57,911 bases of DNA, taken from NCBI GenBank assembly GCA_027001645.1, contig JALTMP010000185.1, forward strand, positions 1 through 57,911, read 5' to 3'. Each line of letters opens with the position of its first letter. The first letter of the stretch is position 1. This document shows, piece after piece, positions 1-57,911 of the stretch. The DNA is from Candidatus Heimdallarchaeota archaeon. GTDB lineage: Archaea; Asgardarchaeota; Heimdallarchaeia; Heimdallarchaeales; JAJRWK01. Below the pieces are notes generated by a model that saw only the letters and a program-made list of their open reading frames with translations, had not been told where the DNA came from and did no database searches. The translations under genes were made by a program, and so were the position numbers.

Positions 1-864
1 AGTGAATGGTTTGAATATTCTCCCCTTCTTTCTGTTTACGTTTGTGAAGAAATAATACAAACCTAAGGATGTAAGTAATGCCCCATCCAGTCTAGATAAC
101 CCTTGTTCGAACACAACTCTTCGCATTGACTGGCTCATATCAACTACCAAGTAGATTAAGGAAACTCTGTCTTTGTCTAGGACTCTTATGTCATCTTGGT
201 CGATGCTTTCAGGAGGAACTCTCGTAGAAGAGATTGCTGCGGCTTTGTACGTTTGCAAGGGTAGAACTTTTCCTAATGGTTTTGACGTTACACCATGGAG
301 CGGTTGAAGGGCACTTTGCTTAGCTAGGAATGAGCCGAGGATGGATCCCAAAAATTCAATGACTTCGTCTTTTTTCACTCGTCGCCTATTTCCAAAGCTA
401 TCTACGATCTCTAAATCTGTGATTTCCTGTAATCTATTCAGTATTCTTCTTGCTCCTCGTATGTTTCCGTATTCTTCTTGTAATCCTTGCAAATGCCTTT
501 GAATGAATTTCCGGATGTCTTCTTCTGTTAAAAGTTTATCCTGAGTGACTAGTTCTAGCGCTTCTGGTAATGCCGTGGCACTCATGTAGCGCAAAACCTT
601 GAGGGTTTCAAGCAGTTCTTCTTCTTGTTCTTGGCTGAGAGCATTATACATCAATTTTTGTGAAATTGTCTCAATTGCTAATTGTGCCTCGGTCATCAAA
701 GCCACAACAATGCCTTCGCGGATTCCTCTCGCTTTGACTGGATTTCTCCAAGCCTGTAGGAGTTTAGCCGCATCTGCGAACGACAGATCTAGTTGCCACT
801 GGTCGAATGCGAAGAGTGGGTTTGGTAATGATCCCGAAGATATTTCCTTAATTCTGTGTGGCAT
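1..864 (-). CDS. VWA (von Willebrand factor A) domain protein, 3' end cut by window edge
   Basis: Absent from the ORF track because it runs off the window. My translation from the ATG at 864 (MPHRIKEISSGSLPNP...) stays open for all 288 codons down to base 1. It ends in ...DRVSLIYLVVDMSQSMRR, a DxSxS MIDAS motif that opens a VWA fold. It lies 25 nt downstream of the AAA+ gene on the same strand. Confidence 0.7.
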   Translation of the reverse strand, partial: MPHRIKEISSGSLPNPLFAFDQWQLDLSFADAAKLLQAWRNPVKARGIREGIVVALMTEAQLAIETISQKLMYNALSQEQEEELLETLKVLRYMSATALPEALELVTQDKLLTEEDIRKFIQRHLQGLQEEYGNIRGARRILNRLQEITDLEIVDSFGNRRRVKKDEVIEFLGSILGSFLAKQSALQPLHGVTSKPLGKVLPLQTYKAAAISSTRVPPESIDQDDIRVLDKDRVSLIYLVVDMSQSMRRVVFEQGLSRLDGALLTSLGLYYFFTNVNRKKGRIFKPFT

Positions 865-889
865 AGCCCCTTGTCTCCAGTTTTTTGCC

Positions 890-2500
890 TTATTGCATGA
901 ACTCTAACGATAGGAGCTGTTCGTAACTGGGTCGAAGGAGTTCAACGACCTTCTTCTTGAGGTCCGCATCTAGCTCTTTCAGACCTTCATAAGAAATGAT
1001 GATTTCGTCCAACTGTTCAGGGGTTAGGCTTGTTAAGCGATCTAGATCTGCGCTTACATCCTCTACGCTAATGCTTAGCTTGCCTTCTCTGATGTGAGCT
1101 CGCAAGCTCATTTTTAATGCTTGCAAAGCATCGTTAACGTATCTAGTATCTATGTCGTAATTGTCAAGGGTTGCTCTGACAGAATCTAAGGTTATTATTT
1201 TTGCATCGTCAAACGCGGGTTCTGCTCGAATAACGATTTCCCCGATTGCGTTATTAAGAGTTCTTAAGTCGATATGTGGCGTCTTTTGTGGGTTATGGAT
1301 TTCTTCTAACGCCGCATAGAATTCGGCTCTTGCTTTCCTGCTTTCTGCTCTCGTAACATTTTCCGCCTGCAGGCCTTGAGGAATAGATTCGCTTGCGACG
1401 TGGGCAATAAACTCAACCGCTAGTCTGGAAACTACGTCTTTCCTGTCTGTTCCAGCTAATTCAAATAATCTAATTACTGAGGGGTTAGGCGGAACATGTT
1501 GTCTTGAGACCACAATGTGATCCCTAAACATGTCTGCGACAATTTTAATCCGTTCGCCTACTGACCTCGCTGGCCACAGAACTTCTGGAACTCTGTTAAT
1601 GATTGGTTGAGATTCTTCACCAAAAACAGTTAATGGCGCATTGGAAGTGAAAATAATGGCACCATCAACATATATCGTTTGGCCGAGAAGATTATATTTT
1701 ATGCCTTGTGGGTCTTCTAGGAATCCCATAAGCGCCTCGAGCAATGATAATGGAAGTCTTTGGATCTCGTTTACAACCATAAAGCCTTGAGAAAGAACTC
1801 CAACTTTGTGTGCTGCAGGGTTGAATGTTTCTTTTGTCTCACCTCCTAAAAGAACTTCGAGGTTTTCAACACCTGCAATAAGCATGTACAAACTCTCTGG
1901 ATCTGTTCTAGGGTCAATTTGAGCCCGTCGAACGATTGTTTTCTCAACCGGGACTTTTTCGAGGGCTACGGGGATCTTTTTTCCCACTTTCATGATTTCT
2001 TCGATATTATCAACACTAACTTCGGAACTGATTTCCTCCCCTAAGATTCCCTCAATCGTTCTTCTGCAATAAGGACATAGAGATTGTAGCACGGAAACAC
2101 TTGCGAAGGGATTGGCCTTAATGTTGTTGATAACTTCTATCACGTAATACGCGTCTTCAAGGAATGGACAACCAGCAATGTGGTATTTTTTCTGGTTCAC
2201 GTCAGATACAATGTAATCCAGGAGCAACCTTGCGAACAAAGTTTTTGCTTCACCCGTTGGGCCCGTGAGTAGAACTTTTCCTCCTACTGCAAGTTTATCC
2301 ATAACGAGTTCTTTTACTCTATCATTCCCTCTGACTCCCTTATCCTCCAAAACTCTTTGTCTAAACTCTGGATCTGTAAGGATATCTCTGACTGTACAGC
2401 CTTTGTATCCTTGCTGAATAAGATCTTTCACTGTCTTCTTCATAGTACTCTCAAAATAGAGCGAGGCTTTGTTAATTTTAAGCATTGTTTTTTCACTCAT
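890..2500 (-). CDS. AAA+ ATPase of the ChlI/BchI-MoxR clade with a Cys-containing insert
   Basis: Walker A is VLLTGPTGEAKT, Walker B-like is FMVVNEIQRLP, sensor-1 is IIFTSNAP. A roughly 160-aa insert between Walker A and B carries GCPFLED...LCPYCRR, resembling the ChlI-type Cys motif. The ORF extends to a GTG at 2563; the ATG at 2500 (MSEKTMLKI) is an alternative, so the start is uncertain. Confidence 0.7.
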   Translation of the reverse strand: MSEKTMLKINKASLYFESTMKKTVKDLIQQGYKGCTVRDILTDPEFRQRVLEDKGVRGNDRVKELVMDKLAVGGKVLLTGPTGEAKTLFARLLLDYIVSDVNQKKYHIAGCPFLEDAYYVIEVINNIKANPFASVSVLQSLCPYCRRTIEGILGEEISSEVSVDNIEEIMKVGKKIPVALEKVPVEKTIVRRAQIDPRTDPESLYMLIAGVENLEVLLGGETKETFNPAAHKVGVLSQGFMVVNEIQRLPLSLLEALMGFLEDPQGIKYNLLGQTIYVDGAIIFTSNAPLTVFGEESQPIINRVPEVLWPARSVGERIKIVADMFRDHIVVSRQHVPPNPSVIRLFELAGTDRKDVVSRLAVEFIAHVASESIPQGLQAENVTRAESRKARAEFYAALEEIHNPQKTPHIDLRTLNNAIGEIVIRAEPAFDDAKIITLDSVRATLDNYDIDTRYVNDALQALKMSLRAHIREGKLSISVEDVSADLDRLTSLTPEQLDEIIISYEGLKELDADLKKKVVELLRPSYEQLLSLEFMQ

Positions 2501-2727
2501 AGAAAAAAAAAGGGGAAAGGACCCTTCGTTTTGTTCACTTCTGTCAGAATCGTAATGAAACACTCATTCCCTAAGCTTTTAGCTAAATCTAAGATCTGTT
2601 TTACCCTTACATGGCTGAAACACTTCTAAGGAGTGAGCTCATTTAAAAACGGCTATGTTAGTGACTTCACCGGGGAACCCAATTCGTAACTTTGAACAAT
2701 TTATTTTGTTCAGAGAAGAAGCACTAT

Positions 2728-3708
2728 TTACGAAACTCCCTGAAGTACAATAAATACTCCAATTACGGTTAGAAGCCCCCCAATAATTATCAAGACTAAG
2801 TAATTCAGCCTTTTTGCTCTGCTTGTTTGTCTTTGTGATACCCCCGCTGTTTCTGTTACGCCATAAAGTGCAAACATCAAGCCACATGAAAAATCAATTG
2901 CTAAAATATTAAGCAAGACGATGATCCCTGCTTTGATAGCGAGATCCATATGTCCCTGTGCTAACAACAATCCCATATTTACAGCTGGAGGAGCCAAGGA
3001 TGCAGCTATTGCAACTCCAACAATTGATAGATCCATTCCTCTGGAAATAATCACACCTGCTGCCGCTCCGCTAAATACAGCAAACCAAAATACATCCGGA
3101 GAAAGAACTGCTCTGATAAGCATTTCATGGGTTGGTTCTTGTCTCGTTGGTAGCATGAGTCCTACAACAAGTCCAAGAATCACAGAGAGAAAAAGGCCCG
3201 CGATTTCTGCAATAATTCCGTCTTTCAGTATTCCTTCTTCAGGATAGATAAGTCCCGCTGCAGTTAATGCTATTGGCCCCATGAGGGGAGCAACTATCAT
3301 TGAAGCGATGATTGTAACAACACTATCGTAATATAGTCCAAGTGATGCTAGAACAGCGGCGAGACCTGTAAGAAGCAGATACGTTGGTGATATGGTAGCA
3401 TTTCCTCTAAGACTTCCTAGTATTTCCTCAACATTTACTCCTAATCTCGAAGGAAGGTCATCACTGGTTTGTTCCCCGCTTTCAACGATTATAACGTTAT
3501 TAATGATTATGGATCCAAACGCAGAACCGATTCCTCTTTTTTTTGCTTCACTTACTAAGGCGTTAACTTTTTCGCTTGTTACCCAGATAAGACAGAGTAA
3601 TGTGTCGCTTTTGCTTTCGAGAATAAATGCTGAGATCTTAAAATCATCAATTAGGTCATTTAGAGCGTCTTCGTGCTTTTTGGGAAGGAGAAGTTTGACT
3701 TCTTTCAT
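2728..3708 (-). CDS. DUF389/TIGR00341-like polytopic membrane protein
   Basis: A soluble N-terminal domain of about 100 aa is followed by multiple hydrophobic helices. The motif IASMIVAPLMGPIALTAAG is typical of the DUF389 hydrophobic domain as I recall it. Confidence 0.55.
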   Translation of the reverse strand: MKEVKLLLPKKHEDALNDLIDDFKISAFILESKSDTLLCLIWVTSEKVNALVSEAKKRGIGSAFGSIIINNVIIVESGEQTSDDLPSRLGVNVEEILGSLRGNATISPTYLLLTGLAAVLASLGLYYDSVVTIIASMIVAPLMGPIALTAAGLIYPEEGILKDGIIAEIAGLFLSVILGLVVGLMLPTRQEPTHEMLIRAVLSPDVFWFAVFSGAAAGVIISRGMDLSIVGVAIAASLAPPAVNMGLLLAQGHMDLAIKAGIIVLLNILAIDFSCGLMFALYGVTETAGVSQRQTSRAKRLNYLVLIIIGGLLTVIGVFIVLQGVS

Positions 3709-3734
3709 GCTCTTCTGATGCTCTTTTTTCCTAG

Positions 3735-3741
3735 TATATAA
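3735..3741 (-). promoter_or_regulatory. Candidate archaeal TATA box for the DUF389-like gene (near-leaderless transcript)
   Basis: The minus strand reads TTATATA, centred about 30 nt upstream of the ATG at 3708. This matches the archaeal -26/-27 TATA spacing if the mRNA is nearly leaderless. Confidence 0.3.
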
Positions 3742-3842
3742 TACTGGCTTAAAGTTAGTGTATTCATTAGAAAAGACGAGACGTTTAATAATTGGCCTTA
3801 ATCTTTGTAAAAATTATTCGGAGTTTGAATTCAACTGAACAA

Positions 3843-4151
3843 TTAGGCTAATTCAACTTCGATACGTATGTCTTCCGGTACTTGAATCCGCATGAGTAAT
3901 CTCATTGCTTTTTCCTCTGCATCAATATCGATCACACGCTTGTGAATCCGCAGTTCCCAGTGATCCCAAGTGTTTGTTCCATTTCCACAAGGACTCTTTC
4001 TAACTGGAATGATCACTTTTTTGGTTGGTAGGGGAATAGGGCCTCTCATGCGAACTCCTGTGCGCTCAGATATCTTTTTCAGTTCGTCACAGACTTGATT
4101 GAGGACTTTGGGATTGGTTCCTAGTAATCTTATGCGTGCTCGCTGTACCAT
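3843..4151 (-). CDS. rps10: 30S ribosomal protein uS10
   Basis: [45 protein letters not shown]... is the canonical S10 N-terminus and core. The longer ORF (to 4229) starts at a TTG and would add 26 non-homologous residues. Confidence 0.9.
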
Positions 4152-4295
4152 CTTTCCACACCGATCTATTCCAGTTTCCACTAGTCTTTGATTTAACTCT
4201 ATCGTTAGAAGTCTAGTTTCGTTAGTCAATTGCTCTAGCTATAAATTAATTGCGAGGGGAGGGGAGGTTATCAGTTGTGTCAAATAATAGGTTTT

Positions 4296-7025
4296 CTAGT
4301 TTTGGTTGTCCCTAAGCGCAGCTTGAGCTGCGGCCAAGCGAGCTACAGGAACTCGATAGGGGGAACAAGATACATAGTCAAGCCCAATCTTGTGACAGAA
4401 CTCTATGCTTGCAGGATCTCCTCCGTGTTCCCCGCAGATTCCTAGTTTCACATCGGGTCTAATCTTACGGGCGTTTTCGACACAGATCTGCATTAAGCGA
4501 CCAACGCCATTCTGATCAATTGAAATGAATGGGTCGTTATCAATGATTCCGTGTTCTAGATAGTATGGCAAGAATTTTCCAGCGTCATCCCTTGAAATGC
4601 CTAATGTCATTTGGTGAAGGTCGTTTGTTCCAAAACTAAAGAATTCGGCTCCATCTTCACCGCTAACAATTTCCTCTGGAGCGAGCGCAGCTCTTGGAAC
4701 CTCAATCATTGTTCCGACCCTGTAGTCAATTGTTGCGTTTCGTTCTTCCATGACTTGCTTAGCTGTTTCATCAATGATTTTACGTGAGAGTTTGAATTCC
4801 TTTGGAAATCCGACCAAAGGCACCATGATTTCTGGGTGGACCTCGATTCCTTTTGCTTGAACATTTAGCGCTGCTTCGATGATTGCTCTGGTTTGCATTC
4901 TGATTATTCCTGGCATAGTTAATCCTAATCTGCATCCTCGTAAGCCAAGCATTGGGTTAGCTTCTTTCAAGTCTCTAACTCTTTGTAGCATCTTTGTGAG
5001 TTTCTGTAGTTGTTCGCTTTCGTCCCCTTTTGCTTTCAGCTCTTCAATGTGCTTGATTATTTCTTCCTCCTTTGGAAGGAATTCATGCAAAGGCGGGTCA
5101 ATCAATCGGATCGTAATGGGTTTTCCTTTCGCTACTTCAAATAATCCTTCGAAATCGGTTCTTTGAAATTCGAGCAACTTGGATAAGAATTGTTCTCGCT
5201 CTTCTTCTGTTTCTGCCAAAATCATGTCTTGAACAATTGGCAATCTCTCCTTTTCAAAGAATTGATGCTCTGTTCGCGCAAGTCCTGTCCCCACAGCTTT
5301 GAATTGAAATGCGATGGCAGTGTCTTCGGGTTTGTCGGCATTAGTACGAACCTTTAATCGAGCGACCTTGTCCGCCCAGTTGAGTACTTCATTAAGTTCT
5401 GGAGGCATTTCCGCAATACTCGCAATGGGAAGTCTGCCGATATAGATTGTTCCATCAAATCCATCAACAGTTATCCATTCACCTTCCTTGAGCTTTTCAC
5501 CACTCTTGCCGACCAAATAGAATTCTCCATTACTCTTTCTGATTCTGAGCCCTGAAGCTTCTGATCCAACAACACAAGTTCTTCCGATCTGTCTTGAAAC
5601 GATTGCTGCATGAGATGTTATTCCTCCTCGAATTGTCAAGATCGCAGTTGAAGCGACCATTCCATGGAAGTCTTCTGGGCTTGTTTCGTCTCTTACTAAG
5701 ACAATGGAAAGATCAGGATTTTCTTTTTTCATCTTCTCTGCTTTATCACTATCAAAAACAATGATTCCTGTAGCTGCTCCCGGTCCCGCGGGCAATCCCT
5801 TTCCAATTGGAGGTGCTACCTTTATTTCTCCGTTTTCAACGTAAGTTTTTCTTTTTGGGTTCTCCCACGAGACTCTGGGAAACATACAGAACTCGACATC
5901 TTGTGGCGTGATTCTCAACAAGGCTTCGTCTTTCGTTATGAGGCCTTCAATTGCCATGTCATGACCTATTTTGACTGCTGCAAGACCCGTGCGTTTGCCA
6001 TTTCGTGTCTGAAGGATGTACAGTTTTCCTTTCATAATTGTAAATTCAATGTCTTGCATGTCTTTGAAGTGTTGTTCAAGTTTAGTAGCAATTTCGAGTA
6101 GCTCCTCATAGATTCCGGGGAACATTTCGTGGAGTCTTGAGATTGGGAAGGGTGTTCTGATACCGGCTACAACATCTTCTCCCTGAGCGTTTGGTAGGAA
6201 TTCACCATACAATTCTTTGTTGCCGTTACTGGGGTTTCTGGTGAAGCAAACTCCTGTTCCTGAATCGTCTCCCATATTCCCAAATACCATCATTTGAACA
6301 TTCACAGCTGTGCCTAGGTCGTGAGGAATTCCGTGAAAATTCCTATAGTCAATGGCGCGTTTGTTATTCCATGATTTAATCACGGCTTCAATGGCCATCC
6401 ATAATTGCTGATGGGGATCCTCAGGGAACTCTTCTCCCGTTTCTTGCTTGTAGATGCCTTTGAATTCCTTTACTAATTCCTTTAATCCTTCAGCACTGAT
6501 TTCGTAGTCATACTGGACATTCTGTTGTTTCTTCTTCTCCTCAAGCTTATCATGGAATAACTCCATGGATACATTCATCACGACGTTTCCAAACATTTGA
6601 ATGAATCTTCGATATGAGTCCCACGCAAATCGTTCGTCATTTGTTTCTTTTGCCAACCCGTTGACGCATTCTTCGTTGAGCCCCAGATTCAAGATAGTAT
6701 CCATCATTCCAGGCATTGAAATTTTTGCTCCAGACCTTACTGAAACAAGAAGTGGGGAATTCGGGTCGCCAAATTTTCGACCGGCTTTCTCTTCTAGCCT
6801 CTCGAGTGCCTTTTTTACTTGCTCTCTAAGTTCTTCTGGATATTTTTCGCCATGTGCATAATAATATCTACAAACTTCAGTTGTAATTGTGAATCCAGGA
6901 GGTACCGGAATTCCCATTCGGGTCATTTCAGATAGGTTTGCACCTTTTCCTCCTAGCAAGCCTTTCATGTCCTTGGAGCCCTCACCAAAGAACATTACGT
7001 ATTTTGCTGTTTCTTGCTCTGTCAT
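4296..7025 (-). CDS. ppdK: Pyruvate, phosphate dikinase
   Basis: GGKGANLSEMTRMGIPVPPGFTITTE forms the ATP-grasp N-terminus. GGITSHAAIVSRQIG is the phospho-His swivel domain. FFSFGTNDLHQMTLG...GICGEHGGDP is the PEP-utilising C-terminus. The ATG at 7025 (MTEQETAKYV) is preferred over the TTG at 7043. Confidence 0.93.
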   Translation of the reverse strand: MTEQETAKYVMFFGEGSKDMKGLLGGKGANLSEMTRMGIPVPPGFTITTEVCRYYYAHGEKYPEELREQVKKALERLEEKAGRKFGDPNSPLLVSVRSGAKISMPGMMDTILNLGLNEECVNGLAKETNDERFAWDSYRRFIQMFGNVVMNVSMELFHDKLEEKKKQQNVQYDYEISAEGLKELVKEFKGIYKQETGEEFPEDPHQQLWMAIEAVIKSWNNKRAIDYRNFHGIPHDLGTAVNVQMMVFGNMGDDSGTGVCFTRNPSNGNKELYGEFLPNAQGEDVVAGIRTPFPISRLHEMFPGIYEELLEIATKLEQHFKDMQDIEFTIMKGKLYILQTRNGKRTGLAAVKIGHDMAIEGLITKDEALLRITPQDVEFCMFPRVSWENPKRKTYVENGEIKVAPPIGKGLPAGPGAATGIIVFDSDKAEKMKKENPDLSIVLVRDETSPEDFHGMVASTAILTIRGGITSHAAIVSRQIGRTCVVGSEASGLRIRKSNGEFYLVGKSGEKLKEGEWITVDGFDGTIYIGRLPIASIAEMPPELNEVLNWADKVARLKVRTNADKPEDTAIAFQFKAVGTGLARTEHQFFEKERLPIVQDMILAETEEEREQFLSKLLEFQRTDFEGLFEVAKGKPITIRLIDPPLHEFLPKEEEIIKHIEELKAKGDESEQLQKLTKMLQRVRDLKEANPMLGLRGCRLGLTMPGIIRMQTRAIIEAALNVQAKGIEVHPEIMVPLVGFPKEFKLSRKIIDETAKQVMEERNATIDYRVGTMIEVPRAALAPEEIVSGEDGAEFFSFGTNDLHQMTLGISRDDAGKFLPYYLEHGIIDNDPFISIDQNGVGRLMQICVENARKIRPDVKLGICGEHGGDPASIEFCHKIGLDYVSCSPYRVPVARLAAAQAALRDNQN

Positions 7026-7090
7026 TCTATTCACCACATTCAAAGTGCGGGATAAGTCAATTGCATGTTCGTAACATCTATCTTAAGAGT

Positions 7091-7104
7091 GTGACGTACG
7101 TCAC
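7091..7104. promoter_or_regulatory. Perfect 14-nt palindrome GTGACGTACGTCAC upstream of ppdK
   Basis: Read directly from the sequence. It lies about 65-80 nt upstream of the ppdK ATG and just downstream of the nuoD terminator hairpin. It is a candidate dimeric transcription-factor site. Confidence 0.3.
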
Positions 7105-7116
7105 CATTCTTCAATG

Positions 7117-7140
7117 AAAAAAAGAACAATGTGTGTTCTT
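7117..7140 (-). terminator. Hairpin plus T-tract terminator after nuoD
   Basis: The minus strand reads AAGAACA-cacat-TGTTCTT (7-bp stem) running straight into TTTTT. It sits about 130 nt downstream of the nuoD stop. Confidence 0.45.
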
Positions 7141-7272
7141 CACTTTTCCCTTTTTGGTGTATTATATGTACATAAATGCTTCATACGCGTGTAATATTTC
7201 AGAAATTAAACATATTTCTGCACTTTTGCTCTGCTTATCTTAAAAAATGAGGAGAGGAATGTGAAAGAAATT

Positions 7273-8391
7273 TTAGCGATCAAGATCGCCTACGCAAATA
7301 TCGATGGTTCCCATAATCGCTGGAATGTCGGCAAGCTTTTGATTCTTTATTAGTTTTGGAAGGACGTAAAGATTCTGAAAGGTTGGGCTCTGGATTCGCA
7401 CTCGTCGGGGTTGAGGAGTTCCGTCGCTTTCCAAGTAGAATCCTGCTTCTCCCCTGCCTGCTTCGATTCTTCGATATACCCTTTTGCCCTTTTCAGGGCG
7501 TCTCGGGAGTTTTTCAATATTTACGGGGTCACTATCTCTGAATTCATTATACCAATCGAGGGCTTGATAGATTATTTTAATGGATTCTTGCATTTCATCC
7601 AAACGTAGACGGTATCGGGCATATGAATCTCCCGTATTTCTTGTTATGACTTTGAATTTCATTCTTTCGTATCCCCAGTAGGGATCAATTTTTCGGATAT
7701 CATATGCGACACCACTTGCTCTCAATACTGGTCCCGTTACTCCCCATTCAATGGCTTGCTCTTTTGTCATGATCCCGACTCCTTCAGTTCGCATCCGCCA
7801 AACCTGAGATTCATCAAGCATGTCGAGAAATTCTCCATGTTTGAGCTGAAAGTCTTCAAGAGTTCGTTCCAAAGCGGATCCGAATCCTGGGGGCAAATCT
7901 TGGGATACACCACCAATTCTGGCATAGTTATAGGTCATTCGGGCACCAGTAATTAATTCTAATAATTTGATAAGATACTCTCTTGCGTTCATCGGGTAGA
8001 TGAGCATTGTGAGCTGTCCCAAGTCTGCAGCCATCGCTGCGAGCCACAGGCTATGACTCGCCAACCTCTGAATTTCATGAGTTAGAATCCTAATTGCATT
8101 GGCCTTTTCTGGGGCCTCGACTCCAAAAACGCCTTCTGCTGCCCATGCATAAGGCATGGAATAATTCATCGATTCTACGTAGCATAATCGATCCGCAATT
8201 GGGATCCCTTGGTGGTATTGTCTGTTTTGTAGGAGTTTCTCGTAACCTCTATGCAGATATCCCAACTGAGCGTCTGCGTCGAGGACCGTTTCTCCATCGA
8301 TTGTGAGTCTCATTGCCCACAAACCATGCATTGAGGGGTGCTGTGGCCCCATGAAAAGATTCATTTCTGTTTTTTCCGACATTTTTTTCAC
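7273..8391 (-). CDS. nuoD: NuoD / group-4 hydrogenase large-subunit-like protein
   Basis: Motifs present are MGPQHPSMHG, LGYLHRGYEKL, EIQRLASHSLWL, GPVLRASG and the C-terminal DICVGDLDR. Only two of the four NiFe Cys positions are retained (see findings). Confidence 0.85.
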   Translation of the reverse strand: MKKMSEKTEMNLFMGPQHPSMHGLWAMRLTIDGETVLDADAQLGYLHRGYEKLLQNRQYHQGIPIADRLCYVESMNYSMPYAWAAEGVFGVEAPEKANAIRILTHEIQRLASHSLWLAAMAADLGQLTMLIYPMNAREYLIKLLELITGARMTYNYARIGGVSQDLPPGFGSALERTLEDFQLKHGEFLDMLDESQVWRMRTEGVGIMTKEQAIEWGVTGPVLRASGVAYDIRKIDPYWGYERMKFKVITRNTGDSYARYRLRLDEMQESIKIIYQALDWYNEFRDSDPVNIEKLPRRPEKGKRVYRRIEAGRGEAGFYLESDGTPQPRRVRIQSPTFQNLYVLPKLIKNQKLADIPAIMGTIDICVGDLDR

Positions 8392-8396
8392 CTACC

Positions 8397-8900
8397 TTAG
8401 AACTTCTTTTGATAATAGTCGGGGTCAAAATCTTCGGGTTTTCTGAAACGTGGGCGCTTGTAAATGTAATCTTCGCGGAGTGGATATCCATCCCAGTCTT
8501 CTGGCAGGTAAATCCGGCGTAGGTCGGGATGTCCTTCAAACAAGACTCCTAGCAGATCAAAGGTCTCTCTTTCAAACCATTCAAAGCCATTCCACATTCT
8601 GGTCATTGAGGTAATAACTGGGTTATCACGATTGACCTTTGTTGTCAGTCCCACAAGCAGGGGTGCATCCATTCGGCCAACATAATAGATAAGTTCAATT
8701 ATCCCCTCGTCTGGGCGGTCTGTACCGATTAACATGTCGGGGTAATTAAACCCAAGTTCATGTTTGACATATGATGCTAGTTCCACTAGATTTTCTTGAT
8801 CTACTTCGACATGAACTCGATTGGCACTTATGAGCTCCGCACTCAGGATCTTCTCGCCAAAGTGGCCTTTTACTTTATCGATGAACTCGTCTGGTTCCAT
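8397..8900 (-). CDS. nuoC: NuoC (30-kDa subunit)-like protein
   Basis: WNGFEWFERETFDLLGVLFEGHPDLRRIYLPEDWDGYPLREDY is the NuoC signature. The ATG at 8900 (MEPDEFIDKV) is preceded by GGAGTGG; the ORF extends to 8999. It ends 5 nt upstream of nuoD. Confidence 0.85.
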   Translation of the reverse strand: MEPDEFIDKVKGHFGEKILSAELISANRVHVEVDQENLVELASYVKHELGFNYPDMLIGTDRPDEGIIELIYYVGRMDAPLLVGLTTKVNRDNPVITSMTRMWNGFEWFERETFDLLGVLFEGHPDLRRIYLPEDWDGYPLREDYIYKRPRFRKPEDFDPDYYQKKF

Positions 8901-9071
8901 ATTTTCCACTCCTTGACAAATGTGGTGATTTAGAGTTCCTACCAATAGGTTAAGCATCTTGCTTATAAGTTGTTGCAATGTCTGAGAGTTGATTTTCACT
9001 AATCTTTCAAAAGTCTACGTCAAAAAGTAGCAATTTGATACGAACGCAAAAAGACTCTCGGACGTGCTACC

Positions 9072-9707
9072 CTATTTTGCCTTCTGAAGTTTGAGAACAT
9101 TGATGCGTGTTGCTAGGTCCACATATTTTCTAGCAAATTCTAGGGCTTCAATCTCTGCTTTTTCAAACTCTTTTTGGATCATGAATAATTCTGCTTCGAG
9201 TTGGGTTATGGAATCTTCGAGCATAGATTGGAGCTCTTGGTTTGAAGCCGTTTTTGGTGAGCGATGTTTTAATTCCTTAAGCTGATCCTGTTTTCGCGAG
9301 ATCTCTACTTCAAGCATCTGAATTTGCTCTTGGAGGATTGTTGTTTCATTCTCCCCTATTACTTGGGGTTGCTTTGCTCCGACTTCAAAGCTTGAAGCCC
9401 TTATTCTCTCACTGAGTTCAACTAATACATGAAAAGCATGGCTGTCTGGATTCCACCTATCAAGTGATCGTAATCTGAAAGGAAAGCCTCCTTGTCTAAC
9501 ATTAATACCATCTATCAATACCCGTGGAGATTCGTTAGGGAAATTTCTGGGAATGAGTAGTTCGACGGAATGCGGGTTTCCGCTTTTGTCTCTAATGTTT
9601 CCTCTCCAATGATCAAGTCTGTTTTGGAAGGGTGCGAACCCTGCTGTAAAATTATATATCAAGTACGCTTCCTTGCTTAGGATCTCATCGGAAACCATCA
9701 TTGTCAC
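9072..9707 (-). CDS. UEV/E2-variant (UBC- or RWD-like, Cys-less) domain fused to a C-terminal coiled coil
   Basis: HSVELLIPRNFPNESPRVLIDG...LRSLDRWNPDSHAFHVLVEL aligns by eye to the TSG101 UEV core ([24 protein letters not shown]...LPYLHEWKHPQSDLLGLIQV). The protein contains no cysteine at all. Residues from about 125 to 211 are heptad-rich (QMLEVEISRKQDQLKELK..., LEAELFMIQKEFEKAEIEALEF). Confidence 0.55.
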   Translation of the reverse strand: MTMMVSDEILSKEAYLIYNFTAGFAPFQNRLDHWRGNIRDKSGNPHSVELLIPRNFPNESPRVLIDGINVRQGGFPFRLRSLDRWNPDSHAFHVLVELSERIRASSFEVGAKQPQVIGENETTILQEQIQMLEVEISRKQDQLKELKHRSPKTASNQELQSMLEDSITQLEAELFMIQKEFEKAEIEALEFARKYVDLATRINVLKLQKAK

Positions 9708-9835
9708 CGTTTACACTTTTATTCTGAACTTCGTGCTATTTGAATGTTTTAAGATGTTCAGAAATTTCGTTCTTCCTTATTTTGCTGTTTTGTGAGTTAT
9801 AATGATTAATTAGTAGCGCTACCACATACTGTTTG

Positions 9836-10441
9836 ATGCTTGCGTCACTATTGGTCTCCCGCATCCTTGCCTTTTTGCTTTTGCTGTTTTTCTCAACCAT
9901 GATTCCTCTTGACTTGTGGATGCTTTCCGACAAAAGGCCAACCCGTGATTATGGCATTAAAAGTTCGAACAAGATCAATGTTCTTCTTAGTATTCCTTCC
10001 ATAGGTTTATGGATCATGTGGTTTGCCTTTGCATTTAATGCTAATCAGTGGATTCTTTCCGCCTTTCCCTACTTGATATGGCAAAATGGATACGCCCAAA
10101 TGATTGGACTTCTTTTTTGTACTCTTGGCGTTTTTATTGCCATTAGCGCGAGAATTGCAAGAGGAAAGTACGCACCTTCCTGGGGTTTGCATGACCAAGT
10201 TAGACTGGTCACTAGAGGCCCATACCGAATAATTCGCCATCCAAACTATCTCTTCTATTGTCTTATGTTCTTTGGGTTTCCGTTACTGTCCGGTTTTTGG
10301 CCAAGCATCCTTATGACAATTGGAATTTATGGATATGTTCAACTAATCGAAGATGAAGAAAAGCTTCTTCTCAGACACTTCGGACAAGAATATGAAGAGT
10401 ATCAAACACGTACCTGGCGTCTTATTCCACTAGTTTGGTAA
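9836..10441 (+). CDS. Isoprenylcysteine carboxyl methyltransferase / PEMT-family membrane methyltransferase
   Basis: Multiple TM helices are followed by LVTRGPYRIIRHPNYLFYCLMFFG and EDEEKLLLRHFGQEYEEYQ, the ICMT/PEMT C-terminal signature. The start is uncertain: ATG at 9836 or a later Met at 9899. Confidence 0.7.
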   Translation: MLASLLVSRILAFLLLLFFSTMIPLDLWMLSDKRPTRDYGIKSSNKINVLLSIPSIGLWIMWFAFAFNANQWILSAFPYLIWQNGYAQMIGLLFCTLGVFIAISARIARGKYAPSWGLHDQVRLVTRGPYRIIRHPNYLFYCLMFFGFPLLSGFWPSILMTIGIYGYVQLIEDEEKLLLRHFGQEYEEYQTRTWRLIPLVW

Positions 10442-10599
10442 TCTTCCTTTATCTCTAGAATTATCCATTAACACTCGATTCCTTTGAAAGCTCTGCTTGT
10501 CAATTGATGGAAATTGTTAAATCAAGGGGATATTAGTTTGGCTTAGAACTTTTGAGGGGTTTGGCATTGGAAAATAAACTAGATTTTTCTCTAGATTCA

Positions 10600-11583
10600 A
10601 TGAATCAGGTTGGCATGCTTAAGAAATGGCCAAAACTCTGGGAAAAAGCGTGTGATACTTCGCTTCCTTCGTTTTCGAAGAAATACAAGGAAATCGTTTT
10701 CTTAGGGATGGGTGGTTCGGCCATTGCCGGGGATTATGTTAAGTCTGCGTATGGGGAAGCTGGCGCTCGCTTTGTTGTTCACAAAAACTATGGATTGCCT
10801 CATGATATCTCCTCCGTTGATGAAACTCTTGTAATTGCATCTTCTTATTCTGGAAATACTGAAGAAACGCTTTCTGGCACGTTGGCCGCAATTCAACAAG
10901 GTTATGATCTCGTCGGTATGAGCACTGGGGGAAAATTAAGGGACCTCCTTTCTAAACATGATTTACCTCATCTTTCCCTTCCGACTGGCTTGGTTCCCCG
11001 CGCTTCTCTTGGAATTATGTTTCCACTCTTGGCTCGAATTGTTGAACAAGCAATTCCTACTAAATCTCAAATTAACCGATCTTTTTCGTCTACGTTGGCT
11101 GAGATATCAGAACGCGAGCCGTCTCTCTCAACTCTTGATCTGGCTGAAAAATTGGTCTCTTCTCTTCCCGTCATTCTTGGTACAGAACATACTACCCCCG
11201 TGGCACTCAGATTTAGGGCACAGTTAAATGAGAACGCCAAAAAACACGCCATGTCTTTCGAAATTCCAGAACATAACCACAACGCAATTGTTCCAATTGG
11301 AATTGACCGTGCCTATCCAACTTACTTCGTATTTCTGGTGGACCGACAACGTACTACCCCTAGAAACCTCAAACGCATAGACTTTCTGATTTCTCTTCTC
11401 TCGCGAATTGGAGAGACGTACTCCGTACTTGAGATCCCAACAGACATGAGCATTGCTCATTCATTGATTGCTCTTACTTATGAGCTTGATTTTGCGTCCA
11501 TCTACATCGCTCTGTTAAAGAAAATTGATCCAAATCCTGTTGATTCAATCGCTGAGCTGAAATCATACTTGGAAAGAGAATAA
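10600..11583 (+). CDS. Bifunctional phosphoglucose/phosphomannose isomerase (SIS domain)
   Basis: Motifs are GMGGSAIAGDY, SSYSGNTEETL and RFRAQLNENAKKHAMSFEIPEHNHN. The ORF opens at a TTG (10552); the first ATG is at 10600. Confidence 0.85.
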   Translation: MNQVGMLKKWPKLWEKACDTSLPSFSKKYKEIVFLGMGGSAIAGDYVKSAYGEAGARFVVHKNYGLPHDISSVDETLVIASSYSGNTEETLSGTLAAIQQGYDLVGMSTGGKLRDLLSKHDLPHLSLPTGLVPRASLGIMFPLLARIVEQAIPTKSQINRSFSSTLAEISEREPSLSTLDLAEKLVSSLPVILGTEHTTPVALRFRAQLNENAKKHAMSFEIPEHNHNAIVPIGIDRAYPTYFVFLVDRQRTTPRNLKRIDFLISLLSRIGETYSVLEIPTDMSIAHSLIALTYELDFASIYIALLKKIDPNPVDSIAELKSYLERE

Positions 11584-11599
11584 TTCTGAGGGGCTTTTC

Positions 11600-12547
11600 T
11601 TGGTTCGCTCAAAAATTGTTTTCTTCCTGGAACAATCCTTCCAATCCTACCCAACTATTCCTAATCCGTGGAAAGGTTATCCCATACTTCGTTATTTTAG
11701 AGGCACCATACCTACTTACATTCGGATTAATACCTTAAGAGTGAAGCCCAAGACACTCTTGAATCTAATGGGAAAACGGGGAATTACAGCTAAGCCCGTT
11801 TCTGCTGAGCTCCCTTTTGTCGCAGAAATAGAACACGGGGATAATGTAGGATACTTACCAGAGCATCTTGCCGGATATTTTTACATACAAGATTTAGCTT
11901 CTGTGTTGGCAGTTCTGGCTCTTGCCCCTTCCCCTTCTGATAAGGTTTTAGATGGCTGTGCTGCACCAGGCGGAAAAACAACTCTCATTTCTCAGCTAAT
12001 GAAGAACAGCGGGACTGTCGTCGCGAACGAGATTGACAAAAAGCGAATTGTTAGCCTTTCATCAAATGTTTCTCGCATGGGTAGCACTAATGTCATAATT
12101 ACAAATGAAGATCTCACTCAACTCCCTTCACCCTCATGGAAAGAATGCTTTGACAAAATCCTTATAGATGCACCATGTACGGGTGATGGCTTGTTGCCAA
12201 TCAGGCGAGAAAAACTCCTTCTTCTTTCGGCCAAGAAGGTCGCTGAGCATTCAAATCGTCAAAAACAACTGTTGAAAACTGCGATTGAAATGCTCAAACC
12301 AGGAGGTGTTTTGGTATATTCTACATGTTCATTCACAATTGAGCAAAACGAAGCAGTAGTCAAATGGTTTCTTGAAAATAATACCAATGTTGAATTATTA
12401 CCCGTCGATATTCCCTTTGAATCATTTGAGGGATTTGTAATATCAGATGACGATCTAAGCCACCGAATTAGTTCTAACGTGGCACGTCTTTTCCCCTTTC
12501 CTCACCGGACAATAGGCTTCTTTATCTCCAAATTCCAAAAGAAATAG
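11600..12547 (+). CDS. NOL1/NOP2/Sun-family RNA (cytosine-C5) methyltransferase
   Basis: VLDGCAAPGGKTT is the SAM motif I. ILIDAPCTGDG and VYSTCS carry the two catalytic Cys motifs. Confidence 0.85.
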   Translation: MVRSKIVFFLEQSFQSYPTIPNPWKGYPILRYFRGTIPTYIRINTLRVKPKTLLNLMGKRGITAKPVSAELPFVAEIEHGDNVGYLPEHLAGYFYIQDLASVLAVLALAPSPSDKVLDGCAAPGGKTTLISQLMKNSGTVVANEIDKKRIVSLSSNVSRMGSTNVIITNEDLTQLPSPSWKECFDKILIDAPCTGDGLLPIRREKLLLLSAKKVAEHSNRQKQLLKTAIEMLKPGGVLVYSTCSFTIEQNEAVVKWFLENNTNVELLPVDIPFESFEGFVISDDDLSHRISSNVARLFPFPHRTIGFFISKFQKK

Positions 12548-12702
12548 TCCTAAGTTTATCCGCATGCTTATCGTCCTAATTATTTTTTCCCTTTTTGAAC
12601 TAACTTCGCTCTTCTATCCTTTGATTTTCCTTCTGCCGTTTGAAAAGCTTTATCTTTTGTTGGGGTCTGCTAGTTTCCGTGGATGTCAATTCTTCCCCCA
12701 AA

Positions 12703-13428
12703 ATGGCCATACTTGTCCTTGTCCTACCTCTTCTGCTTAGTGCTTTTACTTTTTTTATCCCCGCCGCTATCGGTATCAATAATCCTGAAACGGGAACCTC
12801 TTTTGGGGGAAATCTTGAATCGATTACGGAAGGAGCTTATGTAAATTACACCCTTCGAAATGGATACTGGTTTTTTTGGGAAGTAGTAACAATTTTCCCT
12901 AATGAAACTGCATTAATTGCAAGAATCAATCAAACCTTATCTGGTCGTTCTATTTCTTTCCTAACCGTTGCTGTGGAAAACCCCGCAGTTTCTCACTTCT
13001 ACCTCTGGACTCAAGTCAATCTTCTCCAACCTGGAGATTCAGGAATTGTGATCGCAAACGGAAGTGCAGATGTTGTATCCGACGCAATTGTAACAATTAG
13101 GGAAAATGAAACAACAATCCCTCTTCAAGCTTACCGTCTAGTCGTTACCAGTGGGCCACTAAGAGGATACGTCTTGTACTATGAATCAGTAACCGGCATT
13201 CTGCTTGAGTCTTATCTTTCCTCCGAGGAAAATCTTCCTTTTATGCAGATACAGGATACTAATCTTCACCTCAGTCTTCCTACGCCCGAGGATAGTGGTC
13301 TGAGCCCCTCTGAGCTAATCGAGTTAGCAGTGAGCTTTTCATTGTTTATTGGTAGCGTTCTCATGATATATGTCTTAACCAACTATAAGATCCCCAAGAA
13401 GAGGAGAGATACGGGGAACTCAGATTGA
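12703..13428 (+). CDS. Secreted, C-terminally membrane-anchored protein of unknown function
   Basis: The N-terminal hydrophobic signal or anchor is MAILVLVLPLLLSAFTFFIPAAIG. Several N-x-S/T sequons are present. The C-terminal TM (LAVSFSLFIGSVLMIYVL) is followed by KIPKKRRD. I recognise no family. Confidence 0.5.
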   Translation: MAILVLVLPLLLSAFTFFIPAAIGINNPETGTSFGGNLESITEGAYVNYTLRNGYWFFWEVVTIFPNETALIARINQTLSGRSISFLTVAVENPAVSHFYLWTQVNLLQPGDSGIVIANGSADVVSDAIVTIRENETTIPLQAYRLVVTSGPLRGYVLYYESVTGILLESYLSSEENLPFMQIQDTNLHLSLPTPEDSGLSPSELIELAVSFSLFIGSVLMIYVLTNYKIPKKRRDTGNSD

Positions 13429-15606
13429 CTTGCTGTCTCTGATAATCGTGTCTCTAATTACCATTCTCAGTATTGCAACAAAATTATCATCCGTGGTCTT
13501 TATTCCCGAAACATTTCCTTTTCCATCATAAGAACAAATCATTGCTTCATCATCGTCCCGAATACACGCCATAAAGTCCTTTTTTCGATATTGTCTTAGA
13601 GTTATGTTCCCCCTCTGCTTCAGTCTCGATATTAGACTTGCATCTGCACTGGGGTCAAGATCTGTAACTAGCTCAATCCTAATCATCCGCTTCTTCCTTA
13701 CATGGTCAATTAAGTTTAACATCAGTTCTGGCAAAATAATTGTGCATTGTCGTTTTGTGCGAAGTATCATATCAGTAACGACTGCTTTCGCTTCATCTAT
13801 CCCCATGACTCCCCAAGTATCCACGTGCATTTCGAACTTGAACTCTTCAGCCTTTTCTGCAATTCTTCTAATTTCTCGATATTTTGCATTGAACAGGGTT
13901 AGGAATGCAAGTACTGCTTCTTCGAGTTGCTTTGTGTATTGTTGCTCTAAGCTTCCGATTTGTTTTACTGTTTCTTCGAGGGCTTGTATCATGCTACTTC
14001 TCGCGTTTTCCAGAGATGCATGTAAAATCTGATCCGAGGTTTCAATGACTGATGTTAGAATATTAGATAATTCGCTATGCTTTCCAATTATCTCTTGATT
14101 ATGCTTAAGTAGCTCTTTACTAGCCTTTTCGTTGAATTGCTTAATCAGATCAGTTATGGTGTCCTTCATTTTCTGGGCTCTAGCTTCATAGTTTTCATTT
14201 AATCGAGCAACTTCGGCATCGATCTTGTCCCTGTACTCTGTGCTCAAACTCCTAAGATCATCTAGGGTGGTTTCAATGGTTTTGGCAATCTCTTCTTTCT
14301 CAATGGAAGACTTTTCTATGAGTTTCTTTGTTTTGCTTTTTAGATCGCTTGATAGAGAAGTAGTAACTGCTTCCAGAGACTCAAGTATCTTAGTTATTTC
14401 ACGGGCTCGTTTTTCTGTTTCAATGCTGTCAATTGCAGAAAATAACTGAGTTAACGTTTTTTCGATTTGGTCTGCAAGTTCGCTGAGGCTTTTTGCAATT
14501 TCATTCTTGATCTGGTCTCCAAGAGGAGCTGCGTCCACCTTGATTCCTAATAATTCGGAATACGTCATTTCTACGCTGTTTCTTATTTTGGTTAGTTCCT
14601 TTACACCCTCAAATACGCTAAGCCCTTCCAATACTTCTTTGAGGTTCTTTTGAAGACTTTCAAGTCTCTTCTCCGTAGTAGCGTTGAATTCTCCAACGAA
14701 GTGATTAATCCTTTCATCGATGTGATCCGTTTGTTTGAAAGCAATTTCTATTTGTTGAAGGGTTTCTTTTCCTTGCACTAAAACTTCTTCAAGTTTTGTT
14801 TGGAAACGAATGAACGTCTGCTCATGTTCCTCTAGTAGCTTCCTAGTTTCAGAAACATACGTTCCAATTGTTTTTTCTATTTCTTTGATTGCCTCCTCAA
14901 AGATGTTCATGTTTTGGTCGACATATTTCTCAAATTCTCCCCTCAGTCTTTTCAGTCCAGCAGCAAGTTTTGCGGCGTATTGAGTTAACAATTGTGAAAC
15001 CAGAGTTTCTCCTTGGGCATTAAGTTGTTGAAATGTTTGAGATAGAACCTCAACATAATCAACAGCTGGTGTGAGCTTTATTAGGAGCTCTTCCAAGTCT
15101 TTGGTCATTGTTTGACTTAGCAAAATTTCTAAATCGCTCAAGGTCTGATCGATTGTTTCTTTAGCACTAACTGCAACGGTTTTAACCGGTTCGATCAAGA
15201 TCTGCTCCATCTGTCTGCTAAACTCCTTCGAACTTTTAGGGATCACATCGCCAATCAAGTCTTTTTTCTTCTGAACAAACACTTGGTGAATCGTTTCTAA
15301 CTGGCCTCTCAATCCAGTTAATGACAAGAGAAAATCCTTTTCAGCTATTATGAATTCATGTAAGAAAGGCAATGTTGCATAATACCTTGTTAATGCTCCC
15401 TTGAGTGGTTTTACCATTTTTATTGCCATCAAATCTGCGATTGCAGTGGTGACAACATCCAAATCTAGCTTGGTGAGGGTTGAAATCTCTCCAATGGTAA
15501 GCATGCCATGTCCCAATATCGCTGAATAAACGCGGATTTCAGCAGTGCTTAGCCCAATTTCTGCCAAAAAATCTAGTTCCTTCTCACTAAATGAAGAGGC
15601 CATCAA
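13420..15606 (-). CDS. TrmB-type winged-HTH protein with a long central coiled coil (roughly 450-470 aa) and a TrmB-like C-terminal domain
   Basis: The N-terminus LAEIGLSTAEIRVYSAILGHGMLTIGEISTLTKLDLDVVTTAIADLMAIKMVKPL is a TrmB HTH. The central region is continuous and heptad-rich with no Pro or Gly breaks. The C-terminal ~130 aa (WGVMGIDEAKAVVTDMILRTKRQCTIILPE...) resembles the PLD-like TrmB C-domain. Confidence 0.6.
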   Translation of the reverse strand: MMASSFSEKELDFLAEIGLSTAEIRVYSAILGHGMLTIGEISTLTKLDLDVVTTAIADLMAIKMVKPLKGALTRYYATLPFLHEFIIAEKDFLLSLTGLRGQLETIHQVFVQKKKDLIGDVIPKSSKEFSRQMEQILIEPVKTVAVSAKETIDQTLSDLEILLSQTMTKDLEELLIKLTPAVDYVEVLSQTFQQLNAQGETLVSQLLTQYAAKLAAGLKRLRGEFEKYVDQNMNIFEEAIKEIEKTIGTYVSETRKLLEEHEQTFIRFQTKLEEVLVQGKETLQQIEIAFKQTDHIDERINHFVGEFNATTEKRLESLQKNLKEVLEGLSVFEGVKELTKIRNSVEMTYSELLGIKVDAAPLGDQIKNEIAKSLSELADQIEKTLTQLFSAIDSIETEKRAREITKILESLEAVTTSLSSDLKSKTKKLIEKSSIEKEEIAKTIETTLDDLRSLSTEYRDKIDAEVARLNENYEARAQKMKDTITDLIKQFNEKASKELLKHNQEIIGKHSELSNILTSVIETSDQILHASLENARSSMIQALEETVKQIGSLEQQYTKQLEEAVLAFLTLFNAKYREIRRIAEKAEEFKFEMHVDTWGVMGIDEAKAVVTDMILRTKRQCTIILPELMLNLIDHVRKKRMIRIELVTDLDPSADASLISRLKQRGNITLRQYRKKDFMACIRDDDEAMICSYDGKGNVSGIKTTDDNFVAILRMVIRDTIIRDSKSI

Positions 15607-15700
15607 GAATTGATGTCTGAATAAGCATAAAAAATATGCCCCTCATCTTCCAACAGTTCTTATTCCTTTCTCCTATCGACTATTTTTTTAGCAAGGGAAC

Positions 15701-16675
15701 TTAGGGCTCATTTCCCACTGGTTTTCGAAATAGCGGAGTGCCCTTCATCCTGACTTGAAACCTACTTTCGATTCCCATTTCTTTTTCGAATCGATCGTAA
15801 TATTGCAAGTACAAATCTGGTCCATGAGCTTCAAAATATGATTCTATTATGGCAATCTTAGTCATTAACTCGATTGATTCATTGTTAAGTGATTCAACTA
15901 GAACTCTCGGTCTATGGTCTAGTACCATATACGCTGTGAATTCATCCAACGTTACTTCTACGAAGGACGGCTCTGGAACAGGGACGCCGAGGAGATCATA
16001 AAGTTCCCCCAATTTGCTTGCTCTTACGATATCCCACTGAGGGGTGTAATATGAGCCTAAGATTCGGAAACTCGAATCAAGAGGAATGTCTTTTGGGCTA
16101 ATAGGTTCGGATTCAAATTCTAAGTTTTCAATTTCTTCATCGTTTATTTCTGTAGAATACACAACTTTCTCTGTGATTGTTTCTGCCTTTCTAAATCCAG
16201 AATGTACGTATAATTGCTCACTTCTCCTATCTTCTGCTTCAGCATAAAGTGCATATGCGCCTTTGTTTCTCGCTATGGCAGTAGCTCCTTGGATTAATCT
16301 CTTTGCTATACCCTTTCTTCGATGTTCTGGGTGAACTACTAACCAGAGAAAATGAGCTCTGGTCTCCTTGAAAATTGGGTCATATCCTATTGATAGGTCT
16401 AGCTCTCCAATGAATTCTCCATTTTTTTCTGCAATAAGAATGATCCCATTGGTTTCTTCCATTATTTCTAGATATAAGGTTAGAGTCCTCGGATCAAGCC
16501 ACCATCCACCATGGAGCCATCTCTCATAGGGTGTTAGTTCTTCCCAGCTGGCGGGGCTGTCTGTTAGATCTCCCTCTGGAGATCCATGAAACCACTCGCC
16601 CTGATCTATGAGATTCAGTTCTAATAGTTTCTCGGTTTCTTCTTTCTGAAAGGTTCTAACTGTGTACTCTGCCAT
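15701..16675 (-). CDS. GNAT-family N-acetyltransferase with an extra C-terminal domain of about 150 aa
   Basis: LWLVVHPEHRRKGIAKRLIQGATAIARNKGAYALYAEAE...YVHSGF matches GNAT motifs A and B. The ATG at 16675 is preceded by GGAGGG. Confidence 0.75.
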   Translation of the reverse strand: MAEYTVRTFQKEETEKLLELNLIDQGEWFHGSPEGDLTDSPASWEELTPYERWLHGGWWLDPRTLTLYLEIMEETNGIILIAEKNGEFIGELDLSIGYDPIFKETRAHFLWLVVHPEHRRKGIAKRLIQGATAIARNKGAYALYAEAEDRRSEQLYVHSGFRKAETITEKVVYSTEINDEEIENLEFESEPISPKDIPLDSSFRILGSYYTPQWDIVRASKLGELYDLLGVPVPEPSFVEVTLDEFTAYMVLDHRPRVLVESLNNESIELMTKIAIIESYFEAHGPDLYLQYYDRFEKEMGIESRFQVRMKGTPLFRKPVGNEP

Positions 16676-16699
16676 TTTCCCTCCCATCTCTTGTTGTTT

Positions 16700-17089
16700 T
16701 TATTCTAAAACTTGAGTGATTTTGACTTCTATAAGCACGCATTGTTTCTGCCACTGAGCCAAAATGTCTTGAAAATCACCGTAATATGTTGGGTGGAGAG
16801 CCCATATTTTTTCAGCCATTGAAATGAATTTCTCACTTTGGGAGTTGATTATTTTTGCATCACCAAGAAGCTTGATTTCTCTTCCCTCGCTCTTAACCAC
16901 TATTATTGCTTGTGGCCTGAGCAATAAATTCTGAACTTTCTTCGAATCTACGCTTGAAATCATGAAAATTGAGTCGTCTTCAAAATAATGCCACATGGGC
17001 ACTCTCGCTTTCGTGCCATTTGGACGATACGTGGTGAGCGATATTTCTGGTGCGTTTTGAATTAGTCTTTTGAGTTTTCCATTAATCAC
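16700..17089 (-). CDS. Pyridoxamine 5'-phosphate oxidase-like (split-barrel FMN-binding) protein
   Basis: Size and pattern fit the PPOX family: ISLTTYRPNGTKARVPMWHYFEDDSIFMISSVDSKKVQNL...AIIVV. It has a GTG start. Confidence 0.5.
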   Translation of the reverse strand: MINGKLKRLIQNAPEISLTTYRPNGTKARVPMWHYFEDDSIFMISSVDSKKVQNLLLRPQAIIVVKSEGREIKLLGDAKIINSQSEKFISMAEKIWALHPTYYGDFQDILAQWQKQCVLIEVKITQVLE

Positions 17090-17154
17090 TAAGAAACGTT
17101 GAGTCGTGTTTTTTGAATAAACTATCGATATAGTAAAACATGCAAGATTTTTGT

Positions 17155-17195
17155 AGAAAAAACGGAGAAAATAAAAAGCTCGCCAAGGCGAGCTT
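17155..17195 (-). terminator. Hairpin plus T-tract terminator after the S8 protease gene
   Basis: The minus strand reads AAGCTCGCC-TT-GGCGAGCTT, a perfect 9-nt inverted repeat with an effective 8-bp stem. It is followed by TTTATTTTCTCCGTTTTTTC and begins about 28 nt after the stop codon. Confidence 0.55.
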
Positions 17196-17222
17196 AAGGA
17201 GAAAAACTACTTATCTAAGCAG

Positions 17223-20200
17223 TTATTTGCGTCTACGATAGATTGTGGCGGTGATTAAGGCAAAGGCTCCGAAGAGGGCATAGATCGGGAAGGGTAAGAA
17301 TCCGCCTCCCTTGGACTTGACAATAATGGTAACGGTATCGGTTGCAACATTGCCTCCTTTGTCGGTAAGCGTCAGTTTAACGACGTATTCACCAGAACTG
17401 CTCTCCTTGAAGTCGTAGGAAATTGTTTGTTCGGTGTTACCGCCAGCAAATGAACCGGTAGCAACTTCGTTGTCATCGATAGTGATGGAATACGTTCCTC
17501 CAGAATCGTCTTTCACAGTCCATGTTAGGGTAACCGTCTCTCCTGGCTTCACTTCTTGGTCACTTGGTGGTGACACGATGGTTGGTGTAGTGGAGTCCTT
17601 GAGAGTGATCTGCCACGTCGTTTCGGTCATGGCTCTCCCGAGATAGTCGTTTCCAGTGACTTTAATGGTGTGTGCCTCATAGTCGTTGATCTTGCTCAGT
17701 TCGACGTATAAGGAAACCTTCCCTTCGGCGTTTGTGAGAGTCGTAATCGTGGTTCCATCAAGCTGGACCGTCGCGTTGAACGAAGTCTCATCGAAAATCA
17801 CGCCGATTACACCCATTCCCGGATTATCTGCGTCTTCTTCAACCTCGGTTATCGTGCTGAGCATGACTGGTGGGTTCTTGTCGACCTCAATCTTGGCAGA
17901 ATATACGGGGATATTGAAACCAAATAAGGTCACATCCACGAGATACTCTCCCTCATCAGCAAGGGTGAGAACTTCTCCATTGGGGTCTGTGGATGTTGAA
18001 AGAACCTGTTTGGACGCAATGAAGCTAAGATCAATGTATGAATCCTCAATGGGTCCATCATAGAAATCGATTGATATGGTGTAGGTGCCGTCGGCTTCTA
18101 TTATGGCCGTAGCGGTTTCTGGTTTTGCAAGTGTTGCTGCGTCAAATCCGAATACGTCATTGTCGGGAGCAACAATCCCTGGTTGCTTTAAGAGGAATAG
18201 GTCCCAGTCTTGTTTTGCGTCTGCCCAATCAAGTGATGCTCTGACGAACATCCCTTCTCGCAAATCAACGGGTTTTGTGTATTCGAAAACTGTTCTTCCT
18301 GAAGTGGGCGTCAGATCATCTGCTGGTATCGGATAGTTAGACAGTGAGACCTCAAAGAAGCTACCAATTTCGACTCCGATTTCTGAGTTCTTTGCACTAA
18401 ACTCACTCAGGAACGCTGCTGGTAATCCTGCCACGTCTTGAGCAACGCTTATGGTGAAATTGCCCGTTGTTAGAGCCTTGCCATTATGGGTCGTAGGTGC
18501 GCCACTTGGTACGGTTCCTTGGATTTCAACCTCTGGTAACGTGATATCTTGGCCAAGTATTCCATCGAACCAAGCTGCTTTGAAGGTGATCTTTTCAGGT
18601 CCTGTCAGTGAAGTGTCGATCTTGTCCAAGTAAAGTGCAACATGGATTCTGAAATCACTTGCTGAAATGTTATATCCAAAGAACTCTGCGGCTGCAGTTA
18701 GATTTACAAGGTATCTGTAACCCCACCCTTCTGGATTAGCGTTTCCTTGGTACGGGTAGTTCTTTATGAGGTCTCCAAATCTGGAGTCTGATGCCTCAAA
18801 GACCAACCCTGCAGGATCTGCCAACCAGAAGCCAACGTGGGAATCTTTTCCTGTCCAGTTCAGTGAGATAGCTAAGGTGTTGGGAGCTGCAGTGGGTGTT
18901 ACTCCCGTGAACATGATTTCAAAGAATCTCATGTCTCCTGCCATTGCTGGGTACATGTCCCAATCGTATGGTTCATCAACTGCATCCTTGGTTGCTGTAG
19001 TCCATCCCGCTGTTTCTCCATTGTCGACCATTAGTGGGATGCTGAAACTGAATGGGACAAGCGCGCTAATTCCAGATGATGTGGTGAGAGTTACGAAGCC
19101 AGAGTGAAGCCCTGGTGCAAGCCCGGTTGGATCGACGGTTACATCTGCTTGTGTTCCACTTGTGACGGAGACAGTGACTCCTGAAACACCGGTTGTTTTG
19201 GAATACATTCTAACAGAAACTGAAATTTCTATCCCTTGATAGCTTGGAGAGATTGTCTCGTTCTCATCGAGGGTTGCCGGGTCATCCCAGAGGAAGTCTC
19301 TCACACCGATGTATAGGTTGTCCATTTCAGTGCTTGTGAGGTTTGAAAGTGAAACCCAAAGTGTCTGCGCGTAGACATCCGAAAGGGTTCTCGAGACGAC
19401 TTCCCACTCGGGTCCGTATTCAGGAACATTATCATTGTCAGCATCTCGCCAAATCATCAGATAGGTCCAATAATTTGCCTCCGGAACCGCTGTTCCGTCA
19501 GTGTTGAAAATGAATTGGACGATGTCTGAGCTCTTGAAATGAGTAAATGGTGTAGCTCCTAAAAGATCCGAAAGGCTGTAGAACGTCCATCTTGCCGATG
19601 TGTTAGTTAATGTATAGTCGTGTTGGTAGTCTAAACCATAGGTATATGCATCGGCTGTTTGAAGCGTGCTTCCATCGTTGGGATCAATCATTACAGCCTT
19701 TGTCACGGGTGTAGTGACGGTTCCAAAGAATAGGCTGGTATCATCCATGTTTGCGCTAGTGTACGTTGATAGACTGTCTGTTAGGTTGAATCCCCAGAAG
19801 TCCGTTCCACTGCCTCCTTCCTCGTAGGTATTGGTGAAATAGTATTCGAGTGCAGTTTTTATGCGATTCATCTCCACTTCGTGGGATGCTGTGGTGTACA
19901 CCCGCATCGCCGGATCGAAAGTACCTGTTGTGTTGTATCGACCAAATATGAACTGCATCGCTTTGGAAACATTAACCCTACCAACACCTTGGGAGAATGG
20001 GTCATAGCCGAGATCTGTTGCAGTTGACATAAGGATTGTTTTTGCCATATCCGGTCGTAAGGACCCTGTTGTAGTGGAGATTTTTGCCCAAGCAGAATAG
20101 ATCAGCGCAAGACTGCCAGATGTCATTGGTGCTGCTTGGCTGGTTCCTCCAAAGACTCTGAAGGAATAAAAGCCATTTCCGACGTCAGTTACACCATAGC

Positions 20201-22202
20201 CGAAGTCATAGGCTCCTGTATTCATAATATCGACTTTGGGATAAAGATCGGCATTTGGTCCTTTTGAGCTAAACCAACCAACTTGGTCATGGTGCCCTTG
20301 GGTGGTGCTATATGGATCTATCTTAGAAAAGGCCAGATAGTTGTGGGCTGAGGATGCTCCTACTCCGAGAGCAACATCTGCCATGGGTGGACCACCAGTT
20401 CCATATCCGGGACCTGAATTACCGTATGAAATGACGAATAGGAGTCCTGGATAACTAGGATCAATTCCACCCGGTAGAGTGAGTACTTGAAGCGCCAAGG
20501 AAATAATATCACTTCCCGGCCAGAATCCACCGAGAGTTGGTGAAGTGTATCCCCAAGAGTTTGAAGAAATGTTTGCCATGTGTTCTCCGGTCCATCCATA
20601 TTCAATGAATTCACCGTTGTATTGGGGTGTGAACCCAGCAGCCCATAGCCAGGATTCCAAGAATCCGCTGGCAAAGAATCCGCCTAATCCTAAAATTCTG
20701 GCATTTGGCGCTATGCCAACTAAGGTCATGTTTACGTTAGGATCAGAAGCATTTCCGTATTCACCTGCCCAATCATATACTGGGAATGTGAGTTCATTTC
20801 CAGCGATTTGGCCGGCAACACTCGTACCGTGTCCCTGTTCGTCAAATAGCTGGGCAAAGGCACCTCCTTCCGGATCAATAAGGCGGAGCACTGGGTCACT
20901 GTCTGACGTGCTTGGACCCCATCCCGTAATGTTGTAGGAATCTAGTGTGTTGCCGAGAGAGCCTAATGATATGTCGTTGTAACCGTCTCCATCAATGTCT
21001 GCAGCGAGAGTAAAGTTTAGTGCTGCTTCTTGAGCCGTCATTCCTGGAAATACACCATGCCTTTTTGCATAGGGATTCGTATTTGGATCGAAATCAAATG
21101 GAGCATTCTTATATTCTGAGAATGTTGCAGTTCCGAGAATACCATATTCTGTCATCAATAGGGCGGTCTTATAGTCAATGTACAAGGTGTCATAGCCTGG
21201 TTGAGAATCCATGTAATCTGCAAGAATGAAGGGGGCTGCAACCCAGTAGGGTCCTTGAGGTATGAATGAGACACCAAACTTAACAGTTGACCCAACTGGA
21301 AGCTCTTCTGGTGCATGGAATTTGTCAGGGAGTGTGAGTGTTGCAATCTGAAATTCCAATAATTGCTTAAGGGTGAGAATATATGGTCCAAAGGGCGCTG
21401 CCATTACTTGTATTTCATCTTCTGCGCCCTTGGTTACAATCGTGCGAGCACTTGTAATTGTATAATCTTTACTCGTGATTGACATGAAGTATCCCGCGGT
21501 GGCATAACTCATTGGTAGGTTATTGTCGTCGAGTGCCATTTTTCCAACAAGTCCCGGGGTTCCAAAGTCAATTCCTGTATCTGTAGGCGCAACAATGACG
21601 CCAGTCCCGTCTGCGAGCTGAATGGCATCATCTGCCCCAATGAGTCTTCGGGTAATTGGTCCCAACCCATCCGAGCTGCCTACTCCATCTAAAGAGGGTG
21701 TGTCTTCTGGAGTACTCAGTTGATCGAGGGTCGCTTTGTAATTTATGTCCGCGCTAACTAGCGCTACGTCTCCGCGTTCAAACAGAGTTGCAGCAGTTCG
21801 TCGATCTTGGATTGTTGCATGTACCCACCAGAACCCGTCTAGCATTTGGAATGTGGTAACTACGTTCACTAATCCCCCTAGACTGGGATCTGGATTGATT
21901 GTTAGAAACATAATGTGTACGCCAAGATTGTCTTGTCTTACCTCTGCAGGAAGCTCTCCTGTGTTTACCCACTTTGACAACAGGTAATCCTTCTGTTGTT
22001 CTAGGGTAGGAGCTGCTCCTGGATTTAGAGGTGCCGTAAATGTTGATGGGACCGCCGTGGTTGCCGGCATCGATTCAACAGACTCGATAGTTGCTGTCGT
22101 TGACGTTGAATTTGCCGGAGACACCCACGGTAAGGCCCCAAGAAAAGCGGCAATGATTAAAATTGTAAATAATGCTCTTCTATTTGTGATCCTACTTTTC
22201 AT
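17223..22202 (-). CDS. Giant secreted subtilisin-family (S8, pyrolysin-like) serine protease with Ig-like repeats and a C-terminal membrane anchor
   Basis: The signal peptide is MKSRITNRRALFTILIIAAFLGALPW. The catalytic triad motifs are VAPTDTGIDFG (Asp), GHGTSVAGQIAG (His) and GGTSQAAPMTSGSLALI (Ser), with long insertions between them. The C-terminus is GGGFLPFPIYALFGAFALITATIYRRRK. The ATG at 22202 has a GAGGTG Shine-Dalgarno; the ORF track uses the GTG at 22211. Confidence 0.9.
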   Translation of the reverse strand: MKSRITNRRALFTILIIAAFLGALPWVSPANSTSTTATIESVESMPATTAVPSTFTAPLNPGAAPTLEQQKDYLLSKWVNTGELPAEVRQDNLGVHIMFLTINPDPSLGGLVNVVTTFQMLDGFWWVHATIQDRRTAATLFERGDVALVSADINYKATLDQLSTPEDTPSLDGVGSSDGLGPITRRLIGADDAIQLADGTGVIVAPTDTGIDFGTPGLVGKMALDDNNLPMSYATAGYFMSITSKDYTITSARTIVTKGAEDEIQVMAAPFGPYILTLKQLLEFQIATLTLPDKFHAPEELPVGSTVKFGVSFIPQGPYWVAAPFILADYMDSQPGYDTLYIDYKTALLMTEYGILGTATFSEYKNAPFDFDPNTNPYAKRHGVFPGMTAQEAALNFTLAADIDGDGYNDISLGSLGNTLDSYNITGWGPSTSDSDPVLRLIDPEGGAFAQLFDEQGHGTSVAGQIAGNELTFPVYDWAGEYGNASDPNVNMTLVGIAPNARILGLGGFFASGFLESWLWAAGFTPQYNGEFIEYGWTGEHMANISSNSWGYTSPTLGGFWPGSDIISLALQVLTLPGGIDPSYPGLLFVISYGNSGPGYGTGGPPMADVALGVGASSAHNYLAFSKIDPYSTTQGHHDQVGWFSSKGPNADLYPKVDIMNTGAYDFGYGVTDVGNGFYSFRVFGGTSQAAPMTSGSLALIYSAWAKISTTTGSLRPDMAKTILMSTATDLGYDPFSQGVGRVNVSKAMQFIFGRYNTTGTFDPAMRVYTTASHEVEMNRIKTALEYYFTNTYEEGGSGTDFWGFNLTDSLSTYTSANMDDTSLFFGTVTTPVTKAVMIDPNDGSTLQTADAYTYGLDYQHDYTLTNTSARWTFYSLSDLLGATPFTHFKSSDIVQFIFNTDGTAVPEANYWTYLMIWRDADNDNVPEYGPEWEVVSRTLSDVYAQTLWVSLSNLTSTEMDNLYIGVRDFLWDDPATLDENETISPSYQGIEISVSVRMYSKTTGVSGVTVSVTSGTQADVTVDPTGLAPGLHSGFVTLTTSSGISALVPFSFSIPLMVDNGETAGWTTATKDAVDEPYDWDMYPAMAGDMRFFEIMFTGVTPTAAPNTLAISLNWTGKDSHVGFWLADPAGLVFEASDSRFGDLIKNYPYQGNANPEGWGYRYLVNLTAAAEFFGYNISASDFRIHVALYLDKIDTSLTGPEKITFKAAWFDGILGQDITLPEVEIQGTVPSGAPTTHNGKALTTGNFTISVAQDVAGLPAAFLSEFSAKNSEIGVEIGSFFEVSLSNYPIPADDLTPTSGRTVFEYTKPVDLREGMFVRASLDWADAKQDWDLFLLKQPGIVAPDNDVFGFDAATLAKPETATAIIEADGTYTISIDFYDGPIEDSYIDLSFIASKQVLSTSTDPNGEVLTLADEGEYLVDVTLFGFNIPVYSAKIEVDKNPPVMLSTITEVEEDADNPGMGVIGVIFDETSFNATVQLDGTTITTLTNAEGKVSLYVELSKINDYEAHTIKVTGNDYLGRAMTETTWQITLKDSTTPTIVSPPSDQEVKPGETVTLTWTVKDDSGGTYSITIDDNEVATGSFAGGNTEQTISYDFKESSSGEYVVKLTLTDKGGNVATDTVTIIVKSKGGGFLPFPIYALFGAFALITATIYRRRK

Positions 22203-22214
22203 GGGACTCACCTC

Positions 22215-22242
22215 GTTCTCGCGATCGTGTTGACGCGAGAAC
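22215..22242 (-). promoter_or_regulatory. GC-rich 9-bp stem hairpin in the protease 5' leader, abutting the Shine-Dalgarno
   Basis: GTTCTCGCG (22215-22223) and CGCGAGAAC (22234-22242) are perfect reverse complements with a 10-nt loop. On the coding strand the 3' arm is followed directly by GAGGTGAGTCCCATG. Confidence 0.4.
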
Positions 22243-22449
22243 TTGTTCCTATGTAAATGGCTTGAGTTGAAATATTTTACGGGTCACAGTGAAAAAAAGG
22301 CGAAAAACCTCTGATTCCATGTTTTCTAAAGCTTATGGCATCCAAGAAATGGGGTAACTATATAAGCGTGGTCTCCAAATTAGGGAAAAATTGAGAAGAA
22401 TATGCAAAAATGGCAATTAATTAGTCCTTTTTCTGTTAAAAAGTGAGCC

Positions 22450-23010
22450 TTATCCAAGCATGTTTTTTATTTCGGCAATTCTTGTTTCCAAAACCCTAAT
22501 GATCTTGGAGTTATCAACATGTTCAAGCTTCCCTCCACAGTGCTCGCAAATAAAATCGTTTTCAAAAGCAATATTGAATGTTACTCTCTGGCATTGCTCA
22601 TTTCCGCAGTGGAAAAACATGTTTTCTCTTTCATATTGGAGCCGTGATTCCAATTTTTCTAAAACTAATTCTCTTTTTTGTCGCAAGATCCGTTTAATTC
22701 TGTCGGGGTGGATTTTCCAATAATAAATAAAGTAACCCGTTTCTTTATCTTTCTCTCTTCTTACTGAAACGAGTTGGGTATCATAGAGTTTGTAAAGTGC
22801 TTTTCTGACTTGATTGAGTTTTACTCCCAGCTGTGCTTCAATTTCCTCATCTGTTGTCTCACCATGCGCATTAAGCAACGCGATGGTTACTTCTTTAACA
22901 TCCTCTCCCGCGATATCCTCGACCATGGCTAGTAGAGTTTCCCGTTGCTCGTCGGGGAGTTCTGTCGGCTCTTCACTAATTGATTCACTCTTATCTGGCG
23001 TCGTTGACAT
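22450..23010 (-). CDS. tfe: Transcription factor E (TFE alpha, TFIIE-alpha homologue)
   Basis: The winged helix is EEIEAQLGVKLNQVRKALYKLYDTQLVSVRREKDKETGYFIYYWKI. The Zn ribbon is FHCGNEQC...FICEHCGGKL. Confidence 0.85.
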   Translation of the reverse strand: MSTTPDKSESISEEPTELPDEQRETLLAMVEDIAGEDVKEVTIALLNAHGETTDEEIEAQLGVKLNQVRKALYKLYDTQLVSVRREKDKETGYFIYYWKIHPDRIKRILRQKRELVLEKLESRLQYERENMFFHCGNEQCQRVTFNIAFENDFICEHCGGKLEHVDNSKIIRVLETRIAEIKNMLG

Positions 23011-23198
23011 CACATCACCATTTTTTTATCCCAAAATTGAACATGAGAAATAGACACTAAGAACAACTTGAGTCCATTATAATTATTCAATTCATCGTAT
23101 AAAGTAGTTGCGTTTTGCACCGAAATGATATGAAAAAACAGCGAAAGACCGAGCGTTCTAAGAATTGCCTTTTTTTTCTTCCTTGGGATTCTTAATGG

Positions 23199-23444
23199 TC
23201 AGTCCTCATATCCGCCTTCTGTTCTAGTAATTAAATAGCACTTATCTCCATCTGCTATACCTGCCATTTTTAGAGTCTCACTATCATCTAATTGTCTCCC
23301 TCTAAAAACCACAATAACGGTAGAAGCAGGAATTCGTTTTATTCTTGCAACTTCTGCTTTTAATTTGCCAACAGTATCCTGGGGATTCATCTCGACTTCG
23401 ATGGGTGGACCTCCTCCTATAGCTGAAACGACTTTCACCAACAT
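23199..23444 (-). CDS. Ubiquitin homologue (beta-grasp) with a C-terminal GG followed by a 3-residue tail
   Basis: MLVKVVS...PPIEVEMNPQDTVGKLKAEVARIKRIPASTVIVVFRGRQLDDSETLKMAGIADGDKCYLITRTEGG-YED aligns along its full length with ubiquitin (MQIFVKT...[62 protein letters not shown]). The ATG at 23444 has a GGAGG 9 nt upstream. Confidence 0.7.
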   Translation of the reverse strand: MLVKVVSAIGGGPPIEVEMNPQDTVGKLKAEVARIKRIPASTVIVVFRGRQLDDSETLKMAGIADGDKCYLITRTEGGYED

Positions 23445-23564
23445 GTTCAATTTCCTCCAAAAATAATCAGCATTTGATGTGATAAAAAGATGTCCATTAG
23501 CAGTTGGTAAACTAAGTTACGCCTCGAGATGTGTTAAATATTTTCATGTCAATTGTTTTCTTTC

Positions 23565-26408
23565 TTAATCCCAAAAGGGTCTGGTTCTGGCATACTCTGC
23601 TTCTGCTTCTATTAGTTTCAGAATGAAGTGTTCCTCAGAATCGTTGATCGTGGTTTGCAACACTCTGCTTGCCGTTTCTGGACCGACTCCCCTGGCTGCT
23701 AATGCAATTGCAGCTCTATGTCCAGCCTGCTGGAGGAGATTTGCCGATTGAAGTGCTCGCTTTAGCATTCTTTTTTCTCCTTTATCCAATTCTTCTCTTC
23801 TCAGGTTTTTTCTGATGACAGCAATCATTTCTTTTTCAGCCTCGTGAACTGCCGCTACCATGCTACTATTACATTTTGGACATTTTATGGGGGGGCGTAT
23901 AGTGGCTACTGTTCTTGTAGCATTAAAATTACCACAGTACATGCACACAAGTCGGAGTCGAACATTCAGCAAGCGTTTCTTAACGATTTTGACGATTTCT
24001 CTGGTTGGTTTTTGGGGTTTAATAAAATCCTCATATAGTCCGCGCTTTAGGCCTTCATTAGCCAGTAGTGTTGGTTCATTGATTTTCGAAAATATCGTTA
24101 GGATTTGTACTCTGTTTTCTTGAAGCTGTGCAAGCCACCATTGAATTGTTCTGAGGTCATAATACCCGTGTTCTATTTCGTGATATGCTTCTTCTCCAAT
24201 CACCGTGCTTTTGTATTTATCTGCCAAGAAATGCAATTTTCTTTTATTAATTTCAGCTTTCTTCTCAATTAACCCCATTCGTTGTGCTACTGCCTTTAGT
24301 GCCACTAAGAATAAGTCGCTCTGAAGAGTTGCCACTCGCAAAAGTAGTGATGCATGTTCTGGCTTGATTTGAACTAGTGTATCATGGATTTCTTTTGCAG
24401 TTATTTTTTGTGCAGATTCAATAATTACTCGATAAGCGTCTGTCGCAATGGATACCGATTGTTTATATTTTGCCATTAGAACGGATGCGAGGAGTCTTCC
24501 CAGTGTCTCGTTCCCCTTGCTCCCCAAATACGAATGCAGGACGAGGACTGGCCCGATCTTCTCAATTACTAGCCGATCTGAACGAGGATAGTGAGTTTTG
24601 AAACCCTCTCTTGCTTTGGTGAAAAACTTCTCGATTTGTTCTCTTGCTTCATTTGATAGACTAAGAGCTTGGTATTTCGGAGATGTAACACCTGACAGTA
24701 GATCGTAGGTAACATCAGCTATGTCGCGAGCCACTTCATAGGGAATTGGGATGAGTTCTCCAACCCAGGATGGGATTACCGATTGTACGGTTGGAGGCGC
24801 AGCAACAAGGTTTACTCGATCATCCGTGATTTCTACCACCTTCCAAAGGCTCCCCTTTACAACAATTATGTCTCCCACGTCAATCTTTGATTCAACGAAT
24901 TTGTCGTCCAAAAGAGCAATTAGTCTCTTCTCAGTTGCTTCCCATGCTTCGTACTTTCTTGTGTCCACTATCATCGATATGGATTCAAAATAGAATTCTC
25001 TGGTTCTGGAACTTCTTCTTATCTCAAAACCGTCCGTTCTTAGGACTCTCAGTTCGTCAAGCAATTCTGCGACCTCAAGCAGTTTTTCCATTTCTAGTTT
25101 CCTAAACGCGTACGCGCGACGAATAAGTTCCAATGTTTCCATAAGGCTCATGCGGCCATATTCTTGAACTAATCCTACTAATTGATGGGCTAGTACATCT
25201 AACGGTCGTTCCCATGGTACAATTTTCTCAGACTCGCCATTTACTGCCTTATTCGAAATAATTGCTGATTCTAAAGCATCTTCCTCTGAAACACTAATGA
25301 TGTAGCCAATGCTTTGTCTTCCGAGTTGATGCCTTGATCTTCCGACCCTCTGAAGTAATGGTGAAACTTGCCTTGGAGACATGAACTGAATTACAGCATC
25401 AACGTGTCCAATGTCAATCCCTAACTCAAGCGATGACGTGCAGATGATGCAATTCACGCTTTTCTTTTTGAATGATGTTTCTGCAGAGATTCTATGCTCC
25501 TTTGCAAGAGAGCCATGGTGAACAGTAAAAGTGAATTCTGGGTTTAAGAGCAGTAAACGGTTTCCTAAAATCTCCGCGAATTGCCTCGTGTTTGTGAATA
25601 CTAGCACACTATCGTGTTTTTTCACTATCTCCATTAATATTCTAAGTCTTGCAGCGGCTTCCAATGAGCAATTTGCTTTGTTTGCAATCTCTTCGTCTTC
25701 TTCCTTTTGCTTTGGAAATATGACGTGGATGTTCGGGGGTAGATCTTGAGTTGTATTTAAGATATGAAACTCGCGGTTTGTTCCAACCAGAAATTGTCCG
25801 ATCTCACTAGGGTTTCTGACTGTTGCTGAAAGACCGATTCTTAGGAATTCTCGTTGAGTAATTTTTCTCAATCTTTCAAGCCCGACTATGAGCTGGCTTC
25901 CCCGCTTTGATTCCGCCAGTTCATGGATTTCATCGATGATTGTGTATCTAACGGATCGCAAGTGTTCTCTGAATTTCGGAGAAACGAGGGCGATCTGTAA
26001 CGTTTCAGGAGTCGTAATAAGGATGTCTGGGGGGTTTTTAAGCTGTTTTCTGCGCTCGTTTTGGGTCGTATCTCCGTGTCTAATTCCAACGCTTAGTCCT
26101 AACGTTTCGCACAGTGAAAAGAGTCTTCCAAACATGTCTCTGTTTAATGCTCGTAGAGGTGTGATGTAGAGAACAACGATGCCCTTTTGCCTTTTCTCTT
26201 CACGTCCTTCAGACAGAATTTCGTTTAGGACTGGAATCATTGCTGCTTCTGTTTTTCCGCTTCCTGTTTCACTTACAAGAACAAAATGTTCCCTTTTCTC
26301 CTTGAAATGATTAAGCGTTGCCCTCTGTGCATGCGTTGGCTCTGTAATTCCAATATTAGCCAAGGCTTCTCTCAACAAGGGGTGGAGCTGTTCAAATAGG
26401 TTTTTCAT
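23565..26408 (-). CDS. lhr: Lhr-type superfamily-2 DEAD/DEAH-box helicase
   Basis: SETGSGKTEAAMIP is motif I and IIDEIHEL is motif II. GLSATV, TSSLELGIDIG and QRVGRSRH are also present. A long DEAD-associated C-terminal region contains a CMYCGN...CPKCNS Zn ribbon. Confidence 0.8.
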   Translation of the reverse strand: MKNLFEQLHPLLREALANIGITEPTHAQRATLNHFKEKREHFVLVSETGSGKTEAAMIPVLNEILSEGREEKRQKGIVVLYITPLRALNRDMFGRLFSLCETLGLSVGIRHGDTTQNERRKQLKNPPDILITTPETLQIALVSPKFREHLRSVRYTIIDEIHELAESKRGSQLIVGLERLRKITQREFLRIGLSATVRNPSEIGQFLVGTNREFHILNTTQDLPPNIHVIFPKQKEEDEEIANKANCSLEAAARLRILMEIVKKHDSVLVFTNTRQFAEILGNRLLLLNPEFTFTVHHGSLAKEHRISAETSFKKKSVNCIICTSSLELGIDIGHVDAVIQFMSPRQVSPLLQRVGRSRHQLGRQSIGYIISVSEEDALESAIISNKAVNGESEKIVPWERPLDVLAHQLVGLVQEYGRMSLMETLELIRRAYAFRKLEMEKLLEVAELLDELRVLRTDGFEIRRSSRTREFYFESISMIVDTRKYEAWEATEKRLIALLDDKFVESKIDVGDIIVVKGSLWKVVEITDDRVNLVAAPPTVQSVIPSWVGELIPIPYEVARDIADVTYDLLSGVTSPKYQALSLSNEAREQIEKFFTKAREGFKTHYPRSDRLVIEKIGPVLVLHSYLGSKGNETLGRLLASVLMAKYKQSVSIATDAYRVIIESAQKITAKEIHDTLVQIKPEHASLLLRVATLQSDLFLVALKAVAQRMGLIEKKAEINKRKLHFLADKYKSTVIGEEAYHEIEHGYYDLRTIQWWLAQLQENRVQILTIFSKINEPTLLANEGLKRGLYEDFIKPQKPTREIVKIVKKRLLNVRLRLVCMYCGNFNATRTVATIRPPIKCPKCNSSMVAAVHEAEKEMIAVIRKNLRREELDKGEKRMLKRALQSANLLQQAGHRAAIALAARGVGPETASRVLQTTINDSEEHFILKLIEAEAEYARTRPFWD

Positions 26409-26426
26409 TGCTTCACCGAAGCTATC

Positions 26427-28001
26427 TCATTTTCGATAAAAATCCAAGAGACGAGGTCCAAATGTCTGCAAGTTTAGTAATGTTACTTTCCCCGGAGTAG
26501 GCACGATATTTAGTTGTCGCTGATATTCTGTTTGTGCTTGCATTGTTCCGCTATTCACAATAGCTATGCCTCTGTATTTTCCTACGTCATTAATATGGAC
26601 ATGTCCTCCATGGAAAATGTCTGGCAATTCTTCAATTACTAGGTGATCTTCTTTTTCTGGAGCTATTGGAGTGTGTTCCCCATAAAGAGGAGATAAATGC
26701 CGCGCTCTCAGCATTTCTCGCATAATTGTTCCTGGTTTTTCAAACGAATGACCCGGAAGGTGATTCACTAAGTCCATTAAAGGTGTGCAATGGTAAAGTA
26801 GGACCTTTACCCCGTGAAGTGCGACCATGCTTGGATTAGAGGCAAGAACTACATTGGGGAGTGAATGAAGGTGTTTTGCAAAGGTTTCTGGAATGATTGG
26901 TTGGGGTTCTGCTCTTCTAACCATGTCATGGTTGCCAGGAATAATTACAGCGGTGACATCTTCAGGGAGATAATCTAGGTAATGCGCAAACAAGTCGTAT
27001 TGGTCATTGATATCGTCAACTACAAGATCGTATTGTTGATTGGGGTAAATTCCTATCCCGTCTACAACATCTCCCGCAAATAGAACATATTTTGTTGAGA
27101 GGCCTAGTATTCTCTCACTTTGCTTGTCAGCTTTTCCTCTCAAGAAATTGATGAAGTTGAGAAAGGTTTTTTCAAGAAATTCCTGTGACCCAACATGAAT
27201 ATCTGAGAGGAAGGCAACATTTACTGGTATCTGAGCAGTGCGCTTGTTGATTTTATGAGGGACGTCTGGCCAAATGACTTTTCTTGCTATGAAAAAATCT
27301 TTTCCTCTTTTTCCTATGAATCCTAACACTGTGTCAAGCAAGATTCCTTGTGCGTCTTCCAATAATTCTCGATTACTTTTGGGCAATAGTACTGGCATTG
27401 AGCTTGTTTCATCCTCAATCTCTAGAAGAACATGACCGTTTTTTGTTGTTCTTTTTTCCGTTATCATGCCAATGACTATGGCTTCTTCTTCAGGAAGGAT
27501 GGTTGCGATCTTTCTAGCGTTAGCCAATTCACCATGTTGTCGGAGTATTCTACTAAGCTTTTGGTATCTGTTTCTGAAGTATTCAACAAAATCGTCTACA
27601 GTCCCTCTAAACTTTTCAATGTTCTCTATGTTTCGAATCACTTGTATTTGAGGAGAAAAATCACGCAAAGCTGCTTTTGCATTTTCCCTGTTTATTGGAT
27701 GCATCTCGGCTGACGGGGCAAATCTTCTCGATTGCGGAGCTTGCTTGGGAATTATTGTTGCGGGCTCTTTTCTTTGTTCACTCGTCCCATGTTTGCTAAC
27801 TTTCTTCCAACCATTGATATTTAGCAAATCCTCTCTTGTTAGGATTTTTCTTTCTAGAAGTTCAATTGCTGTTTGTGCAATCACAATTGGATTGGCCTGC
27901 TTGAGTAAATAGTCGCTGATTTCAGGAGTGAGGATAATATCGTGGTGTGCAAGTAGCCTAACCATGCGAGCCAGTACTGATCTACGAGTTGTCACTGTCA
28001 T
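26427..28001 (-). CDS. DNA polymerase D small subunit (DP1, calcineurin-like phosphoesterase exonuclease)
   Basis: An OB-fold segment (VIGMITEKRTTKNGHVLLEIEDETSSMPVLL) is followed by phosphoesterase motifs FLSDIHVGS, FAGDVVDGIGIYPNQ, IPGNHD and GGHVH. Confidence 0.85.
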   Translation of the reverse strand: MTVTTRRSVLARMVRLLAHHDIILTPEISDYLLKQANPIVIAQTAIELLERKILTREDLLNINGWKKVSKHGTSEQRKEPATIIPKQAPQSRRFAPSAEMHPINRENAKAALRDFSPQIQVIRNIENIEKFRGTVDDFVEYFRNRYQKLSRILRQHGELANARKIATILPEEEAIVIGMITEKRTTKNGHVLLEIEDETSSMPVLLPKSNRELLEDAQGILLDTVLGFIGKRGKDFFIARKVIWPDVPHKINKRTAQIPVNVAFLSDIHVGSQEFLEKTFLNFINFLRGKADKQSERILGLSTKYVLFAGDVVDGIGIYPNQQYDLVVDDINDQYDLFAHYLDYLPEDVTAVIIPGNHDMVRRAEPQPIIPETFAKHLHSLPNVVLASNPSMVALHGVKVLLYHCTPLMDLVNHLPGHSFEKPGTIMREMLRARHLSPLYGEHTPIAPEKEDHLVIEELPDIFHGGHVHINDVGKYRGIAIVNSGTMQAQTEYQRQLNIVPTPGKVTLLNLQTFGPRLLDFYRK

Positions 28002-28044
28002 AAGAATCAGCTTGAATCAATTTGAAATGGGTGAAAGAGGAGCT

Positions 28045-28611
28045 TCATTGCGAAATTGATAAGATCCCATGTCTGTATTCGTACTTAATGGGTTTTTTTG
28101 GATCAAATCTTTTGTTATGTGGTATGACAATGTCTTCACTTTTGCCTTCTTCTTTTGCGAATTCTATATGTATACTCTCCTCGGTCAACCAAATATTAAG
28201 AGTATTGGGCTCGTCAACGGTGGGGATCTCAACAATTAACTCATACTTATTTTCATCTTCTGGTAATTCCACCCATTCGTGATAAATCTGTGAACTCTTG
28301 TCGGGATGATTTGTCGGTTCTGGAGCTTTTCCAATATTGGGATGCAAAGGTTTGATTACCTTATTTCCCTCTTCATCGACCGAGAGCTGAAAACTCATTG
28401 CAAATCCTGGTAGTGTCCCCATTTCTTCTAGCATTTTTTCAACATCTTCTGGACTCAGATTCATCTGGCGCATCATTTGCTCGATCATCTCTTGAAAATT
28501 AAGGGCATTGAAATTGCTGTTTTTGAATAGGTTTTGGAGGAATGCTTGGAGTTGCTTAAGTATCTCATCAAAAGGATTGGGCGCATCTGAGTTAGGGTCG
28601 CTGGAACTCAT
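28045..28611 (-). CDS. Protein with a C-terminal alpha-crystallin/Hsp20-like domain and an unusual helical Met/Gln-rich N-terminus
   Basis: YELIVEIPTVDEPNTLNIWLTEESIHIEFAKEE...IVIPHNKRFDPKKPIKYEYRHGILSISQ follows the Hsp20 ACD pattern (beta-sandwich, terminal NGVL-like strand). The N-terminal ~100 aa is not typical of an sHSP. Confidence 0.45.
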   Translation of the reverse strand: MSSSDPNSDAPNPFDEILKQLQAFLQNLFKNSNFNALNFQEMIEQMMRQMNLSPEDVEKMLEEMGTLPGFAMSFQLSVDEEGNKVIKPLHPNIGKAPEPTNHPDKSSQIYHEWVELPEDENKYELIVEIPTVDEPNTLNIWLTEESIHIEFAKEEGKSEDIVIPHNKRFDPKKPIKYEYRHGILSISQ

Positions 28612-28700
28612 CTATCTATTGTTATGACATGTATCATTACAAGGATAACGATTGGGCGAAATTTTTTCAAATGGTTTGAGTGGGAGAATCACCTCGTTGT

Positions 28701-29714
28701 TTAGGTGTCTCGAAGTAGCTTGACAATTGCTTGGGGAATATGCTGATAGGTTTGAACTTGGATGTATCGGCCTCTTCCGAGTCTTGTAAGATCTTTGCAG
28801 ACTCTTTCTCCCCACTCGTGTTTTGATGGAAGTCCTAAAACATGGAGGGTTGGTATTTGTTGAACGTGTTTTCTGGGGTCTCCTCCTCTGTTGAACGCTC
28901 CGTCCGTTACTAAGATGGCAAATTTTTGCCTCGTTTTCATCTTCTTCAATTCAGTTCCAGCAACTTGTAGTGCTTCTGCAATGTTTGTGTACCCTGCAGA
29001 TTCGCTGTCGAGGATCCGATCAATCACTTCCTCTGCTGTGAGTTTTTCTTCGACGTGTTTTATGACGTAGGGTTTGGTGTTGAATAGAATGACACTGTAA
29101 TCATCGTGAGCGAGTTGATATGCCAAGACTGCCACTGCTAAGGCGGCAGTAACAAATCGCTTTCCGTATAGGGACCCAGACGTATCAAATATTAGGACTC
29201 CGTTTTTGGATTTTTCTCTTCGCTCGATCGCGATGATGTCTTCGTAGGTTAGATATCCCTTTTCAAGGTAGTTCTCTATTGTGATGTCAAGATCAAACTC
29301 TTCGCTCTCTGGCGTGGCAGGAACTCTTACCATTGTTGATCCTCGGAGACCTTTTCCGACAATCCCTCTTGAAACTTTGAGGATTGTCTGACGAGCTAGT
29401 CTTTTGAATATCGGTCTTGCCTGTTCGCTAAGGTTTCCCCTTAGCATGAAGAAGAGCTCTGGAGCAGACGTGTCTCCCGTGCTCGCCCTTCTTCCTATCA
29501 TTTTTAGCCCCTCTCGGGACGAAAGTGCTTCGGCAACAGCGAATTGATTGGATATGGCTAAGCCTTTTACTGCTGGCATGTTATCCATTTCTAAAGCTAG
29601 CTCAGTCATTCGTTTGATTTGGTGATAGTTCATTCCTTTTGAGAGGTCTGTGTAGATCTTTGAGTTTCGCCGTCCTCTGATTATTTCAGCCTTTAATTGG
29701 GTCTCCTTATCCAT
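28701..29714 (-). CDS. VWA-domain protein (MoxR partner, CoxE/ViaA-like)
   Basis: The MIDAS motif is GVLIFDTSGSLYGKR. Downstream are TNIAEAL and AILVTDGAFN. It lies 59 nt downstream of the MoxR gene on the same strand. Confidence 0.8.
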   Translation of the reverse strand: MDKETQLKAEIIRGRRNSKIYTDLSKGMNYHQIKRMTELALEMDNMPAVKGLAISNQFAVAEALSSREGLKMIGRRASTGDTSAPELFFMLRGNLSEQARPIFKRLARQTILKVSRGIVGKGLRGSTMVRVPATPESEEFDLDITIENYLEKGYLTYEDIIAIERREKSKNGVLIFDTSGSLYGKRFVTAALAVAVLAYQLAHDDYSVILFNTKPYVIKHVEEKLTAEEVIDRILDSESAGYTNIAEALQVAGTELKKMKTRQKFAILVTDGAFNRGGDPRKHVQQIPTLHVLGLPSKHEWGERVCKDLTRLGRGRYIQVQTYQHIPQAIVKLLRDT

Positions 29715-29773
29715 TCGACCCCTGGAACTTATGCGTGGTCTAGGTTCATCGAGTGATCCAAAGTCACCCTCCC

Positions 29774-30667
29774 CTAGGGAAAACCCTCATCCTCCATGGC
29801 TTGGATAATGATTTCCTTGATTACCTCTTCTACACGCTTTTCCACACCATCTTCCAATTCTACTTTAGTGGCTAGTGCCATGGTTCCTGCAGAAATCCAT
29901 GCTTCCGGATTATTCTTATCCATGAATTGCATAATGGACGCATAGTCTAGCGCTCCTCTAATTGAGGATCCTCTTCGTAATTCGGGCCAGTCTCTGGTCA
30001 TTCTTGTTACTCTAACAACCAAAGAAATAACATCTTCGTCCGTTACTCCCGTTTTTACTGCCACTATACTTCTTTCTTCTTCCTCAGTCTGGTATTCTAG
30101 CCGTACCCATGCAAAACGGTCCCTAAGGGCTTCACTCAACGGTGTTGTGGCAACGAATTCTTGGGGATTCATTGCTGCAATGATGTAGAAGCCCTCCTTT
30201 GCTTTCACAACTCCAAGTTTGGGAATGGACACCATTCCCTCGTCCATTGCAACAAGAAGAACGTTTTGGGTGCCTTCGGGCATACGGTTGATCTCATTGA
30301 GGAAGAGAATTGAGCCATTCATCATGGCCACAGTCAGTGGCCCTGGGACAAAGGACTCCCAAGTATAGCCCTTCTCGATTACCATTGGGGGGTCAAAATG
30401 CCCAACAAGTCGAGCACTTGAATAACGTTCGTCTCCATCAACTCTTTCCAAATTCTGGCTGAAATATTGAGCGATTGCATGAGCTAGCGTGGTTTTACCA
30501 ACACCCACATCTCCTTCGAGTAGGATGTGTTTACCTGCCAGTTTTGCTGCGATGCACATTCGCAATTCTGCCTCGCGTCCAACGATATTATATCGTTCTT
30601 GGATCTCTTTGATAATTGTCTCAATTGGGGGATAATTTTCTGCCTTCATGTTTACCATTACACCCAC
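29774..30667 (-). CDS. MoxR-family AAA+ ATPase
   Basis: Walker A is LLEGDVGVGKTTLAHA and Walker B is ILFLNEINRMPEGTQNVLLVAMDEG. IIAAMNPQE and LSEALRDRF are also present. The ORF starts at a GTG; in-frame ATGs follow at 30658 and 30649. Confidence 0.88.
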   Translation of the reverse strand: MGVMVNMKAENYPPIETIIKEIQERYNIVGREAELRMCIAAKLAGKHILLEGDVGVGKTTLAHAIAQYFSQNLERVDGDERYSSARLVGHFDPPMVIEKGYTWESFVPGPLTVAMMNGSILFLNEINRMPEGTQNVLLVAMDEGMVSIPKLGVVKAKEGFYIIAAMNPQEFVATTPLSEALRDRFAWVRLEYQTEEEERSIVAVKTGVTDEDVISLVVRVTRMTRDWPELRRGSSIRGALDYASIMQFMDKNNPEAWISAGTMALATKVELEDGVEKRVEEVIKEIIIQAMEDEGFP

Positions 30668-30830
30668 AAATCATGGTTCAGTAAACGATACTTATGATTA
30701 CAATGTAAGAAAAGATTGTAGGTACAATAAAAAGCACACTGTGTTGACATAAAAAAGAGCCTCTTCTAATTTTGAATTGCACTTAGGAAATCATTCTTGA
30801 AAAAAAACGGCTTTCCCCCCAACAAAAGTG

Positions 30831-30859
30831 GAAAAAAGAGATGCCGGTCTAATCCGGCA
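30831..30859 (-). terminator. Hairpin plus T6 terminator after tuf
   Basis: The minus strand reads TGCCGG-attaga-CCGGCA (6-bp stem) followed by ATCTCTTTTTTCC. It lies about 25 nt after the EF-1alpha stop. Confidence 0.45.
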
Positions 30860-30883
30860 AGAAATTCGTTTGCGTTACCCGCT

Positions 30884-32176
30884 TTAATTCTTCTTCTTGG
30901 TTACTTCCAAACAGACACCGACAGCGACAGTCTGACCCATGTCACGAACTGCAAATCGGCCTAAGTGTGGGATTTCCTTGAAGGGCTCGATTACCATGGG
31001 TTTTACGGGAACCAAGGTTGCAACAGCTCGGTCTCCATTCTTAATGAAGTCCGGGTTCTCTTGTCGGCCTGTCTTGGGGCTGGTCTTTTCATGGATTTCC
31101 ATGAAGGTGCAAGCAATTTGAGCAGTACCAACGTGCAGAACAGGCGTGTAACCCTTGGCAATTGCAGTGGGATGTCTAAGAACGATAATCTGGGCTTTGA
31201 ACTCTTCTGCGATGGTTGGTGGATTGTCAGTATGACCACAGACATCTCCTTTGCGGACATCTTTCTTGGATACACCTTTCACGTTGAAACCAATGTTGTC
31301 TCCAGGTTCTGCTTGTTCTATTCTCTCATGGTGCATTTCAATACTGTTTACAGTTCCCTGCACACGAGGCGGATTGAAGATAACTTTGTCTCCAGTCTTG
31401 AGAACACCCGTTTCAACACGACCTGAAGGAACGGTTCCAATACCCGTGATGGTGTAAACGTCCTGAATGGGGATTCTAAGGGGCTTGTCTACGGGCTTGG
31501 GTGGAACTTCAAACTGGTCGAGGGCTTCGAAAATGGTTGGGCCTTTGTACCAAGTCATTTTGTCGCTTCTCTTGAGAAGGTTGTCTCCCATCCAGCCACT
31601 GACTGGGACGAAGGCAACTTTATCGACATTGTACCCAATGCCCTTGAGATAGCGCTTGAGTTCATCTCTAACTTCTTCATATCTCTCTTTAGAGTAGTCC
31701 ACAGTGTCCATTTTGTTGATGGCGACACAGAGTTGTGTTACTCCAAGGGTGTAGGCAAGCAATGCATGCTCTCTTGTTTGACCCATTTCACTAATCCCAG
31801 CCTCGAAGTCTCCTTTCTGAGCACTTACTACAAGAATTGCAGCATCTGCTTGGCTGGTTCCTGTGATCATGTTCTTGACGAAGTCTCGGTGGCCGGGAGC
31901 ATCAATGATCGTGAAGTAATATTTCTGCGTCTCAAATTTATAAAACGCAATATCAATTGTTACTCCTCTCTCTCGTTCCTCCTTGAGTTTGTCAAGAACC
32001 CAAGCGAACTTAAATGTTCCACGACCAATTTTCTCGGCCTCTTTCTCATACTTCTCAAGTGTTCTCGGGTCGATTGCACCTGCTAAGTACAGCAAGTGTC
32101 CAGTCATTGTCGACTTACCATGATCGACGTGACCAATGATTACCAAATTAAGGTGGGGTTTGTCTCGCTTGCTCAT
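30884..32176 (-). CDS. tuf: Translation elongation factor EF-1alpha
   Basis: [26 protein letters not shown] and NKMD match, and full-length similarity to aEF-1alpha/eEF1A is evident. Confidence 0.97.
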
Positions 32177-32331
32177 ATAAGGTCACTCCTTAAACTAGCG
32201 TTTCAAGGGGCACTTTCCAATTTCTTAAGCATTATGGTTTGTAAGTAAGTGCCGCAGACGTGTATTTTCGGCTTTAATTATTAAAAAATTGCTAAAATCG
32301 CCTTATTCATTTAACCAAATTTCATGAAAAA

Positions 32332-32419
<88 letters not shown>

Positions 32420-32784
32420 TTATGATGAGGTGTTCTCACCCTTTATCCATTCTAATCGCTTTATCTAATTTTCGCTTTACGACCTAATGGAAAATCCAAC
32501 CTATGCCCGATGAGATTTCAGATAGTTACCACGGCCTTTCGCATCCAATCTTATCTCTGCTCTAAAGTTAATTCGTTTCCTTCTTTTTCTAGTGGCAACG
32601 ACTATGGGATCAAAAGCGAATCTGCACTAGGACAATTCATCTTTGCTTATATGCGGGCATTATCTTGAACAGTAGTTCTTGAAGAATGTTCTATGTGAAT
32701 GGTGATTAGAGTGTGTTGTGATTTATATCGCATTATTCCGATAAGCATAAATGGATGCTTCACTAGCTAAGGTTGGTTGGATTT

Positions 32785-33189
32785 ATGAGCGAACTAGATG
32801 TAAAGCCCATAAAGGCCGGTCAAGCAAAACCGGGAACATATGTTGTTGTAGATGGAGAAGTATACGTCGTCAAGGACAATGAGCACAGCAAAGCTGGAAA
32901 ACATGGACATGCCAAATGCCGAATTACCGTCGAAAATGTGTTCACAGGATCCAAAAAAAGCATTGTTAAACCTGCTGATGATCGGCTCGATTCTCCGATT
33001 ATTTTGAAGAAGAATGGTCAAGTTCTTTCAGTTACCGGAGATTCAGTTCAAATCATGGATCTCGAATCCTATGAAACACTGGAATTACCCTTACCCAAGG
33101 ACGAAGAGCTTCGCTCAAAATTAGAACCCAATGCTGAGGTTGAATATTGGCAGGTTCTTGGCCGAAGTATTTTGCGACGTGTGAAATAA
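32785..33189 (+). CDS. Translation initiation factor 5A (aIF5A)
   Basis: The hypusination loop is SKAGKHGHAKCRI. The size is about 134 aa. The ATG at 32785 is preferred over the TTG at 32773. Confidence 0.92.
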   Translation: MSELDVKPIKAGQAKPGTYVVVDGEVYVVKDNEHSKAGKHGHAKCRITVENVFTGSKKSIVKPADDRLDSPIILKKNGQVLSVTGDSVQIMDLESYETLELPLPKDEELRSKLEPNAEVEYWQVLGRSILRRVK

Positions 33190-33250
33190 TTTTCCTATCT
33201 AGTTTCGGAATTTTTTTCTTTTCCCCCTTTCATCTTTTTTCAGAGTCCAA

Positions 33251-34624
33251 ATGACACAAGCAAAGCATATTTCTTTTGGAAATTACGAGGAACGTATTAT
33301 CAAGGCCTTGACTACTTTGGGGGCCTTCCCCGGCAAGAAAATCAAGGTTGTAAACAAGGAAGAATCTTGGGAGCTTGAAGGATATTTGCTCCCAAAAACA
33401 GAATTTACCCACGACAATATTCTTCTCTTAAAGCTGGACAATGGCTACAATATCGGCATTGAATTCCAAGACTCTCTTGAATTGTCACTTATCGAGGGAG
33501 AAATTGGGCTGGAATCGTTTCCAAGAAGGCTACCAAAACAAAAGAAAGGGTTGCCCGAAATCTCCCTATTGGCGACGGGTGGAACAATTGCGAGTCGAAT
33601 TGATTACTTAACTGGCGGGGTTGTTATGGCCCTTGATCCTGAAGAAGTATTCTTTGCTTTGCCAGAGCTTTTTGAGGAAATCACTTTTCGTCGAGTGGAA
33701 AATCTTTACCAACTTGGCTCTGAGGATATCTGGTATAAGCAGTGGCAAGTCCTTGCCAAACATGCCGCTGACGAACTGAATGATGAGTCAAATGGCGTGG
33801 TTGTGATGCATGGGACCGATGCTATGCATTTTTCAAGTGCTGCGCTAAGCTTTATGCTTGGAGATTTACACAAGCCCATTGTGCTAACTGGAGGTCAGCG
33901 TTCAAGTGATCGAGGCTCTTTTGATGGTGCTCTCAATTTGATCAGTGCAAGCAGAGTTGCAGCCAATGCTGATCTTGCCGAAGTTGTAGTGGTCATGCAT
34001 GCCCGGTCTGATGATGATGCTTGTGCAATTCACAGAGGAACAAAAGTACGAAAAATGCACACTTCTCGGAGAGATGCTTTTAAGTCAATTAACACCCCCC
34101 CTTTAGGCGAGATCGATGCGAATGGGATTATTTCTTGGAATCCAGTCACGAGAAAGAGGCGAAAGGAGGAAGGTTCTGTTGACCCAAGTATCGATTTTGA
34201 TCCTCGTATCGCTCTTGTGAAAGCGTATCCCGGAAGCGATCCCGAAATCTTAGACTGGCTTGTTGACAAGGGAAAACAAGGAATCATAATTGAGGGTACT
34301 GGGTTAGGACATGTTCCAAGCTTCCCGCCTGAGGATGAAAAGGAAAGAAGCTGGCTACCAGCAATAGAACGAGCCACAGATTCAGGGGTCTTCATTGGAA
34401 TGACGAGTCAGACACTTCATGGAAGGGTTCATCCATACGTTTATCGGGCTCTGCGCTACGCGAAGCTTTCTGGTGCTGTCCACTTGGAAGATATGCTGCC
34501 AGAAACCGCTTATGTTAAGCTTGGCTGGGTTCTTGCAAATTATTCTGAAGAGGAAGTACCTGCAATGATGCTTAGGAGTCTTGCGGGTGAGATTACTGAA
34601 AAGACCCGCTTTGATGCTTATTGA
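33251..34624 (+). CDS. gatD: Glu-tRNA(Gln) amidotransferase subunit D
   Basis: The asparaginase-like core shows LLATGGTIASR, VVMHGTDAM and LTGGQRSSDR. An N-terminal GatD-specific domain is present, and the gene lies directly upstream of gatE. Confidence 0.9.
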   Translation: MTQAKHISFGNYEERIIKALTTLGAFPGKKIKVVNKEESWELEGYLLPKTEFTHDNILLLKLDNGYNIGIEFQDSLELSLIEGEIGLESFPRRLPKQKKGLPEISLLATGGTIASRIDYLTGGVVMALDPEEVFFALPELFEEITFRRVENLYQLGSEDIWYKQWQVLAKHAADELNDESNGVVVMHGTDAMHFSSAALSFMLGDLHKPIVLTGGQRSSDRGSFDGALNLISASRVAANADLAEVVVVMHARSDDDACAIHRGTKVRKMHTSRRDAFKSINTPPLGEIDANGIISWNPVTRKRRKEEGSVDPSIDFDPRIALVKAYPGSDPEILDWLVDKGKQGIIIEGTGLGHVPSFPPEDEKERSWLPAIERATDSGVFIGMTSQTLHGRVHPYVYRALRYAKLSGAVHLEDMLPETAYVKLGWVLANYSEEEVPAMMLRSLAGEITEKTRFDAY

Positions 34625-34637
34625 AGAGGTGTTAGGA

Positions 34638-36626
34638 ATGTTAGAAACTAAGGCGCCTAGAACGATTGATGCCAAGTCATTAGGATTAATGGTTGGGTTA
34701 GAATTCCATCAACAGATTTTCTCACCTTATCCCGCTGTCAGTGATCCCCTTGCTTTGAAACACGGGAGTAAACTCTTTTGCCCTTGTCCGAGCTGGGTGA
34801 GGGAAGATGATCCTGACGTTTTTGTCATGAGACAGCTACGTGCTGTTTCAGGAGAAACGGGAGAGGTAGACATTGCAGCAAGATTTGAGCAGATGAAGAA
34901 AACTATTCTGAAATATGAAGCGTATTCCGACTCCACTTGCTTAGTTGAACTTGATGAGGAGCCTATTTTCCCCATAAACTCAGATGCTCTTTTCAAAGCG
35001 TTAGCAATCAGCAAACACCTCTTCAATTTAACCTTAGTCAAAGAAATTCAAGTTTTGAGAAAAACCATTGTCGATGGGAGTAATACCAGTGGTTTCCAGC
35101 GGACATGTGAAATAGCGTTTGGCAATCCCAATTCCTACATCGAAGTTGATGGCAAAAGAATAGGAATTCTTCAGACATCTCTTGAAGAAGATTCTGCCAA
35201 AAACATGGGACGAGAAGGCAACGCTAGAGTGTTCCGATTGGACCGATTAGGAATACCTCTCATCGAAATCGCTACTGCTCCAGACATGGACACTCCAGAG
35301 ATGGCACGAAAGGTTGCAGAAAGGATCGGCGTATTATTGCGACTTACCGGTTATGTCAAGCGAGGTTTAGGAACAATTCGTCAAGATCTTAACGTCTCTA
35401 TTGCCAAAGGAACGCGAATTGAGATCAAGGGTGTTCAGCAACTTGACCAAATTGAAACTTTTGTCCGGAATGAAGCAATACGGCAATCACGCATGCTTGA
35501 ATTACTTGATTACTTGAAAAAAGAGCGAAAATGGAGCAAAGCAGATGTAGATGTTATTGAGCCCGTTGACTTGAAAAAAATATTCAAGAAAACAAAGGCG
35601 AAACTCATAGCAAATACACTGAAGAAAAAAGGAACGGTCACCGGGGCCAAAATCCCCAAATATGGTGGGCTTCTTAAATACGAATTACAACCAGACTATC
35701 GCGTTGGTACAGAATTCAGTGAAATTGCGAAGGTCATTGGAGGAGCTGGAGGCATTCTTCATAGTGACGAGTTGCCAAAATTTGGAATTAGCGAGAAAGA
35801 AGTTGAAGCCGTCAGCAATGCATTAGGAGTAGAATCCAAAGACGATGGTTTCGTACTAATCGTGGGAAGTTCTCAACAAGGCATTCGCTCGATCCAAGGA
35901 ATAAAGGAGATCCTTTATTTGTGGTTGAAAGATGAGCTTCCCCGTGAAGTTCGAGCTCCAAGAGCAGATGGTACTACTGGTTACTTGAGACCATTACCTG
36001 GCGGAGCGAGAATGTATCCTGAAACCGACTCTCCTCCCATCCTTGTTGACAAGGATTTACTGGCAAGAATCAACTCAGTGCAATTTGAGACCCCAGAAGA
36101 ACGCCTCAAACGGTACGTTTCTGTTCACAAACTCTCTCAAAAATTGGCCTCCCAAATGATTCTTCATCCCTTAGCCTCATTATACGAAGAATTAGTTGAA
36201 GAAGAGAAAATTGACGCTAAACTAGTTGCGACAACCCTTCTCCAAACCCTTGTCACTTTACGGCGAGATGGGGTTGAAGTGGACTACATTGAGGAATCAC
36301 ACTTGAAAGCTATTCTGAAGGCTGTTCAATCAGGCGAGATCCCTCGTGATGTGATTCCTGAATTATTATCTACCATTGCCGCTAAGAACGGATCTGTTTC
36401 AGTTGATAAACTCATTGAGGAAATCAAAGCCTCTCAAATGAGTGATGATGAACTCCGTTCAATTATTCAAGGTGTTGTGTCTGAAAGGATAGAGTTTGTA
36501 AAGGAGAGAGGAATGGGCTCTATTGGTCCATTGATGGGTGTAATCATGGGGAAAATTGGAGGAAAGGCTGATGGAAAACGAGTGAGTTCCATACTCAAGG
36601 AGGAGATCGGTAAACTCATTGAATAA
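34638..36626 (+). CDS. gatE: Glu-tRNA(Gln) amidotransferase subunit E
   Basis: GLMVGLEFHQQI, CLVELDEEP and RQDLNVSI form the GatB/E core, with a C-terminal YqeY/GatB-like tail. The ATG at 34638 lies 13 nt after the gatD stop; the ORF-track start at 34581 would overlap gatD. Confidence 0.9.
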   Translation: MLETKAPRTIDAKSLGLMVGLEFHQQIFSPYPAVSDPLALKHGSKLFCPCPSWVREDDPDVFVMRQLRAVSGETGEVDIAARFEQMKKTILKYEAYSDSTCLVELDEEPIFPINSDALFKALAISKHLFNLTLVKEIQVLRKTIVDGSNTSGFQRTCEIAFGNPNSYIEVDGKRIGILQTSLEEDSAKNMGREGNARVFRLDRLGIPLIEIATAPDMDTPEMARKVAERIGVLLRLTGYVKRGLGTIRQDLNVSIAKGTRIEIKGVQQLDQIETFVRNEAIRQSRMLELLDYLKKERKWSKADVDVIEPVDLKKIFKKTKAKLIANTLKKKGTVTGAKIPKYGGLLKYELQPDYRVGTEFSEIAKVIGGAGGILHSDELPKFGISEKEVEAVSNALGVESKDDGFVLIVGSSQQGIRSIQGIKEILYLWLKDELPREVRAPRADGTTGYLRPLPGGARMYPETDSPPILVDKDLLARINSVQFETPEERLKRYVSVHKLSQKLASQMILHPLASLYEELVEEEKIDAKLVATTLLQTLVTLRRDGVEVDYIEESHLKAILKAVQSGEIPRDVIPELLSTIAAKNGSVSVDKLIEEIKASQMSDDELRSIIQGVVSERIEFVKERGMGSIGPLMGVIMGKIGGKADGKRVSSILKEEIGKLIE

Positions 36627-36743
36627 TCCCCATGTGAGCCTACTCTGCCTCGTCTTCCTTTTTCACTTAAGAATTCCGGCTTTTTATCAATTGGGATTTT
36701 TCTATCCCAAAGTTTTCTTAAATCCTCCTCGAATTTACTCACG

Positions 36744-37895
36744 ATGATTCCTAATAGAACACCCTTGTATGATTGGCATGTTTCCAATGGAGACGTTGTT
36801 GATTTTGCTGGATGGGAGATGCCAGTTAGATTTTCTAGTATTATTGAAGAACACATGGCTGTTCGAGATGCCGTTGGGATTTTTGATGTGAGCCACATGG
36901 GACGAATCCATGTTAGAGGGAAGCATGCAAAAGACTTCATTGATTTAATCGTTCCCCGAAATGTTAAACGCATGTCCCTTGATCGAGCCGGCTACACCTA
37001 TGTGCTCAACGAAAATGGCGGATTCAAGGATGACGTTATTGTTACGGTTCTTGACGATGACCACATATTCTTTGTTTGTAACGCCTCTAATCGGAAAAAA
37101 ATCGTTAATTGGCTATTGACTCATCTCAAAACAATTCGATCTGTATTTTCTGACTTTGACGTGAAACTACAAGATGTTACCTTTCAAAGTGCAATGATTG
37201 CTATTCAAGGACCGGCCGCTCCAGAGCTTATGAAGCGTGTTTTTGGAACAGCGCCCGCGCGATGGAGAGTTGCACACGGATCTTTCAAAGACTATGATGT
37301 CCTATTAACTGGTACTGGATATACTGGGGAAATTGGTGGGGAAATCACCATCGAAATTGAAGACAAAAATGAACTGAAAAAGGTGGCAATTGAAATTTGG
37401 GAGGCTCTCCTAGAACACGGAAAAAATCTTGCCGTAAAACCATGTGGTCTGGGTGCGCGAGACTCTCTAAGAATGGAGGCAGGATATTGTCTATACGGCA
37501 ATGACATTGATGAACAAATAACCCCAAAGGAAGCAGGATTATTCTTCAGCCCATTTGCTGATAACGAAAAGAAATGGTATATCGGTAAAGACGCTTTAGA
37601 GACCAAAGACCCTACGCAGATTCGTATTGGATTCATAATGCTCGAAAAGGGGATCCCTCGGCATGGATACGATATTCTCAATTCTCAAGGAGCAAAAATA
37701 GGCTGGGTAACCAGTGGCACGCAATCTCCACTACTTCATTCTGGAATCGGAATGGGTTATGTATCCCCCGAATATGCAAAACCGGATACGGATTTATTGA
37801 TTCAAATACGAAAGAGACAAGTTAGGGCAAAAGTTGCTGAATTCCCTCTATATAATAGTTCCAAATATGGAGTTACCAGACAACAAAATACGTAA
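36744..37895 (+). CDS. gcvT: Aminomethyltransferase (glycine cleavage system T protein)
   Basis: TPLYDWHVSNGDVVDFAGWEMPVRF, GIFDVSHMGRIHVRG and LGARDSLRMEAGYCLYGND all match. Confidence 0.9.
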   Translation: MIPNRTPLYDWHVSNGDVVDFAGWEMPVRFSSIIEEHMAVRDAVGIFDVSHMGRIHVRGKHAKDFIDLIVPRNVKRMSLDRAGYTYVLNENGGFKDDVIVTVLDDDHIFFVCNASNRKKIVNWLLTHLKTIRSVFSDFDVKLQDVTFQSAMIAIQGPAAPELMKRVFGTAPARWRVAHGSFKDYDVLLTGTGYTGEIGGEITIEIEDKNELKKVAIEIWEALLEHGKNLAVKPCGLGARDSLRMEAGYCLYGNDIDEQITPKEAGLFFSPFADNEKKWYIGKDALETKDPTQIRIGFIMLEKGIPRHGYDILNSQGAKIGWVTSGTQSPLLHSGIGMGYVSPEYAKPDTDLLIQIRKRQVRAKVAEFPLYNSSKYGVTRQQNT

Positions 37896-37970
37896 GATGT
37901 TGCTTTCTTTCCCCATCAACTATTGGCTTTTCATAATCTTTTTCCCTCTTCCTCCTAGTTCTCATATAGG

Positions 37971-39095
37971 ATGAAAACAGTGGCCTTCTTTGTAAACCCA
38001 ATTGCCGGCTTTGGGGGTGAACTTGGCTGGAAAGGAACAGACGACTTCGAAAGGGCTTGGAAGCAATCTAACTACAAGGGATCGAGAAGAGCGATAGAGA
38101 GGGCCATTGACGCTGTTCACTCACTTTCTTCCCGTCTCCTTGAAGAAATCGAATGGATTACAGCCGCCGGAACAATGGGAGAAGACATTCTAAAGCGTGT
38201 CTCATCACGATTGCGGGTCGTTTACAATCCTCAATTCCCCACTACGCCTCAGGATACAACTAATTTTCTCCAACGTGCCAAAGCGCTTACTCCCTCATTA
38301 GTTATCTTTGTCGGAGGGGATGGAACTGCGAAGATTGTCTCAAGAGAACTCAAGTCAACCACAATTCCAGCTGTGGGAATCCCTGCTGGGGTTAAAATTA
38401 CCAGTGGTTGTTTTGTTAGAGCCCCTAAGGAACTTGGCTCTCTTCTTGATCGATGGTTGCAAGGCTCTCTCATTTCTGACTATGTTGACGTAACCGATCT
38501 ATTGGAATCTGATTACAAGCGTGGTATTGTAAATCCTATTCTAGTGGGAGAAATCTTGACTTTAGTATCTCCCTTTCTTCAAGGTGAGAAGACAATGTAT
38601 TCATTACCCGACCCCGAGTTGGCTGATCTCACTTATGAGGGCATTGCTGAAACCATCTCGGATGAAATCGAGGAAGGGTATTGGATTATTGGGCCCGGCT
38701 CAACCACTTACCGTGTAATGAAAAAACTTGGATATGAATTAACTCCCCTAGGAGTAGACTTACTCAGGAAAGGAAAACTAATCGCTAAGGATGCCAACTG
38801 TGAGAGACTTATCAAAGAACTAAAAAATGTGAATCCTACAGATCTGTATGTCTTATTAACCCCCATTGGAGGACAAGGATTCTTGCTTGGAAGAGGAAAT
38901 CAGCAAATCTGTTGTAGCATCCTTGAAAAATTATGTCCTGATAACTTCCGTCTCATTGCAACTCCTGAGAAAATGGAGGCTCTGAACAACCTATTCATCG
39001 ACGTTGATTGCCAGACCTCATTCAGACATTCTTCATTTGTAAGGGTCATCACCGGTCTTAATCGGGTAAGAATGATCAGATTAACCGTACTTTGA
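37971..39095 (+). CDS. ATP-NAD kinase-like protein (COG3199-type)
   Basis: VAFFVNPIAGFGGELGWKGTDD, IFVGGDGTAKIV and VGIPAGVKITSGCF all match. Confidence 0.7.
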   Translation: MKTVAFFVNPIAGFGGELGWKGTDDFERAWKQSNYKGSRRAIERAIDAVHSLSSRLLEEIEWITAAGTMGEDILKRVSSRLRVVYNPQFPTTPQDTTNFLQRAKALTPSLVIFVGGDGTAKIVSRELKSTTIPAVGIPAGVKITSGCFVRAPKELGSLLDRWLQGSLISDYVDVTDLLESDYKRGIVNPILVGEILTLVSPFLQGEKTMYSLPDPELADLTYEGIAETISDEIEEGYWIIGPGSTTYRVMKKLGYELTPLGVDLLRKGKLIAKDANCERLIKELKNVNPTDLYVLLTPIGGQGFLLGRGNQQICCSILEKLCPDNFRLIATPEKMEALNNLFIDVDCQTSFRHSSFVRVITGLNRVRMIRLTVL

Positions 39096-39270
39096 CCTTG
39101 TTCACTACCCCCTTATGGAGCGCTCCTCCAACATGCCGTAAACAATTGTTAGAATTACTGTCAGCAAGCTCCAAATTAAGAAGGTGAAACCTTGAGTGAA
39201 AAATCCGTAGATTATCGAAACCGTAAAGTATGCCTTATTCGAGCCAACAATAACATATAGAGGATTTTAA

Positions 39271-40305
39271 ATGACCCGCAAACCGTCTCGTGCTAAAGCA
39301 ACACTTATTTGGACCATTACCATGGGGATTCTTCTGCTTGTTGCCTATTGGAGCGGGATTGACTCCCTTCAAGCTGCCATTCAAGCCATGAAAGATATTG
39401 GTTGGCTAGGTGTCCTTTGGGTATTTTTTGCCTACTCCGTTGTCATGTTTATCCGTGCATTGAGGTGGAAGGTCTTTCTGGAGAAAGCAGGTGAAACAGT
39501 CTCCTTTTGGTATTTGCTCAAAGTCGCATATGTTGCTTGGGCTCAGAATTCATTTCTTCTAGCCCGACTAGGTGAAGTCTCTCGTCTCTATTACCTCAAA
39601 AAGGATCATAAGGTTAGCATCGGACATAACACTGCAACCATTATTTTAGAAAAAATTCTTGATGTAGTCGTCTTAGCTGGCCTTCTTGGAGTAACAGCAT
39701 GGGTGGTCAGCATTTTTGCACCAATTGATAAATCAATTAAGATTGCTCTTTTGGGACTGGGCGTTGCGAGTCTGCTTGGTATTGCGATTCTTATACTTTA
39801 CTTAGCCTATGGGCCAACTTTTGACCGGCTGTTCAATAAGATTCCTAAAGTGGGAGAATTGCATGAACGATTCTATAAGACTTTTAGTGAAGCAATGAGA
39901 CTTGGTGTCGCAGAACCTAAAACAATTGCTTATACTACTTTTCTGACTGCCATCGCATGGATGACAGAAGCTATTACCATCTACTTAGTTGCACTTCGCT
40001 TCGGCATTGACGCTCCTGTTGCCGGCGTGATCTTGGCTTCTTTGTTTGGTTTCGCCACATTTGTGCTTCCCGTACTTCCTGGAAATATTGGTGCCTTTGA
40101 AGGTGTTGTCCGCCTTGTTTTAACCGGGTTTAATGTTGACGGGCAAATGGCGACACGCATACCTTTCGTCACCCACATCTTAATTATCTTCTACTTAGCA
40201 ATCGCCGGTGGAGCTAGTTTCTTAATCTTGGAAACCCATGGAAAGAAAACAAGAAACACAAGTATCCAATCTGAAATTCTTTCGGCAAACAAAAATGTGG
40301 AGTAA
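39271..40305 (+). CDS. Flippase-like / lysylphosphatidylglycerol-synthase TM-region family (UPF0104) membrane protein
   Basis: About 8 TM helices, with the early conserved RALRWKVFL motif typical of this family. Confidence 0.55.
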   Translation: MTRKPSRAKATLIWTITMGILLLVAYWSGIDSLQAAIQAMKDIGWLGVLWVFFAYSVVMFIRALRWKVFLEKAGETVSFWYLLKVAYVAWAQNSFLLARLGEVSRLYYLKKDHKVSIGHNTATIILEKILDVVVLAGLLGVTAWVVSIFAPIDKSIKIALLGLGVASLLGIAILILYLAYGPTFDRLFNKIPKVGELHERFYKTFSEAMRLGVAEPKTIAYTTFLTAIAWMTEAITIYLVALRFGIDAPVAGVILASLFGFATFVLPVLPGNIGAFEGVVRLVLTGFNVDGQMATRIPFVTHILIIFYLAIAGGASFLILETHGKKTRNTSIQSEILSANKNVE

Positions 40306-40403
40306 GGCCGCCCCATTATCCCATTCGGGTTTTCTCTGAGTATATTGCTTATATTCTTTAGATAATATATCCAGTTTAAGCTTGCTATTGGTTAATCGTC
40401 TTG

Positions 40404-40724
40404 ATGATATCGCATTTCAATAACTATGAAGAAATCACAATACGCAGTGGCAGAATTCATCCTTCAGATAATGAAAAACTGGCTTCTCACTATACCTGTG
40501 ATTGTGGGTCCCGAATGAGGCTTCTTGGTCATCAGTATAGCGTAAATGGTCAAAAAACTGTGCTTGACACATATCATGTTAAGTGTCCCACATGTTTTTC
40601 GAGAAAACGTCTTCATTTTCCAATGGAACTGCATGTTGTAAAACAAGCCCTTGAATCCGACTTAGCAAAACTTACCAGTCTTTTATCAAAAAATTACAAC
40701 ATCTCAACTTCGGATGCGTCATGA
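40404..40724 (+). CDS. Small Cys4 zinc-ribbon protein, unknown function
   Basis: CDCGSRMRL...KCPTCFSRK. I recognise no family. Its 3' end overlaps the convergent GTPase gene by 31 nt. Confidence 0.35.
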   Translation: MISHFNNYEEITIRSGRIHPSDNEKLASHYTCDCGSRMRLLGHQYSVNGQKTVLDTYHVKCPTCFSRKRLHFPMELHVVKQALESDLAKLTSLLSKNYNISTSDAS

Positions 40725-41569
40725 TCCTTTAACAGCTCTTCATCTGCCTTGTTCTCTCTTTTCTCACCCGGGGGTTGTTCATAAACCCTAATGTTTCCTT
40801 TGACATGATCCATGATCACCTGCCTCGCGATCAAATCCACGTTCGGGTCTCCGCCTTTTAAGACACGATTTCTTTTAATTGCAAGTTGCGCAAGAAACGA
40901 ATCTACATTGTCAAATGGAATCCCGTATGCTTCCAACATTATTCCCGGATTCATCTCTTCTAGTGTTTTGATTAATATTCCACAAGCCTTTATCGGGTCA
41001 CTCAGCCGTTCTGGGCGAATAATCCCTAATAGTAGCTGATCCGAAAAAGGGATTGCTGAAGGAATCACACCCGGAGTATCATATACCATCATTCTCGCAC
41101 CTATTCGAAGCAATTGCATTGCTTTCGTGAATCCTGGAATTGGAGCTGTCGGAGCAGAAGAACGCCCCTTTAGGATGTTAATTAGAGATGATTTTCCAGT
41201 GTTTGGCAACCCAACAACCCCGAGAACAATATCTTCGTGTTTGTTTTTTCTAGGAGCAAAGCGCTGAATTTGTTTTCGCAAAATACTAGTTCCTAACCTT
41301 TCTCTTGCTGAGACCAACACAGCGTGAAATCCTTCTCTTTTTAGGAACCTAAGCCATCTTTTTCCTACTGATCGGGGGATAAGGTCGCTTTTGTTGAGAA
41401 CTAGCATCAACTCTTTGTTTGATTGCTCTTGGATTTTATTCTCTAAGTAAAAGCTTCTACACCGCGAAGGAAACCTAGCATCCACTACTTCTAGCACAAC
41501 GTCGCTTTTGTCTACAACATCCCAGACAATTTTCCAAGGATTTTTCTTGCCCAATTTTACACGCTCCAA
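40694..41569 (-). CDS. Circularly permuted YlqF/YawG-family (RbgA/Lsg1-like) ribosome-biogenesis GTPase
   Basis: The G motifs are in permuted order: LVLNKSDL (G4) comes before GLPNTGKSSLIN (G1) and YDTPGV (G3). It has a TTG start with no in-frame ATG nearby. Confidence 0.8.
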   Translation of the reverse strand: MERVKLGKKNPWKIVWDVVDKSDVVLEVVDARFPSRCRSFYLENKIQEQSNKELMLVLNKSDLIPRSVGKRWLRFLKREGFHAVLVSARERLGTSILRKQIQRFAPRKNKHEDIVLGVVGLPNTGKSSLINILKGRSSAPTAPIPGFTKAMQLLRIGARMMVYDTPGVIPSAIPFSDQLLLGIIRPERLSDPIKACGILIKTLEEMNPGIMLEAYGIPFDNVDSFLAQLAIKRNRVLKGGDPNVDLIARQVIMDHVKGNIRVYEQPPGEKRENKADEELLKDHDASEVEML

Positions 41570-41814
41570 GGTTTACCTACGTCACGATCATCATTTTTAT
41601 CTCTCGATATGTGCGTTGGTCCGATGCCCGGGTCTGGGCTTGGATGAAACGGGGGCGTAATTCCATGAAATCTCAAGTGTTCATAAAGCATTCTGCGCAG
41701 TTCTGTAACTTCTTTTTCTAGCATTTCTACTCTTTTCGCTAATTCGTTTGGCTTTTCCATACATATTGTTTCATCAAGACGCATACAATAGATCTTTGGA
41801 AGAGCACTTTTCAT
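41557..41814 (-). CDS. Small hypothetical protein (short coiled coil plus Pro-rich tail)
   Basis: This is ORF-only evidence. LAKRVEMLEKEVTELRRMLYEHL forms the helix. The stop overlaps the GTPase start by 13 nt. Confidence 0.3.
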   Translation of the reverse strand: MKSALPKIYCMRLDETICMEKPNELAKRVEMLEKEVTELRRMLYEHLRFHGITPPFHPSPDPGIGPTHISRDKNDDRDVGKPWSV

Positions 41815-41861
41815 CCAGAAAACATGACCATCGCTGAAACCAAATAAATTTCTGAGTAGGG

Positions 41862-42146
41862 TTACGCTTCTGTTCCCGCCGCTAACTTATCTAGTTCTTC
41901 CAGAACTTCAGGGGTTATTTTCTTAGCAACATTATTGTTGATCCTGTATAAACCCGCGCTCATGAAGACCAGCAACCCCGTCTGCTTCCATTTTCTGAAG
42001 AGATAGCGGATCGTTTTCTCTGAGAAACCAAGACTTGTCAGACCTCCAATGCTGATGACCTTTTCCTTTAAAATAGTTGACAAGACTTTGGCCTGTAGAG
42101 GTGTGAGATCAGTACCAAAAACCTCGTGGATGATATTACGAGTCAT
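41862..42146 (-). CDS. Small putative winged-helix protein
   Basis: LTPLQAKVLSTILKEKVISIGGLTSLGFSEKTIRYLFRKWKQTGLL has an HTH-like pattern. I recognise no family. Confidence 0.35.
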   Translation of the reverse strand: MTRNIIHEVFGTDLTPLQAKVLSTILKEKVISIGGLTSLGFSEKTIRYLFRKWKQTGLLVFMSAGLYRINNNVAKKITPEVLEELDKLAAGTEA

Positions 42147-42261
42147 AATTGCACAACAAGTTTCAAGTTGAAATTATTAAAGCCTATGCTGGGAGACGTT
42201 ACACAAAATAAGAATCTTTATGGCCATATCTATGAAGATTATGAGTTCCCCATCCGGTACA

Positions 42262-43419
42262 CTACCTGGCTTTCGCTTTCTCCCATTCTTGAAGTGCCTC
42301 TCCAACTCTTTCTATCTCCTCCCTAGTCAGTGTTGGAACTATTGGAACTTCGGCATGAGTAACTGCTACTTCCTCCGCAATCGGGAGGCTAATATTGGTA
42401 TAATCCGGATAATCAACGCATTTCGCCCATCGCCACTTGGAAATATCCCGATATGCCGGTTGCTGATAGGCCAGAACAGAATAAATCCTTCTTGAGAGCA
42501 CATTTTTTTCTCTCAAAAACTCAATTAATGCATCGATCTCCTGCTTGGTCCTCGTCTTCACAGCGAATACGTAATTCGCATGTTGAAATCCTCTAGGCAC
42601 TTGTTGGTAGGTCAGAAACTCTAATTCATCGATTGTAGCTCTTAGCATTTCTGCATTTTTTTCTCTTCTTTCGAGAAGACTAGGAAGTTTCCTTAACTGG
42701 GCTAACGCTACTGCAGCACACAGATCCGTTGTTCGATAGTTAAATCCGATTCGAAGGTGCGAATATCCTCCTTGCTTTGGTCTTCCATGATTTTTCAGGC
42801 TATCAAGCTTATCCCTCAACTCATCGTTATTGGTAACCACCATTCCTCCCTCTCCTGCTATCATGTTTTTCGTAGCATAGAACGAAAAACATCCAACATC
42901 GCCAAATCCCCCAACATGCTTGCCGTTGATACGGGCACCGTGGGCTTGTGCCGCATCCTCAATTACTATTAACCCATGCTCTTCAGCAATCTCCAAGATT
43001 TCAGGCATGTTGGCAGGTAGTCCAAATATGTGAACCGGGAGAATTGCTTTAGTCTTTGGTGTAATTGCTTTCTTTATCTTCTCTGGATCAATATTCCATG
43101 TTTGTGGATCAATGTCCACAAAAATAGGCACTCCTCCGACGAAAGAAATTGAATTTGCAGAAGCAATGAACGTAAAGGGAGTCGTTATCACTTCATCGCC
43201 TGGATTTATTCCCACTGCCTCCATTGCTAAGTGGAGTGCTACTGTCCCATTGGCTGTGGTCATTGCGAACTTTGTTCCTGTGAATTCTTGGAATTCCTTT
43301 TCTAACGTTCTGGCAACCTTTCCTTCTACCAACCACTTTGATTTGATAACGTTTTGTACCTCTTGTAGCTCCTCAGCTTCGACCACCGGGTCGACGAAAG
43401 GTATTTGTCTTTCACTCAT
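42262..43419 (-). CDS. DegT/DnrJ/EryC1/StrS-family PLP-dependent sugar aminotransferase
   Basis: TANGTVALHLA, DAAQAHGA and SFYATKNMIAGEGGMVV match, the last carrying the PLP Lys. Confidence 0.88.
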   Translation of the reverse strand: MSERQIPFVDPVVEAEELQEVQNVIKSKWLVEGKVARTLEKEFQEFTGTKFAMTTANGTVALHLAMEAVGINPGDEVITTPFTFIASANSISFVGGVPIFVDIDPQTWNIDPEKIKKAITPKTKAILPVHIFGLPANMPEILEIAEEHGLIVIEDAAQAHGARINGKHVGGFGDVGCFSFYATKNMIAGEGGMVVTNNDELRDKLDSLKNHGRPKQGGYSHLRIGFNYRTTDLCAAVALAQLRKLPSLLERREKNAEMLRATIDELEFLTYQQVPRGFQHANYVFAVKTRTKQEIDALIEFLREKNVLSRRIYSVLAYQQPAYRDISKWRWAKCVDYPDYTNISLPIAEEVAVTHAEVPIVPTLTREEIERVGEALQEWEKAKAR

Positions 43420-43451
43420 TACTATTTTTGAGTAAAAACAAGTTAAAAAGT

Positions 43452-43817
43452 TTAAGGTAATCTCGCCATTTCTAAAATAAAAAGGCGTACTCGCTTAAGG
43501 ATCAAATCTAAAGACATAGATGGCCTAACCTGAGAGCGCGTGACTCTGTAGCATGGCAAATGAACAAAAACAAAAGGTATCCTATGGAATCTTCTCGGCA
43601 AATTCAAGTAATGTGCACTCTCAAAATACGATTGATTGCAGTCAAAAGTCCGTGCAAAAGACGATATTCTTGAGGTTTTCCTTTGAAATCTCTCTTTAGA
43701 ATCCCGTAGGCTAGTTCAAAAATAGGTTGTGAACGGATCATTTCCAATCATTTGCGCTTTGATGATGGTGTTTCCCCCAAAGGGCTCAAATCCTTTAAGA
43801 AAAACTTTTTTCATCAT
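43452..43817 (-). pseudogene. pcp: Decayed pyrrolidone-carboxylate (pyroglutamyl) peptidase I gene (peptidase C15)
   Basis: This is my own translation; the gene is not in the ORF track. It reads MMKKVFLKGFEPFGGNTI...DPFTTYF-[TGA at 43716-43718]-TSLRDSKERF...ARTFDCNQSYFES...IPFVFVHLP...RPSMSLD...LEMARLP*. It keeps the Pcp N-terminus (GFEPFGG), the Cys motif (TFxCN) and the His motif (FVHLP). About 90 central residues are missing and there is an in-frame stop. Confidence 0.6.
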
Positions 43818-43970
43818 TTCTCTTTTTTTTCATCTTACGCAGGCATGTCTTGGATGTTTCCTTGTCTTGAAGGATTCTATTAAGAGTGGGGAACCTTTTT
43901 TCGAAAGATTTTTTTCTTCAATGATTCGGGGTAGAAGATTTTTTATCATTATCATGTGGAGTAAAAACAA

Positions 43971-45311
43971 ATGAGTTCCCATGAAGCATTAAATGAAATA
44001 ATGGGATTGGTTTCCAAACATAATCGGATTTTTCGGGAATCAATTCCTCTGATTGCAAGTGAAAATCTCTTATCAAAATCTGCAAGAGAAGCGCTCGTTT
44101 CTGACTTGGGCATGCGGTACGCTGAAGGTTGGCCTGGTGAACGCGTGTATGCAGGGTGCCAAGCAATTGATGAAATTGAGCTTAAAACCATTGAACAACT
44201 AAAGAAATTATTCAACGCCGCTTTTGCTGATGTAAGGCCAATATCCGGAGTAGTTGCAAATCTTACGGTCTACACTGCGTTTACAAAACCCGGCGACACC
44301 ATGATGGCGATCTCCATTGCCAGTGGTGGACATATTTCAATGGGCCCGTTACGGGCTAAATCAGGAAATATTATTGGAGGGACTGCCGGCGCAGTTCATG
44401 GTCTCGAAGTGGAGTACTTGCCCTTTGATCACAAGGAAATGAATATTGATGTTGCAGAAGCTGAAAAACGAATAAAAGAAACTAAACCTCAACTTGTTCA
44501 GTTTGGTGCATCCGTTTTCCTATTTCCACATCCCGTGAAAGATCTCGCGCCCATTGCACACGATGTTGGAGCAAAAGTTAATTTTGACGCTGCTCACGTA
44601 TCTGGGTTAATCGCTGGAGGTAATTTCCAAGATCCCTTACGAGAAGGTGCAGACTCCATGAGTTTTTCCACCCACAAAACATTCTTCGGACCACAACATG
44701 GTGCAGTTGTCTTGCGCACAGAAGAATATGCGGATGACATAAAAAGAGCCGCATTCCCCGGAATGACGTCTAACCACCACTTACATAATGTCGCCGCTTT
44801 ATCTATTGCAGCTTCAGAATTCGAAGCATTTGGAAGAGAATATGCTACTCAGGTTGTGAAAAACAGCAAAGCCCTCGCCCAAGCCCTATATGATTTTGAC
44901 TTTAATGTTGTAGCTGCTGATAAGGGCTTTACAGAGTCGCATATTATTTTGGTAGACGTCTCCAATCTGCAGAATTCAATCGGACTCGGTGGTGATATCG
45001 AGAAACTCCTGGAAAAATGCAATATTATAGTTAACCGTAACCTCCTTCCGTGGGATATTCGGGAAAAACGCTCATACATGAATCCCGGTGGGATACGATT
45101 GGGCACAAGCGAGTTGACTCGCTTAGGAATGAAGGAAGAAGAAATGGAACAGATCGCGGAATTCATCAAAAAAGCTCTACTTGACAAACAAGATCCTAAA
45201 GAGATTAGAAAAGACGTTTTGGAATTCAAGAAAGACTTCATGACTTTGCATTACACTTTTGACGAAGGCTTTAATCCCTATCTGGACTACACGATCGTTC
45301 CTATCTCTTAG
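43971..45311 (+). CDS. glyA: Serine hydroxymethyltransferase (archaeal type)
   Basis: IPLIASENLLS, RYAEGWPGERVYAGC and FSTHKTFFGPQHG match, the last carrying the PLP Lys. Confidence 0.92.
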   Translation: MSSHEALNEIMGLVSKHNRIFRESIPLIASENLLSKSAREALVSDLGMRYAEGWPGERVYAGCQAIDEIELKTIEQLKKLFNAAFADVRPISGVVANLTVYTAFTKPGDTMMAISIASGGHISMGPLRAKSGNIIGGTAGAVHGLEVEYLPFDHKEMNIDVAEAEKRIKETKPQLVQFGASVFLFPHPVKDLAPIAHDVGAKVNFDAAHVSGLIAGGNFQDPLREGADSMSFSTHKTFFGPQHGAVVLRTEEYADDIKRAAFPGMTSNHHLHNVAALSIAASEFEAFGREYATQVVKNSKALAQALYDFDFNVVAADKGFTESHIILVDVSNLQNSIGLGGDIEKLLEKCNIIVNRNLLPWDIREKRSYMNPGGIRLGTSELTRLGMKEEEMEQIAEFIKKALLDKQDPKEIRKDVLEFKKDFMTLHYTFDEGFNPYLDYTIVPIS

Positions 45312-45445
45312 ATTGTTCTGTTAATGGTTTTGCCTCCCCTTGATCCTTTTTCTTATTTGTGCATTTGTCTGTCCCCTATCGCTATATTCGTTTATTTGCA
45401 CAATATAGGGTGTATATTTTTCCTAATTTACGTTTGATTCACCAA

Positions 45446-45455
45446 TTATATAAAA
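45446..45455 (+). promoter_or_regulatory. Candidate TATA box for the hdrA-mvh operon
   Basis: TTATATAAAA is centred about 46 nt upstream of the ATG at 45496. This is compatible with a transcript start near 45477 and a short leader carrying the GAGAGG Shine-Dalgarno. Confidence 0.35.
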
Positions 45456-45495
45456 ATCTGTTTTACAAACTATTTTACTAAGACTTAGAGAGGTT

Positions 45496-46818
45496 ATGTT
45501 GGATTGTGAGAGTATGGTCACATCAAATCCAAATGGGAAATCGGTTCTCATTATTGGGGGCGGAATTGCCGGAATGCAAGCCGCGTTGGATTTAGCAGAT
45601 CAAAAAATAAAAGTCTACTTGGTTGAAACACTTCCAAGCATTGGGGGACGTATGGCGCAGCTTGATAAAACCTTTCCAACTCTTGACTGCGCTTCTTGCA
45701 TTTTAACGCCGAGGATGGTGGACGTTGCAAGACATGAGAAAATTGAGCTTCTGACATATTCTGAAGTTCAAGAAATAGCCCGAGAGCACGGACATTTTGT
45801 GGTCAAGATTCTCAAGAAACCAAGATACGTCAATACTGAAACTTGTAATGGATGTGGAATATGCGTTACTAAATGTCCTAAGAGAGCTCCAAACGAATTT
45901 AACCTCGGTATGGATGAGCGTAAGGCCATTTATTTTTTGTTCCCACAAGCTGTTCCTTTGGTTCCTGTAATCGATCCGACTGCTTGTATCTATTTTCTAA
46001 GAGGCAAGTGTCGCGCATGTGAAAAACACTGTCCAACTCACTCCATCTCTTTTGATCAGGAACCCGAACTCACCGAAGTTGAAGTTGGGGCCATTATTTA
46101 CGCTACTGGCTTCAGCTTATACGATCCAAGCAAGAACAATGACTATGAATACAACACCTTTCCGGATGTGATTACCTCCTTGGAGTTAGAACGGCTCGTA
46201 TCCTCAACAGGACCAACGGAGGGCTGTGTGATTCGACCATCTAATGGTGAGAAACCGAGGAAAGTTGCTTTTATTCTTTGTGTTGGCTCTAGAAGCCAGC
46301 GAGCGAATTACTGGTGCTCCCGGTTTTGTTGTATGGCTTCAATTAAGCAAGCTGTTCTATTGAAGGAGCACGACCCCCGTATAGAATGTACAATTTTCTA
46401 CATGGACATTCGAGCTTTTGGTAAAGGCTTTCAAGAATTCTACGAACGAGCAAAGAGCGAGTTCAATGTACGTTTTGTCAAAGGAAGAGTTGGTTCTATA
46501 AAGGAAAACTCTCAGGAGGGCAATCTTCTACTTCGATATGAAAACATAGAGACAGGGTACGTGCAAGAGGAGAGCTTTGACTTAGTAGTGCTTGCTGTTG
46601 GAGCTGAGAATCCTCTACGTAAACCTCCCTCCTTCTTGGAACTGGATGATGATGGTTTTATCGCAGTTATGGATCGATATCTAGCTCCCGTGTACACGAG
46701 TGTGGAAGGAATTTTTGTTGCAGGGACCGCAGAAGGCCCTAAGGATATCCCTGATTGCGTTGTTCAAGCAAGCGCCGCTGCAATGGAGGCATCTATTTTG
46801 ATAACGGGAGGCGAATAA
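45496..46818 (+). CDS. Short HdrA-like flavoprotein (QmoA-like in architecture)
   Basis: LIIGGGIAGMQAALDLA is the FAD motif. The inserted ferredoxin shows CNGCGICVTKCP and CRACEKHCP. The HdrA-type cluster is CVGSR...WCSRFCCM. The protein lacks the HdrA N-terminal CxCGxNI domain and the C-terminal ferredoxin. Confidence 0.8.
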   Translation: MLDCESMVTSNPNGKSVLIIGGGIAGMQAALDLADQKIKVYLVETLPSIGGRMAQLDKTFPTLDCASCILTPRMVDVARHEKIELLTYSEVQEIAREHGHFVVKILKKPRYVNTETCNGCGICVTKCPKRAPNEFNLGMDERKAIYFLFPQAVPLVPVIDPTACIYFLRGKCRACEKHCPTHSISFDQEPELTEVEVGAIIYATGFSLYDPSKNNDYEYNTFPDVITSLELERLVSSTGPTEGCVIRPSNGEKPRKVAFILCVGSRSQRANYWCSRFCCMASIKQAVLLKEHDPRIECTIFYMDIRAFGKGFQEFYERAKSEFNVRFVKGRVGSIKENSQEGNLLLRYENIETGYVQEESFDLVVLAVGAENPLRKPPSFLELDDDGFIAVMDRYLAPVYTSVEGIFVAGTAEGPKDIPDCVVQASAAAMEASILITGGE

Positions 46819-46819
46819 A

Positions 46820-48772
46820 ATGAGTGAGGAAATACGGATCGGTGTATATGTCTGCCATTGTGGTATCAATATTGCTGGAGTCATTGATGTAAAGCAAGTA
46901 GTAGAACATGCAAAGACATTGCCGAACGTTGTGGTGGCGAAAGATATTCTGTTCACTTGTTCTAGCGTTGGACAAAATACTATCGTTGATGATATCAAGA
47001 GAGAGAAGCTTAACAGAATCGTTGTTGCAGCATGTTCTCCAAGAATGCACGAAAGTACTTTTCGAAATACTGTTGAGCAAGCAGGCTTAAACCCATTTCT
47101 TTTTGAAATGGCAAATATTCGTGAGCATAGTTCGTGGGTTCATCCCGATGATCCCGAAGGAGCGACCGAAAAAGCGAAAACTCTAGTTCGTATGGCTGTT
47201 GCGAAGGCAAAACTACTCGAGCCTATCGAAAAATCAAGAGCAGATGTGACGAAGAAAGTATTAGTGATTGGAGGAGGAGTTGCCGGTCTTCAAGCTAGCT
47301 TAGATGCTGCCAATCGAGGTCTATCAGTTACCTTGGTGGAAAAATTACCCGTTCTAGGCGGGAAAGCAGCGCTAATTGGGGATTTAGTGTATTCTGAAAA
47401 GAAAGGATGGCAGATCGTGAAAGAATTAGTAACCCAAGTGGTTACTCATGAGAAAATTCATGTTCTAACCAATACGACAGTTGAAAATGTTTCTGGAGCA
47501 TTTGGGGATTATCACGTAACTCTCACTATTACGCCGCGATACGTTAAAGAAACATGTTTGACCCCTGAAAAAGGAGAAGAAGCTTGTCCTGTTGAAGTTC
47601 CCAACGAATATGATTTTGGTTTAACTCGCCGAAAAGCCTTTTATAAGCCCTTTGAACAAGCCTATCCCCCTTTATATTTAATCGACATGTCTTCTTGCAC
47701 GAAATGTGGTCTCTGCCTCGAAGCGTGTGGGAATAACTCCATTGATCTAGAAGAAAAGCCAAAGACCTTGTCTGAAAAATTTGGAACAATAATCGTTGCA
47801 ACCGGATATGAGCCCTATACACCCTCTCTGGGGGAATACGGATACGGCAAAGATGGCAGAGTGATTACTCTCTCTCAACTAGAACGAATACTAAGTGAAA
47901 ATGGCCCCTCTTTTGAGGATCTCAATCTATTTGATTCTGTCGAAAACATAGTCTTCATAAGTTGTGTGGGTTCGATGGAAAACCCAAGAGATGAGGGTGC
48001 TAGGACGTACTGCTCCAGAATGTGTTGCTCTTCATCGATTAAGAATATGCTAAAACTCCGAGAACTCTTTCCTTCATCAAACATCTACTTCCTTTATCGT
48101 GACATACGGACCTATGCTAGAAAAGAAGAGCATCTTTACGAGCAAGCTAGTAAGAATGGAATTATTTTTCTAAAATACGATCTCTCGACACCACCCGATG
48201 TGAAAATCAATGGGAAACCAAGTGTGGAGGTCTTGGATAAACTTCTAGGCAAACGGATTCAGATTCCTGCCGATCTCGTTGTTCTCGCAAATGGCATGGT
48301 TCCTCCGGCTGATATCCTCAAACTACGGAGTCTTTTGAAGTTTCCATGCTCCTCTGAAGGCTGGGTTGCTGAAGCTCATCCTAAGCTTCGACCCGTCGAA
48401 CTTCCCTCCCCTGGAATATACATTGCTGGATCAATCCAGGCTCCTAAGGACATTATAGAATCATTGATCTCAGCAAGTGCTGCCACCGCAAAGGCCGTTA
48501 TTCCAATTATTCATGGGAGAGTGGAACTCGAACCTCTTGTTTCCTATGTCCATGAAGATGTTTGTGGAGCCTGTGGAATTTGTGTCTCAACGTGTCCCTA
48601 TGACGCAGTTCAACGCGTCGCTTTGGAAGATGGTAGAAGGGTAGCAAGAGTTGATCCTCGATTGTGCATGGGATGTGGTCAATGTGTAAGTGCTTGTCCT
48701 TCTGCTGCAATGCAACAAAAGAGTTTCACGGACAAACAGATTCACGAAATGATTGAGCAATTGGTGGTGTAA
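46820..48772 (+). CDS. hdrA: Heterodisulfide reductase subunit A (full-length HdrA architecture)
   Basis: The N-terminal domain is IGVYVCHCGINIAG. FAD binding is VLVIGGGVAGLQASLDAA. The inserted ferredoxin is CTKCGLCLEAC, followed by CSRMCC. The C-terminal ferredoxin shows CGACGICVSTCP and CMGCGQCVSACP. Confidence 0.88.
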   Translation: MSEEIRIGVYVCHCGINIAGVIDVKQVVEHAKTLPNVVVAKDILFTCSSVGQNTIVDDIKREKLNRIVVAACSPRMHESTFRNTVEQAGLNPFLFEMANIREHSSWVHPDDPEGATEKAKTLVRMAVAKAKLLEPIEKSRADVTKKVLVIGGGVAGLQASLDAANRGLSVTLVEKLPVLGGKAALIGDLVYSEKKGWQIVKELVTQVVTHEKIHVLTNTTVENVSGAFGDYHVTLTITPRYVKETCLTPEKGEEACPVEVPNEYDFGLTRRKAFYKPFEQAYPPLYLIDMSSCTKCGLCLEACGNNSIDLEEKPKTLSEKFGTIIVATGYEPYTPSLGEYGYGKDGRVITLSQLERILSENGPSFEDLNLFDSVENIVFISCVGSMENPRDEGARTYCSRMCCSSSIKNMLKLRELFPSSNIYFLYRDIRTYARKEEHLYEQASKNGIIFLKYDLSTPPDVKINGKPSVEVLDKLLGKRIQIPADLVVLANGMVPPADILKLRSLLKFPCSSEGWVAEAHPKLRPVELPSPGIYIAGSIQAPKDIIESLISASAATAKAVIPIIHGRVELEPLVSYVHEDVCGACGICVSTCPYDAVQRVALEDGRRVARVDPRLCMGCGQCVSACPSAAMQQKSFTDKQIHEMIEQLVV

Positions 48773-48774
48773 GA

Positions 48775-49209
48775 ATGTCCGCGAAAGAAGTAGAACAAAC
48801 TAGTTATGAACCAAAAATCTTGATGTTTGCTTGTAATTGGTGTGCATATGCCGGCTTAGATTTGGCGGGGACAAGTCGGCTCACCTACCCCGCTAACGTA
48901 ACTGTCATTAGAACGATGTGTTCAGGTCGAATCGATCCCTCTTTTGTAATTAAGGCACTAACTGAAGGTATTGATGGTGTTCTCATCGGCATGTGTAATT
49001 ACGGCGATTGTCATTACATAGATGGTAACTACAAGGCAATGAAGAGGTTTCTTTTGCTACAGAAGATGCTTCACGATCTTGGTATTGAAATGGAAAGGGT
49101 GCGAATCGAAGGGATCTCCGCTTCAGAAGGGCTCAAAGCGAAGCGAGTAATTAGTGAAATGGTTCATACATTACAAAAACTTGGCCCGTTGAAAATTGTG
49201 GAGGAATAA
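48775..49209 (+). CDS. mvhD: Methyl-viologen-reducing hydrogenase delta subunit
   Basis: MFACNWCAYAGLDLAG, RTMCSGRIDP and CNYGDCHY match. Confidence 0.9.
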   Translation: MSAKEVEQTSYEPKILMFACNWCAYAGLDLAGTSRLTYPANVTVIRTMCSGRIDPSFVIKALTEGIDGVLIGMCNYGDCHYIDGNYKAMKRFLLLQKMLHDLGIEMERVRIEGISASEGLKAKRVISEMVHTLQKLGPLKIVEE

Positions 49210-49213
49210 GAAA

Positions 49214-50191
49214 ATGGGAGAAAAACCTAAGGTTGCTTTTTATTGGTGTAGCACTTGTGGAGGTTGTGAGGAATCAGTAGTTGACCTTGCAGAGAACATC
49301 TTAGATGTGGTTGCCGCAGTAGATATTGTTTTCTGGCCCGTGGCTTTAGACTTTAAATTAGAAGACGTTGAATCTCTCAAAGATGGAGAAATTACTGTAT
49401 GCTTTATCAACGGGGCAATAAGAACTTCCGAAGACGTCCATATAGCAAAACTGTTGCGACAGAAATCACAGTTGATTGTCGCATACGGATCTTGTTCTCA
49501 TTTGGGAGGAATTCCTGGTCTGGCTAACTTCTGGAATCGGGAAGCCATTTTTCAACAGGTGTACAAGGATGCACCCACAATTCACGATGATGTGCCCATT
49601 TTTCCCCAAGAAAAATTCGAAATAGACGGGATTACTCTAACTCTGCCAACATTTTACAACACTGTGCGAAAGCTTGGCGACGTCATTGATGTAGACTACT
49701 ATATCCCTGGATGTGCCCCTAATCCTAATCTGTTGTTAGAAGCAATTAACTTACTTCTCTCTGGAAAGATTCCACCAAAAGGTTCCGTCTTGTCACCAAA
49801 TCGAAATATGTGTGAAGAATGCCCCTTGGAACGAAAAGAAGAGAAATTCAAGCTAACCTCATTTCATCGACCTTTTGAGATTATCCCTGAACCATCTAGA
49901 TGTCTGCTTGAACAAGGAATTATTTGTCTTGGACCAGTAACGAGAGTTGGTTGTGGTGCTCTCTGCATGCAAGTCAATATGCCTTGTAGGGGATGTTATG
50001 GGACAACAGACGGGGTCCAAGATGTGGGAGCGAAATTTGCCTCTGCGCTTGCCTCTATAATTGACGTCGAGAATGACGAAGAATTTGTGAAACTCATAGA
50101 GTCCATTCCGAACTATACGGGACTTGTCTACATGTTTAGTTTGCCGTCTAGTTATCTGAAGAGAAAGAAAATGGAGGTCAATAAACCATGA
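49214..50191 (+). CDS. mvhG: [NiFe] hydrogenase small subunit, Mvh/group-3c type
   Basis: KVAFYWCSTCGGCEESVVD is the proximal cluster motif. Distal Cys clusters are CEECP, GPVTRVGCGALC and CRGCYG. The ATG at 49214 follows a GGAGGA and the mvhD stop. Confidence 0.88.
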   Translation: MGEKPKVAFYWCSTCGGCEESVVDLAENILDVVAAVDIVFWPVALDFKLEDVESLKDGEITVCFINGAIRTSEDVHIAKLLRQKSQLIVAYGSCSHLGGIPGLANFWNREAIFQQVYKDAPTIHDDVPIFPQEKFEIDGITLTLPTFYNTVRKLGDVIDVDYYIPGCAPNPNLLLEAINLLLSGKIPPKGSVLSPNRNMCEECPLERKEEKFKLTSFHRPFEIIPEPSRCLLEQGIICLGPVTRVGCGALCMQVNMPCRGCYGTTDGVQDVGAKFASALASIIDVENDEEFVKLIESIPNYTGLVYMFSLPSSYLKRKKMEVNKP

Positions 50192-51672
50192 ATAAGAAAA
50201 AAATCATTATCGACCCTATCACTCGATTAGAGGGGCACGGGAAGATTACAATATTATTAGATGAAAATGGAGATGTCAATAGGGCATATTTCCAGGTTCC
50301 AGAACTTCGTGGTTTCGAAAAATTTTGTGAAGGGCTCCATGCTGAGGAAATGCCTCGGATTACTCAAAGAATCTGTGGAGTGTGTCCAACTGCTCATCAC
50401 ATGGCTTCAACTAAGGCACTAGATGACCTTTTCAAGGTCATTCCTCCCCCTGCTGCTACAAAAGTTAGAGATTTTGTATATAACGCGTTCATGGTGGAGG
50501 ATCATACTTTGCATTTCTTTTTCCTCGGGGGGCCCGATTTTATTGTTGGTCCTCAAGCACCCAAAGCAGAAAGGAATATTCTAGGGGTTATTCAAAAAGC
50601 GGGAATTGATGCTGGAAAGCGTGTAATACTTATGAGAAAAGCAATTCGTAATCTTTTAACTAAGATTACTGGAAAAGTGATTCATCCCGTATTCGGACTT
50701 CCGGGCGGCATTTCAAAGGCCGTTGATAAAGATACTCAGGAAAAAGCGATTAAGATTTCAAAGCAGGCCATCGAATTTAGCCAATGGGTAATGGAACTGT
50801 TCAACAAGATTGTTCTCGGAAACGATGAATATGTACAGCTGATAAAAAGTGAACCTTTTTACTATGAAACTTACTATATGGGCCTCGTTAATGAAAAGAA
50901 CCAAGTTGACTTCTACGACGGAACACTTCGCGTTGTCGATCCTCATGGAAAAGAATTTGCCAAATTCCATCCCTCCAAATACTTAGACTATATCGCTGAG
51001 CATGTTGAACCATGGACCTATGTTCGTCAGACCTATTTGAAGCCAATTGGCTGGAAAGGGTTTGTTGATGGTCCTGATAGCGGGTTGTATCGCGTCAATC
51101 CCTTAGCACGCCTCAATGTGTCTGACAGCATGTCGACTCCACTTGCTCAAAAAGAATTTGAACGCCTGTTCGACTTATTGGGTGAAAAGCCTGTACATTA
51201 CGTACTTGCTTGGCACTGGGCAAGACTGGTTGAATTGATTTTTGCAGCCGAGCGAATGTTAGAACTAGCTTCTGATCCCGAATTTATAGATTCTAATGTG
51301 CGCGAGATTCCTTCCAAGACTCCTCGTGAAGGAATAGGGTGTGTAGAAGCCCCAAGGGGAGTGCTTATCCACCACTACCAAACAGACGAAAACGCTGTAA
51401 TCCAGAAAGCTAATCTTATTGTTGCGACCCAACAGAATGCTGCCCCGATTAATCTTGGAATTGCAAAGGCTGCTAAAGGACTTATTCGGGACGGTCACGT
51501 GACCGATGGGCTGCTCAATATGGTTGAAATGGCATTTAGGGCATATGACCCTTGCTTCGCATGTGCTACACATTCTTTGCCCGGGCAATTACCACTAATG
51601 ATCGAATTGTATGACCATGAGAAAACCCTAATCGAAAAAGTCCCAATGTGGGAAAAAATAGGAGGGAAATGA
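50188..51672 (+). CDS. mvhA: [NiFe] hydrogenase large subunit, Mvh/group-3c type
   Basis: IIDPITRLEGHGKI is present. The NiFe L1 motif is RICGVCPTAHH and the L2 motif is DPCFACATH, followed by a cleavable tail of about 32 aa. There is an ATGA start/stop overlap with mvhG. Confidence 0.92.
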   Translation: MNKKKIIIDPITRLEGHGKITILLDENGDVNRAYFQVPELRGFEKFCEGLHAEEMPRITQRICGVCPTAHHMASTKALDDLFKVIPPPAATKVRDFVYNAFMVEDHTLHFFFLGGPDFIVGPQAPKAERNILGVIQKAGIDAGKRVILMRKAIRNLLTKITGKVIHPVFGLPGGISKAVDKDTQEKAIKISKQAIEFSQWVMELFNKIVLGNDEYVQLIKSEPFYYETYYMGLVNEKNQVDFYDGTLRVVDPHGKEFAKFHPSKYLDYIAEHVEPWTYVRQTYLKPIGWKGFVDGPDSGLYRVNPLARLNVSDSMSTPLAQKEFERLFDLLGEKPVHYVLAWHWARLVELIFAAERMLELASDPEFIDSNVREIPSKTPREGIGCVEAPRGVLIHHYQTDENAVIQKANLIVATQQNAAPINLGIAKAAKGLIRDGHVTDGLLNMVEMAFRAYDPCFACATHSLPGQLPLMIELYDHEKTLIEKVPMWEKIGGK

Positions 51673-51673
51673 C

Positions 51674-52876
51674 ATGATGCAAACAAGCGTTTTAGAACCA
51701 AAAGTTGCCCCTCCCAGCAAAGAGGCATTAAAGGTTAACCCTCAGTTAATCAATGAATTGAAGCAGTTTGGAGTTGTGTCCCCTGAAATCTGCTACAATT
51801 GTGGGCTGTGTGTTGCAGTCTGCGGACAATCCGGTGCAGAGCACAACTTCCCCCGAAGAACGATTCGGTGTGTTCAATTGGGTTTGGAAGAGGAGCTTCT
51901 TAGTAGTGTTGAACCTTGGCTTTGCTATTACTGTGGTGATTGTACTGACTCATGCCCAAGGGAGGCAGAACCAGCTGAAATGATGATGGGTATACGCAGA
52001 TGGCTCATTGCCAAGTACGATTACACTGGTCAAGCAAAGCATTACTATACGTCTACTAAGCGTCTTATTCTTGACACCGTTTTTTTTGCACTCCTTCCCG
52101 TGCTGGGTTTGTTCATCCTACACTACTTTGGTTGGGCAAGAATCGTTTCTAACGAAGTGAGAATTAATGAGTTCGCACCAGTCATGATAATCTGGATTGC
52201 TGCGATTATCACCGGAACAATCCATGCGTTGATACTACTTGCTGGGGGCTATCACATGTTCAAGCTTGTTATGAACGATGACGCCTTAAAAGATGAAATA
52301 AGAATTTCCGACTATCTCCTCGAGATAAAGGAATTTGTGGCTAATTTTATTACTCAGAAGAAATGGCTGGCATGTGGGAAGAAAGAAGCAACAAGATGGC
52401 TCAAACATCTGATCCTCGTTTTAGGGTATGCCACTATGTTTATACTCATCATCGGCTTTCTATGGTGGTTCCAAACAGATAACATTTATCCCATCACCCA
52501 TCCTCAAAGATGGATCGGCTATCTTGCAACGATTATACTATTATTCGGTACAATCGACATTATTGTTGGCCGTTTGCAAAAAAAAGATCAAATTCACAGG
52601 TTCTCACATCATAGCGATTGGGCCTTTCCCATCATCTTATTCCTTGTTGTTGTTACTGGCATCCTTGTTCATATTTTGAGATACATGGCTCTTCCTTTAC
52701 CAACCTATATCATGTATACTATCCATTTGATGGCCAGTAACGTCATGCTCAGCACTGAGGTTGGAGTTGGGAAATGGTCTCACCTTCTCTACCGTCCACT
52801 AGCTCACTATTTAGATGCTGTAAAGGAAAGAGCTCAGAAGCGAATACTGGTCCCCGGCGATCCAACTCAGATATGA
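51674..52876 (+). CDS. HdrC-like 2x[4Fe-4S] domain fused to a polytopic His-rich membrane domain (QmoC/HdrE/NarI-like)
   Basis: CYNCGLCVAVCG ... CYYCGDCTDSCPREAEP has HdrC-type spacing. At least 5 hydrophobic helices follow, with conserved-looking His residues (ILHYFGW, GTIHALILLAGGYHMF, LKHLILVLGY, GILVHILRY, KWSHLLYRPLAHY). It starts 1 nt after the mvhA stop. Confidence 0.7.
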   Translation: MMQTSVLEPKVAPPSKEALKVNPQLINELKQFGVVSPEICYNCGLCVAVCGQSGAEHNFPRRTIRCVQLGLEEELLSSVEPWLCYYCGDCTDSCPREAEPAEMMMGIRRWLIAKYDYTGQAKHYYTSTKRLILDTVFFALLPVLGLFILHYFGWARIVSNEVRINEFAPVMIIWIAAIITGTIHALILLAGGYHMFKLVMNDDALKDEIRISDYLLEIKEFVANFITQKKWLACGKKEATRWLKHLILVLGYATMFILIIGFLWWFQTDNIYPITHPQRWIGYLATIILLFGTIDIIVGRLQKKDQIHRFSHHSDWAFPIILFLVVVTGILVHILRYMALPLPTYIMYTIHLMASNVMLSTEVGVGKWSHLLYRPLAHYLDAVKERAQKRILVPGDPTQI

Positions 52877-52981
52877 TCTAATGTGGCCTATTCGATACGA
52901 TTCTTGGCTAAATTTCACTACTCTCCAAATAAACGATATATGGTTTCACATAGAATTATTTAGTAACGAAATGTGATCCTC

Positions 52982-53206
52982 ATGTGTGTGGTCCGCCCTC
53001 TAAGAATCATTTCTGTGAACGGAAGCAGTGCTGTTGTTGAACTTCCCTCCGGAGAAACTGCTATTGCAAATACTTCTCTTGTCGAGGCAAAAGCCGGGGA
53101 TTACGTGATTATTAACAATGGTTTTGTCATTCAAGTTTTGCCTCCTGAAGAAGCTCAAGCAACTCTGAGATTATGGGAAAAGCTTGATCAAATGAGCGAA
53201 ATCTAG
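52982..53206 (+). CDS. hypC: Hydrogenase assembly chaperone HypC/HupF
   Basis: The N-terminus MCVVRPLRII carries the essential Cys2. The size is about 74 aa. The ORF-track start at 52973 is a GTG. Confidence 0.85.
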   Translation: MCVVRPLRIISVNGSSAVVELPSGETAIANTSLVEAKAGDYVIINNGFVIQVLPPEEAQATLRLWEKLDQMSEI

Positions 53207-53221
53207 TATGAAGGAATAGGA

Positions 53222-53602
53222 ATGCACGAATATGGCATTATTTCTAATCTCATCCGCATAACTCTAGACCGTCTAGCCAAAGAAAGTGTTTCCAAAGTAT
53301 TACTCGTCGAAATTGAATTTGGTGAATTTCTTTTCATTAATCCTGAGAATGCAAGAATGGCATTTGATTCCTTGGTTTCAGGGACAATTTTGGAAGGCTC
53401 AGAATTGAGGCTACAGTTTGTACCGGGAAAAATACATTGTACTTCTTGTGGCTATGAAGGTGGTGTTCCTCTTCCGAAGGACAAACATCTGCACTACAGT
53501 AACCACTTGCTTATTTGCCCGAAGTGTAACGCTATCCCTCAAGTAGTACAAGGATTAGAGTGTGCTGTTACCCAGATTGAAATCGAATCTATTGTTGCCT
53601 AA
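53222..53602 (+). CDS. hypA: Hydrogenase nickel-insertion protein HypA
   Basis: MHEYGIISNLI is the MHE Ni site. The Zn site is CTSCGYEG...CPKCN. Confidence 0.88.
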   Translation: MHEYGIISNLIRITLDRLAKESVSKVLLVEIEFGEFLFINPENARMAFDSLVSGTILEGSELRLQFVPGKIHCTSCGYEGGVPLPKDKHLHYSNHLLICPKCNAIPQVVQGLECAVTQIEIESIVA

Positions 53603-54087
53603 TTCTTTTGACCACCCGGATTTTTCTCCTCTAATCCTACAAGTTTAGCAATTATCCCCGCGGCCTTTGGAACTGCATTGCTAACCTCCTCCGAAAGTTT
53701 TGTTGTTAATTCAGTAGAGATTTGTTTGAGTTGGCATGTTACAAATGTTATTCTCGTCCCTGTTTTGAGAATCGCTTCTATGATGCTCCTATCCGGGAAA
53801 AAGTGTGAGGATGCTTGCTCGGGTATTTGTGGTAAATTCTGAGCTTGAAGTATCTCGATCTCTCCTGGTTTTTTTCCCAGATCCATCGTATCAATTATGA
53901 TGATCCAATCTGGTCTCTCATCATCAATCGTCAAAGGACGTAGCCATTCTCCGCAAGCGAGGCCCGCATCAATAATTTGAGTATTTCTTGATGCCTCATA
54001 ATGCTGTTCAAGGTAGTTTATCACAGCTGGCCCAAATCCGTCGTCCCCCTTGAGAATATTGCCACAACCAATTACTAAGATGTCCAT
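53599..54087 (-). CDS. Hydrogenase maturation endopeptidase (HycI/FrhD/HoxM family)
   Basis: MDILVIGCGNILKGDDGFGPAV is present, followed by IIIDTMD and a later His. The size is 162 aa. Confidence 0.85.
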   Translation of the reverse strand: MDILVIGCGNILKGDDGFGPAVINYLEQHYEASRNTQIIDAGLACGEWLRPLTIDDERPDWIIIIDTMDLGKKPGEIEILQAQNLPQIPEQASSHFFPDRSIIEAILKTGTRITFVTCQLKQISTELTTKLSEEVSNAVPKAAGIIAKLVGLEEKNPGGQKN

Positions 54088-54116
54088 TCTTTTCCAACCT
54101 AGTTTACTTATTTTTC

Positions 54117-55679
54117 CTATTTTTTCCTTCGTCTTTCAAAGATTTTTTTGCCCTGCTCAGTCAACTCATTCATTGAGTATGAAACCGTTTTTTCCCTAGA
54201 ACTGTCATAAATAAAGACGGTCTTGACCAAATCACTCATCTCTATAGTTCTTAGAAATAACGCTGCATGTGATATCTCTTCTCCTTTCATTCTCTCCAAT
54301 AACACGGGGAAATTTCGCATACTAGGGGTAACTATGTTGGCCATAGATATCCTACCATTAGGGTCAGTAATGAGGTGGTATGTAAGCAATCCTCCCGGGG
54401 CTTCAACTATTCCGAGAGATTGTCTTGATCGCTCAAGAGATCCCGGCTCCTCAGACTCATAATTTGATGGAATCTCAAAATTACCCGGAAATTGGCTTGG
54501 GATGATTTCCAGCAGAGCCTGCAAAAGAAGAACAGAGTTTTCTGTTTCTTTCGCTCTTACCTTTACCAAACCAGCAACATCGTTCTCATTACTCACTGCT
54601 ATTCTTATTGGGAGCTTGTCGTAACCCTCGTGTTCAAGTATCTGCCTCATGTCCATTTTCTGCCCCAAAGCTCTAGCGATTGGACCGACAGGGTCAAAAG
54701 AATCAATTTTCTCTCGCTCTAGCTTCCCTATTTCTTCCACCAACTGTATGACTTGTTGATAGGAAGGGTCTTCAAACAGCTCGTGGATTTTCGTCTCTAA
54801 CTCTTCCATGTACTGTGTTAGCTTGATTCTCATTTTTTTGGGCAAATCAAACATCGACGGTGAAAAAAGAGATCTACTCTTAGAAAGTCCTAGCCTATTC
54901 AAATCGCTGACTTTTAGAGACAACTCATTTCTAACATTAAATGCTTTTTTGAGAAACTCAGGAATACCAACAAAATCTGCGATCATCCCTATCCATAATA
55001 GGTGTCTTGCTATTCTCTCCAGTTCTAAGAAGAATACGCGAAATAAGGTCATGCCTTCGGATGGTTCTCTAAGAGGCGCGATTTTTTCAAGTGCTTTTGT
55101 ATAAGCTAACTGGTGAGAAAACGGACAAAGGGTGATCATAGAGCCCAATCTGTGGGGAATCTCTGCCCACCCATATCTCCTAATACGAGCTTCGATCTTG
55201 TAATAAACTGAACCCAAGTAAACCCTAGCATCCTCAACAATTCCCTCATTTGCAATGAGCCAAAAAGCGAAGAAATTACTGCCATCCTTCTCCTCAATAT
55301 CGTTTGTTACAACATATGAATGAGCAACTTTCTTAAAGCGCAAGTCACTGGCGAACTCTGCTTTTCTTTCAAGGATTTCACTGGATGGATACACGGAATT
55401 GATTGATCTGAACATGATCCTATTCACAGGAATTACAACTTTCACAGTTTTTCGATTTTCTAAGCCTGGAACGAGAAAGACGTAATATAGTATAGAGTCA
55501 AATTTTCCATATGTTATATCCAAAATCCTAGACCCTGGTTTTTGTCTAAAGAATTTTGCAAGATAGTAAAGCTTCTCGGGCTCGGTATGGATTACCCATG
55601 TGTCATCATTTTCCCCTTGAATATCCTTGACACCTATTGAATTCATGACTTCAATAAAATTACTCTCTTCCATGAACAT
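54117..55679 (-). CDS. NuoC-NuoD fusion-like protein (group-4 hydrogenase large-subunit homologue) lacking all NiFe cysteine ligands
   Basis: The N-terminal NuoC-like segment is VKVVIPVNR...SINSVYPSSEILERKAEF. NuoD/HycE-like blocks are FLELERIARHLLWIG, VGPIARALG, GIVEAPGGLLTYHL and IVTPSMRNFPVLLERMKGEEIS. The L1 position reads TLCPFSHQLAY, with a single Cys. The C-terminus has no Cys. Confidence 0.65.
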   Translation of the reverse strand: MFMEESNFIEVMNSIGVKDIQGENDDTWVIHTEPEKLYYLAKFFRQKPGSRILDITYGKFDSILYYVFLVPGLENRKTVKVVIPVNRIMFRSINSVYPSSEILERKAEFASDLRFKKVAHSYVVTNDIEEKDGSNFFAFWLIANEGIVEDARVYLGSVYYKIEARIRRYGWAEIPHRLGSMITLCPFSHQLAYTKALEKIAPLREPSEGMTLFRVFFLELERIARHLLWIGMIADFVGIPEFLKKAFNVRNELSLKVSDLNRLGLSKSRSLFSPSMFDLPKKMRIKLTQYMEELETKIHELFEDPSYQQVIQLVEEIGKLEREKIDSFDPVGPIARALGQKMDMRQILEHEGYDKLPIRIAVSNENDVAGLVKVRAKETENSVLLLQALLEIIPSQFPGNFEIPSNYESEEPGSLERSRQSLGIVEAPGGLLTYHLITDPNGRISMANIVTPSMRNFPVLLERMKGEEISHAALFLRTIEMSDLVKTVFIYDSSREKTVSYSMNELTEQGKKIFERRRKK

Positions 55680-55763
55680 GTAATAACGTAAAAACCAGCT
55701 TTAATGAGTTATTTCAAACGTTTATCGAGGTGCATAACAATTTAATTCTTGATTTACCTGATC

Positions 55764-56672
55764 TTATTCTTTGATTAATGCCGGAGAAAACGCATTAATC
55801 AGCTCTGCCAACTCTTCTGGGAAATCAACGGTTAGGTGGTGCGATGCACGAGGGAATTTACGGTACACCCCAAAAGGAAGTGTTTGAGCAACTTTCATTA
55901 CAAGAGACGGTGGGGTTACAATATCCAAGGTGCCTCCGCCAACCAATGCTGGAATATAAAGTGTTCTAGCAATCTCTCGTCCATCCCACCTAAGAACTAT
56001 GTTCTCATAAGTTGATTTCATAACATGTGGTGGTGTTTGGAGGGCTACCTCTGCAACTCTTCTCTTAAGCCATTGATCAGTATTGGGGGCGTTCCACAAT
56101 GCAACATAGGCTTTCAAGAGTGCCTCCTTTGAAAGAGAGAGAAATTCATCAGGTAAGAGTTTTGTTATGAAAGGGGGGAGTTTTTGCCAGAATCGGAGGG
56201 CTGTGCTTAGCAAGACCATTCCGGTTATCTTGTCTTTGTTTTGAGAGGCAAAGTTCAGTGCTATCGCCCCTCCCATGCTATGCCCTGCAATAATAAATTT
56301 ATCAAGACCTAATTCATGAAGCAACAAATCTATGTAATGGGAAAATAATTCATAGTCGTAAGAAATGTCTTCGGGAGCGTCGCTAACTCCGTGCCCCGGT
56401 AAATCTGGGCACACAACTCGAAATCCATAAAATGCCAGTTTCTGGGCGACTAATCCCCAGATCTTCCCACCTGATGACCATCCGTGGATCATCAGTATGT
56501 CTGCAATCGGCCCGCTTCTTGGTTCTAGTATTCCAACTCTCATTTTTCCCGCGTGGGCGTCGATAGTAACCATCCTATCCCACGTTACAAGTTCTGGAAT
56601 TACTTCGTCTGAGGGCCCGATTATTGCATTGTACCCGTTTTTTTCCATCAAATATTTTACGCGCATAAACAT
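55764..56672 (-). CDS. Alpha/beta-fold hydrolase
   Basis: IHGWSSGG is the oxyanion region. IIAGHSMGGAIAL is the GxSxG nucleophile elbow. A C-terminal ASHHL His is present. Confidence 0.8.
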   Translation of the reverse strand: MFMRVKYLMEKNGYNAIIGPSDEVIPELVTWDRMVTIDAHAGKMRVGILEPRSGPIADILMIHGWSSGGKIWGLVAQKLAFYGFRVVCPDLPGHGVSDAPEDISYDYELFSHYIDLLLHELGLDKFIIAGHSMGGAIALNFASQNKDKITGMVLLSTALRFWQKLPPFITKLLPDEFLSLSKEALLKAYVALWNAPNTDQWLKRRVAEVALQTPPHVMKSTYENIVLRWDGREIARTLYIPALVGGGTLDIVTPPSLVMKVAQTLPFGVYRKFPRASHHLTVDFPEELAELINAFSPALIKE

Positions 56673-56763
56673 ATGAAAACATTAGGTTATACAGAAGATT
56701 ATTCAAAAAATAGAGTGAGTAAAAACAAGGATACAAGCCGAAGGTGAGGGGGAACTGTTCATT

Positions 56764-57911
56764 CTACGTTTGGAAACGAATACGGGTTGCCAAAACTAAG
56801 CTAATCCGAATTGCGTTTCTGATTGCTTGGTACACACCAACCCCTAGCCCCGCGATAAGTACTGCGATTGTAGTTGCGTAGGATTTTGGCGAGATATAGG
56901 TTCTTATCGTCATAAACCCTGAAATAACCTCTTCATTTATCCATTCTGTTGCAAATCTTCCGACGGGAAACTCTAGTATTATTGCAAGCAAAGCAAGGAT
57001 ACTGACTTGTAACAAGATCATCTTTCCGATGACACTTCGTGTAGCTCCGTTAACTCTCAGATTTATGATTTCCCGATCTCGTTCAAGTATATCTAACGTT
57101 ATAGTGTTGATGGAGAAAAGTACGAGGATTATAAACCCAATGAACATCACCATGAAATTCACTCCAACAATCCCCTGCATAAGGGTTTCAAAGGATTTTC
57201 TTGACTGGTCAAGATTGAAGATCGAGGTTATAGGAAGTTGGCTATCTCTTAAATCCTTCTTGATTTGTTTGATATCACCGTTTGTCCTGATGGCGAAGGC
57301 AGTAACGTTATCATTCAAGTCGAATATGTTCTGTGCTGTTGTCAGAGTGGTGAAGACCTCTAAGTCGATTAGTTCTGCCAAAATACCGCTTACTTTAACG
57401 GTCTTCTTGATGAATTGACTTTCACCGAATCCTCTTCCAATTATTGTTATCGTGTCTCCAATTGATATGCTCAATTCTGATGCAATTCTTTTTCCTATCA
57501 ACACCTCCCCTTCTTCCAATTTTCCATCCTTAACTCCAAAATGGCGCAGGTTAGAATTTTGAAGATATCCAGTTAGAAAAGTTGATTCATTCTTTTGGTT
57601 TGCTTGCACCGTTATTGCCTGTCGAATTATTGGTTCCGCATCTTTTATTCCCGAAATCTGAGAGATTATACTTGCCCCGATCACGGGACTGATGGGTGTT
57701 GCAAGATACGCCTCAAGGTTGTATTGATAGTATTCGTCGTAGTAAATGTCAATTTGGCTATATATAGAGTCTGTGAATCCGAGGGAAGTTATTACAATTA
57801 AGCTTGACAAAACTATGGTGAAAATGGTTAGGGAAGATCTCTTTTTTCTTCCGATTACTTGTCTTACTGGGATCTTATTGGTAATCTTATGTTTTCTTGA
57901 AAGTCGTTCGA
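56764..57911 (-). CDS. ABC-transporter permease, FtsX/MacB-like, 5' end cut by window edge
   Basis: The frame stays open upstream of the ORF-track TTG (57810) to the window end (...ERLSRKHKITNKIPVRQVIGRKKRSSLTIFTIVLSS...), which is the typical MacB/FtsX N-terminus plus TM1. A large extracytoplasmic domain follows. The C-terminal FtsX 3-TM bundle is NLRVNGATRSVIGKMILLQV... Confidence 0.75.
   Translation of the reverse strand, partial: ERLSRKHKITNKIPVRQVIGRKKRSSLTIFTIVLSSLIVITSLGFTDSIYSQIDIYYDEYYQYNLEAYLATPISPVIGASIISQISGIKDAEPIIRQAITVQANQKNESTFLTGYLQNSNLRHFGVKDGKLEEGEVLIGKRIASELSISIGDTITIIGRGFGESQFIKKTVKVSGILAELIDLEVFTTLTTAQNIFDLNDNVTAFAIRTNGDIKQIKKDLRDSQLPITSIFNLDQSRKSFETLMQGIVGVNFMVMFIGFIILVLFSINTITLDILERDREIINLRVNGATRSVIGKMILLQVSILALLAIILEFPVGRFATEWINEEVISGFMTIRTYISPKSYATTIAVLIAGLGVGVYQAIRNAIRISLVLATRIRFQT

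Follow-up and report, generated by a model that had tools for sequence, protein, structure and literature searches.

A Conserved Mvh-Qmo Operon of Heimdallarchaeia That Probably Links Hydrogen to the Membrane Quinone Pool and Ferredoxin

INTRODUCTION

In the MvhADG-HdrABC complex of methanogens, it is HdrB that reduces the heterodisulfide, by means of non-cubane CCG clusters. Cryo-EM has placed a Cys pair between the MvhD [2Fe-2S] cluster and the FAD of the partner flavoprotein, and has traced two electron routes, one running FAD' to HA4' to HdrC and the other from the FAD' semiquinone to HA3 and on to HA5'/HA6' (PMC13580544).

The closest described system is the Mvh-Qmo-Hdr cluster of "Ca. 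Methanoglobus," which comprises MvhAGD, two HdrA homologues (one of them classed as QmoB), and an HdrC-QmoC cytochrome-b fusion; it is highly expressed (995 to 2431 RPKM), HdrB is reported to be missing from the Ca. M. hypatiae genome, and electron flow among H2, ferredoxin, and menaquinone has been proposed for it (bioRxiv 10.1101/2022.12.01.518715; bioRxiv 10.1101/2023.09.08.556235). Both this gene set and the idea of H2/menaquinone/ferredoxin coupling were thus already published for Ca. Methanoglobus between 2022 and 2024; we found no description in the literature of an Mvh-Qmo operon in Asgard archaea.

Hydrogen metabolism of Asgard archaea is central in syntrophy models for the origin of the eukaryotic cell. 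Within this group, Heimdallarchaeia were recently proposed to have shifted from ferredoxin-based metabolism to quinone-based respiration; they are reported to use menaquinone, which is "possibly" reduced by H2 (bioRxiv 10.1101/2024.07.04.601786). Here we describe an operon, conserved in Heimdallarchaeia, that encodes MvhAGD, a QmoA-type flavoprotein, a QmoB-type long HdrA, and a QmoC-type membrane protein. It probably links hydrogen to the membrane quinone pool and to ferredoxin, and is a concrete candidate for the H2-quinone link in these archaea.

RESULTS AND DISCUSSION

Locus and gene layout

The window, a 57,911-nucleotide (58-kb) stretch of DNA (GCA_027001645.1 JALTMP010000185.1:1-57911), comes from a Heimdallarchaeia archaeon, a member of the Heimdall group of Asgard archaea. 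Its EF-1alpha is 98% and 94% identical to the copies in two metagenome-assembled genomes (MAGs), the second of which is labelled Candidatus Heimdallarchaeota, in agreement with the Asgard-like host proposed in a first-pass annotation. That annotation had described six tightly packed, co-directional genes including two HdrA paralogues; all six open reading frames (ORFs) were found on the plus strand at 45496 to 52876 (Table 1), and domain models agree with the described order gene by gene. Successive intergenic gaps measure 1, 2, and 4 nt, followed by a 4-nt ATGA overlap of mvhG and mvhA and a final gap of 1 nt, and a GGAGG-like motif precedes every start codon of the six-gene operon. An AT-rich element, TTATATAAAAA, lies upstream of the first gene and is a candidate promoter element for the operon. 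Directly upstream of the operon are glycine- and serine-catabolic genes, GcvT and SHMT.

The hypC and hypA genes, said in the first-pass annotation to follow immediately, are both present and close by but not immediately adjacent, since hypC begins 105 nt past the sixth gene. They are followed by a convergent gene for a HycI/FrhD-type endopeptidase, which probably processes MvhA.

Table 1. Features of the operon and of the adjacent maturation genes
Feature	Coordinates	Strand	Basis
Candidate archaeal TATA box, AT-rich TTATATAAAAA	45446..45456	+	~40 nt 5' of first gene; read from sequence
Short HdrA-like flavoprotein, QmoA-type, 440 aa	45496..46818	+	HdrA2 model, 8RVV_A alignment, motifs
Full-length HdrA, QmoB-type without fused MvhD, 650 aa	46820..48772	+	5ODC_A collinearity, motif alignment
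MvhD, [2Fe-2S] adaptor subunit, 144 aa	48775..49209	+	Pfam FlpD, 5ODC_D
MvhG, [NiFe]-hydrogenase small subunit, 325 aa	49214..50191	+	NCBIfam VhuG, Pfam Oxidored_q6
MvhA, [NiFe]-hydrogenase large subunit, 494 aa	50188..51672	+	5ODC_F, NCBIfam VhuA, motifs
QmoC-like subunit, 400 aa	51674..52876	+	NCBIfam qmoC, HdrC 7BKB_C, AF2 model
hypC, hydrogenase maturation chaperone, 74 aa, starts MCV	52982..53206	+	Pfam HupF_HypC on identical gene of locus L001
hypA, nickel-insertion metallochaperone	53222..53602	+	Pfam HypA, E 1.6e-21
HycI/FrhD-type hydrogenase maturation endopeptidase	53599..54087	-	TIGR00072, E 9e-33; convergent with hypA

The hydrogenase is of the Mvh type

The best solved relatives of MvhA, MvhD, and the long HdrA are the corresponding subunits of the methanogen complex 5ODC. 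MvhD matched Pfam FlpD (E 2.9e-49) and 5ODC_D (E 4.4e-46); MvhG matched NCBIfam VhuG (E 3e-67) as well as Oxidored_q6, and no twin-arginine signal was visible in the sequence of its N terminus. For MvhA, the best solved match was 5ODC_F (E 2.3e-116), and the NCBIfam VhuA model was matched at E 3.2e-118 with a score of 395 bits, under its 800-bit equivalog cut-off. Both nickel-iron ligand motifs of MvhA, RICGVCPTAHH and DPCFACATH, are intact, as the first-pass annotation had read them, and the protein has a C-terminal extension suitable for protease processing. Sequence comparison thus points to an Mvh-type, group 3c-like enzyme; for Asgard group 3 [NiFe] hydrogenases, new subgroups 3e to 3l have been proposed.

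MvhA is about 41% identical to the MvhA of Methanobacteriaceae and, among the matches listed, 57 to 65% identical to bacterial MvhA encoded in hdrCBA-mvhDGA clusters. Such bacterial loci also made up most of the matches listed when a four-sequence MvhA alignment was searched against GTDB species genomes.

HdrA features are divided between two flavoproteins

Unlike a single HdrA chain with the full feature set, the operon divides these features between its 440-aa and 650-aa flavoproteins. The short one aligned with positions 139 to 564 of the 777-position HdrA2 model (E 1.3e-159) and with HdrA residues 142 to 565 of 8RVV_A (E 7.4e-136). It has the FAD-binding core, the Cys pair in the motif FPTLDCASC, both Cys motifs of the inserted ferredoxin, and the CSRFCC (HA4) motif, and lacks the N-terminal and C-terminal domains of HdrA; this motif set is that of the bacterial QmoA-position proteins that we compared. 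The long one matched positions 1 to 640 of the HdrA2 model (E 4.9e-203) and is collinear with 5ODC_A (residues 3 to 647, E 1.9e-176). It retains a cluster domain at the N terminus (CHC...C...C), motifs for FAD and HA4, and, at the C terminus, a 2x[4Fe-4S] domain, after which it stops with no fused MvhD-like domain, MvhD being encoded by its own gene. At the place of the Cys pair it reads GDLVYSEKKGW, and the first inserted-ferredoxin motif is degenerate, leaving one inserted cluster.

The same split held in all five full pairs examined: FPTLDCxxC, CSRFCC, and the inserted clusters are present in every short subunit, and the long subunits all lack the Cys pair and carry CSRxCC along with an N-terminal CxC...C...C motif and the clusters of the C terminus. 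A QmoA/QmoB-type division of features is common to the Qmo operons of Anaerolineae-type Chloroflexota and Desulfobacterales, whose QmoB-position proteins have lost the Cys pair as the long HdrA has, whereas the bacterial HdrA of hdrCBA-mvhDGA clusters carries all features in one chain. Because the motif sets of the short and long proteins are complementary, we predict that they form a heterodimer in which only one flavin bifurcates. The long HdrA may nevertheless hold a second active site, since it keeps the motifs for FAD and HA4 and one inserted cluster; this cluster also makes it nearer to HdrA than the QmoB of Chloroflexota is.

The sixth gene encodes a QmoC-like protein

The first-pass annotation described the sixth product as an HdrC-like Fe-S domain fused to a polytopic membrane domain. 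Profile matches to HdrC (E 2.1e-14; 7BKB_C, E 4.9e-14) and an AF2 model (pLDDT 86.9) agree with this, the model joining an N-terminal HdrC-type 2x[4Fe-4S] domain to a membrane domain of six to seven helices; the two CxxCxxCxxxC motifs are Cys 40/43/46/50 and 84/87/90/94. This architecture is consistent with that of published "type II" QmoC. QmoC homology, which the earlier reading presupposed, is present over the full length: residues 24 to 377 matched positions 4 to 357 of the 360 in NCBIfam qmoC NF038018 (E 1.6e-55), at a score of 189 bits, under the model cut-off of 300. In direct comparison, identity to family members from bacteria and Methanoperedens was 41 to 54%; across the 80 loci of a wider survey it was 41 to 52%.

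Conserved membrane-domain histidines, likewise anticipated, are also present. His245, His351, and His370, together with Cys234, are shared by 14 of the 15 family members that were compared, divergent ones included (13 of 14 besides the window protein). His150 and His333 are usually kept or lost jointly (the exceptions being 2 of 15, L285 and L107), and eight histidines are conserved in the close family. The expected NarI/HdrE family match did not materialize: Pfam PF02665 (Nitrate_red_gam) gave no match to the isolated window membrane domain at E values up to 10 and went undetected in all 48 aligned family sequences, that of the window included, while a divergent QmoC subtype of Kariarchaeaceae showed a sub-threshold match (E 0.0048). 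A fold search of the PDB with the AF2 model returned no match at E ≤ 0.001 and, with Foldseek, a weak match to NarI (probability 0.8, TM 0.34); we therefore do not claim a NarI fold. Whether run from the single sequence or from a profile of 48 sequences, searches for a solved structure of QmoABC or QmoC gave matches to the HdrC domain only, the membrane part being unmatched.

The operon is conserved among Asgard loci, which lack a nearby HdrB

We gathered Asgard carriers in part through the contigs of the closest MvhA clusters. Seven other Asgard loci (L009, L136, L007, L284, L285, L286, and L287) have the same gene order, so the order is indeed kept in related MAGs, a check that the first-pass annotation had proposed. 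The hypC-hypA pair recurs in L009, L284, L286, and L287; in L285, hypC and the protease occur without hypA, and no hypA was found in L007 or L136. The maturation protease is present in L284 to L287, at the same position in L284, L286, and L287. Among Heimdall genomes, Mvh-adjacent QmoC proteins fall into two divergent subtypes (44 to 69% and about 30% identity to that of the window), so the membrane partner has been exchanged or has diverged fast.

An ordinary MvhADG-HdrABC complex, with hdrBC elsewhere in the genome and the QmoC-like protein an accessory or an unrelated neighbor, would fit the wide reports of MvhADG-HdrABC in Asgard genomes and the bacterial company of the closest MvhA sequences, which among the matches listed mostly sit in hdrC-hdrB-hdrA-mvhDGA clusters. 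We regard it as very improbable. In each of the eight Asgard loci (the window and the seven others), the QmoC-like gene directly follows mvhA, at a distance of 0 to 4 nt, which rules out a chance neighbor, and its HdrC-type domain would itself fill the HdrC position on the flavoprotein. The Qmo-style division of the flavoproteins is unlike the single-chain HdrA of hdrCBA-mvhDGA clusters. Moreover, no CCG-domain ORF was found at any of the eight loci: a six-frame regular-expression search of the 58-kb window and Pfam scans for HdrB in 40 of its ORFs came back empty, as the first-pass annotation had it, and the flanks of the seven related loci gave no CCG ORF.

A proposed route from hydrogen to quinone and ferredoxin

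The reading that we prefer, at a probability of roughly 55%, is a membrane-anchored Mvh-Qmo complex that would use H2 to reduce both quinone and ferredoxin by bifurcation. The Mvh-type hydrogenase, the full-length QmoC homologue, the QmoA/QmoB split, and the lack of a nearby HdrB together support, as a hypothesis, the Mvh-Hdr/Qmo hybrid suggested by the first-pass annotation. In this scheme, the long and short flavoproteins would form a heterodimer replacing the HdrA homodimer of methanogens. The long subunit would supply a mobile arm, made of its N-terminal "shuttle" cluster domain and its C-terminal ferredoxin domain, onto which MvhD and the hydrogenase would dock. The short subunit would hold the only complete bifurcation core: FAD, the adjacent Cys pair, the HA4 cluster, and the two inserted-ferredoxin clusters.

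Electrons from H2 would enter at MvhA and be relayed by MvhG and then MvhD to the FAD that the short subunit holds. The downhill electron would then leave via HA4 and the two Fe-S clusters of QmoC for the membrane domain (probably heme b) and a menaquinone-type carrier, so that QmoC, leading to membrane quinone, would replace HdrBC on the high-potential branch; the uphill electron would reach ferredoxin by way of the shuttle cluster and then the inserted ones. The net reaction would be 2 H2 + quinone + 2 oxidized ferredoxin → quinol + 2 reduced ferredoxin, with quinone (approximately −75 mV) in place of the heterodisulfide (approximately −140 mV). At low H2, the overall reaction could reverse.

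Reversal could even be the normal mode: the same complex would confurcate electrons from menaquinol and reduced ferredoxin to H2, allowing a peptide-fermenting, syntrophic Heimdall archaeon to shed membrane-level electrons as H2 with no terminal acceptor. Cultured Asgard archaea are syntrophic H2 producers whose [NiFe] hydrogenases are highly expressed, the enzyme is assembled from reversible modules, genes for glycine/serine catabolism adjoin the operon, and, as judged from standard potentials (−75 and about −500 mV, against low-pressure H2), the reaction appears roughly feasible. We nevertheless think this mode unlikely to be the principal one, since all biochemically characterized group 3c enzymes oxidize H2 under cellular conditions (PMC11216029); the sequence itself carries no signal of direction.

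A different exit for the electrons can also be envisaged. A Qmo-like complex might feed a cytoplasmic reductase encoded elsewhere rather than ferredoxin, the short flavoprotein passing electrons from H2 and/or menaquinol to, for example, a disulfide or sulfur-carrier reductase. QmoA of Desulfovibrio contacts AprAB, and a hydrogenase has been proposed as co-donor (PMC3333476); the common bacterial arrangement mvhD-qmoA-qmoB-x-qmoC adjoins TusA and DsrE-like genes in one Anaerolineaceae genome; and "type II" Qmo is found in organisms both with and without Dsr/Apr (PMC10504309). Yet the window contains no candidate acceptor gene, whether apr, sat, dsr, TusA, or another, no Apr, Sat, Dsr, or other acceptor genes are visible among the called genes of four related Asgard loci (L284 to L287), and the short subunit retains both inserted-ferredoxin clusters, which are the ferredoxin exit in HdrA. 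We consider such an outlet quite unlikely, and reduction of ferredoxin by the Mvh-Qmo complex remains our preferred reading.

Implications

The predicted asymmetric flavoprotein heterodimer with a single bifurcating site is experimentally tractable. If the bifurcating Mvh-Qmo complex is confirmed, quinone would stand beside the heterodisulfide as a high-potential acceptor of Mvh-HdrA-type bifurcation, and the Qmo complex would have an origin linked to a hydrogenase. The long subunit is half-degenerate, having lost the Cys pair and kept one inserted cluster, and so could be an intermediate between the symmetric HdrA homodimer and the asymmetric QmoAB of sulfate reducers. Speculatively, and with considerable doubt, the operon might at once be a clade-wide, reversible H2/quinone/ferredoxin device and preserve this evolutionary step from HdrA homodimer to QmoAB; were that true, one enzyme would let Heimdallarchaeia switch between H2-consuming respiration and H2-evolving syntrophy.

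Comparison with known systems

Group 1 hydrogenases that use a cytochrome b are outward-facing, Tat-exported, and non-bifurcating. The operon resembles the H2:quinone and H2:methanophenazine enzymes of this group (such as Vht/Vho and Hya/Hyb) in its predicted transfer of H2 electrons to a lipid-soluble membrane carrier and in its histidine-rich membrane subunit, a likeness of predicted role that draws on established knowledge; unlike them, its hydrogenase is cytoplasmic, of the Mvh type, and wired through flavoproteins.

MvhA, MvhG, MvhD, and the long HdrA are strong, collinear homologues of their counterparts in the methanogen MvhADG-HdrABC complex (5ODC, 8RVU, and 9SW2), and every HdrA cofactor motif occurs in the window locus. 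Here, however, those features are spread over two chains, there is no HdrB at the locus, and HdrC is represented solely by the domain that is joined to a membrane protein.

With QmoABC, both the type I form of sulfate reducers and the "type II" form widespread in Chloroflexota and other bacteria, the operon shares its build from one short and one long flavoprotein and an HdrC-plus-membrane subunit, the same motifs being kept and lost in the two flavoproteins. It differs in containing a complete hydrogenase (mvhG and mvhA), in the score of its QmoC-like subunit, which lies below the qmoC cut-off, and, from QmoABC of sulfate reducers, in the absence of apr/sat neighbors in the window. Its MvhD has a gene of its own, which stands between those for the long flavoprotein and the hydrogenase and is neither fused to QmoB nor placed first; MvhD is likewise a separate gene in the Chloroflexota and Desulfobacterales Qmo operons that we compared.

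The closest counterpart, compared by published description, is the Mvh-Qmo-Hdr cluster of Ca. Methanoglobus nevadensis and Ca. M. hypatiae, which has the same composition. Because this arrangement and the accompanying hypothesis have been published, the novelty implied by the first-pass annotation was overstated. What sets the present operon apart is its host, an Asgard archaeon of the Heimdallarchaeia rather than a euryarchaeote of the methanogenic Archaeoglobi, and, set beside the Ca. Methanoglobus cluster, the hypC-hypA genes and maturation protease that follow it.

Operon Layout and Gene Products

The first-pass annotation had described a compact operon in which an Mvh-type hydrogenase is joined to two HdrA paralogues and a QmoC-like subunit. 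We recovered the six forward-strand ORFs exactly at the positions it gave, separated by gaps of 1, 2, and 4 nt, a 4-nt ATGA overlap, and a gap of 1 nt; profile searches of all six products bore out their identities and order, and MvhA carries both Ni-Fe ligand motifs, again as claimed. A GGAGG-like motif precedes each of the six start codons, and an AT-rich stretch further upstream is possibly a TATA box. The hypC-hypA pair is present downstream, although not immediately after the operon as had been stated, because 105 nt intervene.

Features of the operon and its surroundings in the window
Feature	Position (strand)	Length	Evidence
Candidate archaeal TATA box	~40 nt upstream of first operon gene		AT-rich TTATATAAAAA; sequence reading
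Short HdrA-like flavoprotein	45496-46818 (+)	440 aa	central HdrA only: HdrA2 model positions 139-564, E 1.3e-159
Long full-length HdrA	46820-48772 (+)	650 aa	HdrA2 model positions 1-640, E 4.9e-203
MvhD	48775-49209 (+)		FlpD profile, E 2.9e-49
MvhG	49214-50191 (+)		VhuG profile, E 3e-67
MvhA	50188-51672 (+)		VhuA profile, E 3.2e-118
QmoC-like protein	51674-52876 (+)	400 aa	HdrC-like N-terminus
hypC	52982-53206		105 nt beyond sixth operon gene
hypA	53222-53602		after hypC
HycI/FrhD-type maturation protease	convergent with hypA		profile search
NuoC-NuoD fusion-like orphan	54117-55679 (-)	520 aa	Complex1_49kDa, E 5.5e-16
Conventional NuoD-NuoC pair	7273-8999 (-)		NuoD 282 bits
ORF beside NuoD-NuoC pair	9072-9707 (-)	211 aa	no Pfam match
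Glycine-cleavage T protein and serine hydroxymethyltransferase	36744-37895 and 43971-45311 (+)
Subtilase with C-terminal PKD-like domain	17223-22211 (-)	1662 aa
TrmB-type HTH protein	13420-15606 (-)	728 aa

No ORF in any frame of the window contains the pattern CX(n)CCGX(m)CXXC, and Pfam scans of 40 window ORFs found no HdrB, in agreement with the earlier claim that the 58-kb window lacks a CCG-domain HdrB gene; CCG-domain ORFs are likewise absent from seven related Asgard loci. That the operon serves a canonical Hdr complex, with hdrBC encoded elsewhere in the genome, seems to us very improbable.

Window Neighbors

Among the archaeal housekeeping proteins encoded in the window (aEF-1alpha, aIF5A, TFE-alpha, GatDE, and the small subunit of PolD), EF-1alpha shares 98% identity with its counterpart in MAG Dive96_bin2.176 and 94% with the one in a MAG labelled Candidatus Heimdallarchaeota; most of the matches that follow, at 71-76% identity, also come from Heimdallarchaeota MAGs. 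A 97-kb metagenome scaffold contains a stretch identical to the window, and a contig of GCA_027016885.1 overlaps it.

The NuoC-NuoD-like gene adjoins the maturation protease, with no other nuo or hydrogenase genes directly beside it. By eye, its product is missing both Ni-Fe Cys motifs, having ITLCPFSH for CxxC...H and no C-terminal DPCxxC. Because it holds the same position in three of the seven related loci (L284, L286, and L287), it may be part of the operon unit. The conventional NuoD-NuoC pair lies 37 kb upstream of the operon, and the genes beyond its neighboring ORF are unrelated. Two genes upstream of the operon and sharing its strand, for a glycine-cleavage T protein and serine hydroxymethyltransferase, possibly point to amino-acid breakdown as a source or sink of reducing power. 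In the 728-aa protein, the TrmB-type HTH is joined to a long apolipoprotein-like helical region.

Conservation in the Heimdall Clade

The MvhA clusters nearest to the window protein (67-91% identity) come, where a source is named, from Kariarchaeaceae or Heimdallarchaeota. Gene order is conserved in related MAGs, as a survey found the same arrangement in all seven clade loci inspected (L009, L136, L007, L284, L285, L286, and L287); the mvhA stop and the QmoC-like start are 0-4 nt apart in each. The hypC-hypA pair and the maturation protease were each seen in four of these loci. The most similar MvhA proteins of bacteria (57-65% identity; Acidobacteriota, Chloroflexota, Gemmatimonadota, and others) are mostly encoded within hdrC-hdrB-hdrA-mvhD-mvhG-mvhA clusters. 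Thus, in the Heimdall clade, the place of HdrC and HdrB is taken by a leading QmoA-type gene and a trailing QmoC-type gene.

About 2 kb past the Mvh-QmoC-hyp block of L287 lies a UbiA-family prenyltransferase gene (6751-7611), which could be a quinone-biosynthesis gene.

Two Complementary Flavoproteins

We aligned the motifs of the short and long window proteins with those of 5ODC HdrA, bacterial HdrA, and bacterial proteins in the QmoA and QmoB positions, and repeated the check on L284-L286; the split of motifs was consistent throughout. The short flavoprotein keeps the Cys pair of FPTLDCxxC (Cys64/Cys67 in the window protein), both inserted-ferredoxin Cys motifs, and CSRFCC (HA4), but has neither the N-terminal nor the C-terminal HdrA domain. 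In the long one, the CxC...C...C ligands at the N-terminus, the FAD motif, HA4, and the 2x[4Fe-4S] domain at the C-terminus are all present; the Cys pair is missing, with GDLVYSEKKGW at its position, and the first inserted motif is short of two Cys. Unlike this pair, the single-chain HdrA of hdrCBA-mvhDGA clusters retains all of these motifs.

In the Mvh-Hdr cryo-EM structure, one HdrA forms a mobile arm from its N- and C-terminal domains, and this arm carries the MvhD cluster toward the Cys pair and FAD that the partner HdrA' contributes; one electron then passes from FAD' via HA4' to HdrC and HdrB, and the other from FAD' via HA3 of the arm to HA5'/HA6' of the partner (PMC13580544). Mapped onto this template, the long and short flavoproteins would form a heterodimer, with the arm supplied by the long subunit and the sole complete bifurcation core by the short one. 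Motif distribution and the homologous structure together predict such an asymmetric pairing.

Membrane Subunit and Proposed Function

Residues 24-377 of the 400-aa protein match positions 4-357 of 360 of the NCBIfam qmoC model (E 1.6e-55), but the score, 189 bits, falls short of the 300-bit cut-off. The protein's AF2 model, which has high confidence (mean pLDDT 86.9, pTM 0.86), places six to seven long helices after an Fe-S domain. The proposed fusion of an HdrC-like Fe-S domain to a polytopic membrane domain is thus upheld by the HdrC and qmoC profiles and the modelled helices; matches to HdrC and to full-length qmoC were found, but the expected one to Pfam NarI/HdrE was not. Across the family comparison all eight Fe-S cysteines are invariant; His245, His351, His370, and Cys234 are retained in 14 of the 15 members, among them divergent ones, and His150 and His333 are usually retained or lost jointly (two exceptions among the 15). 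Such a His pattern would fit heme b binding of the kind reported for QmoC (PMC3333476). Heme and quinone binding by the subunit are putative, since single-sequence and 48-sequence-profile searches found no solved homologue of the membrane domain, neither the window protein nor the 48 aligned family sequences match Pfam NarI/HdrE, and the fold match of the AF2 model to NarI is weak. Cys234, invariant in those 48 sequences (the window's own included), belongs to neither Fe-S motif; it lies in a loop, predicted to be cytoplasmic, that connects the second long helix to the third.

The best-supported reading, with a probability of about 0.55, is that the operon encodes an H2:quinone/ferredoxin oxidoreductase that is anchored in the membrane and performs flavin-based bifurcation. 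In place of the heterodisulfide (about -140 mV), it would use a carrier of the menaquinone type (about -75 mV), both potentials being textbook values. The same complex might instead run in reverse, in confurcating mode, as the syntrophic H2 evolution of cultured Asgard archaea would favor; we hold this to be unlikely, as characterized group 3c enzymes oxidize H2 (PMC11216029). Quite doubtful is a Qmo-like complex that donates to a putative cytoplasmic reductase.

Relation to Known Systems

The QmoC-like family comprises 2224 homologues at E ≤ 1e-5, and species-representative genomes contain at least 592 of its loci. Of the best 80, about 70 are operons without a hydrogenase (mvhD-like, qmoA-like, qmoB-like, a small gene in some, and qmoC) in Anaerolineae-type Chloroflexota, Planctomycetota, Desulfobacterales, and other bacteria. 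They fit the "type II" Qmo of the literature, a form nearer HdrA that has no known role (PMC10504309); the function of this common operon appears uncharacterized. Examples are the Anaerolineaceae locus L005/L006 (5848-12150), flanked in L005 by TusA, rubrerythrin, and a DsrE-like gene, and ∼70 further loci (L085-L163); the small gene between qmoB-like and qmoC encodes roughly 100 aa and is HTH-like.

Combinations of Mvh with a QmoC-like protein are rare and scattered outside the clade (Elusimicrobia L139, Eubacteriales L128, and Ignavibacteria L236). In Heimdall genomes, Mvh-adjacent QmoC falls into two subtypes, with 44-69% versus ∼30% identity to the window protein; evidently, this module of the membrane was either exchanged or has diverged fast. 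The Kariarchaeaceae locus L007 holds two paralogues (4624-5823 and 9875-10963): the copy in the Mvh operon is just 31% identical to the window protein, and a second copy, which stands alone 4 kb downstream, reaches 57%; this suggests that the membrane subunit of this operon was swapped.

Topics covered by the Asgard papers searched are MvhADG-HdrABC, a large number of new hydrogenase subgroups, the proposed 3e-3l among them, and a menaquinone that H2 "possibly" reduces (bioRxiv 10.1101/2024.07.04.601786); Qmo is not mentioned in any of them. In the literature searched, which excluded most subscription papers, the 2021 HdrA review among them, the conserved presence of the operon in Heimdallarchaeia appears undescribed, as does the asymmetric-heterodimer reading of its flavoproteins. 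The same gene set has been published for Ca. Methanoglobus nevadensis and Ca. M. hypatiae, where it was called "fascinating" or "unique"; it is highly expressed in Ca. M. hypatiae, a genome from which HdrB is reported missing, and the authors there explicitly hypothesized that H2 electrons are bifurcated to menaquinone and ferredoxin, and the authors on Ca. M. nevadensis speculated on electron flow among H2, ferredoxin, and menaquinone (bioRxiv 10.1101/2022.12.01.518715, 10.1101/2023.09.08.556235). Thus, this kind of operon is already known from Ca. Methanoglobus, and the idea linking H2, menaquinone, and ferredoxin is already published rather than new.

Follow-up and report, generated by a model that had tools for sequence, protein, structure and literature searches.

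A predicted non-catalytic paralogue of fused group-4 [NiFe]-hydrogenase large subunits among the hydrogenase maturation genes of Heimdallarchaeia

Gene X of a Candidatus Heimdallarchaeota archaeon encodes a protein paralogous to the fused, NuoC-NuoD-type large subunits of group-4 [NiFe] hydrogenases. It has lost cysteine ligands and the catalytic arginine of the former active site, has been kept under purifying selection, and lies beside hydrogenase maturation genes in every related contig. It was found in a window of 57,911 nucleotides, the whole stretch of DNA that was analysed. A part in maturation is what gene context and likeness to the bacterial protein HoxV suggest, and we give an even chance to the fuller proposal that gene X is a non-catalytic hydrogenase maturation accessory, an independently evolved analogue of HoxV and HupK. 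A non-catalytic role of this kind, raised as one option when only the sequence had been read, gains support from the placement of the gene in hyp operons and from the L1 ligands that it shares with HoxV.

Domains, fold and former active site

Gene X and its parts, in the order of the protein and all on the minus strand, are as follows.
54117..55679, minus strand: gene X, a 520-aa non-catalytic paralogue of a fused NuoC-NuoD-type group-4 [NiFe]-hydrogenase large subunit (ORF, Pfam/NCBIfam, PDB, AF2, dN/dS)
55305..55679, minus strand: N-terminal NuoC-like (30-kDa subunit) domain, residues ~1-125 (Pfam matches of relatives, fold alignment)
54240..55271, minus strand: NuoD/[NiFe] large-subunit-like body, residues ~137-480 (Pfam, NCBIfam, PDB sequence match, fold)
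55101..55145, minus strand: L1 remnant, reading GSMITLCPFSHQLAY, first Cys replaced by Ile, second Cys C185 (codon 55125-55127) and His189 kept (alignment to HycE)
54375..54410, minus strand: counterpart of 'EAPRGxxxH', reading IVEAPGGLLTYH, catalytic Arg replaced by Gly (EAPGG) and His by Tyr434 (family alignment)
54222..54245, minus strand: L2 (DPCxxC) remnant IEMSDLVK, without Cys (family alignment)
54120..54221, minus strand: C-terminal extension TVFIYD...ELTEQGKKIFERRRKK, a 34-residue tail homologous to the pro-peptide after DPCxxCxxR in true fused group-4 subunits (alignment to P0045)

Homology and fold searches (Pfam, NCBIfam, PDB, AF2, Foldseek) bear out the assignment to NuoC and NuoD made in the sequence-only reading, including a NuoC-like N-terminus followed by a NuoD/HycE-like body, with the correction that the NuoC-like part is not a half but about one quarter of the protein. 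The body matches Pfam Complex1_49kDa with 58.9 bits over residues 278-480. The match to Pfam Complex1_30kDa (NuoC) reaches 18.7 bits, under the cut-off of 22.5; a NuoC domain is supported despite this by the full-length fold alignment and by the relatives P0017 and P0015, which clear the threshold with 31.9 and 34.0 bits. The AF2 model is confident from just 10 sequences (pLDDT 86.8, pTM 0.90), and its best fold match in the PDB is E. coli HycE (7z0s_E; TM 0.77/0.75 over 539 columns, full length), with the NuoCD proteins of Aquifex and E. coli at TM ~0.73. The same HycE chain is the best PDB match by sequence (E=2e-21), and the group-4 large-subunit fold with a NuoC fusion, as in HycE, is present in gene X by AF2 and Foldseek.

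The L1 segment SMITLCPFSH aligns to 'RVCGICGFAH' of HycE, and of the motif RxCGxCxxxH with its two metal-binding cysteines gene X has the second Cys and the His only. C185 is also the one cysteine of the entire protein. The label 'Cys-less', attached to the protein at first sight, is accordingly wrong, this residue being invariant in the family; the observations of a single Cys at the L1 position and of none in the region equivalent to DPCxxC both hold. H189 is likewise invariant, and both L1 Cys are retained in four of the ten family members. Neither L2 Cys was found in any of the ten members aligned, and the Arg of 'EAPRG' is absent from all of them, with G, S, N, F or A in its place. With one Cys in total, and with the L2 Cys and the 'EAPRG' Arg gone, gene X cannot, as judged from its motifs, be a [NiFe] hydrogenase.

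Within the close trio of sequences the C-terminal tail is conserved to the same degree as the body (47-62%), and in the AF2 model it folds into a hairpin (485-502) and a helix (503-519) with pLDDT ~90. The canonical cleavage position, occupied by R in the true enzyme, carries K, N, Q, D or T in the gene X family, and this variability suggests that the tail is retained and uncleaved.

Family, descent and conserved neighbourhood

Close homologues of gene X number only three among 5.8e9 proteins, and an exhaustive profile search of 1.84 billion representatives returned a family of ten 50%-identity clusters and one fragment, the score falling from 918 to 167 bits beyond the close clade. The ten clusters and the fragment are monophyletic in an NJ tree, and all named members belong to Heimdallarchaeia (LC-2, Kariarchaeaceae and 'Heimdallarchaeota'). 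At a mean identity of ~25% the ten members share 28 invariant columns, those of C185 and H189 included, and the ORF is intact and of similar length in all ten lineages. Comparison with the orthologue of 63% identity (dN 0.23, dS 1.12, dN/dS ~0.21) indicates purifying selection. That orthologue and the next, at 37%, show the same single-Cys pattern, and among the seven more distant members the L1 pair is the most that is left, the L2 pair being absent throughout. The possibility named earlier that orthologues might retain the four Cys and expose this copy as a decaying pseudogene is thus not borne out, none of them retaining four.

The closest true enzyme to the family, and its probable parent, is P0045, a four-Cys fused large subunit whose gene lies between those for NuoB and NuoH; it is a putative example of the Heimdallarchaeial fused large subunit. 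The Kariarchaeaceae member P0017 matches it with 33% identity (E 6e-86) over 487 residues, covering the NuoC part and the pro-peptide ME[KR]VTFVD...G.E. These alignments make it probable that the gene X family descends from Heimdall NuoB-LSU-NuoH hydrogenases, namely from their fused group-4 large subunit: P0045 has L1 CGICSAAH, L2 DPCIGC, EAPRG and NuoB/NuoH flanks, whereas gene X has shed these motifs and now lies in hyp/hycI surroundings. The Heimdallarchaeial complex-I-like group-4 hydrogenases have been classified as groups 4j-4q (Appler et al. preprint).

Comparison with better known relatives sets gene X apart from each of them. The precursor of HycE, the group 4a large subunit of E. 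coli formate hydrogenlyase, resembles it in the NuoC-NuoD fusion, in the C-terminal extension and in having a HycI-type protease gene nearby; the HycE tail is removed after Ni insertion, and the HycE operon encodes a membrane complex with HycG (NuoB) and HycC/D. HycE keeps all four Cys and the catalytic Arg, whereas gene X is without any Ni ligand set and without such partners. The NuoCD/NuoD (49-kDa) subunits of complex I share with gene X the Complex1_49kDa family, the fold and the absence of NiFe ligands. Gene X was rejected as an equivalog of NuoD (best 97.9 bits against a cut-off of 360, NF004739) and of the NuoC/D fusion (54 bits against 840). The Tyr of the 'DRxDY' motif belongs to the quinone site of complex I NuoD; the column holds Thr183 in gene X, the NuoD of the window reading DRLCY and P0007 reading DRLDY, and gene X, unlike NuoD, keeps the hydrogenase-type C...H. 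The window also carries a separate, ordinary NuoC (8397-8999) and NuoD (7273-8391), ~45 kb from gene X. The 'hydrogenase-related' subunits of Ehr/Mbx(Mbs) type are, like gene X, derived from group 4 with loss of cysteine ligands, and they stay within multi-subunit membrane complexes; their genes sit in membrane operons, whereas gene X is free-standing in maturation operons, with no membrane-subunit genes adjacent in nine contexts.

The genes of the window from the hydrogenase cluster up to gene X are the following.
45496-46818, plus strand: HdrA/QmoA-like, hydrogenase cluster
46820-48772, plus strand: HdrA/QmoB-like, hydrogenase cluster
48775-49209, plus strand: MvhD, hydrogenase cluster
49196-50191, plus strand: MvhG, NuoB-family small subunit, 4 kb from gene X
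50188..51672, plus strand: MvhA-type (group 3c) [NiFe] large subunit, both Cys motifs present (NCBIfam VhuA, 395 bits)
51674..52876, plus strand: QmoC-like membrane Fe-S/haem subunit, last gene of the hydrogenase cluster (NCBIfam qmoC, 189 bits, below the cut-off of 300)
52973..53206, plus strand: HypC-family chaperone of the divergent 'next-to-HypA' paralogue class (Pfam/NCBIfam)
53222..53602, plus strand: HypA nickel metallochaperone with MHE N-terminus, convergent with hycI and overlapping its 3' end by 4 nt (Pfam/NCBIfam)
53599..54087, minus strand: HycI/FrhD-type hydrogenase maturation endopeptidase (Pfam HycI 72.5 bits, TIGR00072 113 bits)

The order HdrA/QmoA-HdrA/QmoB-MvhD-MvhG is repeated in related loci, and the HypC-family gene probably starts at the ATG at 52982, which gives MCVVRP. 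The gap of 29 nt between the stop of gene X and the start of hycI, downstream on the same strand, was confirmed, and the three metal-binding positions of the endopeptidase (Asp/Asp/His) align with those of solved HycI/HybD structures. MvhA, which ends in a C-terminal tail after DPCFACATH, is the likely client of the maturation genes. No further endopeptidase gene was found among the scanned ORFs of the window, and the earlier suggestion of a protease that simply serves MvhA is probably correct; it leaves the retention of gene X unexplained.

The pairing with the protease, whose conservation elsewhere had been named as a point to check, is kept in nine of nine independent contigs, down to ~22% identity, and in eight of them hycI follows directly downstream on the same strand with gaps of 29-92 nt. 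Beside gene X there are hypA and at least one of hypC and hypB (9/9), and a Mvh(3c)-HdrA-QmoC cluster lies within a few kb (8/9). Two contigs show the orders hypC-hypD-X-hycI (L013) and hypC-X-hycI (L010), and the 11-kb Kariarchaeaceae contig L006 has gene X with hycI, hypA, two hypC, hypF and hypE and carries no hydrogenase structural gene. In LC_2 a genuine group-4 NuoB-large-subunit cluster is found 6 kb from gene X. Neither in the window nor in the nine related contigs is a gene for a NuoB-type small subunit or a NuoH/NuoL-type membrane subunit adjacent, and no nuo gene cluster surrounds gene X in the window or in these contigs. The earlier statement that NuoB, NuoH and NuoL partners are missing therefore stands for the adjacent genes (window ORFs, Pfam), while its word 'nearby' fails for the NuoB family, to which MvhG belongs.

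A proposed role in maturation and its alternatives

HoxV of Cupriavidus necator and HupK of Rhizobium leguminosarum are, like gene X, inactive [NiFe] large-subunit paralogues among hyp and accessory genes. HoxV sits in the hyp cluster and carries Fe(CN)2CO without Ni (PMC12134894). Its segment 'RLFALCGEAH' aligns in register with 'RICGVCTGCH' of HoxG (BLASTP, hhalign), so that HoxV and gene X have lost the same first L1 Cys and retain the second and the following His. HupK systems contain two HypC paralogues (PMC3534401), as do the Heimdall loci L006, L010 and L013, where two distinct HypC classes occur. Membership of gene X in the HoxV/HupK lineage was rejected (BLASTP E 0.049, hhalign probability 3.9%), and the analogy accordingly rests on convergence; neither Pfam nor NCBIfam returned a dedicated HoxV/HupK model. 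The two differ in further respects. HoxV is bacterial and belongs to the NiFeSe_Hases (group 1-like) branch, whereas gene X is archaeal and comes from the Complex1_49kDa/group-4 branch, and gene X has a NuoC domain and a long C-terminal pro-peptide, both absent from HoxV. HoxV retains the first L2 Cys (DPCVPY) and the 'ARG' arginine, and gene X has neither. In standard hydrogenases this Arg contacts a cyanide ligand; gene X lacks both that residue and the first L2 Cys, and its binding geometry need therefore not be like that of HoxV. Binding of Fe(CN)2CO, demonstrated for HoxV, is for gene X something that we infer, as are its partners and client.

One plausible course of events is a duplication after which both L2 Cys and the catalytic Arg of gene X disappeared, as did the first L1 Cys in this lineage; the fold, the second L1 Cys, the adjacent His and the C-terminal pro-peptide would have been kept, and the gene would have become fixed in the maturation gene set (hypC/hypD - X - hycI, beside hypA/hypC/hypB). 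Its product would act as a permanently 'immature' mimic of the large subunit, docking HypC(-HypD), and possibly also HypA and HycI, as a real precursor does. Cys185 would transiently receive or store the Fe(CN)2CO group from HypCDEF and hand it, via an enzyme-specific HypC paralogue, to apo-MvhA and perhaps also to a group-4 large subunit encoded at another place in the genome; HypA/HypB would next insert Ni, and the co-transcribed HycI would then cleave the tail of the client. Against this reading it must be said that its support comes from sequence, predicted structure and gene context, the gene X sequence having been located only in DNA runs of hydrothermal-vent metagenomes. Within reach of gene X in the window there is a single HypC, of the divergent class, and the 58 kb contain no hypB, hypD, hypE or hypF; the synteny could also in part be an inherited ancestral pair of large subunit and hycI, not a functional link.

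That inherited pair is the core of the strongest alternative, which we regard as possible but improbable: gene X may be a partner or pseudo-substrate of the protease, a relic whose uncleaved pro-peptide and precursor-like surface bind HycI and stabilise it, hold it inactive or target it, while HycI processes MvhA. No feature of the family is more constant than adjacency to hycI, the HycE-type extension is retained, conserved and confidently modelled, and the variable residue at the cleavage position suggests that it stays on. Such a partnership does not account for the invariance of C185 and H189 at the former metal site or for the genomes in which gene X follows hypC and hypD, and to our knowledge the known endopeptidases (HycI/HybD) need no large-subunit-like partner.

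A redox-inactive structural role is unlikely for gene X, be it as a subunit of a soluble or membrane-associated module such as Mvh-HdrA-QmoC, docked on MvhG, or as a placeholder during assembly of the Heimdall complex-I-like hydrogenase. The frequent proximity of Mvh(3c)-HdrA-QmoC, the group-4 cluster near gene X in LC_2 and the usual partnership of the NuoC-NuoD fold with a NuoB-type subunit speak for it; yet gene X never shares a transcription unit with mvh or hdr genes, only with hycI or hyp, it stands among maturation genes without a structural gene on L006, and genuine group-4 operons already own a large subunit. A sensor or regulator, in which the remnant pocket (Cys185, His189, Tyr434, Asp483) perceives Ni, Fe(CN)2CO supply, H2, CO or O2 and adjusts the maturation or expression of hydrogenases, is more doubtful still. 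Invariant, family-specific residues do line the former active-site motifs, and regulatory hydrogenases provide a precedent for hydrogenase-derived sensors, but those proteins retain all four Cys, Pfam detects no DNA-binding or signalling domain in gene X, and no regulator gene is consistently adjacent in the related contigs. A functionless, decaying or mis-called ORF, to which lost catalytic residues and low Pfam/NCBIfam scores might point, is contradicted by intact ORFs in ten lineages, dN/dS ~0.2, the 28 invariant columns, the confident fold and the conserved synteny, and is hardly credible.

Significance for Heimdallarchaeia

The closest known relatives of eukaryotes belong to Heimdallarchaeia, and this archaeal class carries oxygen-related metabolism. 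Automatic annotation names members of the gene X family 'formate hydrogenlyase subunit 5', 'ech hydrogenase subunit E' or 'NuoD-related', and hydrogenase surveys that demand two CxxC motifs discard them (10.1101/2024.07.04.601786). Metabolic reconstructions of Heimdallarchaeia may therefore list as a hydrogenase or complex-I subunit a protein that is neither.

The lineages with HupK systems have been linked to O2 (PMC3534401), as have Heimdallarchaeia (10.1101/2024.07.04.601786). It is a tentative idea, with the balance against it, that Heimdallarchaeia independently invented a Fe(CN)2CO carrier of HoxV/HupK type by disabling a complex-I-like large subunit, which would imply [NiFe] assembly under O2 or a protected cofactor pool. 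In a bolder version of the idea, the single Cys of gene X may be the stable seat of a mononuclear centre, Fe(CN)2CO or another metal, with His189, Asp483 and Tyr434 near, and the protein may have an activity or sensing function of its own.

Large-subunit-like helpers have been described so far only in Pseudomonadota, where their role is called unresolved (PMC12134894), and no such helper is known from archaea. As a maturation accessory, gene X would be a second, independently derived helper, from another hydrogenase branch and with a NuoC domain and a pro-peptide, and it would reveal the essential features of such helpers, above all the single L1 Cys and the His. It would offer a new handle on the handover of Fe(CN)2CO, and the family is a candidate for the missing factor in the production of Asgard hydrogenases in other hosts.

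Architecture and former metal site

The protein under study, hereafter X, is encoded beside hydrogenase maturation genes in the following arrangement.

54117-55679, minus strand: X, an intact ORF of 520 codons
53599-54087, minus strand: HycI/FrhD-type endopeptidase (hycI), 29 nt downstream of X on the same strand
53222-53602, plus strand: hypA, convergent with hycI
52973-53206, plus strand: hypC, convergent with hycI; likely start 52982, giving MCVVRP
45496-52876, plus strand: HdrA/QmoA-like, HdrA/QmoB-like, MvhD, MvhG, MvhA and a QmoC-like membrane subunit, a cluster upstream of hypC/hypA

The sequence-only reading took X for a NuoC-NuoD/HycE fusion with a single Cys at the N-terminal metal-binding motif (L1) and none at the C-terminal motif (L2), and both claims are borne out. 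Pfam Complex1_49kDa matches residues 278-480 at 58.9 bits and Complex1_30kDa scores weakly (18.7 bits, cut-off 22.5), with the NuoC-like part spanning approximately residues 1-125, while the NCBIfam NuoD, FpoD and NuoCD models fall far under their cut-offs (at best 97.9 bits versus 360). The fusion architecture is confirmed because the top sequence match among solved structures is HycE of Escherichia coli formate hydrogenlyase (7z0s_E, E 2e-21), followed by complex-I NuoCD/NuoD, because a confident AlphaFold2 model (pLDDT 86.8, pTM 0.90, from a 10-sequence family alignment) aligns over its entire length in Foldseek with HycE (TM 0.77/0.75, 539 columns) and, at TM ~0.73, with NuoCD fusions from Aquifex and E. 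coli, and because two relatives of X pass the Pfam NuoC threshold.

The one Cys of the whole protein is C185. At L1 X reads 'SMITLCPFSH' against 'RVCGICGFAH' in HycE, so that Ile takes the place of the first Cys in the alignment, with the second Cys and the His retained; the L2 'DPCxxC' position is 'IEMSDLVK', and the hydrogenase motif 'EAPRGxxxH' has become 'EAPGGLLTY', without the catalytic Arg. The quinone-site Tyr of the NuoD motif 'DRxDY' is also missing. Judged from these motifs, X cannot be a [NiFe] hydrogenase or an ordinary NuoD. Motifs, model thresholds and gene context together reject the true-NuoD reading, and an Ehr/Mbx-type subunit is rejected since X has no membrane operon.

The window carries a separate, ordinary NuoC (8397-8999, minus strand, Pfam 115 bits) and NuoD (7273-8391, minus strand, 283 bits, with 'DRLCY' and 'IDICVGDLDR'). 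This pair stands alone, flanked by a pyruvate phosphate dikinase (4296-7043) on one side and a coiled-coil protein (9072-9707) on the other, with no adjoining NuoB, NuoH or NuoI genes; it is possible that the nuo genes of the host are dispersed over its genome.

A small family of group-4 origin

Among 5.8 billion protein clusters searched, X has just two close homologues, P0002 at 63% and P0003 at 37% identity, the latter from MAG Dive96_bin2.176, which is assigned to Asgardarchaeota; Heimdallarchaeia; o__LC-2 (supplement of PMC9769843). A scan of GTDB species genomes gave one locus, already in the set. When 1.84 billion representatives are searched exhaustively with a profile, the score falls from 918 to 167 bits beyond this close clade, and among the matches that follow, seven fused Cys-poor proteins (P0015, P0017, P0018, P0021, P0022, P0024 and P0030; ~22% identity) join the family; the source of four of these is named as Kariarchaeaceae or 'Heimdallarchaeota', one being the LC_2 protein OLS24364.1. 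Repeating the word-index search with the 10-member alignment gave the same matches as the first search and no further members. The X sequence itself occurs in only four sequencing runs, all DNA from hydrothermal-vent metagenomes, and no RNA runs holding it were found.

Across the ten members 28 columns are invariant, C185 and H189 among them; both L1 Cys are kept in four, and the L2 Cys and catalytic Arg in none. No member keeps all four Cys, whose retention in orthologues would have marked this copy as decaying. Together with the family-wide conservation, a purifying-type dN of 0.23 against a dS of 1.12 (X versus its 63% orthologue) rejects the pseudogene reading, and by these sequence criteria X is a member of a small conserved family.

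The ten members are monophyletic in a neighbor-joining tree of 148 sequences. The tree sets them beside other Cys-less sequences, a deep placement that is unreliable given the long branches of this distance-based tree, whereas by mean distances the family is nearest to true four-Cys group-4 enzymes. NCBIfam labels of the nearest neighbors do not discriminate, all being sub-threshold NuoD/FpoD. Given this unreliable placement, origin was judged from direct comparison of the Kariarchaeaceae member P0017 with P0045, a fused large subunit of 579 residues that has CGICSAAH, EAPRG and DPCIGC and whose gene lies between those for NuoB and NuoH. The two share 33% identity over 487 residues (E 6e-86) and the match runs past L2, with 'DPCIGCMERVTFVD..SGQEL' in the enzyme and 'GIDPMEKVTFVD..GSEF' in the X protein; X of the window also aligns with P0045 through the tail. 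On these alignments X is best described as a duplicate, now disabled, of the fused large subunit found in group-4 hydrogenases of the NuoB-LSU-NuoH type.

Heimdallarchaeote LC_2 (contig L007, 1-2139) has, only ~6 kb from its X-hycI-hyp-mvh region, a NuoB-LSU-NuoH-type cluster with a NuoB-type small subunit and a genuine group-4 large subunit of the fused kind (569 aa); a single genome thus holds both the disabled copy and an enzyme of the likely parent type. Complex-I-like hydrogenases of Heimdallarchaeia have been described (Appler et al. preprint, 10.1101/2024.07.04.601786).

Genomic context

Among nine independent X-bearing contigs, the pairing with the protease seen in the window proves to be conserved: X adjoins hycI in all nine, and in eight it directly precedes hycI, both genes being on one strand. 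Each contig also has hypA together with hypC, hypB or both. The order is hypC-hypD-X-hycI in a single direction on L013 and hypC-X-hycI on L010, and on the Kariarchaeaceae contig L006 X sits among hycI, hypA, two hypC, hypF and hypE. The genes further out are all different (hydrolase, MFS transporter, UbiA, small GTPase, methyltransferase) while hycI and the hyp genes stay, so the constant association of X is with maturation genes. On the related contig L009 (108-959), the X homologue is directly preceded by a small Ras/Arf/Roc-family GTPase gene, of a kind typical of Asgard genomes.

In the window, the Asp/Asp/His metal positions of HycI align with those of solved HycI/HybD, and hycI is the sole endopeptidase gene among the scanned ORFs. 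MvhA, in which both Cys motifs are present and DPCFACATH is followed by a 32-residue tail, needs a protease. By eye, the 84-nt spacer upstream is rich in A/T and the hycI start is preceded at ~12 nt by an AGGT, a weak hint that hycI is co-transcribed with X. The 3' ends of hypA and hycI overlap by 4 nt (53599-53602), so that no terminator could fit between the two genes. The mechanical hypC ORF begins at a GTG (52973), 9 nt upstream of the ATG at 52982, the likely true start, with its canonical 'MC' N-terminus (Cys2). Heimdall loci (L006, L010, L013) hold two clearly distinct HypC classes with ~25-38% identity between them: one canonical ('MCLS..VLxHTGFA'), near hypD/hypF/X, and one divergent ('MC[IV][AV].P'), beside hypA, which includes the window HypC (52982-53206). 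In LC_2 the divergent HypC is fused to HypB.

The order HdrA/QmoA-like, HdrA/QmoB-like, MvhD, MvhG, MvhA, QmoC-like is conserved in the window and on L001, L003, L005, L007, L010 and L012, and the membrane subunit of the window scores 189 bits with NCBIfam qmoC. The cluster resembles a group-3c hydrogenase connected to a Qmo-type membrane anchor instead of HdrBC, which suggests H2-linked quinone or membrane electron transfer.

Elsewhere in the window, GatD/GatE, TFIIE-alpha, aEF-1alpha and DNA polymerase small subunit genes are archaeal. On the minus strand are a very large subtilase-family (Peptidase_S8) protein of 1662 aa with a C-terminal PKD-like domain (17223-22211), in the most G+C-rich stretch (0.47 versus ~0.42), a 728-aa protein with an N-terminal TrmB-type HTH and a long apolipoprotein-like helical-repeat region (13420-15606), and a pair (28701-30667) of MoxR-type AAA ATPase (29774-30667) and VWA-domain protein (28701-29714).

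A candidate role in hydrogenase maturation

HoxV/HupK are inactive large-subunit-like proteins of bacterial hyp clusters that carry Fe(CN)2CO without Ni, have as partner a second HypC paralogue, HoxL/HupF, and are tied to hydrogenase synthesis under O2 (PMC12134894, PMC3534401). The ligand pattern of HoxV was taken directly from the megaplasmid pHG1 sequence: its L1 is 'RLFALCGEAH' against 'RICGVCTGCH' in the genuine large subunit HoxG, and like X it has lost the first Cys and retained the second Cys and the His. The two L1 motifs fall in register (BLASTP, hhalign), with overall similarity that is not significant. Unlike X, HoxV has neither NuoC domain nor long tail and comes from the NiFeSe_Hases branch rather than group 4; from these comparisons X looks like a convergent counterpart outside the HoxV/HupK family.

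By this analogy X would act as a permanently immature large-subunit mimic within the maturation pathway. Cys185 would accept or store the Fe(CN)2CO unit coming from HypC(D), and X would pass it to apo-MvhA, possibly also to the group-4 large subunit; Ni insertion by HypA/HypB and cleavage of the client by the co-encoded HycI would follow. We hold with about even confidence that X is a maturation accessory of this kind. Against it count the lack in X of the CN-contacting Arg and the L2 Cys, both of which HoxV keeps (the latter as 'DPC'), and the absence of hypB, hypD, hypE and hypF from the window.

X retains the pro-peptide that the endopeptidase removes in real enzymes; its tail is 47-62% conserved in the close trio, on par with the body, and is modeled confidently as a hairpin and helix, and the residue at the canonical cleavage position varies (K, N, Q, D or T). 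That X is a pseudo-substrate binding HycI, or a relic, is unlikely. The Mvh(3c)-HdrA-QmoC cluster accompanies X on eight of nine contigs and L006 has no hydrogenase structural genes; a structural subunit of the Mvh-Hdr-Qmo or a group-4 complex is quite improbable. A sensor or regulator is more doubtful still, and a pseudogene, given the substitution rates, has next to no probability.

No description of the X family was found in the literature, nor anything for OLS24364, nor a mention in the Asgard hydrogenase surveys examined. The Appler et al. preprint (10.1101/2024.07.04.601786) kept candidate hydrogenases by two CxxC motifs, a filter that would drop X. Database names on the family ('formate hydrogenlyase subunit 5 precursor', 'ech hydrogenase subunit E', 'NuoD-related', 'hypothetical') are misleading. 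Compared with known scaffold-like pseudo-large subunits, X is new in being archaeal, group-4-derived and NuoC-fused, with its pro-peptide retained.
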